Below are positions 1 through 49,479 of a stretch of DNA of 49,479 nt, one piece after another. The DNA is from Candidatus Nomurabacteria bacterium. Its GTDB lineage: Bacteria; Patescibacteriota; Minisyncoccia; Phycocordibacterales; UBA5272. The stretch lies in contig JARIGQ010000010.1 of NCBI GenBank assembly GCA_029288775.1, positions 1-49,479 on the forward strand. Reading direction: 5' to 3'. A program made the translations under genes and the position numbers. Each line of letters opens with the position of its first letter. The stretch's first letter is position 1. The notes below the pieces were generated by a model. It ran no database searches. It worked only from the letters and a program-made list of their open reading frames with translations, and had not been told where the DNA came from.

Positions 1-121
1 TTCCTCGGAAAACTTGATGTTGTACTCCTTAGAGATCTTGGGGTAGACCTCATCCAGAGCATTCCTTTGCTCCCTTGTTCCCGCAAAGGTGAAGGTTTGG
101 CAAGTTTCAACGGATGCTTCC
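1..121. repeat. Terminal direct repeat, left copy (identical to 49359-49479)
   Basis: ttcctcggaaaac...cggatgcttcc occurs at both ends of the window, 121 bp exact. Confidence 0.97.
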
Positions 122-126
122 TGCAT
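1..126 (-). CDS. 5' part of a 73-aa hypothetical protein spanning the circular junction (126->1, then 49358->49263)
   Basis: ATG at 126, preceded by a GAGGAG RBS and a TGnTAAAAT extended -10. Reads MQEASVETCQTFTFAGTREQRNALDEVYPKISKEYNIKFSEE and continues in frame after joining the ends. Confidence 0.75.
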   Translation of the reverse strand, partial: MQEASVETCQTFTFAGTREQRNALDEVYPKISKEYNIKFSEE

Positions 127-185
127 GAACAATTCTCCTCGTGAAGTTCATTCCGATTTTATCATAATTTATTAAAAGCCTACGA

Positions 186-213
186 GCTGGGGCTCATGGA
201 CGAAGTTGGAACC
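186..213 (+). repeat. tRNA-3'-like 28-bp direct repeat R1 (putative att site)
   Basis: GCTGGGGCTCATGGACGAAGTTGGAACC; near-identical copies at 48699 and 49183. Confidence 0.9.
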
Positions 214-226
214 TATTTATTAAAAT

Positions 227-258
227 AAAAAACCGGGAGGCGATTTTACTCGTCCCCG
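227..258 (-). terminator. Intrinsic terminator of the 287-676 cassette gene
   Basis: Minus strand CGGGGACGA-loop-TCGCCTCCCG imperfect stem followed by a T tract. Confidence 0.55.
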
Positions 259-286
259 TGTTTCTGTGCGTGAATTGCCCGCTGGG

Positions 287-676
287 TTACTGCTTAAGTT
301 TATCCCACCCATTTTTTTCTCGCATCTCATCCAGCAAATCCCACATTCCTGTAAGACGTTCACAACGGTATTGGATATCGCCCACATTCAAGCAGGCAGA
401 CTCCTCTATCCACCAAAATTGCTTGTTCTGCGAGAGTGCATAGGCAACAAGTGCCTCAGACATTTTTTGGTTCGTCATTTCCCAGGAAGGATGAACGTCT
501 CCGACAAAGTTGTCGATACCCATGTTGGGCATATGACTGCAGACCATGTTTCTGATCTGCCAATCTTCCTCACCTCCGCACAAGAGAAGGGGGGCAAATG
601 CCATACCACCCCCGTGAGGATTGGTGTTGATCACACCCGTACCGTCGTTCCCTTGAAAAATAACAAGATAAGCCAT
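287..676 (-). CDS. Hypothetical protein (cassette gene between R1 and R2)
   Basis: 129-aa ORF with its own promoter and terminator; no family recognised. Confidence 0.7.
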   Translation of the reverse strand: MAYLVIFQGNDGTGVINTNPHGGGMAFAPLLLCGGEEDWQIRNMVCSHMPNMGIDNFVGDVHPSWEMTNQKMSEALVAYALSQNKQFWWIEESACLNVGDIQYRCERLTGMWDLLDEMREKNGWDKLKQ

Positions 677-725
677 TCTTAAAACCTTTCTACGGTATAT
701 GTTTGAAAGTTAAAACCCAGAAATT

Positions 726-753
726 ATTGTACTATAAAAAATCTATTTGTCAA
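726..753 (-). promoter_or_regulatory. Sigma70-type promoter for 287-676
   Basis: TTGACA-16 nt-TACAAT on the minus strand, with the -35 abutting repeat R2. Confidence 0.65.
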
Positions 754-755
754 AT

Positions 756-783
756 GCTGGGGCTGTGGGAAGAAGTTGGAACT
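756..783 (+). repeat. tRNA-3'-like direct repeat R2 (variant)
   Basis: GCTGGGGCTGTGGGAAGAAGTTGGAACT. Confidence 0.85.
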
Positions 784-786
784 TTT

Positions 787-1329
787 TTAGAGTCCAAGTC
801 TATCTCTTGTTAGTTCAAAAGCGATCACATTTTGCCCTGTCGGAGCATCTTGCTTCAGAATTAGGTCGTATGCTTCCTTAAAAGGCAGCTTCTTTACTTC
901 CAAGTGCTCGTGCTCGTCAGCCTTAAGAGAACTCTTTGACAAATCAGTAGCTAGAAAAATATGAAACTTGTTCCTCATATGGTTAAACGGATAAATAGTA
1001 ATCAACTTTTCTAATTTACCGGCTTTCATGCCAATTTCTTCTTGTAACTCACGCTGAGCTGCTTTTTCTATGTCATCTTCAGTTGGGTCTCCCACTTCGA
1101 TTGCTCCACTTACAACTTCCCACGTAAAATCTTTTCTATTCAATCTCCATTCACGTTTAATGTATACATTTTTATTCTCGTCCATAGCTAAGACAACTAC
1201 CCCATCCTTCCACGAGAAAATATCCCACGTAACATTCTTGTCTTCTGAAGTTATAAGATCTGCTTCAATATGAAAGAAGCGTCCAACACTTTTTATTCTT
1301 TCATTAAGCACATGGAATGGCTTCAACAT
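787..1329 (-). CDS. NUDIX hydrolase (ADP-ribose pyrophosphatase-like)
   Basis: Nudix box GAIEVGDPTEDDIEKAAQRELQEEIG. Start moved to MLKPF (1329) because the longer ORF overlaps the tRNA; TGgTATACT lies 6 nt upstream. Confidence 0.9.
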   Translation of the reverse strand: MLKPFHVLNERIKSVGRFFHIEADLITSEDKNVTWDIFSWKDGVVVLAMDENKNVYIKREWRLNRKDFTWEVVSGAIEVGDPTEDDIEKAAQRELQEEIGMKAGKLEKLITIYPFNHMRNKFHIFLATDLSKSSLKADEHEHLEVKKLPFKEAYDLILKQDAPTGQNVIAFELTRDRLGL

Positions 1330-1345
1330 ACTTAAAGTATACCAG

Positions 1346-1416
1346 CTGGGGTACAAGGACTCGAACCTCGATACTCAGGACCAAAACCTGATGTCCTACC
1401 ATTAGACGATACCCCA
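1346..1416 (-). tRNA. tRNA-Gln (TTG)
   Basis: Acceptor stem TGGGGTA/TACCCCA, anticodon arm TCAGG-TTTTGGT-CCTGA, T arm GGTTCGAGTCC; CCA not encoded. Confidence 0.95.
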
Positions 1417-1461
1417 ATATTATACGGTTCTAAGTACGCTTCGTATCTTTATTGTCCTTCG

Positions 1462-1528
1462 TACTCAGGACCACTTCGTTACCGCTCGCAAGCTCGCTGC
1501 TGATGTCCTACCATTAGACGATACCCCA
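1462..1528 (-). pseudogene. Partial duplicate of tRNA-Gln with a disrupted anticodon loop and no T arm or 3' acceptor strand
   Basis: tactcaggacca and ctgatgtcctaccattagacgataccccaatat are repeated from the tRNA, separated by a ~26-nt insert. Confidence 0.8.
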
Positions 1529-1695
1529 ATATACTTGCAAGTAAATACAGTATATTTCAGTAGTTTTAGTCAAAAAGTATTTGCCTTTATTACTCTTAAT
1601 ACTGCATCTACTGAAACATACTTACTCTTTACTGTGTTGAAATACTACCATTTTCTGTACGTCTTTTCCATAGAGAGCATCAACACGGAGGTACC

Positions 1696-2082
1696 ATGCT
1701 TTTCGTCACCCCTTATCGCGATACGAAGGGAAACCTTCTTCACCTTTCCCTTCACAAATATAACGATCCAAATCGGGAGCGCCGCATCCGAGACGCAATT
1801 GACCGTCTTCTACGGAGCATACAAGGATATACCCATTACGGAAATCCGATCGACATCTTATGGAACTACGTAATCGAGGAACTTAAAAGAATTGGCCCGG
1901 ATAAACGCCCACCTCCATCGCGCGAACCCTTATGCTTGCGCGGGGGCGGCCTTACCCTTATCGCTTCTGCCATCTGCCGGGAGCGATATTGCGCAGAGGT
2001 ACGTTATGGAGACTTTTTGGAAGCTATCTATGAAGACGTCTTCTGGGATCGTACTCCACGTCCTCGAAACGAACGCCAATGA
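1696..2082 (+). CDS. Hypothetical protein
   Basis: 128-aa ORF with a GGAGG RBS and a downstream GC hairpin plus T tract (~2093-2118). Confidence 0.7.
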   Translation: MLFVTPYRDTKGNLLHLSLHKYNDPNRERRIRDAIDRLLRSIQGYTHYGNPIDILWNYVIEELKRIGPDKRPPPSREPLCLRGGGLTLIASAICRERYCAEVRYGDFLEAIYEDVFWDRTPRPRNERQ

Positions 2083-2496
2083 GAATCCGTCTGCGCCGCC
2101 CTTGAGTGGCGTTTTTTTGCCACATATATTCCCAAAATCATCCTCACAACTATCTGCGTGATTAATGTAAGATTTTATAAAAGATTGCGTCACCTACTAC
2201 GGATAGCACATCTCCGAAGGTAGGACTCCCGCCATCAGGCCGTTGATTGCGTTGTGTCTAGCAATAGATATATGGTCTCCTGGTTTTTCTGATGGTGGGA
2301 TTTCTATCTTCGGAACAAAACAACAAATATAGCGATATAGGAGCAAGGACCCGCATAGCATTATGCGGGTTTTTGCTATCTCCATCAATTGTAAAAGCTT
2401 ACAAACGTTGAAAGAAATGGCGTAAATAGCGCGTCAATAGAAGTACCTGCCATCAGGCGGCACACGTTTGATTTTACTTATTTAACTTACACAACC

Positions 2497-2649
2497 ATGC
2501 TTACAACAATAGCAACAATACTTCTCATTCTCTGGCTTCTAGGATACTTTGGTTTTCATGTTCTCGGTGGATTCATTCATATCCTTTTGGTGCTTGCGAT
2601 TATTATGTTTCTTGTTCGCATCATTCAGGGGCGCAATCCAGTAGTATAA
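2497..2649 (+). CDS. Small membrane protein, lmo0937/DUF5670 family
   Basis: Hand-translated MLTTIATILLILWLLGYFGFHVLGGFIHILLVLAIIMFLVRIIQGRNPVV; below the ORF-track cutoff. Confidence 0.85.
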   Translation: MLTTIATILLILWLLGYFGFHVLGGFIHILLVLAIIMFLVRIIQGRNPVV

Positions 2650-2667
2650 AAACACTTTAAACTCTGC

Positions 2668-2766
2668 ATGAGCTCAAGAGCGGTTACAGCCTTTATCGTA
2701 GGCGCAGTTATTGTCATTGCCATCGTCGTATGGGCAATCATACAAGGAATTTCCTACTTCTCTTAG
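2668..2766 (+). CDS. Putative 32-aa single-TM microprotein
   Basis: MSSRAVTAFIVGAVIVIAIVVWAIIQGISYFS fills the gap between genes. Confidence 0.45.
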   Translation: MSSRAVTAFIVGAVIVIAIVVWAIIQGISYFS

Positions 2767-3836
2767 AGCTTTTCTTCTACCACTGATGCATTTCCTCCCG
2801 CTTGTATCGTAAAGGTCATACGTCCGACAATTCTGTTATCACCTGCCTTTACCGTCACTCGCCATTTTCCAGGAACGATGTGCTCCTTTTTGGAGTACGC
2901 CCTATAACCTTCATTCCTTCCTCCTGAAAGATTGAAAGAGATCGTTGTCGAAGGAATCCATTTATTGGTAGCTGCATCATAGTATTCCCATACATGGGTG
3001 ATGGGAGCTGAAATATCTGCTGGCGCGCTGATGGAACTAAAATAATACACCGCGGTATCGTCTGAAGTAAGATGGAATACCGGAGTACGCAATGATGAAA
3101 AGAAAACGGATTCTTTTTCTTTGAATCCTATGTACTCCCCTGTGCTTGAATGTTCGACATCATGATAAATTCCGCTGTGTTTGAGTGAGAGTGGTACCGC
3201 AGGAATGAAATTAAGCACGTACAGCATGCCCACAAATAGCGGAACGCCGAGCGCTAATGCAAACGTGCGCGGACTTTCGAATTCGGCAGTCTCTGAAGTC
3301 TTTCGGAAGAAACTGGCAAACAAAAAGCTTAGAACAGAAGCAATGATGAGTGCAACGATAAACACGAAATCATTCACTGCTCCTAATAAAATGGGTACGT
3401 TAAAGATGGCATAAAAAACGATACCTATGAAATAAACGGCGATATCAAGCGTGAGCCGATAATTATGTGTAGACACATATTCATTGGCTATCATACATAC
3501 CAGAAGTATCAAAAAGAGCGGCCACGACACCGAAAGCGCTGCACTTCGCATTGCGTATACGAACACAAAAGAAAGTGAGGATCCTAAGAAAAACGAAATG
3601 CCAAACGTAAGTAGCGAGAAAAGTCGACGCTCAATGGTGCTTGCGGTATTGCGCGAGACTACCCATTCACGCAGCGGAAGAATAACAGCCAGGATAAGAA
3701 GATAGGACAGTCCTAAATATTTGGTAATTGGTTCGCTAAAATCAGGGAGCAAAAAACTGTCGGAAATAAATCCAACCACGAAGATAATAGTACTTGCATG
3801 CTTCCAGCCTGCCGAAAGAAGCTTTTTGAGAGCCAT
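2763..3836 (-). CDS. Multi-pass membrane protein with a C-terminal DUF2914-like domain
   Basis: Several TM segments, then GGRNEGYRAYSKK...PGKWRVTV; start taken at MALKK. Confidence 0.8.
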   Translation of the reverse strand: MALKKLLSAGWKHASTIIFVVGFISDSFLLPDFSEPITKYLGLSYLLILAVILPLREWVVSRNTASTIERRLFSLLTFGISFFLGSSLSFVFVYAMRSAALSVSWPLFLILLVCMIANEYVSTHNYRLTLDIAVYFIGIVFYAIFNVPILLGAVNDFVFIVALIIASVLSFLFASFFRKTSETAEFESPRTFALALGVPLFVGMLYVLNFIPAVPLSLKHSGIYHDVEHSSTGEYIGFKEKESVFFSSLRTPVFHLTSDDTAVYYFSSISAPADISAPITHVWEYYDAATNKWIPSTTISFNLSGGRNEGYRAYSKKEHIVPGKWRVTVKAGDNRIVGRMTFTIQAGGNASVVEEKL

Positions 3837-3898
3837 AAGGCTAGTGTAACACCCTGTAAGAAGAACCCGTCTTCCGTTGTATACTAAAGGATACATCT

Positions 3899-4318
3899 AT
3901 GAAAACATCTACTATCATTATCGTCGTCGTGCTCGTCATCCTTTTGGGAGGAGGTGCTTGGATCTATCACACCCTTCATACCTACACTCCTTCTACCTAC
4001 GTACAAGAAACCCAAAACGGCGATGGTTCAACTACGGTTACTACTGTAAACACAGAAACAGGTACCTCAACTCCCGGAGCGCCAACGTATACGCTTGCAC
4101 AAGTTGCCACCCACAATGACGCAACTTCCTGTTATTCGGTTATCTCTGGAAAAGTGTATGATCTTACCGCATGGATCAATCTTCACCCTGGAGGCAAGCA
4201 GGCCATCCTTTCAATCTGCGGAATAGACGGTACAGCGCCTTTCATGGCACAGCATCATGGGGCAGCGCGACAAATGAGTATTCTTGCCCGTTACTACATC
4301 GGCAATCTCGCCCAATAA
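3899..4318 (+). CDS. Membrane-anchored cytochrome b5-like heme-binding protein
   Basis: N-terminal TM; YTLAQVATHN, GKVYDLT, HPGG and HHG motifs. Confidence 0.9.
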   Translation: MKTSTIIIVVVLVILLGGGAWIYHTLHTYTPSTYVQETQNGDGSTTVTTVNTETGTSTPGAPTYTLAQVATHNDATSCYSVISGKVYDLTAWINLHPGGKQAILSICGIDGTAPFMAQHHGAARQMSILARYYIGNLAQ

Positions 4319-4319
4319 T

Positions 4320-4754
4320 ATGAATCTTCACACGGCCGTTCTCCCCTTTCATATACTTATCCTTGTATATGTGGCATGGACAGTACTTCATGCGGACCAT
4401 ATGGCATTTTCGTGGATACGTGGAAAAGTAAATACGCTTGATGAGAAAAAAGTAAATCGTTTGCATCGCCATACTTGGTACGGACTTGTCGGTATGATTG
4501 TGACAGGAGTTCTTATGTTCATTCCCCTTCATGAATTTCTCCTTACCCGTCCGCAATTTTATGTAAAGATGGCGTTTGTGCTTGCGCTTGTTATCAATGG
4601 TTTCGTGATTGGACATCTTCAGAAAGTCGCATTTAACAAATCCTTCAAAGAACTCACTGCGCGAGAAAAAATTCCTCTTTTTATTTCCGGAGCAGTTTCT
4701 ACATTATGTTGGCTTGGCGCCGCTGCTGGAGGATTTTATTTGCTCCCCGATTAA
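4320..4754 (+). CDS. Four-TM membrane protein
   Basis: Hydrophobic helices and FYVKMAFVLALVING; directly follows the cytochrome b5 gene. Confidence 0.75.
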   Translation: MNLHTAVLPFHILILVYVAWTVLHADHMAFSWIRGKVNTLDEKKVNRLHRHTWYGLVGMIVTGVLMFIPLHEFLLTRPQFYVKMAFVLALVINGFVIGHLQKVAFNKSFKELTAREKIPLFISGAVSTLCWLGAAAGGFYLLPD

Positions 4755-5761
4755 GCTTCTACAAGCGAAACCATTATCGCCTCAAAAGCTGTCCAGGAAT
4801 GGCTATCCGATATTTCGAGCAAGGGACGCTTTTCGAGCAGCTCTAGGACCATTTTTGAGCCAATTACAAGGGGATATTCCTTGGCAATTCTGGCCAATTC
4901 CTTATTTTCTGGCTCATTCTCCCCTAACCGTGACAAAAGTCCGACGCGAACGCAATCGAGGAAGTCATCATACGTTCTCAGTGCATTTCCAGAAGAAAGT
5001 TTTCCGACAGTAGCAATCGTAGTTTTGGCGTCCTTTTTACATACCGCTTCAAGTAACTTGATGAGCTCTTCTTCTTCGGAAATTCCCAAAAGCGCCGCAA
5101 CTTTTTCTTCTGTTACCTCTACTGCTTTTCCAATAGACACGAGAATCTGTTCAAGAATACCGAGCGCATCTCGGTATGACCCTTTGCCGTGGATGGCAAT
5201 TTTCTTGGCAGATTCTTTGGTGAGTTTTGCTCCACCTTCTTGCTCTGCGACATATATCAATCGTTCAGAGAGTGTATCGATGTCTGGCTGCCGGAAGACT
5301 ACTTTTTGACAGCGGGAAACAATGGTTGCAGGCAACTTTTCAGGATCGGTCGTAGCTAGTATGAAAATTACATGACTTGGTGGCTCTTCAAGCGTCTTAA
5401 GAAGCGCGTTTGCCGCTTCCTTAGTGAGCATGTGTGCTTCATCAATAATATACACCTTATAAGGTGATGAAAATGGTGCTGTACGTACGGCTTCGCGAAG
5501 CTCGCGAATTTCATCGATACCACGATTAGATGCCGCGTCTATTTCGATGATATCTTCATCATTACATCCGATATCCCGAGCAACAATGCGGGCAACAGTA
5601 GTTTTTCCCGTTCCTCGTCCACCGCAGAAAAGATAGGCATGAGAAATTTTCTTCTGCTTGATGGCTTGTGTGAGAAGCTCCACTGCTTGCTTTTGTCCTA
5701 CGACATCCGAAAAAGTTTGTGGGCGGTATTTGCGATAGAGCGCGACGTAGGTTTCTGACAT
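4751..5761 (-). CDS. dnaX: DNA polymerase III subunit gamma/tau
   Basis: LYRKYRPQTF, Walker A GGRGTGKT, EIDAASNRG, IIDEAHML, NALLKTLEEPP, SRC. Confidence 0.97.
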   Translation of the reverse strand: MSETYVALYRKYRPQTFSDVVGQKQAVELLTQAIKQKKISHAYLFCGGRGTGKTTVARIVARDIGCNDEDIIEIDAASNRGIDEIRELREAVRTAPFSSPYKVYIIDEAHMLTKEAANALLKTLEEPPSHVIFILATTDPEKLPATIVSRCQKVVFRQPDIDTLSERLIYVAEQEGGAKLTKESAKKIAIHGKGSYRDALGILEQILVSIGKAVEVTEEKVAALLGISEEEELIKLLEAVCKKDAKTTIATVGKLSSGNALRTYDDFLDCVRVGLLSRLGENEPENKELARIAKEYPLVIGSKMVLELLEKRPLLEISDSHSWTAFEAIMVSLVEA

Positions 5762-5763
5762 AC

Positions 5764-6852
5764 CTACAGTGTAGCAGATTGATGTAAGTCCAAAAAAGTA
5801 AGAATTCTCTCTTCGACTTCAGTTGCATTTTTGCACTCCATGAGTTCTATGCGAAGTTCTTTTGCTCCATCAAAGCCGTTCACATATGCCTTGTAGTGCT
5901 TTTTCATAATGGCAAAGCTTTTGATGTCCCCTAACTTTTCTTCATAGAGTTTGGTGTGCTCGATACAAATCTTAAGGCGCTCCTCAATTGATTTTCCGCG
6001 ATTAAATTCCTCTTCATCAAAAAACCATGGCGTACCAAATATCCCGCGTCCAACCATGACTCCATCTGCGCCGGACTCTTTCGCTTTTTGCTTGCCTTCG
6101 GTTACGGATTTAATGTCGCCATTTCCTAAAATAATAGTTCCGCCTTCTTCAAGCGGGCCAGTTGTGTCACGCACGAGCTTCACAACATCCTTCATAAGAT
6201 CCCAATGGGCATCCACAAGCGACATCTCCTTGCGAGTACGAAGATGTACCGTAAGCGTCGGCACTCCGCATTCCAAAATCTTCGGCAACCATTCCATGAA
6301 TTCAATTTTGTTGTACCCGAGCCGAGTTTTAACTGACACGGGGAGACCTTGTGCTCCTTCTTGTGCTGCGCGAATCACCGCTTGAGCAGTTTTCCAATCT
6401 TTGATATGCGCAGCCCCGGCGCCTTGCTTTTCTATGCTCTTATCCGGACAGCCCATATTGATATCGATGCCGTCAAAGCCAAGTTCCTTGCAGAGTGCGG
6501 CCGCCTTCTTCATATTCTCAGGAGTAGAAGTAAAGAGCTGAGCAACAATGGGCCGCTCGATATCCGTAAACTCAAGATCGCGCTTGAGCACGTCTCGTCC
6601 TGGACTATTCAATCCGTCCGCAGAAACAAACTCCGTCCACATCACATCCGGTCCATGCGGTTTGGAATACTTGGAAATCATAGTGCGAAAGGCAATATCC
6701 GTCACGTCAGCCATAGGCGCAACAACGGTGATAGTCTCACCTTGTGAAAGCTTGTCATCTATAAGCTTCTGCCAAAAACCGCGCACGGGCTTTTGATGAA
6801 TGCGGCGGGTGACGGCTTCCTTATTGAAGAGTTGCTTGAGTGCTTGAAGCAT
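5764..6852 (-). CDS. dusB: tRNA-dihydrouridine synthase
   Basis: APMADVTD, DINMGCP, VSVKTRLG, GNGDI, GVMVGRG. Confidence 0.92.
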   Translation of the reverse strand: MLQALKQLFNKEAVTRRIHQKPVRGFWQKLIDDKLSQGETITVVAPMADVTDIAFRTMISKYSKPHGPDVMWTEFVSADGLNSPGRDVLKRDLEFTDIERPIVAQLFTSTPENMKKAAALCKELGFDGIDINMGCPDKSIEKQGAGAAHIKDWKTAQAVIRAAQEGAQGLPVSVKTRLGYNKIEFMEWLPKILECGVPTLTVHLRTRKEMSLVDAHWDLMKDVVKLVRDTTGPLEEGGTIILGNGDIKSVTEGKQKAKESGADGVMVGRGIFGTPWFFDEEEFNRGKSIEERLKICIEHTKLYEEKLGDIKSFAIMKKHYKAYVNGFDGAKELRIELMECKNATEVEERILTFLDLHQSATL

Positions 6853-7624
6853 GGTCTTGGATTATAGCCCCTCCGGAAGTGTTTGTAAATTTATAGAATA
6901 CTTTATTACCGAAGCGAGCATCGAGATACTGTATATGGGTGGAAGGATCAACCATTTTGCTTTTGAGCGGTTCGGTATCTATGGCACTTAAAAGATTTGA
7001 CCATACTCGATCCAAATTTTCCGTACGAGTAAATGCGATATAGGTCGCGTGAGCGCTGTCGTAAAGCCTTACATCTCCATTTTCGTCGATGTTTATAAAA
7101 TGAATCGGGAAAAAGACCGTATCTACCTTTTCGACAAAGGAATGAAAAGTGGCAAGGTCTTTGGCGGTTAATTGTGTTGTGGAAGCATATTCAAGTTTAG
7201 GTAAATCGGTACGTGACTCAAGCGTTGTATACACAATACCTTCTGGAGAAACAGCTTGTGTCTCTCCGATGGAGAAAAGTGGCACATACGGAACAACGCG
7301 TATAGTAATCGTATGCAGCCCGGAAGGGTGTATTGCAATTTCTTTGGAGTTCGGAAGGATTTCGCGAATAGATTCTTTCAGTATTTGACCATGAAAACTT
7401 ATGACTCGATTTCCGGGTAAAACCCCAAGCAATTTTACATTACTCACCTCATAGGCCCTACTTCGCACTTTGGGAGCATACTCGTCCGGAACACCAATCA
7501 GTTTATAGTTGGTAATAGTAAGCGTTGGTGTCAAAAAATAGATATATCCTAAACCAAACAATAAACAAAGACAGGCAGTTTGTATAAGAATCCGTTTCCA
7601 GAGAAGGTAAGTCCTTCGGCGCAT
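6821..7624 (-). CDS. FtsQ/DivIB-like cell division protein
   Basis: N-terminal TM, POTRA-like segment, C-terminal YLDARFGNKVFYK. Confidence 0.7.
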   Translation of the reverse strand: MRRRTYLLWKRILIQTACLCLLFGLGYIYFLTPTLTITNYKLIGVPDEYAPKVRSRAYEVSNVKLLGVLPGNRVISFHGQILKESIREILPNSKEIAIHPSGLHTITIRVVPYVPLFSIGETQAVSPEGIVYTTLESRTDLPKLEYASTTQLTAKDLATFHSFVEKVDTVFFPIHFINIDENGDVRLYDSAHATYIAFTRTENLDRVWSNLLSAIDTEPLKSKMVDPSTHIQYLDARFGNKVFYKFTNTSGGAIIQDHASSTQATLQ

Positions 7625-7627
7625 ACG

Positions 7628-8902
7628 TTATGAACGAAAAGCCTTTCCAATTACTGTCTTTCCATTCATAAACGGCACAAGAACATCAGGAACTTTTACC
7701 GTACCATCTGCTTGCTGATAGTTTTCGATAATAACCGTTACGAGCCGAGGCGTTGCAGCTGCAGTGTTATTAAGCGAATGAGCGTATCGAAGCTTACCTT
7801 CAGTATCTTTATAACGAATATTGAGACGACGTGTTTGGAAGTCATGGAAATAGCTTGCAGAATGTGTCTCGCGGTATTTCCCCTGGGAAGGCATCCACGC
7901 TTCAATGTCATATTTCTTCACTTGTCCTAAGCCTAGATCTCCTCCGCAATTGATAACCGTATGATACGGAATGCCGAGTTCTTCGAGCATTTCTTCAGCG
8001 TGACGCCGGATTTCTTCATGGAGCGATACAGAGGTTTCGTGGCTTGCCTCACAGAGAATAACTTGTTCGCATTTATAAAATTCATGCACACGCACCAACC
8101 CCTTTACGTCTTTACCGTGACTGCCGGCTTCCTTGCGAAAACATGGACTCCATACGATAAATTTTTTTGGTTGCGAAAGATCATCCAACACTTCATCGGC
8201 ATGATAATACATAGTGGCCACTTCTCCCGTTCCCGCAAAATAATCATTGCCGTCCTTGTAGAGATCATCCTCACCTTGCGGAAGGTAACCGCTCCCGAGC
8301 AGGGTTTCGCGACGCACCAGTGAGGGTACAAGCATAGGAGTAAATCCTTTTGCTTGCCAACGCTGCATTACGTATTGCCAAATGGCCATTTCAAGCATTG
8401 CGGCATCATTTTTCAAAAAATAACCACGGAATCCAGATGTCTTTGTCCCGCGTTCAAAATCAACCATATCCCCTTTTTCCATAAGCTCGATATGATCAAG
8501 CGGAGTAAAGGCATATTCCTTAATCTCTCCCCAAGCATGGGTTTCGACATTGTCTGCATCTGAACTTCCTTCTGGAACAGTCATATCAGGAATATTTGGC
8601 ACCGCAAGCATAAGCGCTCGCCATTCCTTCATAACTGTTTCCAACTCTTCCTCCTTTTTCTTAAGCTCGTCCTTGACCTGCTTCATAGACTCAATAAGGA
8701 GCGCTCGAGCTGCGGCATCCGCCTTCTGAACTTCTTCACTTGCGGCATTTTGCTTGGCACGCAAGTCTTCAACCGCACGGAGTATTGCCAAACGCTTCTC
8801 ATCACACGCTACGAGATCATCCACATTAAAGGAGAGGTGTTTTTTGGAGGCCGCGGCTCGAATGAGGTCAGTTTGCTCACGGATAAATTTGATGTCTAAC
8901 AT
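7628..8902 (-). CDS. serS: Serine--tRNA ligase
   Basis: MLDIKFIR start, coiled-coil arm, CFRKEAGS, GLVRVHEF, KKYDIEAW, HSLNNT. Confidence 0.98.
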   Translation of the reverse strand: MLDIKFIREQTDLIRAAASKKHLSFNVDDLVACDEKRLAILRAVEDLRAKQNAASEEVQKADAAARALLIESMKQVKDELKKKEEELETVMKEWRALMLAVPNIPDMTVPEGSSDADNVETHAWGEIKEYAFTPLDHIELMEKGDMVDFERGTKTSGFRGYFLKNDAAMLEMAIWQYVMQRWQAKGFTPMLVPSLVRRETLLGSGYLPQGEDDLYKDGNDYFAGTGEVATMYYHADEVLDDLSQPKKFIVWSPCFRKEAGSHGKDVKGLVRVHEFYKCEQVILCEASHETSVSLHEEIRRHAEEMLEELGIPYHTVINCGGDLGLGQVKKYDIEAWMPSQGKYRETHSASYFHDFQTRRLNIRYKDTEGKLRYAHSLNNTAAATPRLVTVIIENYQQADGTVKVPDVLVPFMNGKTVIGKAFRS

Positions 8903-8989
8903 GCCTTCTATTCTAACAATAAAGCCTTATGTTTAAAAGCTCATTCTTCCCCACAGGCAAATCCAAGAAAGTGAGGTATACTATGAGAC

Positions 8990-9673
8990 ATGGATTCACA
9001 TCCTAACGCAATCGATTCTGGCCTGATGGAAGTTGTTCCTTCAATTAGAGTACACAGAGAATCGTATGGAAAAAAGCCCGAGGGTATACGAGATCAGTTT
9101 GCAAAGTCAGTCGTACACGGACTCGCTGGCGTTATGGATTTCTTCTTTCAAGAACGATACTGCCACCGTGCAGTAGTGCTCGAGACAATAGCCGCAGTTC
9201 CCGGCATGGTAGGTGGCTTACTTCAACATCTTACCTCCCTTCGCTTCATTCGCTCTGATCGCGGATGGATCAAGACCCTTTTGGAGGAAGCTGAGAATGA
9301 GCGCATGCATTTGCTCATTTACAGCGAAATCTCGCAACCTACAGCTTTCGAACGTATTGCCATCATGGTAGTACAGTTTTTCTTCTATCATTTGTATTTT
9401 CTGCTTTACCTCATCTCACCCGCAACCGCGCATCGCGTTGTCGGGTATTTTGAGGAAGAAGCAGTACATAGTTACGAACATTATTTGAAGCTTGTAGAAG
9501 AAGGCGTACACGAAAATGTTTCCGCTCCGACGAGCGCAATCACTTACTGGGGTCTTCCAACTAACGCGCGATTAAGCGATGTGATTAAAGCAACTATTAA
9601 GGACGAAATGCTACACCGAGACGTCAATCACACCTTTGCAAATGATCCTGTAGGTACCAAAATCTGGTCGTAA
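8990..9673 (+). CDS. aox: Alternative oxidase (ubiquinol oxidase, diiron)
   Basis: LETIAAVPGMVGG, EAENERMHL, GYFEEEAVHSY, DEMLHRDVNH. Confidence 0.95.
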   Translation: MDSHPNAIDSGLMEVVPSIRVHRESYGKKPEGIRDQFAKSVVHGLAGVMDFFFQERYCHRAVVLETIAAVPGMVGGLLQHLTSLRFIRSDRGWIKTLLEEAENERMHLLIYSEISQPTAFERIAIMVVQFFFYHLYFLLYLISPATAHRVVGYFEEEAVHSYEHYLKLVEEGVHENVSAPTSAITYWGLPTNARLSDVIKATIKDEMLHRDVNHTFANDPVGTKIWS

Positions 9674-9692
9674 TAAAACAAAAAACGTATCT

Positions 9693-10712
9693 CTACCAGA
9701 ACATCTGGTTAACGATAATAGAAAGCAAGATAATAACGAGTACAGACATACCGTATACCGCATGTTTCCAATGTCTACGTTCTATCTCCACAGCAAGCAT
9801 GACAATAAGCGCAACAAACACAATTCCAAATAGGCCCTTAAGCAATATATCGACATAATAACTGCTTCCAAAAAGTGCATTCTCAAGCCACGTAGAATAG
9901 CGTCTATAAGGAGTAGCTTTTTCAAAAGGAAGAGCTGCTGCGTTGTTATTTTTCACTATTGCATATTTTGGACTAACCAGGAGGGTGGTGAAAAAAGATA
10001 GTGACGTTGTTGTCGCCGAAGAAGTTGCTACTTGGGTAACACCCTTAATTTCCGCAGGATTACCGGTGATTTTTGTAGAAGACGCAAGCACTGCCTTTTC
10101 TTCCTTTTGAGGTAAAGGCGTTTCCTCTACAGAAGAAGTTTTAGTGGTCGCTGGCGTTCCGAATAATTGCACCACATAAATGGTGGGCTCATTTTGATAC
10201 ATGCCGCTTATGGTTGCCATCCCTATTTCCCTAAAACGCTTATCCAAAAGGTTTGCTCTATGGGTTGGGGAGGCAAGCCATGCATCGCGTACTTCCGTTG
10301 CATCGGTGAAGTTAATTGCTAAATTCTCTCCCGCATAGAGGAAGTTATATCCAACTTGCTGGAACCAGTGCCATGGAGTGACTCCTGTTGGGCTATTGTG
10401 AGAAAAATAACCGTAAGTTGCCATATCATCACCTTTAAGTGTCGCAGCCTTATCCAGAAGATCATTTCTGGAAAGCGGATTATCCCCCAGAGCTAAACGA
10501 CTCTCATTGGTGAGGTCTACGAGAACATCAGCTGTTACATTTGCACCCAGTACTGTTTTGCGAAGGAAAAAGGAACTACCCGCCGAAACCCCGAGCATAA
10601 AAAAGATAATCAGTATAATGATAAAAATGGAAACCTCGCGAAAAAAGTGAGGTTTATAATCGTTATGCTCGTGCGGTATAAAGAGATGCTTGAGCGCAGT
10701 ACGTATGGTCAC
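9693..10712 (-). CDS. CAP/SCP domain membrane protein
   Basis: LTNESR, YFSHNSPTG, AGENLA, WLASPTHRANLL. Start moved to GTG at 10712 because the longer ORF runs through tRNA-Ala. Confidence 0.9.
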   Translation of the reverse strand: MTIRTALKHLFIPHEHNDYKPHFFREVSIFIIILIIFFMLGVSAGSSFFLRKTVLGANVTADVLVDLTNESRLALGDNPLSRNDLLDKAATLKGDDMATYGYFSHNSPTGVTPWHWFQQVGYNFLYAGENLAINFTDATEVRDAWLASPTHRANLLDKRFREIGMATISGMYQNEPTIYVVQLFGTPATTKTSSVEETPLPQKEEKAVLASSTKITGNPAEIKGVTQVATSSATTTSLSFFTTLLVSPKYAIVKNNNAAALPFEKATPYRRYSTWLENALFGSSYYVDILLKGLFGIVFVALIVMLAVEIERRHWKHAVYGMSVLVIILLSIIVNQMFW

Positions 10713-10772
10713 GTTCTTTAGTATACCAGGCACAGAAAATAGACAGGTAAAAATATCCCAAGTAGTATAGCT

Positions 10773-10822
10773 CCACAAAAAGAAAAAGGGCTGCATTTCT
10801 GCAGCCCTTTTTCTTTTTGTGG
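10773..10822. terminator. 23-bp perfect inverted repeat overlapping the tRNA-Ala 3' end
   Basis: CCACAAAAAGAAAAAGGGCTGCA-tttc-TGCAGCCCTTTTTCTTTTTGTGG. Confidence 0.8.
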
Positions 10823-10892
10823 ACCCTAGGAGATTCGAACTCCTCACCTCTGGAGTGCAAAACCAGTGCTCTACCAAATGAGCTAAGGGCCC
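10820..10892 (-). tRNA. tRNA-Ala (TGC)
   Basis: Acceptor stem GGGCCCT/AGGGTCC with G3.U70, anticodon loop TT-TGC-AC, T loop GTTCGAATC. Confidence 0.95.
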
Positions 10893-11183
10893 AGCCACTG
10901 TCTTTAGAACAGTGATCATAATACTATCATATTCGGTTCTTTTAGAAAAGAGTGTACAGCCAGCGAGCGCCAAGATAAATATAGTAATGACTTGTGCTCT
11001 CCATGCCTGTTTCCGTGTAATCGCCAATACATAACCCCATGATGGGTTTTTTATGCTTGATCGACCTTCGCCATGCCACTGATTTTTCAAATGGTTTAGG
11101 CTACTTCTATTGATTTGTAAGCTAAATTATATCATTAATTTAGCTTGGCACCCATCATATACTATTTCTCTTAGTTTGCGAAG

Positions 11184-12245
11184 CTATTCTGAAACAATAG
11201 CCTTAAAAGGAATTTCAAAGGTCTCCAGAAGGTAGTTCTCTGTTACACCTAAAAGCTTCCTTTGCTCATCACTCATGTTAGATTTTGAAACACCTGGTTG
11301 CACAAGATAATGTTCATCTCAACATCATTATTGTTTGCAATTCTTTTCAACTTATCCAAAATTTTAGCGTCCCCAACCTCAAATCTACTTATTGATTTAC
11401 CTGATTCTTTTAAATTTCCTCGTCTTAAAACTTTTGCAAAAATTTCGATTGGTTTTTCCTTCCAATGCGAACTTCTTTGTGTTTGCCCACACACTTCGTA
11501 TAAATCCTTTAATCTTGCGCCTGGGTTATCTTCTGAAGAGAATTTACAATGATAGAGTTCAATCGAGATTCTATCTTTACCGTCTTTATTTATAGTTTTA
11601 AAGGCAACAACATCAGCAATCTCACCTGCCCCATCGTCATTCATAATAACTTCCATCCCGTCAGTCTTCAATTTTTGTATTACTTTAAATTGAATCGAAT
11701 CTGGATCTTTATCTATACCCTGAGATTCTTTTCTTATTTTTGTTCCTGTCCAATCCCAAACCAAAATCTTATCATTCGTGAATGGAACAATTTCATTATT
11801 CAATGCTATAAAGATGTTTCCAGTCACACAAGAACCATCTTCAAACCAAATAGCTGGGGGATTTTCATTAAAGAATTCTTCCAAAGCAATACTTCTGCCT
11901 TTAGAAATAATCTCGATCTTTTCTCCAGAAATATGTGTAAAGTTATAATCACCATATATCTCTCCTTTTTCGTCAGTTTTTTGTTCAATTTTTAGAGAGA
12001 ATTCAGAAGTATGACCTTCAGAATAAACTTTAAATTTAATTATATCTGTAAGCTCTATCTCACAAGAATGCAATGGAACACTTACATGCACTGAACCAAA
12101 TAAAAGAGAAACATATACCTCTTGCTCTAAATAAAATTCAACAGGCCAATCAATTCTAATTGGCATTTTTTCTGGTCTCTTATCAATGTCTAGAGGCTTC
12201 AGAGCAGTACTGAACACTTCGTCAGGATCAATGGTTTCGTCAAAA
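11184..12245 (-). pseudogene. 5'-truncated, frameshifted C-terminal nuclease-like region of a large restriction/defence-type helicase
   Basis: DDGAGEIADV...LYHCKFS...DLYEVCGQ motifs. A frameshift near 11305 restores LVQPGVSKS...LLETFEIPFKAIVSE* ending at 11184; no N-terminal helicase domain. Confidence 0.65.
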
Positions 12246-12519
12246 GAAAGAAAGAATTATGGATTTGTATAGTGAAGCAGAATTAGATAAAGCTACGTAC
12301 CTTCAAAGAAACTTAGAAATGGAAGAAATAATAAAGCAACTAAGTGGCGAAAAACAGGAAATGAGTAAAACTCTTTTTATACTGGATAACCAACCAATAA
12401 TAGAAAATAGCATTGAAGAATATTCCAAGAAGACAAAAGCAAATTACAGAAAATGTGCAGATTTTCTTTCTAAGAGAAAATTTATAATGGAAGCGTGTCC
12501 GAAAAATAATACACGATGA
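12245..12519 (+). pseudogene. Probable remnant of the coiled-coil C-terminal region of a large serine recombinase
   Basis: KKERIMDLYSEAELDKATYLQRNLEMEEIIKQL resembles the RLLDLY..G.I....Y segment of LSRs; no catalytic domain. Confidence 0.5.
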
Positions 12520-12655
12520 ACAAGATAACATTTTTCTACATGGATTGATACCTATTGAAACTGAAAACTACAAAAGCACCTTAGAATTCAAAATTAAGAA
12601 AATTATTACGAGACAAAATAGGTGGTCAAAGAGATTAATTAATAGTGCAATCTCT

Positions 12656-12982
12656 TTAATTGTTCCTGTCGAATGCCCTAAGCAAAGTTCCAGCATTCGA
12701 TTTCGTTAAGTTATCTTTTGCACCTTGATGAAGTTCTCTAAGCATATTTATATAAACTAGATCTTTTGTTTTTAAATATAAATATCTTAATATCCAAAAT
12801 TTTTGCCACTCAGAGACATCTTTACTAACTAGTCTAACTAGATCTTCTTTAGTAAAATTTACTTCTTTCTTACTTATTTCATCAAAAAGCTTATTAGCAG
12901 ATTCAATATTTGAAAAAAATAACGAGTGATGCTTATCAATATCCTCTAAATAATTATCTGTACTATATTCTTTATTTTTCAT
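12656..12982 (-). CDS. Probable immunity protein for the RHS toxin
   Basis: 108 aa, AT-rich, starts 3 nt after the toxin stop. Confidence 0.7.
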   Translation of the reverse strand: MKNKEYSTDNYLEDIDKHHSLFFSNIESANKLFDEISKKEVNFTKEDLVRLVSKDVSEWQKFWILRYLYLKTKDLVYINMLRELHQGAKDNLTKSNAGTLLRAFDRNN

Positions 12983-12985
12983 AAA

Positions 12986-15900
12986 TTAATAATCTAGTAA
13001 TTCCTTTAATATTCTTCGACCCTCATCAACATGGGTCTCAAGATCAAATTGTTCAAGATAATTTCTGTATTGACTAAATGTCTGCCCAGTAACTGGATCA
13101 GTAAATCTACTAGAATAGAACCTAGATACTTCTTTATGTTCTCCTACAGAAAGAGGAATTACGTTATCAGTACTCTGAATAAAATCATTTCCAAATTTTG
13201 TTGCATTCCTCTGTTCGACATTATGATGAAACTGAATTCCTTCTGGAACATTAAATTCTTTTCGTGCAGCAGCTTTAAGGGCATCAAACGAAGAAAATGA
13301 CTTGCTCCCCATCTGCTCTGCAAGAGATACTCCTGTTTGAATAGCTGGCTTGCTTTCACTTGCGATCTGTGCCCCTTTGCTTGCTATATTTGCGGTACTT
13401 CCAACAGCAGGAATTATAGGAATTGCTCCAGCATAATTGATCACTTTGGATACCGGATTTGTTGCTTGATTACCTTGTTGAATTGCATTTGCAGATATTG
13501 ACACTACTGCCGGCAACTGAGGTAGTATAGCATTTATTACTTGAGTAATTGTTGGTAAAGCAGCTAGAATCGCTGCGCCTATCGTAATTGCCGCTTCTGC
13601 ACAAACAACAACTAAAGGACCAATACATTTTCCAGTAGGATCATTATATATTGCTGGATTATTCCTTGCATAGGCGTAACTATTCATCTGCTGTGGATCA
13701 AGTAGATAACTCTGCGGTAATTTATATAACATTGGATCCACAGAAATGAAGGAATGGGCTTTAGTGTCCAAATACCTCGCATGGAAATAGTTCAGCCCCG
13801 TAACGTCATCAAAGTCTTGATTCGTGAATCCTCGTGTATGTTCCGCATTATCTTTCCTCACATCCCTCTGTACATAGTTTCCAAACACATCGGCCATATC
13901 CATTTCTACTATGTCTCCGTGTTCATCTGTAGTAATAACAGGAGTGCCAAGATAGTTCGTAAGAAGGTAAGTTACTTTACCTGTACTTGCTTCATTGCCC
14001 TTTTGGTATGTATACGTACCGACTAGATTACCATTTAGAGTTAGATATGTAGTCACGGTTCCACGGCTGTCATCTTGATATGAACTGAATGGAGTATATA
14101 CGGTGTACTGAGTGGTAGTTGCAACAGTCAAGGTATTGATAGTTGATGTAGCCAAACTGGATGTCGCATATGGATAAGATACTGCAGGGAGAATGTTCTG
14201 CGTGCTTGTAGAATACAAATAACTATCATCTGGGGTATACCCTGCGTAGGATTCCTGTCGTGAAGACCCTGTGGTTGCAAATGGGTATGCTAAACCACTT
14301 CCACTGTTGTATAGGTTAGCAATCTCCGCGGAAGAAAGCGCGCGAGACCAAACACCAAGTTCATCTATAGCTCCATGGAAGAAGTCGTAGTCTGCAGATC
14401 CTTGACTACCAATAGCAACTCTTGCTGATGTTCCTGAACCAAGGTTTACACTAGAAGCTGTTCCACTCTGAACTCCGTCTATGTAAAAAGTAAGGTTTCC
14501 GTTTGACGAATTAGAAAGTGTAACCGCCACATGATGCCATCCGTTACTCCCTACGGCCGATGTAGAGTTGTATTGAGTACCTGTGTAGAAAGCAAGCTTT
14601 GCTGCACTGTTTTCTACATAGAACTGATACTGCATTGTTCCTCCAACGTCTCGTTTATCTAGAATGGCTTCCTGGTACAGACTGTTGGTATTTATATATA
14701 CCCAGCCAGCAATTGTCATTCCTCCACCTGCAAGATTAAGACCGGTTCCTAAAGCAACAGTACTGTTTGTCCCGTTAAATCCAGCCCCGTTGTTTAGCTT
14801 TCCATTTCCTGAAGAATACGTAATATTAGTATCTGATCCGTTTGTAGAACCGGCTGCATCGTTGGAATTGCCATCCAATTTGTAATACGCAACCATACCT
14901 GTGTTTCCAACAAGATAAGTACTAGGTGTGGAATTCAGGATAAATGCCCCAGCTTCTGGAGAAAACATCATTGATAATTCAATAGGAGGAGTATTTGTCA
15001 GATCAATTGAAGTTGTTGCAGTTGTGGTCGCATAGGAAGGTATAGTGGACCTATCAAATGGAATAAATTGAGTGGTAGTTGCGTACGTAATACTTTGATT
15101 AGAAATATACCTATTAAACGTGAGGACAGGATTTAAGGCTTGGAAAACTTGGGTTGATGTTCCATTTGCGTCTGGTGTTAAAACAAACGCTGAAGTTGTG
15201 GCTGTAATAAAGTCTTTGTAGTACGAACTAAGGTCAAAACTAAATGTTGAAGTACCTGATTTTTGACCAATTACAGTTGTAGAAGAAGATACCGAAGTAA
15301 ATTGAGGTGTAGATGTAGCCCCTGTAGTAGATGCGACTTGAGTCCAGTAAGTAAAGTTTAGTTTTATTGAACTTGTAGCCACTGTCGAAGTAGAGAGATC
15401 GTACTTAAAGGTAGCTGTATCTATGGACGTGTTTAAATCTGGTAACCCTATACGGCACATTGTTGTAGTAGCCCCGTTTGTTCCAAATGAACAAATATTA
15501 CCTACTGAAGTAGTAGTTGTCCCAGAAGCAGTTGAGGTGCTATATGAAGTGAGCGCTCGGGAAGTATCAAGAGGGAGTATGATCGTCTGATTCGATGAAG
15601 ATGTTGCCGCGTTGGCAAGCGACATTGGAATAATTGAAAGATCCCCATTATTTACTCTGTACAACTCTTCTAGGGCGGCGTCAGATAGAATAAATCCAGA
15701 TAACGCGCTCACAGAGTCTTTTACTTTTGTCTTTTGTGCAGTAATAACACAGCTACTTGTTGCTGCCTGACCCGGGCATGAACTTGTTGCAAACGGAAGA
15801 GCATAAGCAAAGACTGTTTTTACATCTGAATTAATCCGAACCGGTGTTTTAAGCAGTTCGTTATAGGTATCCTGGCTAATGCCAAGTGTTGTAGAGGCTA

Positions 15901-18900
15901 ATGCAAATCCTGACGTAGCATAGGTCAGATTAAACTGCTCATCTGACAGCAATCCTGCAGGAACCAAATCAAGGTGTGTTACTGGAGCAACCAGGGTAGA
16001 TGTTGCAATATACACCCTTATGGTAGTAGTAGCGCTGTAAGGGAAAAGAGAAGTTAGATACCGAACAATCACCACACCAGAACTACCATCCCCTCCTGCT
16101 GTTCCTGCACAGTGGCACCCATTATCGTTACTTCCACCTCCTCCACCTCCACCTCTATTGGCCGCACCAGAAGATCCAGGAGAGTTAACAAATGCAGTGG
16201 CACCATTTCCGCCCCCATCAACACCACTACCAGCAGTTGAACCCTGTGAGTCACCACCACCCCCTCCACCTCCACCATATCCTAGAGAAGTTCCTGTAAT
16301 AGAAGAAGAAGTGCCAGTTCCACCATTACCCGATGTAGAACCTGTACCATTTACTCCGTTTGCAAAATCTCCTGCACCTCCACCCGATGGGTAATACCCA
16401 GAAAGAATACCAGTTCCTCCTGTTTTACCGCTTCCAGAGTCACCACCGTTTAGATTTGTAGGACGAGGAGCACCTTTACCTCCTTTAGAAACTAATCCTG
16501 CAAAGGTTGTAGTAGCTCCATTGCCCCCCGAAACTGTAGCCCCTGCATCTCCCCCTGTTCCTCCCGCACCTATAGTTACGGAGTAAGTTCCAGCTGTAAA
16601 TGCAACCGTAGAACTTGAAATTACTTGCCCACCTCCACCTCCACCACCTTGTGAACCTCCTCCACCTCCACCACCTCCTACGGCAAGTACTTCAGCATTG
16701 AAACTTGCCCCAGATGGAACAGTAAACGTTCCTGATGAATTAAACGTATGCACTGTGTAAGAACCAGAAGTGCTAGTGGCGCCTCCTGAGGGTGAGTCCG
16801 CGTATGCAACTTGATCAACCCAGAACCCTGGTATTGTGGTGGTTGATGTGTAATATGCAGTAGATGTTGCCAACGTCTGAGGTAAATTAGATCTTGAAAA
16901 GACAGGATAAGGAGTAGATGTAGAGGAGACTATTGCGGGCAATACTGCACTTGAGGTAGCTACATAATATGTAGTAGTAGTTGCATGATAAGTAGTAGTG
17001 TAGTATCCAGGTGTAATAGTATCAGCAAGATCGTGATTAAACTGAATACTAATTACCTCAATTTCAGAACTACCATAACTTCCTATCGTGTATGTGGTAC
17101 TACCTACACTTGTTGCAGTGTGATACCAAATATTGCTAATTGAAGTAGCAGTTAAAGGAGATGAAGCGGTTCCCGTGTTAGAGGTAACAAATACTTTATT
17201 ATTTTTATCTTGAATATTTTCACTAACACTGAGACTAGAAAACTGATTGGAGTTTCCCGCTCCACCTTGAACATCGTAGTAATAATTAGAAGTATTTAAA
17301 CCTTTAAGTGAAATCCATTTGTAATGGTCTGTTGCATTTCCACAATATGTGCCACAATTACTTGTAACAGAAACTGAATTAGAGGTAGTAGTAGCGATAC
17401 CATAGAGACGTAAATCAGTATTGGTACTTGGTGCAACTTGTCGAGCAAGCTGAGTCATAGCAACTCCATTAAAGCTTGGAGTGTCACAGTAAGAAGCACA
17501 AGAAGCTATTACATATTGCGACCCACTGCCGGGGGCAAAAGTAGTTCCACCAAGCTGAGAATTTACTATAGATACAGTGGTACTTGCCGTAGAAGTTGCA
17601 GTGTAATCTGTTGAATAATATCCAGGAGAAAGCTGAATAACCCAAGCTCCATTTGTAGAAGTTGCCTGATAATATCCATTTATTGTTGTAGTTGCTGTTG
17701 ATGAAGCAAAGGAAATATTAGGTAAAGTGAGAATGCCTTTATGGACCATCCAAAATTCCTCAGTAGCAGCCTGACTTGGTGTAAATCCACTTAAGTTGGT
17801 AACTATTTCCCTAAATGCAGCTTTACGAAGGGTCTTGTCACATTCAGTAGTTGAAGCAGCAGAAGCGCACTGTGTTGTTGAAGTAGCCATGAAAACTTTA
17901 GTAATCTGATATGCATCCTTGAGGGTAGTAGAAGCAAATTCTCGATAGGACTCTGGAGAGATAAAGACAAGCGGTGACGTAGTTCCTGTACTTATGTCAA
18001 AAGAACTATCATGATTTTCACCGAAGTAAGCTGCGATTGTGTTTTGAATCCCAGCGGTAAAACTTGTAGTAGTAGCATTTGTTATTCCTGAAACTAATGT
18101 AGTAGAAGCTAGAGTCAAGCGTGGAGTATCAGCGTACGCCTTGAGAGTAACAGCAACTGCCTCCCATGGATACGTTGTGGATCCCCATTGAGCGTCGTTC
18201 ATTATGAGAATTTTAAGAGGAGAAGTACTACTTGCCTGTTGAGTAAGTATTGTAGGAGTGACGTTTGTGTCGATACGAATACCATCAGAACTTAAGTTTT
18301 GTATATAATAACTGTTAAAAATGTATGGTAAATCAGTCGAATAATTGTGACTATCCGTCCCAATTGTTGTATTTGTTGAGGGCCCCATCAATAATGAGCT
18401 TTCCGTAGGGCTCGGACTATTCTTGATTGAAAGAATATAATTTACTGTAGTTGATGTAGAAACTGTAAGACTAAATGGGGAAGTTCCAATTACACAACGT
18501 GAAGGGGAAGGAATACTTGCAACATATCCTCCATTACAAGCTGTAGTCCACTGTAATGTGAATTGACTATTTACTGTTCTATAACTATTAATGATCAGGT
18601 GATTAGATAGATCGTACACTGCATTTTGCGTATAGTCTCCTATATTATTTGGGATACTTGCTGCACCAATTACGACTAAATAGAGTTCCTTTAAGGTACT
18701 CCAACTGAGAGTTATTCCTTTATCATTCTTGGCAAAGGACTGAAGAGAAACCATGTACTCAGTAGAAGAAGCATATTTGATTCCCAACAAATCATCGATT
18801 TGAGATTGATAGCTTTCAACTGTTGTTTGAGTAATACCAGCTGCTTGGAGCTCAGTAAAAGCAGTAGACGTGATGTAATATGGGATTGTGTTAAAGTATT

Positions 18901-21900
18901 GTAATCTTGGTTCATCTGAATTTTGGTTACTATACTCAGTTGTAAAGTACAAGCCAGAGTAGTAGGTACTCGTAGCACTGCTACTGCTTCGAGAAGTCAC
19001 AGAAGGAACAGTTATGTTACCTAGGTAGGTTGAGGTGGATGTTAATTCTGTAGAATTACCAGGCAAGCGTGCTTTTGCAGCATATACATACCACATTTCC
19101 TGTAGGGCACGATCAGATAGTAGATAACCACTTTCTTTGTAGTATTTTTCAAAGATCACCTTTTTAGCGTTCGTACAAGCAGATACAACAGAGTTACAAC
19201 CTGCAAGGATCATTACAGTCTTTACTTTAGTGGTGTCTGTTAGCCCAAGTAAAGCTAGGGTGTTGTATGTACTCGTAGACACATAAGGAAGATTACTGTA
19301 TTGATCAAGCGCAACAACAATTCCTGTAGCTACATAGGTATTATATGAACTAATGGTTCCACTATTTACTGTAAATGTCGCTTGACTACTCGTTGCAATA
19401 CTACTTGTAGCTATTCCTACATATGAGGAAGGAATAAGGTACTCCCCTGTTGAAATTTTAATAATATCGGTTATAAGTCCAGCAGTAGCAACTGTACTCG
19501 TACTTCTTTGGTTTATGTCATTTGCCAGTAGTTGCTTAGTCGTATCAGAAATACACGTCTGACGATTTGCCGTAGATGTTGCGGCACAGAATTTACTTGT
19601 AAACGGCGAAGCATAATACCCGGTAACCAAGTTGAGCAAAGATGTCTTATCTAGCAACGAAAGCGAAGATAGCGTGTTGTATGTAGAAGTAGCAATATAG
19701 GTACTTGATGTCGCAACTTGAGCCAAAAGGTCACCTTGGGATAGAGTGCTAATTGCTAGACCGGTAGTAGAAGGACTAACCTTTTGGTTGACAAGGGCAC
19801 TTGCTTGAACCACTTTCTTAAGTCTTTCTCCATTCTCATCGTAGGTATAACGCTCCGTGCCATTGGTACTTGTAGCTAAAACAAGCTGATTGAGAGTATT
19901 CCACGCGTATGAGTTATCTCCGGACTGAATACGATTTCCTTGCGAGTCATAAGATACGTTTACGCCTCCGATCGAAGTCACTGCATTAGCATTTTGCATT
20001 CCGTCCTTACTGTAACGATACAAAACATTATTTTCACTGATAATGTTTCCAATCGGATCATAGACAAGACTATCCACTAGAGCCCCTCCTCCGTCATATG
20101 AAGTAGAAGTTTGAGTTAGGCGAGCAAGATTGTCATAGGTGAAGCTATCACTCTTTGTGTGAGTCGTTCCTGCAATGTCCTTGTATGTTGTAAGGATATT
20201 GCTTGGAGTCATGTAATCCTTATAGGTAAATTCATCTTTGTAGAGCTCAACCTGGTTAGAGCCTGAAAGAGAACATCCTGTTGAGTTAAAAAGATACACA
20301 GACTTTCCTAATTTTGGCGAAATCACTCCATCGGTAGATGTCGTAGTGTAGGTATTGCAAAGCTGTATTCCATTGCCTAAAGAATAGGAAGAAAGATCCC
20401 CCATTGAGTTAAATGTGGTGTTGCTAACAATAGATTTCGTGCTGCCACTCGGGGTTATATATGAAAGTGAAGCTTGTTTCCCGTCTAAAGTATAGGAGTA
20501 GACAGCTTGTCCGTTGTCAGGATATGTAATCGTGGTTGGGTTACTAAAAGTATCGTAAGCGTAAGAACGAGTATATGTTTTGCCGTCAATAGAAAGCATT
20601 TCACTTCCTAATTTTCCATAGGAATTGTAAGTTAGCGTAGTTGAAGATGTACCTCGATTAATAGTACAAGGAGAAATATAGTTATTCACACAGCCTGTAT
20701 ATGTGAGGGAAACAGTAGATGTGCCGTTAGCTGAGTCAGATACGGTTCTAGTTGTCGGTCGGTTTAAAGCATCATATGAATAACTTATTGAACCAAGCGG
20801 TCCTGTTTTTGAAAGAAGGTTTCCTAAGGAATCATAGGTGTAGGAATAGGTGGTAAATGTTGAGTCTGAAGACGGGTGTGAGTCTTCTTGGTATGTTAAA
20901 AGCCCATTAGATAGGTAGTTGAAATTTCTAATATTTCCATTTGCATCGGTTATACGAGAGAGATTATTTGTTGGAGTATAAGAGTACGTAGTAGTATACG
21001 TATTTCCATTATTATATTCCTGAACAGTGGCCAAGTTACCATTAGCGTCATACGTATATGTTTTCTTGTGCTGAGTAGACGCATTGTCTTGGATAGTAAG
21101 CGATCGAGCACCGTACTGGTAAGTTACTTTACTTCCAAAAGCCTCCTTAGCTGTCACTCTTCCAAGACCATCGTAGGTATATATAGTTTTTCCGTTTGCT
21201 GGAGTGCCAGATGTATATCCATATCCTGTTGTGATGTATGGTAATGATACTGAGGTAACATTACTGCTTGCATCGTAAGTTGTGTCTTGGGTAGAAAAAG
21301 AATCAATGGTGCTTTCCTTTTTAGATTGAATTAACCTCCCATAACTATCGTAAATGTCTACAGAGCGAGCTTCCTGTCCACTTGAACCCATTTTTCGTGT
21401 ATAAACAGTAAGACCACCTCCGTACACATAATTGATCCTTGCTTCATCGTGAACACCCCCTCCAGAATCTAATGTATAAGATCTGGTAACTTTACCTAAT
21501 CCATCTACTTCTTTAACATAAGTTATTCCATCTGGTCCTTTAGTAGATAATAAGTTAAGTGTGTAAGGGTCATAAGAATACGTAGTCGTCCCATTGAGTG
21601 CGTCAACTTTTTGTATCGGGAAGTAATAAGAGCTGTCATAAGAAACTTTAGTTATGTTTCCCAGAGCATCCGTTGTTTTAGTTACGTTCCCCATAGGATC
21701 ATATTCAACTTGCGTTGAACTTGTGGCGTTTACCGTACCGTCACTATTATAAATAGTATCTAAGGTTGTGGTTACAGCTCCCTTATCTACTAATCCATAA
21801 GGAAGTCCATCATAGTAGTAGACAGTATTTCCTATTGTCTGACCTGAGTAGTCTGCAGTTGTCTGCTTAACCAAGCGTTGTGGACGTGTATTTGAATATA

Positions 21901-24562
21901 TATATGAAGTTACTGTGAGGTCCGACCCCTTGTCTGTAATAGTTGAAGAAGCAAAGGAAATGAACGGTTCAATATCTCCATAGTTGTATGAAGTCTTAAT
22001 AAGGCGCTTAGTTTCATCGTACACATTCCTGCTTGCTGAAGATACATAAGACCCATCAGAGTTGTAGAGATTCTTTATCTGACTATCTAGGTACGTAAAG
22101 GAAGAGGAAGCATACGAGTAGGTGGTATAAAGTGAAAGATCTTGGCTTACTAATGTTGAAGTGCCTGAGGATAGATCGAATGTGTCTGTACGATAACTCC
22201 TTCCGATATTGTAATAAGAGTCCCCTTTTTCCCCTGTGCTGGGGTTATCACCATTACCCTGGTGGAAGTACGTAACTGTTTTTTTATTTCCATCCACTAC
22301 TTCAACTTTACCGAAGCCAGCAAATTTGTGATCACGAGGAGCGGAGTCATCAAAATACATCTGACCATCTTGGAAACTATAGGAAACTACATGGGGAGTA
22401 GAATCTGATGGAGAAAGTTTCTCAGTGGTTGTGCCTACGGTGTACATCGGTACTGGTAGAGTAGGATTGAGACCACTTGCTGTTGTCCAAGAATAGGAGA
22501 CGTCTAGAGTTGACCCTAAAGGGCTTGTTACTTTAGTAAGAATGTCTTGTTTCTTTGTATTATTAGTAGCACCATCATAATCTGTATCTAAATCACCATC
22601 AGTATCATATTCTTTAGTATTTTTTTGGAGTGTATATGGGTTCCCAAAACCGTCTGTGCACTTTGAATAAGTTACTAAGTATCCAGAAAGCGGTGATGAT
22701 GTAGAAACGAAAGAATTCCCTGTATTAATCAATACTGTATTTACTGATTGATCTACGGGAGCCGTTGTAGGGAAGGTTCCTCCAGGACATGAACCGGAAG
22801 TGCCTGCATAATTAGAGTTGTACGAACGCACAATGTCAGGAAGGCCATCGTTATTGATGTCTACAAATCTAACTCCAGCTTCATATGGAGAATTCAGTCC
22901 TGTGTTATAAACATAGTAAGTGGAGGTCGAATACCCGGAGCCAGTATTCAGATAAATACTGTATGTGGTAGTGCCTGAAGCAGATCTAGAAATTTTGTCT
23001 TGTAGACCATCCCCATTTACATCAGCTAATTGGTCAGTACCTATGTTGAACCAGAAATTAGTAGAAGTACTGTAGTCAAATGTATTATTGGTTGTATTGA
23101 TTCCCACTCCATTATTTCCATACCTATCGTTATATACAACATCATCAAATCCATCCCCGTTTACATCTGTAACCACGGACTCCTGACTCCACCACCACTC
23201 ACCTTCACCCATTATCCGCAAAGCGGGAATTGGGTCATCCATGATCATAGCTCTAAGATAAGCAGGTGAGGTTGGTTTTTTAAGAGATCTTAACAAAAAC
23301 GTACTACTTCCTTGGTTGTATTTATAATTTACATAATGTCCCGAAGAATATGCACCGTAAGTAACCTCGGCTTGAACGAGATCTTTTTTGTAGTCACCAT
23401 TAATTTCTATAGGAAAATATCCATCTCCAGCATTGTAGAGTTCTAAAATGCCATTGTTATCAGTATCCATAACCACATTGGTTCCATAAGGACTAACACT
23501 ATTAGAAATAGTGCCTGAGAAATTTGGGGCTGACTTTTCGTAATCAAAGGTTGTTTTAGGTAGGGTGGTCCAGTCCCCGTTGGTACTTAGATGCTTCTCT
23601 TCAATCCCTTGAAGAAGCGACCTCGTACCATTTGATCCTGTGATGTACGTAAAGTAAAAATAAGCACTATCTTTACCATTTGTACTTACTTTAGTGGCGG
23701 ACACTCTCTTGGTATCAGTAGTTTTAAAGCCATATTTATAGCTAGATAACTGATCTAGCTTATTTTCTAAAGTAAAAGTAACTAAATTTAAAGGGTGAGC
23801 CATTGCATGTTCGGTATATGAAATAGAACTAGGGTATACGGTTCCAGAATCTTTTACATAACTATAAAGAATGCCGTTTCCAAACTTATCGCGAACTTCT
23901 GTGAGGTACCATCTCCCAATCAATACTCCTGAGTCGTCCTGGATACGGCTGTTATAGGTGTTACCAAAGTAATAGGTAGTACCGTCTCTATCTGTCATTT
24001 GCCATGTATTGCCTGTATACGTGTATTTTGGATAAGAACCATCATCTACTTTCTGTTCATAATTAACCCCGTTACTAGAAACCAACTCACCATGCAACGA
24101 AGAAATAAAAGCGGGGTTACTATACATCTTATCTGAGCCAGTTTTGGTGGTTCTTTCAACGTAGGGAATACTTATAGTCCAACCGTACCCGAACCACCCT
24201 GAATCGTTATTTTGGGAGTTATATGAAAGAGAAAGCTTTGGAGTCATCCCATTCCTACCGTCCGGTAAAGTTAAGGGGTAGGTATATGTAAGGGCTCCTG
24301 ACGACTGATCCACTCCGGAAGACCCCTGACTCTGGAGACGGGTTGCTTTATTACCCACTGGGTCCAGGGAAGCCGCAGATCCTATATCGTTAGAAACTGT
24401 ATCGGCGGCATAAATAGTTGCAACTGGAGTTAAAAGCTGTATAAAAACTAAAATAGCACTCATGATGAGTGCCTTTTTCCGAAGAAGAGAATACAAAAAT
24501 CTACGAGAACGTCTCGTGAGCGAACCGAATGTTGCGTTTGGCATTCGTACCCTGCTCCTCAT
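12986..24562 (-). CDS. Giant secreted SpvB/FG-GAP/RHS (YD-repeat) polymorphic toxin with a large internal insert and an HNH-like C-terminal domain
   Basis: Signal-like N-terminus; SGALTYTYPLTLP..GRNGMTPKLSLSYNS; DVNGDG repeats; FAGFGKV; YD repeats; YLGTP; GLNYFHARY; NNPAIYNDPTG; C-terminal FHHNVEQ..N..H. Confidence 0.92.
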   Translation of the reverse strand: MRSRVRMPNATFGSLTRRSRRFLYSLLRKKALIMSAILVFIQLLTPVATIYAADTVSNDIGSAASLDPVGNKATRLQSQGSSGVDQSSGALTYTYPLTLPDGRNGMTPKLSLSYNSQNNDSGWFGYGWTISIPYVERTTKTGSDKMYSNPAFISSLHGELVSSNGVNYEQKVDDGSYPKYTYTGNTWQMTDRDGTTYYFGNTYNSRIQDDSGVLIGRWYLTEVRDKFGNGILYSYVKDSGTVYPSSISYTEHAMAHPLNLVTFTLENKLDQLSSYKYGFKTTDTKRVSATKVSTNGKDSAYFYFTYITGSNGTRSLLQGIEEKHLSTNGDWTTLPKTTFDYEKSAPNFSGTISNSVSPYGTNVVMDTDNNGILELYNAGDGYFPIEINGDYKKDLVQAEVTYGAYSSGHYVNYKYNQGSSTFLLRSLKKPTSPAYLRAMIMDDPIPALRIMGEGEWWWSQESVVTDVNGDGFDDVVYNDRYGNNGVGINTTNNTFDYSTSTNFWFNIGTDQLADVNGDGLQDKISRSASGTTTYSIYLNTGSGYSTSTYYVYNTGLNSPYEAGVRFVDINNDGLPDIVRSYNSNYAGTSGSCPGGTFPTTAPVDQSVNTVLINTGNSFVSTSSPLSGYLVTYSKCTDGFGNPYTLQKNTKEYDTDGDLDTDYDGATNNTKKQDILTKVTSPLGSTLDVSYSWTTASGLNPTLPVPMYTVGTTTEKLSPSDSTPHVVSYSFQDGQMYFDDSAPRDHKFAGFGKVEVVDGNKKTVTYFHQGNGDNPSTGEKGDSYYNIGRSYRTDTFDLSSGTSTLVSQDLSLYTTYSYASSSFTYLDSQIKNLYNSDGSYVSSASRNVYDETKRLIKTSYNYGDIEPFISFASSTITDKGSDLTVTSYIYSNTRPQRLVKQTTADYSGQTIGNTVYYYDGLPYGLVDKGAVTTTLDTIYNSDGTVNATSSTQVEYDPMGNVTKTTDALGNITKVSYDSSYYFPIQKVDALNGTTTYSYDPYTLNLLSTKGPDGITYVKEVDGLGKVTRSYTLDSGGGVHDEARINYVYGGGLTVYTRKMGSSGQEARSVDIYDSYGRLIQSKKESTIDSFSTQDTTYDASSNVTSVSLPYITTGYGYTSGTPANGKTIYTYDGLGRVTAKEAFGSKVTYQYGARSLTIQDNASTQHKKTYTYDANGNLATVQEYNNGNTYTTTYSYTPTNNLSRITDANGNIRNFNYLSNGLLTYQEDSHPSSDSTFTTYSYTYDSLGNLLSKTGPLGSISYSYDALNRPTTRTVSDSANGTSTVSLTYTGCVNNYISPCTINRGTSSTTLTYNSYGKLGSEMLSIDGKTYTRSYAYDTFSNPTTITYPDNGQAVYSYTLDGKQASLSYITPSGSTKSIVSNTTFNSMGDLSSYSLGNGIQLCNTYTTTSTDGVISPKLGKSVYLFNSTGCSLSGSNQVELYKDEFTYKDYMTPSNILTTYKDIAGTTHTKSDSFTYDNLARLTQTSTSYDGGGALVDSLVYDPIGNIISENNVLYRYSKDGMQNANAVTSIGGVNVSYDSQGNRIQSGDNSYAWNTLNQLVLATSTNGTERYTYDENGERLKKVVQASALVNQKVSPSTTGLAISTLSQGDLLAQVATSSTYIATSTYNTLSSLSLLDKTSLLNLVTGYYASPFTSKFCAATSTANRQTCISDTTKQLLANDINQRSTSTVATAGLITDIIKISTGEYLIPSSYVGIATSSIATSSQATFTVNSGTISSYNTYVATGIVVALDQYSNLPYVSTSTYNTLALLGLTDTTKVKTVMILAGCNSVVSACTNAKKVIFEKYYKESGYLLSDRALQEMWYVYAAKARLPGNSTELTSTSTYLGNITVPSVTSRSSSSATSTYYSGLYFTTEYSNQNSDEPRLQYFNTIPYYITSTAFTELQAAGITQTTVESYQSQIDDLLGIKYASSTEYMVSLQSFAKNDKGITLSWSTLKELYLVVIGAASIPNNIGDYTQNAVYDLSNHLIINSYRTVNSQFTLQWTTACNGGYVASIPSPSRCVIGTSPFSLTVSTSTTVNYILSIKNSPSPTESSLLMGPSTNTTIGTDSHNYSTDLPYIFNSYYIQNLSSDGIRIDTNVTPTILTQQASSTSPLKILIMNDAQWGSTTYPWEAVAVTLKAYADTPRLTLASTTLVSGITNATTTSFTAGIQNTIAAYFGENHDSSFDISTGTTSPLVFISPESYREFASTTLKDAYQITKVFMATSTTQCASAASTTECDKTLRKAAFREIVTNLSGFTPSQAATEEFWMVHKGILTLPNISFASSTATTTINGYYQATSTNGAWVIQLSPGYYSTDYTATSTASTTVSIVNSQLGGTTFAPGSGSQYVIASCASYCDTPSFNGVAMTQLARQVAPSTNTDLRLYGIATTTSNSVSVTSNCGTYCGNATDHYKWISLKGLNTSNYYYDVQGGAGNSNQFSSLSVSENIQDKNNKVFVTSNTGTASSPLTATSISNIWYHTATSVGSTTYTIGSYGSSEIEVISIQFNHDLADTITPGYYTTTYHATTTTYYVATSSAVLPAIVSSTSTPYPVFSRSNLPQTLATSTAYYTSTTTIPGFWVDQVAYADSPSGGATSTSGSYTVHTFNSSGTFTVPSGASFNAEVLAVGGGGGGGGSQGGGGGGGQVISSSTVAFTAGTYSVTIGAGGTGGDAGATVSGGNGATTTFAGLVSKGGKGAPRPTNLNGGDSGSGKTGGTGILSGYYPSGGGAGDFANGVNGTGSTSGNGGTGTSSSITGTSLGYGGGGGGGGDSQGSTAGSGVDGGGNGATAFVNSPGSSGAANRGGGGGGGSNDNGCHCAGTAGGDGSSGVVIVRYLTSLFPYSATTTIRVYIATSTLVAPVTHLDLVPAGLLSDEQFNLTYATSGFALASTTLGISQDTYNELLKTPVRINSDVKTVFAYALPFATSSCPGQAATSSCVITAQKTKVKDSVSALSGFILSDAALEELYRVNNGDLSIIPMSLANAATSSSNQTIILPLDTSRALTSYSTSTASGTTTTSVGNICSFGTNGATTTMCRIGLPDLNTSIDTATFKYDLSTSTVATSSIKLNFTYWTQVASTTGATSTPQFTSVSSSTTVIGQKSGTSTFSFDLSSYYKDFITATTSAFVLTPDANGTSTQVFQALNPVLTFNRYISNQSITYATTTQFIPFDRSTIPSYATTTATTSIDLTNTPPIELSMMFSPEAGAFILNSTPSTYLVGNTGMVAYYKLDGNSNDAAGSTNGSDTNITYSSGNGKLNNGAGFNGTNSTVALGTGLNLAGGGMTIAGWVYINTNSLYQEAILDKRDVGGTMQYQFYVENSAAKLAFYTGTQYNSTSAVGSNGWHHVAVTLSNSSNGNLTFYIDGVQSGTASSVNLGSGTSARVAIGSQGSADYDFFHGAIDELGVWSRALSSAEIANLYNSGSGLAYPFATTGSSRQESYAGYTPDDSYLYSTSTQNILPAVSYPYATSSLATSTINTLTVATTTQYTVYTPFSSYQDDSRGTVTTYLTLNGNLVGTYTYQKGNEASTGKVTYLLTNYLGTPVITTDEHGDIVEMDMADVFGNYVQRDVRKDNAEHTRGFTNQDFDDVTGLNYFHARYLDTKAHSFISVDPMLYKLPQSYLLDPQQMNSYAYARNNPAIYNDPTGKCIGPLVVVCAEAAITIGAAILAALPTITQVINAILPQLPAVVSISANAIQQGNQATNPVSKVINYAGAIPIIPAVGSTANIASKGAQIASESKPAIQTGVSLAEQMGSKSFSSFDALKAAARKEFNVPEGIQFHHNVEQRNATKFGNDFIQSTDNVIPLSVGEHKEVSRFYSSRFTDPVTGQTFSQYRNYLEQFDLETHVDEGRRILKELLDY

Positions 24563-24724
24563 AGGTTACTTATGAGTGTATACCTTCAAAGGAGAATAGC
24601 AAGCAACTTCAGTGAACAAGTGAACTTAGTGAATAACTAAGATATATTTGTACTTTCTTCCTTCAAAATCCACACTAAGTACTCTAATTCTTTCTTAACT
24701 TGGTTTAGAAAAATGAAATCAAGG

Positions 24725-24773
24725 TCCACAAAGCACAAAACCTGGCCATTGTGCCAGGTTTTGTACTTTGTGG
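24725..24773. terminator. 21-bp inverted repeat (one mismatch) at the 3' end of the tRNA-like element
   Basis: CCACAAAGCACAAAACCTGGC-cattgt-GCCAGGTTTTGTACTTTGTGG. Confidence 0.75.
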
Positions 24774-24877
24774 AGGACCGCAGCGATCTTTTGATAGCAA
24801 TCAAAACCACAAAGGGCGGGCTGCGAGTTCATCGAATGACACCGAAATGAAACTTCTGGACACAAAAGCTTTCCCCC
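24771..24877 (-). ncRNA. Putative tRNA-like structured RNA of unknown family
   Basis: GGGGGA/TCCTCC-A acceptor-like stem with G3.U70, plus several internal hairpins folded by eye. Confidence 0.45.
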
Positions 24878-24916
24878 TGTTGGGGTTTTTATTTTAATTT
24901 TTGTATACTTTTCCCT

Positions 24917-25933
24917 ATGACTCGGTTTCAACCTGACTTTTCTTTAACCCCGACCTCGCGGCATATTCTACTCTTTCTATGCGGCCTTTTTGTGGGAGGT
25001 ATTGCCATCAAAACTCTTACCTCTCCCGTCATTTCTATAAAGCGCGCAAATGATCCTGAATACACCTATATTAATCCCCTTCTTAGTTGTAGTATTTCGG
25101 AAAACAAAGAATTTACAGAATACAAACCCCTAGAAACAAAAATCAATAAAATAATCGGAAACGCGGGACCAAAAGTAACCAGTGTTTCGGTATATTATCG
25201 TGAACTCACGACTGGACGATGGTTTGGTATCAACGAAGAAGAAACCTATTCCCCCGCCAGTCTCATGAAAGTGCCTATCATGATTGCCTACTACAAGTTA
25301 GCTGAGTCGAACCCTAGCATTCTTTCTGAAGCGCTTTCCTCCACTTCATCACTTGTTGTTACTGACGCTTCGGAGCACTATAAATCCACACAACAACTTT
25401 CTTCTCGCCAATCATATAGCATAGAAACGCTCATAGAGGCCATGATTAAGTATTCTGACAACATGGCAACCAGCTTGCTTTTTGGACACATGGACGGAAA
25501 TTCCTTTGACGATGTAGTAAGTGACATCGGCATCAAGGTTCCCGCGCTTAGTCAAATTGGGGGGACGGATGACTTCATGACCGTCAAAGAATATTCCTAT
25601 ATTTTCCGTTTGCTCTACAACGGTACCTATCTCTCAAATCAACTCTCTGAACAAGCACTCAAACTACTTACCCAGACGGATTTTACACAAGGTTTGCGCG
25701 GGGGAGTGCCTCAAACTATTGCCATAGCTCATAAATTTGGAGAACGCACCCTCTATGATACTGCCGGAAAACCCACAAGCGAACAGCTTCATGATTGCGG
25801 CATCGTCTACTATCCTTCTCATCCGTACGTTTTGTGTGTAATGACAAAAGGAACAGATTTTGATGCATTATCCACGACTATCCAATCCATTTCTAAATCT
25901 ATTTACGAAAATGGAGTGAGCCCCTGGAAATAG
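24917..25933 (+). CDS. Class A beta-lactamase-related serine hydrolase
   Basis: SLMK (SxxK), SDN and HKFG motifs; N-terminal TM. Confidence 0.9.
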   Translation: MTRFQPDFSLTPTSRHILLFLCGLFVGGIAIKTLTSPVISIKRANDPEYTYINPLLSCSISENKEFTEYKPLETKINKIIGNAGPKVTSVSVYYRELTTGRWFGINEEETYSPASLMKVPIMIAYYKLAESNPSILSEALSSTSSLVVTDASEHYKSTQQLSSRQSYSIETLIEAMIKYSDNMATSLLFGHMDGNSFDDVVSDIGIKVPALSQIGGTDDFMTVKEYSYIFRLLYNGTYLSNQLSEQALKLLTQTDFTQGLRGGVPQTIAIAHKFGERTLYDTAGKPTSEQLHDCGIVYYPSHPYVLCVMTKGTDFDALSTTIQSISKSIYENGVSPWK

Positions 25934-25950
25934 CTTTGTTTTTATAATTA

Positions 25951-25974
25951 AAAGAGCCTCCGTGAGGCTCTTTT
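25951..25974. terminator. Bidirectional intrinsic terminator
   Basis: aaagagcctc-cgt-gaggctctttt between convergent genes. Confidence 0.8.
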
Positions 25975-25976
25975 AA

Positions 25977-26450
25977 TTATTCACCGAGAAGCTTATCCAG
26001 TAGATTTTTATTAGCGTCGTCTTTGTATTCTTGCATTTCTCTTCCAATCTCATCAAGCTCTCCTGCGAGCACGGTTTCCGCTTCAGGAAGAAGTTCGGTC
26101 TCCTCCTCTTCGATGTGATGAGTAATATTTTCTTCAAGCACTGTCATCTTAGCATCATAGGTTTCGCTTGTAACCGGCATTACTTTAAGTTCAAGCATAA
26201 TCATCTTTGCAGCATGATGCTCGGCTTGAGCCTCGTCAACAGGCAAAGGATGTTCTTCACTAATCGCTTCCTTAAGCTTAGGATAGAAGAACTTCTCTTC
26301 CATACGAGCGTGAATGGTAAGTGCCTTGAGAATTTCCCCGGCTAATTCTCCTTTACGTTCAGTGTTATCCGCTTCGAGTGCATTATACTCGTTGAACAAT
26401 TCCTTTACGGCTGCATGGTCATTTTTAATGATTTCAATTGGATTTGGCAT
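25977..26450 (-). CDS. Hemerythrin HHE-domain protein
   Basis: DH, HARMEE.FFYP, EH and HHIEEEE motifs. Confidence 0.9.
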   Translation of the reverse strand: MPNPIEIIKNDHAAVKELFNEYNALEADNTERKGELAGEILKALTIHARMEEKFFYPKLKEAISEEHPLPVDEAQAEHHAAKMIMLELKVMPVTSETYDAKMTVLEENITHHIEEEETELLPEAETVLAGELDEIGREMQEYKDDANKNLLDKLLGE

Positions 26451-26537
26451 AGATCTAAAAAATTATTGGTAAACGTCTCCTCCCTACTATGCCGAAAGCA
26501 GAGGAATCTTTATTACACGCTTTTGAACTTTTAGGTA

Positions 26538-28193
26538 CTACTTTGCGGTGTCTATATGCTGCCAACCGAACTTTTGATCTCCATAAACCTTTTTCCCAGG
26601 ATTAAGACAATGTAGCGGATCAAAAATATCTTTAGTTCTTTCAAAAAGGGAAATAAGCTTCGGGGAATACATCTTGGAGAGATATGGCGTGCGGAGAAGT
26701 CCATCATTGTGTTCAGCTGACATGGAGCCTTTATAGAGAAAGACAAGCTCAAACACCTCGTCCATTAATGCATGGAGTGTGTCCACTATTCCTTCTTTTT
26801 TGAGATCAACAAGAGGAATAATATGGAAATTTGCGTCTCCCATGTGTCCTGCTACCGTATAAATGAGTTCAGGATACTTTTTGAAAATATTCTCAAGTTT
26901 TGGCAAAAACTCTGGAAGGTCTTTAGGGTGAACGATGATATCGTCGATAGTTGGCGCTGTGCGAAATCCCTGCAAACGATTGCGAAGCAAGTTAAAACTT
27001 TCGCGTCTGAATGTCCAATACTTCTTTGATTCTTCCGCCGAATGAGTCACCTTAAGAGGAAGATTGAAACGCTTCATGTCTTCAAAAGCTGCCATTGCTG
27101 CGTGTTCCGCTTCTTCTTCCGAATCAGCTACGAATTCTGCCATAAGAATAATCTTGGGAACTCCGCCGGTAAGCGCCATCCAAAACTCCGGCAAAAACCG
27201 AAACCCAAGCGAAATCATGCTGCCACCCATACGAAGAGCAATATCCTTGAAAAACTTGATGGCAATCTTGAAGGTATTGTCGTCATATGATTCAAGCGTT
27301 TCCGGTTTATGAGTCAAAAAAGCTGGAATAATATCTCCCAAGGAAGCTGTAGAAGGTACGAACATAACCACCATACGAGAATGCTCTTTTGGACGTACGC
27401 CGCTTAGCGTTGCAGAAGCAACTACAGCAAGCGTCCCCTGACTTCCCACTACAAGCTTAGAAAGATCAAGCGTATCTGTTGCTTTATCGTAAGCATTCCA
27501 TAAATAGTATCCTGATGAATTTTTGGACACAGAAGGTTTTGCTGCTTGAATTACATCGTACTCTGTCTTCAAGAGCTCGTACATCTCGCGATGTATGCGG
27601 CCGCTTTCTGTCTGTTCTGTTAATTTCTTTTGCAAGGCTTCACCTGAAAGGGAACGTAATACATCCGACTCTCCATTGGCAAAGACAACATCCAAAGCAC
27701 GAACATATCGCTCGGTTTTTCCATAGGTAAGCGTTTTTTCTCCACCTGAATTATTGGAAACAATTCCTCCTATCGCTGCAAGCTCACGCGAGGCAGGATA
27801 GCTTGGCAAAAGCCATCCTTTTTTTAAGGTCTCTTTTTCGAAATCACGATAAAACACACCCGGCTCGCTTGTGGCTTCCTCTTCGGAAACTTCAAGCACA
27901 TGATTCATGTTGCGAGTAGTATCCGCAACAATGGAAGCGGAAAGCGGTCCTCCTGTCATACACGTGCCCGCCGCGCGCATGGTAAGGGAAAGATCTATAT
28001 TCTGCGCGCGTTTTTCATGTACATATTTTGCAAGTTGCATAAGGTCTTCCTTACTTTTAGGATAAACCACAAGCTCGGGCTTCACATAAAACAGACTAGT
28101 ATCCCGGGCCGCTTTTTCCCGAGCTTCTTCGGAGATGCTTATTTCTCCTGTAAGGCGAGCCTGAAGCTCATGCATGAGTACTGATGAATCCAT
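26538..28193 (-). CDS. FAD-binding oxidoreductase (GlcD/D-lactate dehydrogenase family)
   Basis: RAAGTCMTGG, GSQGTL, GHMGDANFH, SAEHNDG, LNPGK. Confidence 0.9.
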   Translation of the reverse strand: MDSSVLMHELQARLTGEISISEEAREKAARDTSLFYVKPELVVYPKSKEDLMQLAKYVHEKRAQNIDLSLTMRAAGTCMTGGPLSASIVADTTRNMNHVLEVSEEEATSEPGVFYRDFEKETLKKGWLLPSYPASRELAAIGGIVSNNSGGEKTLTYGKTERYVRALDVVFANGESDVLRSLSGEALQKKLTEQTESGRIHREMYELLKTEYDVIQAAKPSVSKNSSGYYLWNAYDKATDTLDLSKLVVGSQGTLAVVASATLSGVRPKEHSRMVVMFVPSTASLGDIIPAFLTHKPETLESYDDNTFKIAIKFFKDIALRMGGSMISLGFRFLPEFWMALTGGVPKIILMAEFVADSEEEAEHAAMAAFEDMKRFNLPLKVTHSAEESKKYWTFRRESFNLLRNRLQGFRTAPTIDDIIVHPKDLPEFLPKLENIFKKYPELIYTVAGHMGDANFHIIPLVDLKKEGIVDTLHALMDEVFELVFLYKGSMSAEHNDGLLRTPYLSKMYSPKLISLFERTKDIFDPLHCLNPGKKVYGDQKFGWQHIDTAK

Positions 28194-28269
28194 GAAAAAA
28201 GTATACAACAAAAGCCTCAAAGCAACCTTTACTTATCCCACAGGGAATCGTTCCACCTGACAAAAATAA

Positions 28270-28872
28270 CTATGCTTTAAGTGTCGCAGCTTTTCTTTCT
28301 AGTACATGCGCGTCCTTGATAAACCGCCGATTATTACCTGGAATAGCTTGTGCGTGTGGAGCATCAAAAATAGAAGCTGCAATAGGCCACAAATCTTTCT
28401 CTTCCACTACCCATGTACTTCCAAATTTCCGTAAATTAATGGGCTTAGAATACCCTCGCATGGTTTTAGTTCCATCACTCACTAAAAAGTATTCATTGAA
28501 ATACGACATGGCAAGCTCTCTAATTGATCGATACACGGGATCACGATATCTTAAGACCGCATGGTTTGTTTTAGATATTGCACCCCAATATCCATGTTCC
28601 TTAAAAAGTGCCACCACATGATCATCGTCGCGACGGTCAACCTTAAGACTGAGAATAAGCGGCTTACGACCTTGAAGCATAAGCGCTGTCGCTGCAAGCA
28701 TGGCCCCTTCTAGACAATGAGCTTTTTTCTCGCGCAATACTCGACGAGGAGACATACACGTTTCGCCTCCCTTTTCGAAGTTAAAAGGAAGAGAATCCAA
28801 AAAATCCTGGATAGCAGACGAGGTTTTTAGCGAACGGAGAAACGATTCTTCGTCCTTGTGTAACCCAAACAT
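28270..28872 (-). CDS. Hypothetical protein, transglutaminase/papain-like (Cys-His)
   Basis: AHCLEGA and DDHVVALF motifs. Confidence 0.7.
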   Translation of the reverse strand: MFGLHKDEESFLRSLKTSSAIQDFLDSLPFNFEKGGETCMSPRRVLREKKAHCLEGAMLAATALMLQGRKPLILSLKVDRRDDDHVVALFKEHGYWGAISKTNHAVLRYRDPVYRSIRELAMSYFNEYFLVSDGTKTMRGYSKPINLRKFGSTWVVEEKDLWPIAASIFDAPHAQAIPGNNRRFIKDAHVLERKAATLKA

Positions 28873-28873
28873 G

Positions 28874-29404
28874 TTAGCGGTTGTCTACTGTAAACGAAAA
28901 GACATATTCATTCTCCTTGATCTGGTGTTTCGATTGTTTTGCTGGAGCTACATCTGTAAAAGTAATACTTCCCGCTTCTGTTGTTGCATTTCCATGAAGA
29001 GAAATGGAGCTTGTAGCAACCCCTGTGGCGCTTTGCAGTTGGATGAGGAGACGCACTGTTCCGGCTTGGATACATTGCACATCTTCTGGACATCTGCTAT
29101 CTTCAAGCACCTTAAGAGGAGTAAGCGTAGTTCCACTAAGGACAATAGACTGACCTAAAGCGGCCTCCCCCTGAAGCATTTCCGGCGAAGAGGTTGCAGT
29201 TGTTTGAGGACATGCAAAGCTACAATCTGCGCCGGTTCTTCCAACCCATGTACCATCTGGACACTGCATAGCGTCTTGAGTGCACGCTGCCGCTGTGTCC
29301 TTTTTATGGTCTGCAAAGCGCATGGCCGCACCCCATACAATGAAGGCAAGCATTCCCACAATTATGAGGCTTGCAACTGATCCTGCAAAAGTCTTTGTAT
29401 TCAT
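28874..29404 (-). CDS. Membrane-anchored Cys-rich exported protein
   Basis: TM followed by CTQDAMQCPDG..GRTG.DC.F.CP and DSRCPEDVQCIQAG. Confidence 0.75.
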   Translation of the reverse strand: MNTKTFAGSVASLIIVGMLAFIVWGAAMRFADHKKDTAAACTQDAMQCPDGTWVGRTGADCSFACPQTTATSSPEMLQGEAALGQSIVLSGTTLTPLKVLEDSRCPEDVQCIQAGTVRLLIQLQSATGVATSSISLHGNATTEAGSITFTDVAPAKQSKHQIKENEYVFSFTVDNR

Positions 29405-29428
29405 ATATGAAAAGTATATCAAAAACAC

Positions 29429-29995
29429 CTACATAGCCGAAGCTGCGGCTACGGTGGTAAGTAAAATCATTCCCGTAATGTCTCCCAAAAAAAGAAAAGG
29501 TGCAAATTCTTTATATTCATAGCCACTCAAAGCAAGTACTGCAAGTAAAATATCGTTAGGAATAGGAGCAAATGCCGAATAGAGATACACGAAGAAAAAA
29601 ACTAACCAACTGGGCGTTTTATATACCCACCGCCACATATGTTTGAACAATCGATTAAACCTTCCGTTGCTATCAATAACAAATGAACGCATGCGAAAAG
29701 CTACAGCATAAAATAATGAATCACTTATAAAGATACCGAGTCCTGCTACGGTGCCTAATATATAGGGATTAACTCCACCGCGTGCAAGTACAATAAGTGC
29801 GGCATACAAAGAAATCCCCGTAAGAGATGAAAAGCCTCCTATTACAGCGAGCACAAAAGCCGCTACGTACATGTTAGTAATGCCAAAATCAGAAATCAGC
29901 CGGTTGATTGGATAGTAATGAAAAAAAAGCGCCCACCCTGCCAAAAAGGAAAGGATTACGAATATCGAACCATACAATCGTGTGTGTGAGGTCAT
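29429..29995 (-). CDS. Integral membrane protein (DedA/VTT-like)
   Basis: Multiple TM segments; APIPNDI motif. Confidence 0.65.
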   Translation of the reverse strand: MTSHTRLYGSIFVILSFLAGWALFFHYYPINRLISDFGITNMYVAAFVLAVIGGFSSLTGISLYAALIVLARGGVNPYILGTVAGLGIFISDSLFYAVAFRMRSFVIDSNGRFNRLFKHMWRWVYKTPSWLVFFFVYLYSAFAPIPNDILLAVLALSGYEYKEFAPFLFLGDITGMILLTTVAAASAM

Positions 29996-30272
29996 CTTCT
30001 AGTAGTAACGACGCACTCACAACCATGCTACTTACATACTAAAATCACTATTTTCTAAGGACAAACCACCCAAGCTCTTGTTTTTTGTAATAGTTGGCTA
30101 ACAATAACGTCTCAAAAGTAAAGCCAGGCATACTAAGACAACGCAGCTTCGGGAGCACAACGGCACAGCAAGACATCTTGAGCATCATGCTCAAAATAGC
30201 TAAGCTTCGGGTTTATCTATACACCTTTATTAATCTTATTACGTTTACTTAAGTTAGAACAAACAATTATAT

Positions 30273-31298
30273 ATGACACCATTTACACGAAAGAAGATTG
30301 CAGCATTAGCTGGGGTATTCGGCATTGCTCTTGCTGGCACACCAGCTCTTTTTGCAGCAACAATGACAGTTGTTAATTCAACATCTGCTGATGTTGCAAA
30401 TAACCTCACCGTATCTGCTACATCAGGTGGCAACACCTCAACTGGCGCACACGGAGGACACGCAGGATTCGGTGGATACACAACAACTTCAGGCCATGCA
30501 GGATCATCAAACACTGCTGGTAACGGCGGCAATGGAGGAAACGGCGGCAATGGAGGAAACATCTTCACAGGAGATTCAATTGGTACTGTGAATGTTGAAA
30601 ATGACATCAATACTACCGACACCTCTATTGAAGACATGAGCTCAAGCGCTGATCGCTACAACTTGTCTATGACAACAAGCTCAGAGGTAGGGTCTTCCTC
30701 ATCTGATTGGATGAAGGCAACTCAGTATTCTCGCGACGGATCTTCCTATCACTCAGGACATGATACTGCATACAACACAAGCGCAACAGGATCTGACTCA
30801 AGCAAAGGGAGTGACTCTGCAACATCAGGAGGAAACGCAAACTCAAATTACAACAAAGCTTCATCTTGGGACAACCAGGAGCACGATACAAACAGCACTT
30901 GGGATGACACTCAAATGGACAAAGAAGACAACTCTTCACTTGAAGCAGCTACTACAGCTGAAAATCACAACAATCAATATATGACGATGACTCGTACCTA
31001 TGTTGATAGCAATGACAGTTATGTCGTGACTAATGGCAACACTGCTCGACTCAACAACACTGGTGGAGTAACTACGCTTTCAGGTGGCAACACCTCAACT
31101 GGGGATGAAGGTGGATTCGGTGCTGACGGAGGAAACACAGTAACTTCAGGTCAGGGCGGTTCATCAAATACTGCTGGTAACGGCGGCATGGGTGGCAACG
31201 GAGGTAATGGAGGCATGATCTCAACAGGAGTATCAGACTCACTTGCAAACGTAGTAACCACAATCGGACGCACGGTTACTCGCATGGTTCGCCACTAA
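30273..31298 (+). CDS. Secreted Asn/Gly/Thr-rich repeat protein
   Basis: Signal peptide; two copies of SGGNTSTG...SSNTAGNGG.GGNGGNGG.I.TG flanking a polar linker. Confidence 0.8.
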   Translation: MTPFTRKKIAALAGVFGIALAGTPALFAATMTVVNSTSADVANNLTVSATSGGNTSTGAHGGHAGFGGYTTTSGHAGSSNTAGNGGNGGNGGNGGNIFTGDSIGTVNVENDINTTDTSIEDMSSSADRYNLSMTTSSEVGSSSSDWMKATQYSRDGSSYHSGHDTAYNTSATGSDSSKGSDSATSGGNANSNYNKASSWDNQEHDTNSTWDDTQMDKEDNSSLEAATTAENHNNQYMTMTRTYVDSNDSYVVTNGNTARLNNTGGVTTLSGGNTSTGDEGGFGADGGNTVTSGQGGSSNTAGNGGMGGNGGNGGMISTGVSDSLANVVTTIGRTVTRMVRH

Positions 31299-31304
31299 TT
31301 ATTA

Positions 31305-31366
31305 AGGAAACAGGATTATCCTGTTTTCCGATAGCCTCGCCAAGGAATTCCTTGCGGGTCTATCGG
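31305..31366 (+). promoter_or_regulatory. Strong intergenic hairpins within the repeat-protein operon
   Basis: ggaaacagga/tcctgttttcc and ccgatag..caagg-aatt-ccttg..ctatcgg stems. Confidence 0.5.
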
Positions 31367-31393
31367 AGCACGGAATGTCTCCCTACCTAGACC

Positions 31394-34060
31394 ATGAAAT
31401 ATATGACACGCACGACCATACAGCTCTGTTCAAAACTCCTTATTGGTGTCTTTATTATTTCTCACCTCCTTCCATTTTTTAGTCCTTATGCATGGGCTGA
31501 CACCATGGACACCTCCACCTCCACCTCGTCCCTTTCAAGCGATTCCTCCGCTCTCGTGCTTGATGCCACTCCAAGCGCCTCAGAGGACAGCTCTTCAACC
31601 GAACCTTTTCTTTCTCCACAAAGAGAAGGAGTTTCCGACGGTGCTTCTTCCACTCCCTTATTAGAAACTGCAAGTACTACTGCTTCAACAACTAATACAA
31701 CTCCTGTAGAGACATCCTTTTCAAGCAGTACTCCTACATCATCAACATCTGACGTAGCAACTACAACCAGTGTTTTACCTGTCGATGCAAGTTCATCAAA
31801 TGCAACTTCGAGTGACTTTGGAACAGTCTCATCTACAAGCTCAACCACACCAGGAAGCACTACCATTATTACAAGTACCTCCACAGAAAATGAAGACGGT
31901 GCTTCATCCACTGCAGCTGAAGCGTCAAGCACAGAAGACTCCACGCTTCCGGAAGGAACGACAACAATTGCAACCGGTAATGCTGCCGCGCTTGCAAATC
32001 TTCTTACTATCGTTAATACAAGTTTGGTAAATTCAACAGGCTCAATCGTATTACAAAATCTCACCAACGGAACTTCCGGTGATATAGACGTGCGCCCTGC
32101 TTCAAGCACGGCTTCTTCATCCTGTACCCTTCTTGCCTGCAATGACATCCAAGGTATTACTCTCCAATCAAACGCTACGGGAACCATAGACAACACAGTA
32201 ACGCTTACTGCAGACACGGGTAATAACGCTATCGCTACCGCACAAAATGCAATCATCGATACCGGTTCAGCATTTACCGGACTTAATTTAATCAATATAG
32301 CCAATACAAGCCTCGTCGATTCCACCTATCTTCTCCTTGGACTAAACGCATTCAATGATGTAAACGGTGACATTGTATTCCCAAGTCTTTCTAATTTCTT
32401 CAATATCCCTTCTGGAATTTCATCATCAGGATCAATTAACCTCAATAATGACGCCTCTGTTTCCAATACGTTATCAATACAAACGGATGCAGGAAATAAT
32501 GAGGCAACCGATACGCAAAGCGGAATTATTTCTACAGGAAATGCTCTTTCGGTCACCAATGTAATCAATGCAATAAATGGCACCTATATTGGCGGAAATT
32601 CAGTAAAAATTTTGCTGAAAGTAACTGGTTCATGGCTAGGAGAAGTGTTTGGAGCGCCAGATGGAATTGGATTCAATGATACTGCAAATGGCAAACTTCT
32701 TGATCTTTCCACACCAGGAACCCTCGCTTCTTCTGTACAAGATGCAACAGCAAACATTCTAAGTACCTCAACCGCACTCATCAACAATCAAGTAAATATG
32801 CTTGCCGAAACCGGTAATAATAAAACTAAAGACACAGCGAATGCGGTCATCACCACAGGAGACGCAATGGCTGCAGCCAACATCATTAATATCGCCAACA
32901 CTAATGTCATCGGTCGCAACTGGATACTTGCTATCATCAATATCTTCGGCAACTTCCATGGCAATATCGCGTTCGGTCGACCAGATCTTTGGATTGGCGC
33001 TCAAGTAAAAGGTAATCCGCCTGTACAGAATGGAACAGATCTTACCTATACCTTAACCGTGGCAAATCGCGGAGATAGTTCAGCAACCAATGTTACCCTA
33101 GTATCTGATTATGATGAAGACCATTTGGACATCCTCGATAGCACACTCCCCTATTCTGACGCAGATGGGAAAGTAACCTTCACACTCGGCAACCTGGCAC
33201 CGGGGGCTTCACAGGAAATCGTATTTCACGCCCGTATTAAAAATGCCTCAGAAGGACTAGTCATTGGTAATATTTCTACCGTAACCGAGCGAGAAAATGA
33301 TAATAATAATACTGATAATAGCGACTCCGTAAGCATTCAAACGTACGTTGAACCAACTCTTCCGGGAGCCATAGGAGGATCTTCAGGGTCCGCTAATCAA
33401 AATGATACCTTACCTGGAGCAATTTCCTCAACTCCTATAACTCTCCAGGTAGAACGCACGACCGCATCCTCCTCTCTTGTGGGAAGCGGTACCAAAGGTG
33501 AACAAACAATCATCATACGTAATCTCACCGCACAATCTCTTCCCGATACAACCTTTGAAGATATTCTGATAGATCCCCAAAATCATGAAGTACAACGTCA
33601 ATCCTACGATCTCGGAACCATTAAACCGTTTGAAGAAATAACCATCAGTTATGACATTATTTTTGGCGACGCCGCAAAGGAAGGTACCTATCTTTTGTCT
33701 AGTGAGATTCACTATGCACCAAATCAGCAACAAACTTTTACCTCTAACGGCTATCTTACCTACATCAAGGGGAAAAATACTGCTCCGCAGATAATAGGAA
33801 TAGCGACGAGCACCATTCCTGCAGTAATTAAACACAATTCCCCTAAACCCCCCGTAAGTGTTGCAGCACCCGCACAGCATGGATCCGTCCTGGGAGCATT
33901 TGCAGAATCATTTTCGCCAGAAATCGCCTATGCTCAAGAAGCAGGAGGGAATCTTCACACCATTGATTGGAATTATTGGATTGCTTACCTTATCATCGTT
34001 CTTCTCATTGCTGCAGCTCTTCTCTATCGAAGATATCTGGCGCTGCGAAAAAATGCTTAA
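31394..34060 (+). CDS. Large surface protein with Asn-rich repeats, a DUF11-like Ig domain and a C-terminal TM anchor
   Basis: Signal peptide, Ser/Thr stalk, repeated A.TGNN...I.TG.A...N.IN.AN, LTYTLTVANRG..ATNV, TM plus basic tail. Confidence 0.85.
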   Translation: MKYMTRTTIQLCSKLLIGVFIISHLLPFFSPYAWADTMDTSTSTSSLSSDSSALVLDATPSASEDSSSTEPFLSPQREGVSDGASSTPLLETASTTASTTNTTPVETSFSSSTPTSSTSDVATTTSVLPVDASSSNATSSDFGTVSSTSSTTPGSTTIITSTSTENEDGASSTAAEASSTEDSTLPEGTTTIATGNAAALANLLTIVNTSLVNSTGSIVLQNLTNGTSGDIDVRPASSTASSSCTLLACNDIQGITLQSNATGTIDNTVTLTADTGNNAIATAQNAIIDTGSAFTGLNLINIANTSLVDSTYLLLGLNAFNDVNGDIVFPSLSNFFNIPSGISSSGSINLNNDASVSNTLSIQTDAGNNEATDTQSGIISTGNALSVTNVINAINGTYIGGNSVKILLKVTGSWLGEVFGAPDGIGFNDTANGKLLDLSTPGTLASSVQDATANILSTSTALINNQVNMLAETGNNKTKDTANAVITTGDAMAAANIINIANTNVIGRNWILAIINIFGNFHGNIAFGRPDLWIGAQVKGNPPVQNGTDLTYTLTVANRGDSSATNVTLVSDYDEDHLDILDSTLPYSDADGKVTFTLGNLAPGASQEIVFHARIKNASEGLVIGNISTVTERENDNNNTDNSDSVSIQTYVEPTLPGAIGGSSGSANQNDTLPGAISSTPITLQVERTTASSSLVGSGTKGEQTIIIRNLTAQSLPDTTFEDILIDPQNHEVQRQSYDLGTIKPFEEITISYDIIFGDAAKEGTYLLSSEIHYAPNQQQTFTSNGYLTYIKGKNTAPQIIGIATSTIPAVIKHNSPKPPVSVAAPAQHGSVLGAFAESFSPEIAYAQEAGGNLHTIDWNYWIAYLIIVLLIAAALLYRRYLALRKNA

Positions 34061-34560
34061 GATTGACGCTCCTGAGCATCCAATTTGCGATTCTCAGCAC
34101 TCCATCCAATCAGATTCACGAGAATCTGAATCGTGGTCGCCACTCCGGAAATAGCCAAAATAAGAATGGGTAGCCAAAAGAGTTCTGTTCTCTCAAAATA
34201 GGCATACGTTACAAAAAGCCCAGCCCAAATAGAAAAACACCAGGGACAAATAAGAAGTTCGTACGCAACCCGTAACGGACCATGCGTGCGTTCAACTTTT
34301 TGGAAATACGTTACTCCTTCTTGGGTATACTCTTCTTCGGTATGTTGAAAAATATCTCGAATAAAATGAGTAATTTTGTCATAGACAAACAATCGAGTGA
34401 GACGGAATGTAGCCAAGATAATCAGCCCCAGATCAAACAGTGGAATAGAGGTCGGGAGCGAGCCATTAGTGGTATACAGCGACCACAACATCCCCACGGC
34501 CACCATAAGGAAAAAGATCGAATAGATAATATACCAAGCGCTGTCATGATTTGATTTCAT
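34057..34560 (-). CDS. DUF1360-like membrane protein
   Basis: LATFRLTRLFVYDKIT and LLICPWCFSIW. Confidence 0.85.
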   Translation of the reverse strand: MKSNHDSAWYIIYSIFFLMVAVGMLWSLYTTNGSLPTSIPLFDLGLIILATFRLTRLFVYDKITHFIRDIFQHTEEEYTQEGVTYFQKVERTHGPLRVAYELLICPWCFSIWAGLFVTYAYFERTELFWLPILILAISGVATTIQILVNLIGWSAENRKLDAQERQS

Positions 34561-34615
34561 TCTCTGATTATAGCGAAAGCAGAAAGGAAAAACACCCCTC
34601 CGAAGAGGGGTATTT

Positions 34616-35635
34616 TTAAATTAAGGAAGCCTTCACTTCCCTCATTTTCTTATAGCGTTCAGCTCGATCCGCTTCATTGTTTACTCGTTCATACATCTCT
34701 TCAGCGGGTTTGCCGGCGTCCTGCACTGGATTTGTCGAGAAAACCCCATACCGAAAAGTGACGCTGAACAACTTGCCAGAACTTAAACGAAAGGGATGTG
34801 CTTCAACAGCTTCTTTAAGTCTTTCAGCCACCTCCTTTACTTCGAACTTGCTGGAGTTAGCAAACATGATGGTGAACTTATCTCCCGCATCACGAAAGAC
34901 CATGTCTTCTGGTCGCACGCCCAGGCATAAAACTTCAGCGACCTCTTTTAGTAGACGATTACCATCCAAGTGGGTTTCTTCGTTAGCCGCACCAAACCCT
35001 TTCAGATCCAACGAAATAGAAGAAATATACCCACCGTTTTTGGCAATGTCATTCCAGTGGTACTGAAACCATGCCCAAGCCCCCCTATCGTTATACACAT
35101 AGATGTCACGGTCTGGTTGACTCGTCCTCGGATCGAGAAGCGTAAGGAGCTCCTTCTGCATATGCCTTTCGGCAGAGCTACAGATAGTTGCCTTCAATTC
35201 CTCTCGAAACAAATCGCGAGTCTTGAGGTTCGCAAAACACCAGTCTGCTCCAGCGGTTCTTGCACGAGCGAAAATCTCATCGTTCCAATTAGTGTGTACA
35301 AGAATGGAAGCAATGGGGAACACTCGTTTAGAAGCATGCTCAATGAGCTGAATTCCGCTATACAATCCGTGTGTGTACTCTGCCAGCAAGATAACCTTGC
35401 GGAGAAAAAGGACACCATTGATCAAGGCAAGTGCATAGAACGGGTCATCCGTCACACACAGCTCATAATTAGGGAGCGTAGAAGCAAACTTTTCCATTTG
35501 CAACATAAGCTCGCCTCTGGCACAAATCACGATTGCCGTTTTCTGTTTTCTCTCCCGAGGTATAAACGGTTCCTGCTGCCGTTTCTTCAATGTACTAGAA
35601 ACCATGTGATAACTCCCGAAATGCTGCGGTCTCAA
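34616..35635 (-). CDS. Receiver-like domain plus degenerate GGDEF domain
   Basis: DLKGFGAANE..H.DGN.LL; FRDAGDKF in place of RxGGDEF. Confidence 0.75.
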   Translation of the reverse strand: MRPQHFGSYHMVSSTLKKRQQEPFIPRERKQKTAIVICARGELMLQMEKFASTLPNYELCVTDDPFYALALINGVLFLRKVILLAEYTHGLYSGIQLIEHASKRVFPIASILVHTNWNDEIFARARTAGADWCFANLKTRDLFREELKATICSSAERHMQKELLTLLDPRTSQPDRDIYVYNDRGAWAWFQYHWNDIAKNGGYISSISLDLKGFGAANEETHLDGNRLLKEVAEVLCLGVRPEDMVFRDAGDKFTIMFANSSKFEVKEVAERLKEAVEAHPFRLSSGKLFSVTFRYGVFSTNPVQDAGKPAEEMYERVNNEADRAERYKKMREVKASLI

Positions 35636-35704
35636 TGAGCCGCACAGTGTTATCCGTCTGCCGCAATTATTGCAATGACTCCTTTAAAAATCAATATTGA
35701 CAAT

Positions 35705-36499
35705 TTACACCCGAAGTATTGGATTACGAATGAAATACAAGCACCATTCTTCGTACTCTCGAGCTCCAAGCGCATGGGTAAAATAAAACCCTTGCATGAC
35801 ATTACACTCAAGCGCTTGCAATAGCTCTATCTGTTCTTCAGTTTCCACACCTTCGGCAATTACCACAAGATCAAGTGCCTTGCCTAATTTAATCACCGAA
35901 TCAAGCAATGTTTTATCACGATCACTAGCGAGCGCCTGATGAGTAAATTGTCGGTCAATCTTGATACCATCGACAGGAAAGAATCGCAAATGATTTAAAG
36001 AAGAAAAACCCGCACCGAAGTCATCCAGAAGTACGCGCATTCCAAATGCTTTAAGCTGAGAAAGGACGTTTTTTGTAGTTTCGGGATGAGTCATTGCAAG
36101 ACTTTCCGTGATCTCAATATCTATATCTTCCGGCTCCACCCCCTCTTCCATAAGCGTACGGAATAACTTTTGAGGGAGTTTTGGGTCACCAAGCTGGGCC
36201 ATAGAAACATTTACAGAAATTTTATAGAAGGAATATCCTTTGTCTTTCCATAGTTTGCACTGGCGACATGCCTCTCGAAAAACAAAATCTCCAATATCCC
36301 CAATAATGCCACATTCTTCTGCAATACGAATAAAACTTTTAGGGTGAAGAAATCCCAACCTCGGATGATTCCATCGAATAAGCGCCTCTCCTGAAACGAT
36401 TCTATCCTGCTTTTTATCCAAAATAGGCTGATAGTACAACTCAAATTGTTTGTGCTGTAAACCCTCCAGAATATCCGCCTTAGTAAATTGGTCCTGCAT
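35705..36499 (-). CDS. Stand-alone EAL c-di-GMP phosphodiesterase
   Basis: YYQP, EALIRW, EITES, DDFGAGFSS, KIDRQF, AEGVET, QGF. Confidence 0.93.
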   Translation of the reverse strand: MQDQFTKADILEGLQHKQFELYYQPILDKKQDRIVSGEALIRWNHPRLGFLHPKSFIRIAEECGIIGDIGDFVFREACRQCKLWKDKGYSFYKISVNVSMAQLGDPKLPQKLFRTLMEEGVEPEDIDIEITESLAMTHPETTKNVLSQLKAFGMRVLLDDFGAGFSSLNHLRFFPVDGIKIDRQFTHQALASDRDKTLLDSVIKLGKALDLVVIAEGVETEEQIELLQALECNVMQGFYFTHALGAREYEEWCLYFIRNPILRV

Positions 36500-36571
36500 A
36501 CATCTTAAACAGTAAAGCTATAACTCATGGGAGGCAGTGTATGCTTTGGAGACGTGCAAAAAGTAATTTTC

Positions 36572-37153
36572 TTACCGATTCATCATTTTTTTACGCACGT
36601 AGGTTCCTGTAAACCAGTTGAGAAGAACAGCAAAGCAGACGAAAATAAAACATAGGAGTTGGATACGGAGGGCTGTGGCTTTAACGGCAGTTATGCCAAA
36701 ATCTACAGACCGCAACAAGAAATAAAACATTCCAAACCATGCCGCCGTTCCAAGCATAGTAGAAAGAACAAATTTCCAAAAAGAAATCTTGTGCACTCCG
36801 GCCAAAATATGGCTAGCCAGTCGAGCTCCCCAAATAAACTTAGTAAAAAATACCAAAAGCACTCCATGCCGTTCGAAAAAGGCGGAAAAGTGTTGTGCTT
36901 CTTCCATTCGTTTCTGGACAAATTTCATTTGATAGATTCGCTCCTTTTTCGCAAATCGCCCCACCCAATACCAACTAGCATCTGCGGTAAGTGTAGCAAG
37001 AAGGGTAACGCTAAATACGATTGTAAGATTAAGATGCCCAGAAAGCGCATAGAGCATAGCAGGCAAGAGAGTAGCTCCACCCGTAAAAATAATTCCCAAA
37101 TACATCCCCGCATACACGACGTGGGCAGGTAAGTGAAGGATGAAATCCGCCAT
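36572..37153 (-). CDS. DedA family membrane protein
   Basis: D..WYWVGR, FFERHG, KFIWGAR pattern. Confidence 0.85.
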   Translation of the reverse strand: MADFILHLPAHVVYAGMYLGIIFTGGATLLPAMLYALSGHLNLTIVFSVTLLATLTADASWYWVGRFAKKERIYQMKFVQKRMEEAQHFSAFFERHGVLLVFFTKFIWGARLASHILAGVHKISFWKFVLSTMLGTAAWFGMFYFLLRSVDFGITAVKATALRIQLLCFIFVCFAVLLNWFTGTYVRKKMMNR

Positions 37154-37317
37154 ATGCTATTGATGACGAACCTTCGGAGTTTCTTCTTACCTCAAGTGAC
37201 TAAGACATCATGCGCTGCTAGAGTTGTCAAAACTGAAGATTATCAACAAGTGCCAAAAGGTCGAGTGGCGCCGGCTTCGTGCAAAATACCGCCCCCTTGG
37301 GGCGGTATTTTTTCTCC

Positions 37318-38223
37318 TTACTGATTTACCGTAAGAGAATTTCTAATTGCATCAAACGTTGACAATACTTTCTTTTCATCAAATTCTTTTACAGTACCTG
37401 TAGGATAATTCTCAATCACTCCATAGTGAATGAAATACCGGACGGCTACACAAGGATTCGTTCCCGGAATTGCATATACACGCTCTTCGTAGCGGTTACC
37501 AGCACCGGCCCCTGTGGAGGAAGCAAATGAATAGGTTGTGTCATGTTGCGTAATTGTCTGAGAACTTACCCCATTACTTTCTGAAAGAAAAGTCGTGGCA
37601 AGGCACTCCGTTTGATTTGGAAGTTGTTCAACACTTATATAGGAATCAGAAGCAAGATTGGTTCCCGTGACATAGTCTGTAGGGACCGTATATTTCACAC
37701 CTTTTATTTCCTTACCTGGACCTTTATTGGTATACGCATACGATTCATCAGCAACAAATCCGTCCGGAGTACGAAGCGAAAAGGTTCCGTTCGGAGCGTG
37801 ATAGACATGAGACAGATCCCCTTCTTGATCCTTTACAGAAACACAGCCACGATAATTTTTCTCCTGATTGTTTTCAAGCACGAGCGCTCCATTTCCTTTT
37901 CCCCAAAACACAAAAGATTCATCTTTATTTGCATACCGCACCCCATCTGCAGAAATGGTTTGCATAAGATCAAGCTTTCTGCCATCACTTAATTCAATAT
38001 GAGCCTTACCTGTAAGATGTGGCATATCGCCTTCATTTTTCGGAGGAGTAATGGTTCCCGCATAAAGAGTAGCTTGTATGGTTTTATTTTCATCACACAC
38101 AAAAGCAAGGTGAAGCGGCACATCCCCTTCTCCGCCTATGGAATGATGTTTCCACCCCAAAGCAACTGCGATAGCAATAATGCCGATCAACACAATACCT
38201 ATAATAGTTTGTCTAGATTTCAT
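37318..38223 (-). CDS. MliC-domain exported protein
   Basis: L.QTISADGVRYAN..ESFVFWGKGN.A motif. Confidence 0.8.
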   Translation of the reverse strand: MKSRQTIIGIVLIGIIAIAVALGWKHHSIGGEGDVPLHLAFVCDENKTIQATLYAGTITPPKNEGDMPHLTGKAHIELSDGRKLDLMQTISADGVRYANKDESFVFWGKGNGALVLENNQEKNYRGCVSVKDQEGDLSHVYHAPNGTFSLRTPDGFVADESYAYTNKGPGKEIKGVKYTVPTDYVTGTNLASDSYISVEQLPNQTECLATTFLSESNGVSSQTITQHDTTYSFASSTGAGAGNRYEERVYAIPGTNPCVAVRYFIHYGVIENYPTGTVKEFDEKKVLSTFDAIRNSLTVNQ

Positions 38224-38247
38224 ACTTGTTGTAGTGTATAGCTATTT

Positions 38248-38949
38248 TCATTGAAAAGCTAATGGAACCTCTATGAGAAGCATTCTTCCCTTGCTTCTAG
38301 TTGCCATCGTCACTGTGTCTACCTCGCTAATACCGAGAGCATCTCGTGGACCAAGCTGAGTCTCCGCAATAGAAGCTTCTCCGTCGATAATAAAAACATA
38401 CAAGCCATTACCTTTAGTTATGGCGTATGAAAGCGACTGATCTTTCTCAACTACTGCAAAGGAAATACCTGCATCTTGGTTAATCATGAGAGCGTCTTTT
38501 CCTACCAATTGGGTAGAACCTACCGAAAGTGAATTAAAATCGAAGGATCTTTGCTCGTACCTGGGCTGAAGCCCGTATTCCCGCGGCTCAATCCATAGCT
38601 GAAAGAGCTCCAAAGGCTCATGAGGCGAATCATTGTATTCCGAATGGGATACCCCCGTTCCAGCCGACATAACCTGTACATCCCCTGCAGGCACCGTACC
38701 ACTATTACCCATGCTGTCTGTATGCGTCACTGTTCCCTTCATTACAATAGTAATGATTTCCATATCCTGATGAGCATGAGTTCCGAATCCTTGGGCAGGC
38801 GCTACGCGGTCGTCATTTAATACACGTAGTGCACCAAAACCCATGCGAGTAGGTTCAAACCAATCGGCAAAACTAAAACTATACCTGGTTGAAAGCCAAC
38901 CATACTCTCCTTGTCCACGCTCTTCTGCTTTATGAAATACAGTCTTCAT
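38248..38949 (-). CDS. Pirin family protein (YhhW-like)
   Basis: GFGALRVLNDD, HAHQDMEI, HTDSMGN, MSAGTGVSHSE. Confidence 0.93.
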   Translation of the reverse strand: MKTVFHKAEERGQGEYGWLSTRYSFSFADWFEPTRMGFGALRVLNDDRVAPAQGFGTHAHQDMEIITIVMKGTVTHTDSMGNSGTVPAGDVQVMSAGTGVSHSEYNDSPHEPLELFQLWIEPREYGLQPRYEQRSFDFNSLSVGSTQLVGKDALMINQDAGISFAVVEKDQSLSYAITKGNGLYVFIIDGEASIAETQLGPRDALGISEVDTVTMATRSKGRMLLIEVPLAFQ

Positions 38950-38989
38950 TGCGTTGTTCAGTGATAAAGTTGTTTTTAATCAATAATGG

Positions 38990-39448
38990 TTATGAAGTAA
39001 CTATAAAATGAAGTATATAATCCGAGACCCCTGTCACACCACTTTTAGAAATCAAATCAACTGTTCCTTGGCCATCAAATTCAAAATAATAGGACCAACA
39101 ATTCTCCTTAACCGTGGACGTTGCCGCTGCTCCATACTCCCCGCTATCCGCTACCCATGTCGCAGTTGCTCCGTTTGAAGCAAGTGCAACGTTTACATTG
39201 GGATAAATATCTTTAGGAATAGCAATATACATTCGAGTGGCATTGCGCACGGTGGTAGTTGTTCCATTGGGAAGCGCCCCGCATGCAGAGAGCTTGTTTT
39301 GCACCTCTTGTGAACTTGCCTTTGGCTGCAATCTATTCTCAGCATATTGCTGATGGGTAATAGAACTGTCACGTTGAAGGAAAAAGGCAACTAGCAACAA
39401 TCCAATAACAACAATGATAATCCAAAGCAAAAGTCTGGTACTTCTCAT
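38990..39448 (-). CDS. Hypothetical exported protein
   Basis: N-terminal TM starting at MRSTRLLLW. Confidence 0.65.
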   Translation of the reverse strand: MRSTRLLLWIIIVVIGLLLVAFFLQRDSSITHQQYAENRLQPKASSQEVQNKLSACGALPNGTTTTVRNATRMYIAIPKDIYPNVNVALASNGATATWVADSGEYGAAATSTVKENCWSYYFEFDGQGTVDLISKSGVTGVSDYILHFIVTS

Positions 39449-39636
39449 ATGTAGATGAGACGTACCAAAGGCACTATTGTGACATTTAGCCAAGCGCCGC
39501 TCCCAAATAATACGGCCAAATGATAATAGCCATAATGAGCTGCTGTACACCAAGATGGAGATACCCTACGGTAAAAAGCCACCCTATAATCCACAAGCCA
39601 GAAAACGTATGATTTTCTATTCTAATGCGTTCCATA

Positions 39637-39990
39637 CTAGAGATCTTTACCGTTATAAGGCACACGATTAAGGGTAGTCAGATCAATAGCGTCTAGTGAT
39701 CTGACGTTAACAGCAATCATTGTATTACCTGCTCCATCCTCGCCCCGTGCAAAAGCCTCTACACCACAGATTGCACAAAAGGTATGAGCAATTTTCATGG
39801 TGTTGAACCTATATTCCGTAAGTTCATTCTCACCCTGTAAAAGGGTAAAGGCATCTTGGGGTACAAACTGAAGCAGTAGCCCTTTGATTTGACAATGGGA
39901 ACAATTACATTCGATCACCTTCTCTGAGAGATCGATTCGCACCTCGTACCTGACTTTTTTACAATGACATCCCCCGTGTTTGGTTTCCAT
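39637..39990 (-). CDS. GFA/CENP-V family Zn-binding protein
   Basis: GGCHC, CNCSHC, FCAICG. Confidence 0.92.
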   Translation of the reverse strand: METKHGGCHCKKVRYEVRIDLSEKVIECNCSHCQIKGLLLQFVPQDAFTLLQGENELTEYRFNTMKIAHTFCAICGVEAFARGEDGAGNTMIAVNVRSLDAIDLTTLNRVPYNGKDL

Positions 39991-40011
39991 ATACTATAGA
40001 GACGGGGAATG

Positions 40012-40410
40012 TTACACCTTTGTTACGTAGAACATAATCACACTTACCAAAGCGACCACCCATGTCCCCCACGCAATATCGACAAGCGTAAGCGTCCATG
40101 AATACTGCTTCAAAATAGCCAAGTTGGTAAAATCATATATTGCATACGCGACAAAGCCAAAAAGTGCACCATACGCCCACGCGTTTCCAAAGGATGTAGC
40201 TCGTGACACCACAAACACCCACAAACCAATGGAAGCGATGATATAGACAAGCGGTACAGCGGGGAGGTATGTTGCAATCGATCCACCACTCACTTCTACA
40301 TGCGCCCCAAATTGTCGTATATAAAATTGCTTAGCAAGCAATGCAACCCACAAGAAATCTATACCTATAAACGCTACTGTCCCGACTGCAATTGAAATAA
40401 AAGATTGCAT
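40012..40410 (-). CDS. DUF2177 family membrane protein
   Basis: IDFLW, GALFGFVAYAIYDFTNLA, DIAWG. Confidence 0.85.
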   Translation of the reverse strand: MQSFISIAVGTVAFIGIDFLWVALLAKQFYIRQFGAHVEVSGGSIATYLPAVPLVYIIASIGLWVFVVSRATSFGNAWAYGALFGFVAYAIYDFTNLAILKQYSWTLTLVDIAWGTWVVALVSVIMFYVTKV

Positions 40411-40413
40411 AGA

Positions 40414-40836
40414 TTACTTCGTGTCCTTTTGTAATTTCCACGTATCCCCTGCTCCATGTCCCGCCATAAACAGTAATCCCGCAAGCATGGTGAAGTGATC
40501 AATAAAGAAACCGAATTCTGCTTGGCTTCCTATCCACATTGCCGGCCCATGAAAAGCAAAAGCTAGAAATACCACATACACCGCTCCAAGAAGTGCCGCT
40601 TCGCGAAAATACACTCCAAAAATAAAAGCCAGAGCTAAGCCCAATTCAAAGAAAGCTGCAATCCAGATAAGCACCACCGGATACGGCCAGGAATGCAAGG
40701 CCGCCACATACGCTGCTTGGCTTTGAATATCCATAAACTTCATCACCGAAGCCATAAGAAATAATCCACCCATTAATAATCGGGCAACAAGGAGCGCATG
40801 AGTGCTCCAGAAACGAGCGTGTGCAAAGTTTTTCAT
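40414..40836 (-). CDS. DoxX family membrane protein
   Basis: ARLLMGGLF...K, E, FH pattern. Confidence 0.85.
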   Translation of the reverse strand: MKNFAHARFWSTHALLVARLLMGGLFLMASVMKFMDIQSQAAYVAALHSWPYPVVLIWIAAFFELGLALAFIFGVYFREAALLGAVYVVFLAFAFHGPAMWIGSQAEFGFFIDHFTMLAGLLFMAGHGAGDTWKLQKDTK

Positions 40837-40942
40837 AATGCGTTAGGTATGAATTGATAACACCATAAAGTATAGCACTTGAAAAGTTGCACAGCTTATA
40901 ATTATTTTTATACTGAAGCTATAGAACGTTTGTTCTATAGCT

Positions 40943-41509
40943 ATGCTCTGCCCCACTCTTTTTGATACAACACATACGATTCCTCGCAATCTTATTTCCC
41001 ACGGAGGAGAAGCTATTTATCATGCCAAAATCTTTGAGGAAAGCTTCGCCGATCACGTGTATGAAAAACTGCTCCATGAAGTAGACTGGCGGCCGGATGA
41101 ATGGGTTATCTACAACAAAGAATATCTCACGCGTCGGAAAGTATATTGGTATTCAAAACGAAGAGCATGGCCTCAAGAACTTCTCATCATGAAGGAAAAG
41201 GTAGAAGCTCTTACCGGGGCACGGTATACCAATGTCCTTCTTAATCTCTACGAATCAGGAGAAGTTGGATTGGGATGGCATGCCGACAAAGAATCTCGCT
41301 CAGAAAATGCAAGCATTGCTTCGGTGTCTCTAGGTGCAGAACGGAGATTTGATTTGCGACATAATGATACGGGTGAAAAAGTTTCTATTATTTTGGAACA
41401 CGGTTCTCTTTTGGAAATGAAAGGAGATCTTCAGCATTTCTGGAAACATCACGTACCTAAAGCAAAAAAGATCCTTCACCCCCGCATTAATTTGACCTTC
41501 CGCACCTAA
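40943..41509 (+). CDS. AlkB-like 2OG-Fe(II) dioxygenase
   Basis: LLNLY, WHAD, SVSLG, WKHHVPK, RINLTFR. Confidence 0.92.
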   Translation: MLCPTLFDTTHTIPRNLISHGGEAIYHAKIFEESFADHVYEKLLHEVDWRPDEWVIYNKEYLTRRKVYWYSKRRAWPQELLIMKEKVEALTGARYTNVLLNLYESGEVGLGWHADKESRSENASIASVSLGAERRFDLRHNDTGEKVSIILEHGSLLEMKGDLQHFWKHHVPKAKKILHPRINLTFRT

Positions 41510-41600
41510 AAAAGGGCGTAACAATCAAAAGGTTTGTACGTCTTTATACATAGAGTGTAAAAGCATGCTTTCTTACGCAGGCTATTTCAGTCATATCTTT

Positions 41601-42515
41601 ATGAATTTCCCCCACCCCACTATAGGAGTACTCATCTACACCCATGACCGCGTACATGACGCGCGTATCAACATGGAACTTATCCGGAACCTCTGGTCAC
41701 AAAGTGAGCTACTCCGCGATGTGTGCATCGTGCACGCCTTTAATGGGAAAGAGGCCTGGTGGCCTTCCTTGTACTTGGAAGACTCGCTAGTACGCACTGA
41801 CAACCCTGGACACTATGAAGGTGCAGAACTTCTGGTAAATGAAGGGGTACGAACATTCCAAAACAAGTACCCTACTATTGATTACGTTATAGTACTTGCT
41901 TCAGATACCTGGTGCGTCAAACCAGCGTACATAGAACACCTTATAAAAGAAATGCGCACCCAACATACAGTGCTTGCCACTTGTGCCTGGGGAGACCTTA
42001 CACAACAAGACATGTTTTATAACGGCATGGCCTTAGACTTTTTTATTATTGATCTTGCGTGGGCAACCAAACATCATCTCTTCCCCATGAGATACAAAGC
42101 TTTTGCCGATCAGTACGAAGAAGCCTTCATGTATCAAGATATGCTAGTCTACCCGGAACGTGTCTTTGCGCTTCGATTCAAACAAGCAGTAATGCATGAA
42201 TTAAAAATCCCAAGCGACTCGTTGCAAAGATCTATACTCGAAAGTCGCATTCACCACATGCTGGAACGCGAACCAATTCATATAGATGAAAGGAATACCG
42301 AGCGCGTCATGTACTGGAAAGAGTTAGGGATCCTCACGCATCATGATGCACATGCAAAACAACAAGCACTTCGCGAGTGGAATATTCCGCTCGGACCAGA
42401 AGGCAGGCGCTTTATTCGCGCTACAACTTTTGACTATTTCAACAACCCAACACTTTCCAGTAAGAAAATAGTGATACCACCTAATTCTACGCACCAAGAA
42501 AAACAATCTCACTAG
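41601..42515 (+). CDS. Hypothetical protein, possibly glycosyltransferase-like
   Basis: Long ORF with YVIVLASDTW; the fold assignment is tentative. Confidence 0.55.
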   Translation: MNFPHPTIGVLIYTHDRVHDARINMELIRNLWSQSELLRDVCIVHAFNGKEAWWPSLYLEDSLVRTDNPGHYEGAELLVNEGVRTFQNKYPTIDYVIVLASDTWCVKPAYIEHLIKEMRTQHTVLATCAWGDLTQQDMFYNGMALDFFIIDLAWATKHHLFPMRYKAFADQYEEAFMYQDMLVYPERVFALRFKQAVMHELKIPSDSLQRSILESRIHHMLEREPIHIDERNTERVMYWKELGILTHHDAHAKQQALREWNIPLGPEGRRFIRATTFDYFNNPTLSSKKIVIPPNSTHQEKQSH

Positions 42516-42563
42516 AATCCACAGGTTCTCATAAAATAAATGAAAGCCGGCTTGTGCCGGCTT

Positions 42564-43181
42564 TCAGACGATGATGTGACCATCCGGACCAATCTGACGT
42601 TTCTCGATGTGAAATTCGTTAAAAGGCGCTTCGAAAGGTTCCGCTCGCCAAACACGAGGGTGCTGCGAATCGTCGTGTGCGGGATGTAAGCGATTGACCC
42701 CTTCTTGCTTTCGCCTCCATGCGCGCAGTTCGTACATGAAAAAGGCCATACGGAGATGTTGGATGCTTTGATGAAATTCGTCTGGCTGAACGTATTCCAA
42801 ATGATCGATCATGGCACGAAAAAGCTCTTGGGTTAAAATTCCAGGCCATTTTCTCATGTATACAATAACCCCACCTGAACGTCTAAGAAAAACAAAATGC
42901 TGAGGAATGTTTCCAGCGACGATCTTATAGTGATGGCCTTGATTAAGAACCTGCACCCGAAACCCGTTTCCTACGGATACCTTTTCCATTTCAAGCCATT
43001 CGATGGCATCCTTGGATTCTATACAAGGAAGCACCATGTCGAGATACCGCGTCCTATGGAGCGCAATCTTCACAAGCGAAGCATACACATGCCTATCAAA
43101 CGGGGGAGCAAACGTAAAACGCTGATAACCTCCGCCCAACTGATCAAGCTCGTACGTATATCCTGGGTCAAGAACTCTCAT
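42564..43181 (-). CDS. Hypothetical protein with an internal tandem duplication
   Basis: RVLDPGYTY...RTRYLD..LPC.E..DAI..L is repeated as QVLNQGHHY...MIDHLEYV...SIQHLR; GAAAGGAG RBS. Confidence 0.7.
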   Translation of the reverse strand: MRVLDPGYTYELDQLGGGYQRFTFAPPFDRHVYASLVKIALHRTRYLDMVLPCIESKDAIEWLEMEKVSVGNGFRVQVLNQGHHYKIVAGNIPQHFVFLRRSGGVIVYMRKWPGILTQELFRAMIDHLEYVQPDEFHQSIQHLRMAFFMYELRAWRRKQEGVNRLHPAHDDSQHPRVWRAEPFEAPFNEFHIEKRQIGPDGHIIV

Positions 43182-43215
43182 TAAAGAACTCCTTTCTCCC
43201 CAGAGTATACAGCCT

Positions 43216-43461
43216 TTACCTATGAGTACAGCCGGCCCAGCAACAAGGTCGACGCATACCGCCTCTCATCTTAGATAGGGCTTTTTCTATCCTAATCGTG
43301 CGAGTCTCAGCTTTTTTCCCCGAAGTCACCCAACAAATCCACTCATTACGCGCAAGCGGAGTAATGTCCTGCCATACTTTCAAGACTTTTTCATCTCCTG
43401 TGATTGCTTTCCGCAAATCAGCAGGCATTGTATGTACGACACCTCCTGCTACTGTTGCCAT
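43216..43461 (-). CDS. YdeI/OmpD-associated family protein
   Basis: PADL, WQDITPLARNEWICWV..KKAETR..RI, RRPCCWAGC. Confidence 0.85.
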   Translation of the reverse strand: MATVAGGVVHTMPADLRKAITGDEKVLKVWQDITPLARNEWICWVTSGKKAETRTIRIEKALSKMRGGMRRPCCWAGCTHR

Positions 43462-43463
43462 AG

Positions 43464-43715
43464 CTACTTAGAAAAAAGATGAGAACCTTTGAGTTTAAGC
43501 ACACCGAAGAGATAAATAAGATCGAGAATGCTGGCGGTATTAACAATAAGCAATACAATAAACCACTTTCCATGCCCTCTGCGACCAGCATGCCAAAGCG
43601 CCAACCCTTTCCAAAACAAACTCCAAAGCACAAGAAGAAGTAAAAGGGTACCCCCTACAGGAATCCAAGTTGGTACAGTAGAAGATAAGGTTGATGAAAA
43701 TGTTGAAGTGTTCAT
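43464..43715 (-). CDS. DUF5652-like small membrane protein
   Basis: WSLFWKGLALWHA...WF..LL.VNT..IL..IY. Confidence 0.8.
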   Translation of the reverse strand: MNTSTFSSTLSSTVPTWIPVGGTLLLLLVLWSLFWKGLALWHAGRRGHGKWFIVLLIVNTASILDLIYLFGVLKLKGSHLFSK

Positions 43716-43742
43716 AAGAATAAGTATAACTCTATAAAGCGC

Positions 43743-45326
43743 TTACATACTAAAGGCCTCCCCTTCTGCTTCTTGCCGTGCTTCATGCTTAAGTGGTATT
43801 TCTTTGAGGAAGAGTGCCAATACAAACGCTATAAGCGTAAACGGAATTGCATATAGGAACATATCATGGAAGGAACGAGCAAACGCTTCAAGAATTGTGT
43901 ATTGAACCGAAGATGGTAAAGTGCGTATCATTGCTGCTCCTCCGTTCAAACTCGCACTATTGAAAGACATGGTTCCCGCTCCTGCTGGAGTAAGCTCCTG
44001 AATATGAACCGTAAGACGATTTGCGAGTATCGCTCCAAAGATCGCGGCACCAAACGTTCCTCCAAGCGAACGGAAAAACGTCACTGCGGCCGTAGCAGCA
44101 CCCAAATGCTTTACGTCGCTTGAATTTTGAACGGCAAGTGTCATGATCTGCATAAAAAGTCCAATACCAAGACCTGTCACAAACATTGCACCTCCGAGCG
44201 CCACTTCAGAAATCGTAAGTGAAATAAATGAAAGAAGATAAAATCCTAAAGCGAGAACAAGTGATCCTACAATTGGAAAGATTTTATACTTCCCCGTATG
44301 AGACACCATGCGTCCTGAAAAAATGGAAGCGACTAACAGTCCTCCTACAAGCGGAAGCATAAGAAGCCCTGACTTGGTAGCTGAAAAACCTCGCACGATT
44401 TGTTGATATTCCGGAAGATAGATAATCGCCGCAAACATACCCAATCCCGCCACAAGGGAAAGAAGTGAAGACACACGGAAAATACTGCTGCGGAATAATT
44501 CGGGAGGAAGTATAGGCTCCTTGGCATAATGCTCCCAAATAACAAAAGCAATTCCAAGAATAATCCCCGCCACAATAAGGCCAATAATCATACTTGAGCC
44601 CCATGCATAGGTTGTTCCACCCCACACGGCAGCCAAAAGAAGCGCTATGGATCCAACCGAAATAAGAAGTGCTCCCAAATAATCTATTGAATGATCCGTG
44701 TGGTGCACCTTCGTATGGAGTTTCATCCAAATGACAATGAGCGCCAGAACACCGAGCGGCAAGTTGATATAGAAAATCCATCTCCAACTAAGTGCATCCG
44801 TAAAATAGCCACCAAGAAGCGGACCTACGACACTCGATAGTCCCCATACTGCACCAAATACTCCTTGATACTTTCCACGCTCACGCATTGGCACAACATC
44901 TCCAATAGTTGCCAAGACAAGCGTCATAAGGCCTCCGGCGCCAATTCCTTGAATACCACGATAGATCACAAGCTGCACCATGCTTTGGGAAAGCCCTGCA
45001 AGTACCGAACCTATCAGAAAAATTCCCACGGCAATCAAAAGCATTCTCTTTCGTCCGAAAAGATCCGAAAGCTTACCATAAAGTGGAGTAGTGACTGCAC
45101 TTGTGAGCATATAAGCGGTCACTACCCAAGAAAGCTCATTAAGTGCGTTAAAGTCGCTCGCAATGCGCGGCAATGCCGTAGATACAATTGTCTGATCCAA
45201 CGCCGCTAAAAGCATCGTAAGCATAAGCGCTCCCAATACGACCCAAAGCGAGCTTTCTTTTTTAGCTGTGTCTTGCAGTACCCCTTGTGCATGTTCTGCC
45301 ATATTGTTTGTAGACGAAGGACCCAT
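43743..45326 (-). CDS. MFS drug efflux transporter, DHA2 (EmrB/QacA-like)
   Basis: ALDQTIVSTALP, GKLSDLFGRK, WRWIFYINLP; about 14 TM. Confidence 0.93.
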   Translation of the reverse strand: MGPSSTNNMAEHAQGVLQDTAKKESSLWVVLGALMLTMLLAALDQTIVSTALPRIASDFNALNELSWVVTAYMLTSAVTTPLYGKLSDLFGRKRMLLIAVGIFLIGSVLAGLSQSMVQLVIYRGIQGIGAGGLMTLVLATIGDVVPMRERGKYQGVFGAVWGLSSVVGPLLGGYFTDALSWRWIFYINLPLGVLALIVIWMKLHTKVHHTDHSIDYLGALLISVGSIALLLAAVWGGTTYAWGSSMIIGLIVAGIILGIAFVIWEHYAKEPILPPELFRSSIFRVSSLLSLVAGLGMFAAIIYLPEYQQIVRGFSATKSGLLMLPLVGGLLVASIFSGRMVSHTGKYKIFPIVGSLVLALGFYLLSFISLTISEVALGGAMFVTGLGIGLFMQIMTLAVQNSSDVKHLGAATAAVTFFRSLGGTFGAAIFGAILANRLTVHIQELTPAGAGTMSFNSASLNGGAAMIRTLPSSVQYTILEAFARSFHDMFLYAIPFTLIAFVLALFLKEIPLKHEARQEAEGEAFSM

Positions 45327-45398
45327 AATGAGCCTTACTGATTAATTTCTTAAGTATACCAAGTTTATATGCTTCCCTCTATTGACATTCTCGCGCAC

Positions 45399-45560
45399 TT
45401 AGGACATTTTATATCCCACATAAATACCAATGAACCCTCCCAGGCCGCTCAAAAGAACCCCTGAGATAGAAAAAAGTCCTGCGTCCCATAGACTTGGAAT
45501 CATACCCCCGAGCATAGTGCCTATTGTCATTCCTATCCAAATAGATGTTTTTTGTGACAT
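45399..45560 (-). CDS. 53-aa Gly-rich membrane microprotein
   Basis: Hand-translated MSQKTSIWIGMTIGTMLGGMIPSLWDAGLFSISGVLLSGLGGFIGIYVGYKMS. Confidence 0.75.
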   Translation of the reverse strand: MSQKTSIWIGMTIGTMLGGMIPSLWDAGLFSISGVLLSGLGGFIGIYVGYKMS

Positions 45561-45604
45561 GGTTAAAGTATAAACAATATTTTTATATTAAAACATTACC
45601 ATCC

Positions 45605-45868
45605 TTAATGTACATATAAACACAGAACTCCCACAAGAAGCAGCTGAATACAAATCGCGCTCCACAGTTTTCGTAAAGATGAAGTCGCAACCATATACGC
45701 TGTTAAAGAAACAATATACACCATAAGCGCCACCCCGAGTACCACTACAAGATTCGGCCCTTCCGGATCATGTTGAAAGAAAAAGAAACTACGAGAAAAA
45801 ATAAGCGCTGTAATCCCTAAGGCTATAAGCGCTCTTGTGTCGTAACGGGAAGATATATTTTTACTCAT
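45605..45868 (-). CDS. Small membrane protein
   Basis: Three TM segments, FF.HDPEGPNL.VV motif; start at MSKNI. Confidence 0.7.
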   Translation of the reverse strand: MSKNISSRYDTRALIALGITALIFSRSFFFFQHDPEGPNLVVVLGVALMVYIVSLTAYMVATSSLRKLWSAICIQLLLVGVLCLYVH

Positions 45869-45911
45869 TATTTCAGTATAACGGAAGCCGAAAAAGACAA
45901 GGCTATGTACC

Positions 45912-47660
45912 TTATCCAAAGGTAAACGTATACGCATCCAAAGTACCTTGTTCCACTTCTATCTTTATCGTGTGAACCCCAAGTGTCGTATCGTGAATGA
46001 GGCGATACAGGCGATCTTCTCCAATAACCGCTTGGCTTGTATGTGGGTCTACATCTGATCCGGCAACATCTTCAAGCAGCTTTCCGTCTCTCCAAATTTT
46101 AATCGTAACTGGAGCCCCTTTATTGGTAGCGACCATGTACACATCATGTGCACCATAGGTAAAAGTTATTTGCGCGTGAGGATGCGCTTCGGCATATTCT
46201 GGCGTAATATTCCACGTACCTCCTAAATACAGCGTATTAGGTAACTGTTGATTAGGAATAGTAAGTGTTTGCACACCTGAGACGCCACGAGTACCATTGC
46301 CGAAATAGCTATTTCTATTAGAACCAAAATAAGTTTCAGGACTTTGAACCCCAGAAGGATCAGCCGAGGATACGTTTACTGTAGATGTTGCGATAGTAGC
46401 TTTCGTTTCCATACGCAGAGCTCGTTCCTTCAGCGCGTCTTGTATCGCATGTTCGGTTTCATCATACTCGCCTTCGCCGGCGTGGGTATGCACTACATAG
46501 CCATCAATATCAATTAAATATTCATTGGGCCAGTACTGGTTTTGATACGCACCCCATGTTTGGTATTGGTTATCAAGCACGACGGGATAGGTAATGCCGA
46601 ATCGTTTTGTTGCGTCTTCCACATTGGACAATTGATGTTCAAATGAAAATTCCGGCGTGTGGACCCCGATAATTACCAACCCTTGATCTTTATATTTCTG
46701 ATACCACGCATTAAGATACGGCGTAGTACGCTGGCAATTAATGCAGCTATAATCCCAAAAATCTACGAGTACCACATTTTTGCCTTCATACTCTTTAAGG
46801 CTAATTGGCTTACCATCGGTATTTATATACCCGTCAGGTGAAACAAGTTCAGGAGCCTTCTCATAGCGCATTGCTTTTTCTTCGGGAGAAAGAAGACTTA
46901 TCGTGGAAGATGCCGTCACTTCAGTATTTTTGGAAGAGGTAAACGTAGAAAGAAGCACTTGCTCCACTTTGGTCTCATCAAACAGTGCATACAGCGGGGC
47001 CTCAACCTTGCTCTGTGATCCAGTAGCAATAATAAGAGCAATGCCGATGAAGAGCGCTCCTATGCCACGTCTGAGCGGGCTTGTTGGGTTGGCAATGAAT
47101 CCCATCTTATCGATAATGCGCTGCCCAATAAGCGCAACAAGCAACAAGAATCCGCACAATCCAAAGGTGTACGCCAAAATATCGGCAATGCCTGCCGAAA
47201 GACTGATAGGCAACACGTTTGCCAAAATAATAAAATACGTCGGACTACAGCTCGAAAAAACAGGACCGAGCGCCGCCCCTACGATGATATCTCCGATAAG
47301 ATTTTGCTTCTGATATCCAGATCCAAGCACCTTATTTGAGCCCGCATACAATGTACCCATCAGTGGTAATCGATCCCAGAGCGTGGGGAAAAGAAATGAT
47401 GCACCAACGATAAACAAAATAAACCCAGAAATATAGTTCCACACACTCTGCGGTACCATCACAAACGCTGTAGAAACTTTAAGGAGAAAAGTAAAGACAA
47501 ATACCGATACTCCTAGCGAAAGAGTTACAACAACTGCACGATGAAAGCTTCTTTCTCCAGCAATCGAGCTTCCCACGATAACAGGAAGAAGTGGCAATAC
47601 GCACGGCGAAATCACGGTGAGCGCTCCAGCAACAAGCGAAAGGATGAAAAGCCACTGCAT
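45912..47660 (-). CDS. dipZ: DipZ-like protein (CcdA/DsbD TM domain, thioredoxin domain, C-terminal domain)
   Basis: SPCVLPLLP, DFWDYSCINC, GVHTPEF, SPETYFG. Confidence 0.88.
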   Translation of the reverse strand: MQWLFILSLVAGALTVISPCVLPLLPVIVGSSIAGERSFHRAVVVTLSLGVSVFVFTFLLKVSTAFVMVPQSVWNYISGFILFIVGASFLFPTLWDRLPLMGTLYAGSNKVLGSGYQKQNLIGDIIVGAALGPVFSSCSPTYFIILANVLPISLSAGIADILAYTFGLCGFLLLVALIGQRIIDKMGFIANPTSPLRRGIGALFIGIALIIATGSQSKVEAPLYALFDETKVEQVLLSTFTSSKNTEVTASSTISLLSPEEKAMRYEKAPELVSPDGYINTDGKPISLKEYEGKNVVLVDFWDYSCINCQRTTPYLNAWYQKYKDQGLVIIGVHTPEFSFEHQLSNVEDATKRFGITYPVVLDNQYQTWGAYQNQYWPNEYLIDIDGYVVHTHAGEGEYDETEHAIQDALKERALRMETKATIATSTVNVSSADPSGVQSPETYFGSNRNSYFGNGTRGVSGVQTLTIPNQQLPNTLYLGGTWNITPEYAEAHPHAQITFTYGAHDVYMVATNKGAPVTIKIWRDGKLLEDVAGSDVDPHTSQAVIGEDRLYRLIHDTTLGVHTIKIEVEQGTLDAYTFTFG

Positions 47661-47743
47661 ATCCTTAAGTGTAGCCCGCCAATTAGATTTCCGCTAAAGA
47701 GTAGTGCACACACCTCTACACCACAGCAAAATCTCTACCCTTC

Positions 47744-49479: not shown

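Follow-up and report, generated by a model that had tools for sequence, protein, structure and literature searches.

A short repeat is arrayed beside tRNA-Gln

The window, meaning the whole stretch of 49,479 nucleotides analysed, is contig C2 in full of the 692-kb assembly of a Candidatus Nomurabacteria bacterium. It contains a tRNA-Gln(TTG) gene on the minus strand at 1345-1416, in agreement with the initial annotation, which placed the 3' end of a tRNA-Gln at 1345. A second copy of the tRNA-Gln 5' half (1500-1532, minus strand; 33 bp identical to 1388-1420) lies outside the array. Near the window ends are five copies of a short repeat, here termed R, all on the plus strand and starting at 186, 756, 48529, 48699 and 49183. 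A relaxed pattern of the repeat has five matches in the window and none in any of 100 shuffles; the strict 28-mer has three. The positions and the common orientation of the five repeats had been noted before and hold, while their length is revised from 28 to 27 bp: the conserved core of R is 27 bp and the 28th base is variable.

R corresponds to a tRNA 3' end, reverse-complemented, with five additional bases. Specifically, the acceptor-end block of the tRNA is followed by N5, GGAY, GAAGT and TNGAAC, and a T-rich tract lies downstream. The copies at 48699-48725 and 186-212 have the same sequence, and each is found by pattern matches and by nhmmer; the copy at 756-782 (GCTGGGGCTGTGGGAAGAAGTTGGAAC) is found by the relaxed pattern and nhmmer. 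The copy at 49183-49209 carries the GTTCGAAC variant, and the outermost copy (48529-48555) is degenerate, with two mismatches and an nhmmer score of 19.2 bits. DNA folding of R with 20 or 45 nt on either side, on both strands, gives z values of -2.3 to +0.6 relative to shuffles, and folding is stronger only where adjoining terminators are included. Across 158 copies, R has no dyad symmetry and the sequence to its left is not conserved, which suggests that R alone is half a site. The earlier observation that the window lacks attC-type hairpins is thus borne out. An Xer/dif-like site, which the 28-bp size had suggested, was rejected because R lacks dyad symmetry; a true tRNA 3' half or T-arm was rejected after parsing by hand, with no tRNA model matched. 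A search of Rfam with R gave no match.

Each window unit contains one plausible passenger, as the initial annotation had it, and the passengers lie in either orientation relative to R. The 143-bp unit at 48556-48698 (plus strand) has a promoter-like site at 48574-48601 and a two-hairpin transcript ending in a T-run (z = -2.9). It possibly encodes a small RNA or peptide; the small RNA named earlier is unproven, the unit offering a promoter-like site and two hairpins and belonging to no Rfam family. The next unit holds a 117-aa ORF (48779-49132, plus strand) without a match in Pfam, whose prepilin-like N-terminus includes SGYSVIELLI, which we take to be a pilin signal motif; a terminator-like hairpin follows at 49135-49160. 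ORF73, an ORF of about 75 aa on the minus strand, is met at both window ends, with its 3' part at 49263-49479 and the 5' part of a copy at 1-132. A 129-aa ORF of no known family (287-676, minus strand) has a promoter-like site at 753-726 on the same strand. The unit next to the tRNA carries a NUDIX hydrolase gene (787-1329, minus strand; PF00293, E = 4.9e-12), which is co-directional with tRNA-Gln and has its start codon 16 nt beyond the tRNA 3' end. Promoter-like or terminator-like sites accompany four of the five units.

Assembly junction at the window ends

Window bases 1-121 recur at the window end, and the same sequence is found at the ends of C14 (plus strand) and C7 (reverse complement). 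The last 141 bases of the window are identical to the end of C14 and the first 141 to the reverse-complemented end of C7, and a 161-bp exact repeat constitutes a four-way assembly junction of C2, C7 and C14. C2 encodes a DNA pol III delta'-like protein, Dus, seryl-tRNA synthetase and tRNA-Ala, housekeeping genes that argue for a chromosomal contig. A circular replicon is therefore unsupported, and with it the circularised map on which the initial annotation had joined all repeats into one array; among its unit lengths, that of 361 bp is valid only under the circular join.

The five window copies of R are probably split between two arrays, one at tRNA-Gln(TTG) and one at tRNA-Gln(CTG). The tRNA-Gln(TTG) array contains the copies at 186 and 756, and its distal part is probably on C14. 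Given the four-way junction and the chromosomal character of C2, the array with the copies at 48529, 48699 and 49183 most likely runs on into C7 and finishes there at tRNA-Gln(CTG) (C7 51063-51134). Array-flank synteny among relatives is mixed: a ferritin-like flank gene adjoins the TTG array in G017 and L183, and C14-like genes adjoin the TTG array in G016, G019 and G007, and a C14-like gene adjoins a CTG array in G009.

The ORF73 units of the two arrays are homologous from R to R, with the homology beginning at 49183 in the window and the second unit lying at the end of C14. Both units have the rare C variant in the left R copy and differ from each other in the right one downstream of GCTGGGGCT.

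Distribution and content of the arrays

In the 692-kb genome, nhmmer finds full-length or nearly full-length R at C2 (five copies), the C7 end (two) and the C14 end (one) only. All eight array copies, seven full-length and one truncated, are on the 3' side of tRNA-Gln(TTG) or tRNA-Gln(CTG), and the remaining matches are partials of 11-14 nt with E > 1. R is thus not a dispersed repeat of many scattered copies, and its reading as tRNA-linked rather than REP-like, already proposed in the initial annotation, is strengthened by a tRNA-Gln link in relatives. R is present in 17 of 36 genomes of the genus and, elsewhere in the order, in 2 of 24 families. A correctly oriented tRNA-Gln accompanies R at 11 of 20 fetched loci, or 13 once two loci were extended; among 80 loci of 8 kb from named genome records, tRNA-Gln is near R in 21, nearly all of them titled as Patescibacteria groups. 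R arrays are widespread in Patescibacteria. A metagenome scan with a flank protein returned only two loci (60% and 69% identity), and viral contigs hold no exact match to R.

The R-to-R units, 99 in number, measure 170-2663 bp, with a median of about 620 bp. Their content is hypervariable, with almost no unit common to different species, as expected from the variable cassette content predicted earlier. When 110 cassette ORFs were scanned together, the best 25 of 63 families included at least four NUDIX, two GNAT and four hydrolase genes. Related cargo (L041 and L052) is found in two genomes, in one within a tRNA-Ser array and in the other within a tRNA-Gln array.

Recombinase genes

The window contains no tyrosine or serine recombinase by Pfam (PF00589, PF00239). 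Matches to these families in the genome are confined to contigs C1 and C11, which substantiates the earlier statement that the window lacks intI and any intact recombinase. The PF00589 match is one gene on C1, conserved, single-copy and away from the arrays; 39 of 41 genomes of the genus have this same single tyrosine recombinase gene, regardless of whether they yielded R. One extra tyrosine recombinase near an array was seen, in G029 only and within a large serine recombinase (LSR) element. The window array accordingly has neither an adjacent intI nor a folded attC, as a classical integron would.

LSR homologues are found in 41 of 53 genus genomes. This genome has one intact LSR gene, at tRNA-His, and one broken one; neither abuts tRNA-Gln, and a cognate tRNA-Gln LSR for the two arrays of the window is absent from the assembly. 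The 99 R-to-R units contain no LSR gene fragment detectable by tblastn (best E = 0.3), and viral contigs yielded no close LSR relatives.

LSR elements at three tRNA genes

The recombinase family, which the initial annotation did not name, is recognisable in relatives: LSR genes abut tRNA-Gln there, and R marks the distal boundary of the element. Seven LSR genes near tRNA-Gln were examined, and in six of them (G029, G011, G015, two in G031, and G075) the 3' ends of the LSR gene and of tRNA-Gln overlap. Both tRNA-Gln LSRs checked with Pfam contain the Resolvase, Recombinase and Zn_ribbon_recom domains. A recombinase gene at the element end is thus found in relatives and on C11 of this genome, and not in the window. 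A distal R was found for two of the six elements, in which a single R bounds 6.5 kb (G015) and 5 kb (G029); the flank beyond this R directly adjoins tRNA-Gln in other genomes, with no R between. For the other four, the available contig sequence shows no distal R.

The same layout occurs at two further tRNAs. At tRNA-Ser in G013 and G024, the tRNA is followed by an LSR element and then by copies of the corresponding repeat, R_Ser. An LSR-bearing element of G024 has R_Ser and the adjoining 622 bp as its left end, and a 92% identical counterpart occupies the left end of an LSR-less unit in G013. From sequence comparison, this sharing would fit truncation, module exchange or trans-mobilisation alike. 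At tRNA-His in this genome (C11 32736-32810), the order is tRNA-His, a first LSR, a broken second LSR, an internal R_His directly after it (C11 51111-51136) and a distal R_His (C11 60051-60076). This locus is a tandem of two LSR elements.

At Gln, Ser and His alike, R opens with 7-8 nt identical or nearly identical to the acceptor end of the respective tRNA, exactly five additional nucleotides precede TNGAAC, and the junctions show the shared motif 5 bp further out in the element site. In two MAG contigs from outside the Candidate Phyla Radiation (CPR, or Patescibacteria), R is in frame near the 3' end of an LSR gene, as expected for an unrecombined P-P' site. A search of unit right ends for a P arm (169 copies) found minority classes only, eight of 'CTCGA/ACGA' and seven of 'TGTGTT/GTGTGA'.

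Proposed mechanism

We consider it likely that R copies are element-side attachment half-sites of tRNA-targeting LSR elements, and that these elements have stacked small accessory genes beside tRNA-Gln genes in many Patescibacteria. According to the accessible text of PMC3783163, the motif bound by the zinc-ribbon domain is shifted 5 bp between attP half-sites and attB half-sites of LSR systems; the 5-base shift of R relative to the tRNA 3' end matches this rule. The reading is supported by the occurrence of R at tRNA-Gln arrays, by LSR genes that overlap the tRNA and by R at the far element end, by the same layout at tRNA-Ser and tRNA-His, and by the R-to-R homology of the ORF73 units and the shared 622-bp left end in G024 and G013.

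R would then be the P' half of an LSR attachment site, and the host half, B', would be the last ~22 nt of the tRNA gene. The 3'-terminal 22 nt of tRNA-Gln(TTG), on the plus strand at 1345-1366, read GCTGGGG, TACAA, GGAC and TCGAAC in succession, and these bases are the putative host half-site. R would mimic B' in its acceptor-end block, five variable bases and GGAY, with the T-loop-like TNGAAC placed five bases further out; the assignment of the two boxes to recombinase domains is likewise putative. Strand exchange is predicted to take place in GCTGGGG, the block that R shares with the tRNA terminus, with the crossover probably inside 1345-1351, and exchange there would leave the tRNA intact. 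The flank that directly adjoins tRNA-Gln in other genomes is preserved as far as the base preceding GCTGGGG, and R departs from the tRNA sequence immediately after GCTGGGG. LSRs cross over at a 2-bp central dinucleotide. A crossover inside GAAGTT, suggested by one shared variant, was rejected because flanks lie directly beside tRNA-Gln elsewhere.

Each integration would deposit one R, at the distal boundary of the insert, and repeated integration at one tRNA would shift older insertions outward, with the outcome of a flank, R, a unit, R, a further unit and so on to the tRNA, all R in one orientation. Serial integration at the tRNA, put forward in the initial annotation, thus still gives the best reading, as site-specific events at the tRNA 3' end. 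The recombinase-less units of the window may have arisen by truncation of elements, or as small units whose integration relied on an LSR acting in trans.

Several points weigh against the LSR reading. Simple decay of full elements should leave some LSR fragments, and the 99 units show none. The sequence to the left of R is not conserved, tRNA-Gln in this genome has no adjoining LSR, and a distal R was found for two of six tRNA-Gln elements only. In addition, according to the accessible part of PMC3783163, attP and attR are not recombined by canonical serine integrases; for elements to integrate serially next to a resident LSR element, recognition of the left arm would have to be relaxed. That integration beside a resident element does occur is shown by the tRNA-His tandem.

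Alternative explanations

Compact units free of LSR remnants would also be expected of an active cassette platform, a 'serine integron' in which single-gene units are excised as circles and inserted at the tRNA by an LSR in trans, the array acting to capture and shuffle genes. This is the reading of the initial annotation with an enzyme now named, and we hold it to be possible and distinctly less probable. Several further observations favour it: many R copies are nearly identical to the consensus, four of the five window units have their own promoter-like or terminator-like sites, the ORF73 unit bounded by R is in both arrays of this genome, related cargo is shared across tRNA-Ser and tRNA-Gln arrays, the cargo resembles that of chromosomal integrons, and LSR homologues are common in the genus. 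Unit right ends, however, have no conserved second half-site (P arm), the most distal R copies of this genome are the most degenerate and so point to relics, the LSR-less unit of G013 resembles the left end of an LSR-bearing element, almost no unit is common to different species, and no unit circles or empty-site variants were observed. The broader form of this idea is equally tentative: across Patescibacteria, single-gene units, each with one 27-bp half-site that mimics the tRNA, would be taken in at the tRNA end and retained in one-way arrays, and LSRs acting in trans, which would come from passing phage- or plasmid-like elements, would excise or exchange them.

Improbable in our view is that R serves mainly as a homology anchor for RecA-dependent swaps after DNA uptake, with an LSR only seeding the first R. 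Patescibacteria take up DNA, exact 27-bp R copies lie in direct orientation, the 161-bp exact repeat between the two arrays underlies the assembly junction, and the mixed flank synteny could be read in the same way. Against this, 27 bp is marginal for homologous recombination, and the five-base displacement and the tRNA-specific first block of R would be unexplained. We give very little credence to a role for R as a regulatory or RNA-level repeat (a terminator, a processing signal or a protein-binding insulator), as a REP-like repeat or as an integron attC of unusual form. The T-rich tract after R and the location of units between genes would suit such a role, whereas the confinement of R to arrays, the genes lying either way round relative to it, its folding within the range of shuffles, the lack of an Rfam match, the sole tyrosine recombinase located elsewhere and conserved regardless of R, and the presence of R at the ends of LSR elements and, in frame, inside LSR genes all speak against it.

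Implications

Patescibacteria have tiny genomes, and their gene acquisition is poorly described. The accessible text of one study of horizontal transfer in Patescibacteria does not mention tRNA, recombinase or integrase, and we found no description of these arrays in the literature searched, although supplementary material might list such islands. On the LSR reading, one short site would account for hypervariable gene stacks at tRNA-Gln, tRNA-Ser and tRNA-His across many Patescibacteria groups, and it supplies a rule for finding them: a tRNA 3' end with five extra bases before the T-loop box. The elements at the three tRNAs would also form a series, found in nature, in which serine integrases have been redirected to different tRNAs; their sites exemplify the spacing rule for attP and attB, and the series could interest engineers of these enzymes. 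Should the small units prove mobile, the arrays would amount to an integron-like system that uses a serine recombinase. The platform, if true, would be the functional counterpart of the integron through a different enzyme and site logic, and a main route of gene gain in ultra-small genomes.

Comparison with known systems

Close precedents exist for the concept, namely tRNA-seeded serial-integration islands and tandem SCC-type arrays. SCC and pseudo-SCC elements form tandem arrays at rlmH in staphylococci, and the SCC enzyme, Ccr, is a large serine recombinase. In streptococci, cis-mobilisable elements (CIMEs) accrete with ICEs, and the ICE/CIME enzyme is a tyrosine integrase. In both, unit length ranges from kilobases to tens of kilobases, and the units bear modules for resistance or conjugation. 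As generally described, these arrays resemble the present ones in their anchor at the 3' end of a conserved gene, in tandem units between attachment-site repeats and in that some units lack a recombinase and depend on that of a neighbour. The SCC target is a protein-coding gene, whereas here it is a tRNA gene.

Chromosomal integrons and integrase-less attC clusters are alike in their one-way arrays of small, mostly single-gene units at a fixed anchor, and chromosomal integrons in hypervariable cargo rich in NUDIX, GNAT and hydrolase genes. An attC is an imperfect inverted repeat of 57-141 bp that folds as a hairpin. Unlike integrons, the present arrays have no IntI and no folded attC, are anchored at a tRNA, involve a serine rather than a tyrosine enzyme and have promoter-like or terminator-like sites for most window units.

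The tycheposon islands of Prochlorococcus, as far as the accessible text describes them, share the tRNA seed, the outward displacement of older elements, attachment-site copies as the sole separators, rare and transient integrase-bearing elements in persisting islands, and streamlined genomes; 910 of 937 elements have tyrosine recombinases (bioRxiv 10.1101/2020.12.28.424599). In the same text, tycheposon separators are plain partial tRNAs and the islands retain fragmented integrases, whereas here the separator is a tRNA-mimicking site with five extra bases, the 99 units hold no such fragments, the enzyme is an LSR and the units are mostly single-gene. By concept, the present arrays have the features of a tRNA-seeded island: a tRNA anchor, site copies, integrase elements and variable cargo.

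LSR attP/attB systems of the A118/LI, Bxb1 and phiC31 type have in common with the elements described here the Resolvase, Recombinase and Zn_ribbon_recom domain set, short sites, an outer motif displaced by 5 bp and no long direct repeat. In contrast to those systems, the elements here target tRNA genes (Gln, Ser and His) at their extreme 3' end, the recombinase reading frame crosses the site, one half-site is conserved across many lineages, and insertions stand in tandem, with most units enzyme-less.

A 27-bp repeat in arrays at tRNA-Gln

The window contains five same-strand copies of a repeat, R, at 186, 756, 48529, 48699 and 49183. A relaxed pattern recovers all five positions proposed in the initial annotation and finds none in 100 shuffles, while a strict 28-mer matches three times. 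The conserved unit is 27 bp rather than the 28 bp first described (genus consensus GCTGGGGCTGTGGGACGAAGTTGGAAC), with a weakly T-rich tract on its 3’ side and almost zero information in its left flank (158 copies compared). ARAGORN and Rfam identify the tRNA gene noted at 1345 as tRNA-Gln(TTG), 1345-1416 on the minus strand. Upstream of it (1417-1535) is a second copy of its 5’ half (33 bp identical, 1500-1532), with the anticodon loop replaced by an insert and without a proper 3’ end. At least 12 further genomes of the genus carry one or two half-copies of this kind upstream of their tRNA-Gln(TTG), ~110-170 bp apart.

With an nhmmer profile trained on 36 copies, R is detected in full or nearly so at only eight places in the 692-kb genome, all in the arrays of the window (contig C2) and of the ends of contigs C7 and C14, so R is not scattered genome-wide in the manner of a REP element. 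Of 36 genomes of the genus, 17 contain R, as do two of 24 further families in the order, in one-way clusters every time. tRNA-Gln (TTG or CTG) was found in the expected orientation at 11 of 20 fetched loci, or 13 once two loci were extended, and one further locus was assigned tRNA-Gln from coordinates. A wider scan with the exact R pattern, one genome per species, gave 84 stretches, nearly all titled as Patescibacteria groups (Nomura-, Kaiser-, Morani-, Falkow-, Doudna-, Ames-, Jorgensen-, Vogel- and Nealsonbacteria, Paceibacterota). tRNA-Gln is correctly oriented in 21 of 80 of their 8-kb loci, with a rough chance estimate of ~2%. Both counts bear out the suspected link of the repeat to tRNA genes in Patescibacteria. 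In locus L053 of genome G022 (3884-4204), a Gln-type R copy follows tRNA-His(GTG), at a distance of 220 nt, instead of tRNA-Gln.

Large serine recombinase genes at tRNA-Gln in relatives

The initial annotation proposed a recombinase acting in trans and saw no intact one in the window. All ORFs of the fetched loci were searched by phmmer with the large serine recombinase (LSR) of the window’s own genome (contig C11, 3’ end overlapping tRNA-His), and LSR genes overlap tRNA-Gln 3’ ends in six of seven cases examined in relatives. Specifically, G029 and G015 each have an LSR gene (Resolvase, Recombinase and Zn_ribbon_recom) that overlaps the 3’ end of tRNA-Gln(CTG); its last codons (…LGYMDSNHD and …LGYKDSNLN, respectively) correspond to the tRNA end in reverse complement. 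A single R lies at the opposite element end, 5 and 6.5 kb from the tRNA. The flank outside R is …TGTGTTA or …AGTGTGA, and in other genomes these flanks adjoin tRNA-Gln directly, with no R between. The G015 element carries a rolling-circle Rep, an EcoRI-type methylase and GmrSD/HNH, and the G029 element a tyrosine recombinase-like gene and an Ltp lipoprotein. For the other four LSR genes (G011, G031 (two) and G075), the available contig sequence showed no R. The assembly of the window’s own genome contains no cognate tRNA-Gln LSR.

Exact R also occurs in frame near the LSR 3’ end, encoding LG-x-(L/W)DDVRT, in two non-CPR (non-Patescibacteria) MAG contigs (L106, 495-521, and L065, 5850-5876; titled Limisphaerales and Abditibacterium). 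ARAGORN detected no tRNA within these 8-kb loci. The copies may be unrecombined sites, joints inside a tandem or the result of mis-binning.

R resembles an attachment half-site

On the reverse-complement strand the tRNA-Gln end reads GCTGGGG-TACAA-GGAC-TCGAAC, and R reads GCTGGGG-N5-GGAC-GAAGT-TNGAAC. R departs from the tRNA sequence immediately past GCTGGGG. Together with the flanks that lie beyond R in G015 and G029 and directly beside tRNA-Gln elsewhere, this places the exchange point within the GCTGGGG block; strand exchange would occur there, at the very end of tRNA-Gln. At tRNA-Ser (G013, G024), GCGGAGA-GAGTG-GGAT-TCGAAC corresponds to GCGGGGA-CTCTG-GGAC-GAAGT-TGGAAC in the local counterpart R_Ser, and at tRNA-His of the own genome, TGGTGTGCC-TATCG-AGAT-TCGAAC corresponds to TGTGTGCC-GTAGT-AGAG-GAAGT-TAGAAC in R_His. 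Thus, the first block of R changes with the tRNA that is targeted, and the outer box, which is T-loop sequence, lies 5 bp further out in R than in the tRNA. According to PMC3783163, the zinc-ribbon-domain motif of serine integrases is 5 bp nearer the centre in the attB than in the attP half-site, and the displacement between R and tRNA is this same half-site difference. We infer the pairing of LSR domains with the boxes of R from this alignment.

In G033, an R-bearing insertion lies at the end of one copy of a duplicated tRNA-Gln-like unit (L047). This ~160-nt unit is found directly downstream of tRNA-Gln in several relatives, and its two G033 copies are at 4913-5079 and 8490-8655 (94.6% over 167 bp). 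Its ends are acceptor-like; it also contains an internal hairpin and repeats the tRNA 3’ end in inverted form. Similar flanks are present in L147, L151, L156, L157, L174 and L042.

Serial integration at tRNA-His and layout at tRNA-Ser

Downstream of tRNA-His, C11 first has LSR1, then an internal copy of R_His (51111-51136) and finally a distal copy (60051-60076). A broken LSR2 has its 3’ end immediately before the internal copy, and its frame runs into that copy. The region is two LSR elements in tandem, with an attP-like joint between them. The composite insertion spans ~27 kb (32736-60076); the proximal LSR is intact (557 aa) and the distal one is broken into two adjacent frames, at 51182-52063 and 52087-52716. 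The element nearest tRNA-Ser in G013 and G024 retains its LSR; further out from the tRNA are one or two short units without an LSR.

Contig ends

The genome comprises 14 contigs (692 kb, 98.9% complete), and the window is the entire C2. The ends of C2 overlap by 121 bp, and the same sequence terminates C14 and, reverse-complemented, C7. C2 shares an identical 141-bp suffix with C14 and an identical 141-bp prefix with reverse-complemented C7 (C7rc), these ends being a 161-bp exact repeat within two copies of the ~75-aa ORF unit (ORF73). Because this repeat is shared and C2 encodes housekeeping genes (a DNA pol III delta’-like protein, Dus, seryl-tRNA synthetase, tRNA-Ala), the 49-kb circle on which the array was initially mapped is unlikely and was rejected as unsupported. 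A simple single-chromosome reading gives the order C14, C2, C7rc; synteny in relatives is mixed as to this join. In C7rc an R copy comes next, followed by a 66-aa ORF, a degenerate R, the gene of a SAM methyltransferase and tRNA-Gln(CTG); C14 terminates in a degenerate R and the second ORF73 copy. Therefore, the window probably touches two arrays, one for each tRNA-Gln gene.

Content and origin of the small units

The fetched loci contain 99 R-to-R units, ranging from 170 to 2663 bp with a median near 620. Almost none is common to different species and nearly every array ORF family is unique, in line with the predicted variability among relatives; some array flanks are conserved. A Pfam search of 110 unit ORFs gave, among the best 25 of 63 families, NUDIX (four), serine and alpha/beta hydrolases (four), GNAT, MFS and AlaX-like (two each), and SpoU, SDR, M20, AIPR, Ham1 and Amidase_2 (one each). 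In the window, the tRNA-proximal unit is the NUDIX gene, and the pilin-like ORF, ORF73 and the 129-aa ORF match no Pfam family. Promoter-like or terminator-like sites adjoin four of the five window units, in counts not above shuffles, and none lies beside the NUDIX unit. The NUDIX gene and the C7 methyltransferase gene, both tRNA-proximal and unrelated, start 16-17 nt past the tRNA end and have a common leader, AAGTATAYCA (window 1330-1344 and C7 51135-51150). A third genome, G005 (L146), has this leader too, and its GCTGGG block at the tRNA end is tandemly duplicated. Elsewhere in the window, a single ORF of 3858 aa occupies 12989-24562 on the minus strand.

The small units may be related to full LSR-bearing elements: R_Ser and the next 622 bp of a distal LSR-less G013 unit match the left end of the G024 LSR element at 92% identity, and the most distal R copies of the own genome are the most degenerate, which was counted towards such kinship. 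Alternatively, they may have been small from the start, as suggested by their tidy layout, by the lack of LSR fragments in all 99 R-to-R units (best tblastn E = 0.3) and by the ORF73 unit, present in both arrays with R copies at its bounds. The boldest reading, a serine-recombinase ‘integron’, seems to us rather unlikely.

Comparison with known systems

The arrays are not an integron, because they have neither IntI nor a folded attC, and their separation from classical integrons in the initial annotation is upheld. Their mode of working is like that of an LSR integration system. Tandem SCC arrays resemble the R arrays. Literature searches, covering mainly abstracts, found no published description of R arrays at tRNA-Gln, and the text of a paper on horizontal transfer in Patescibacteria contains no tRNA, recombinase or integrase terms. 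At the island level, the arrays are similar to the tRNA-seeded, serially built islands described for Prochlorococcus (bioRxiv 10.1101/2020.12.28.424599).
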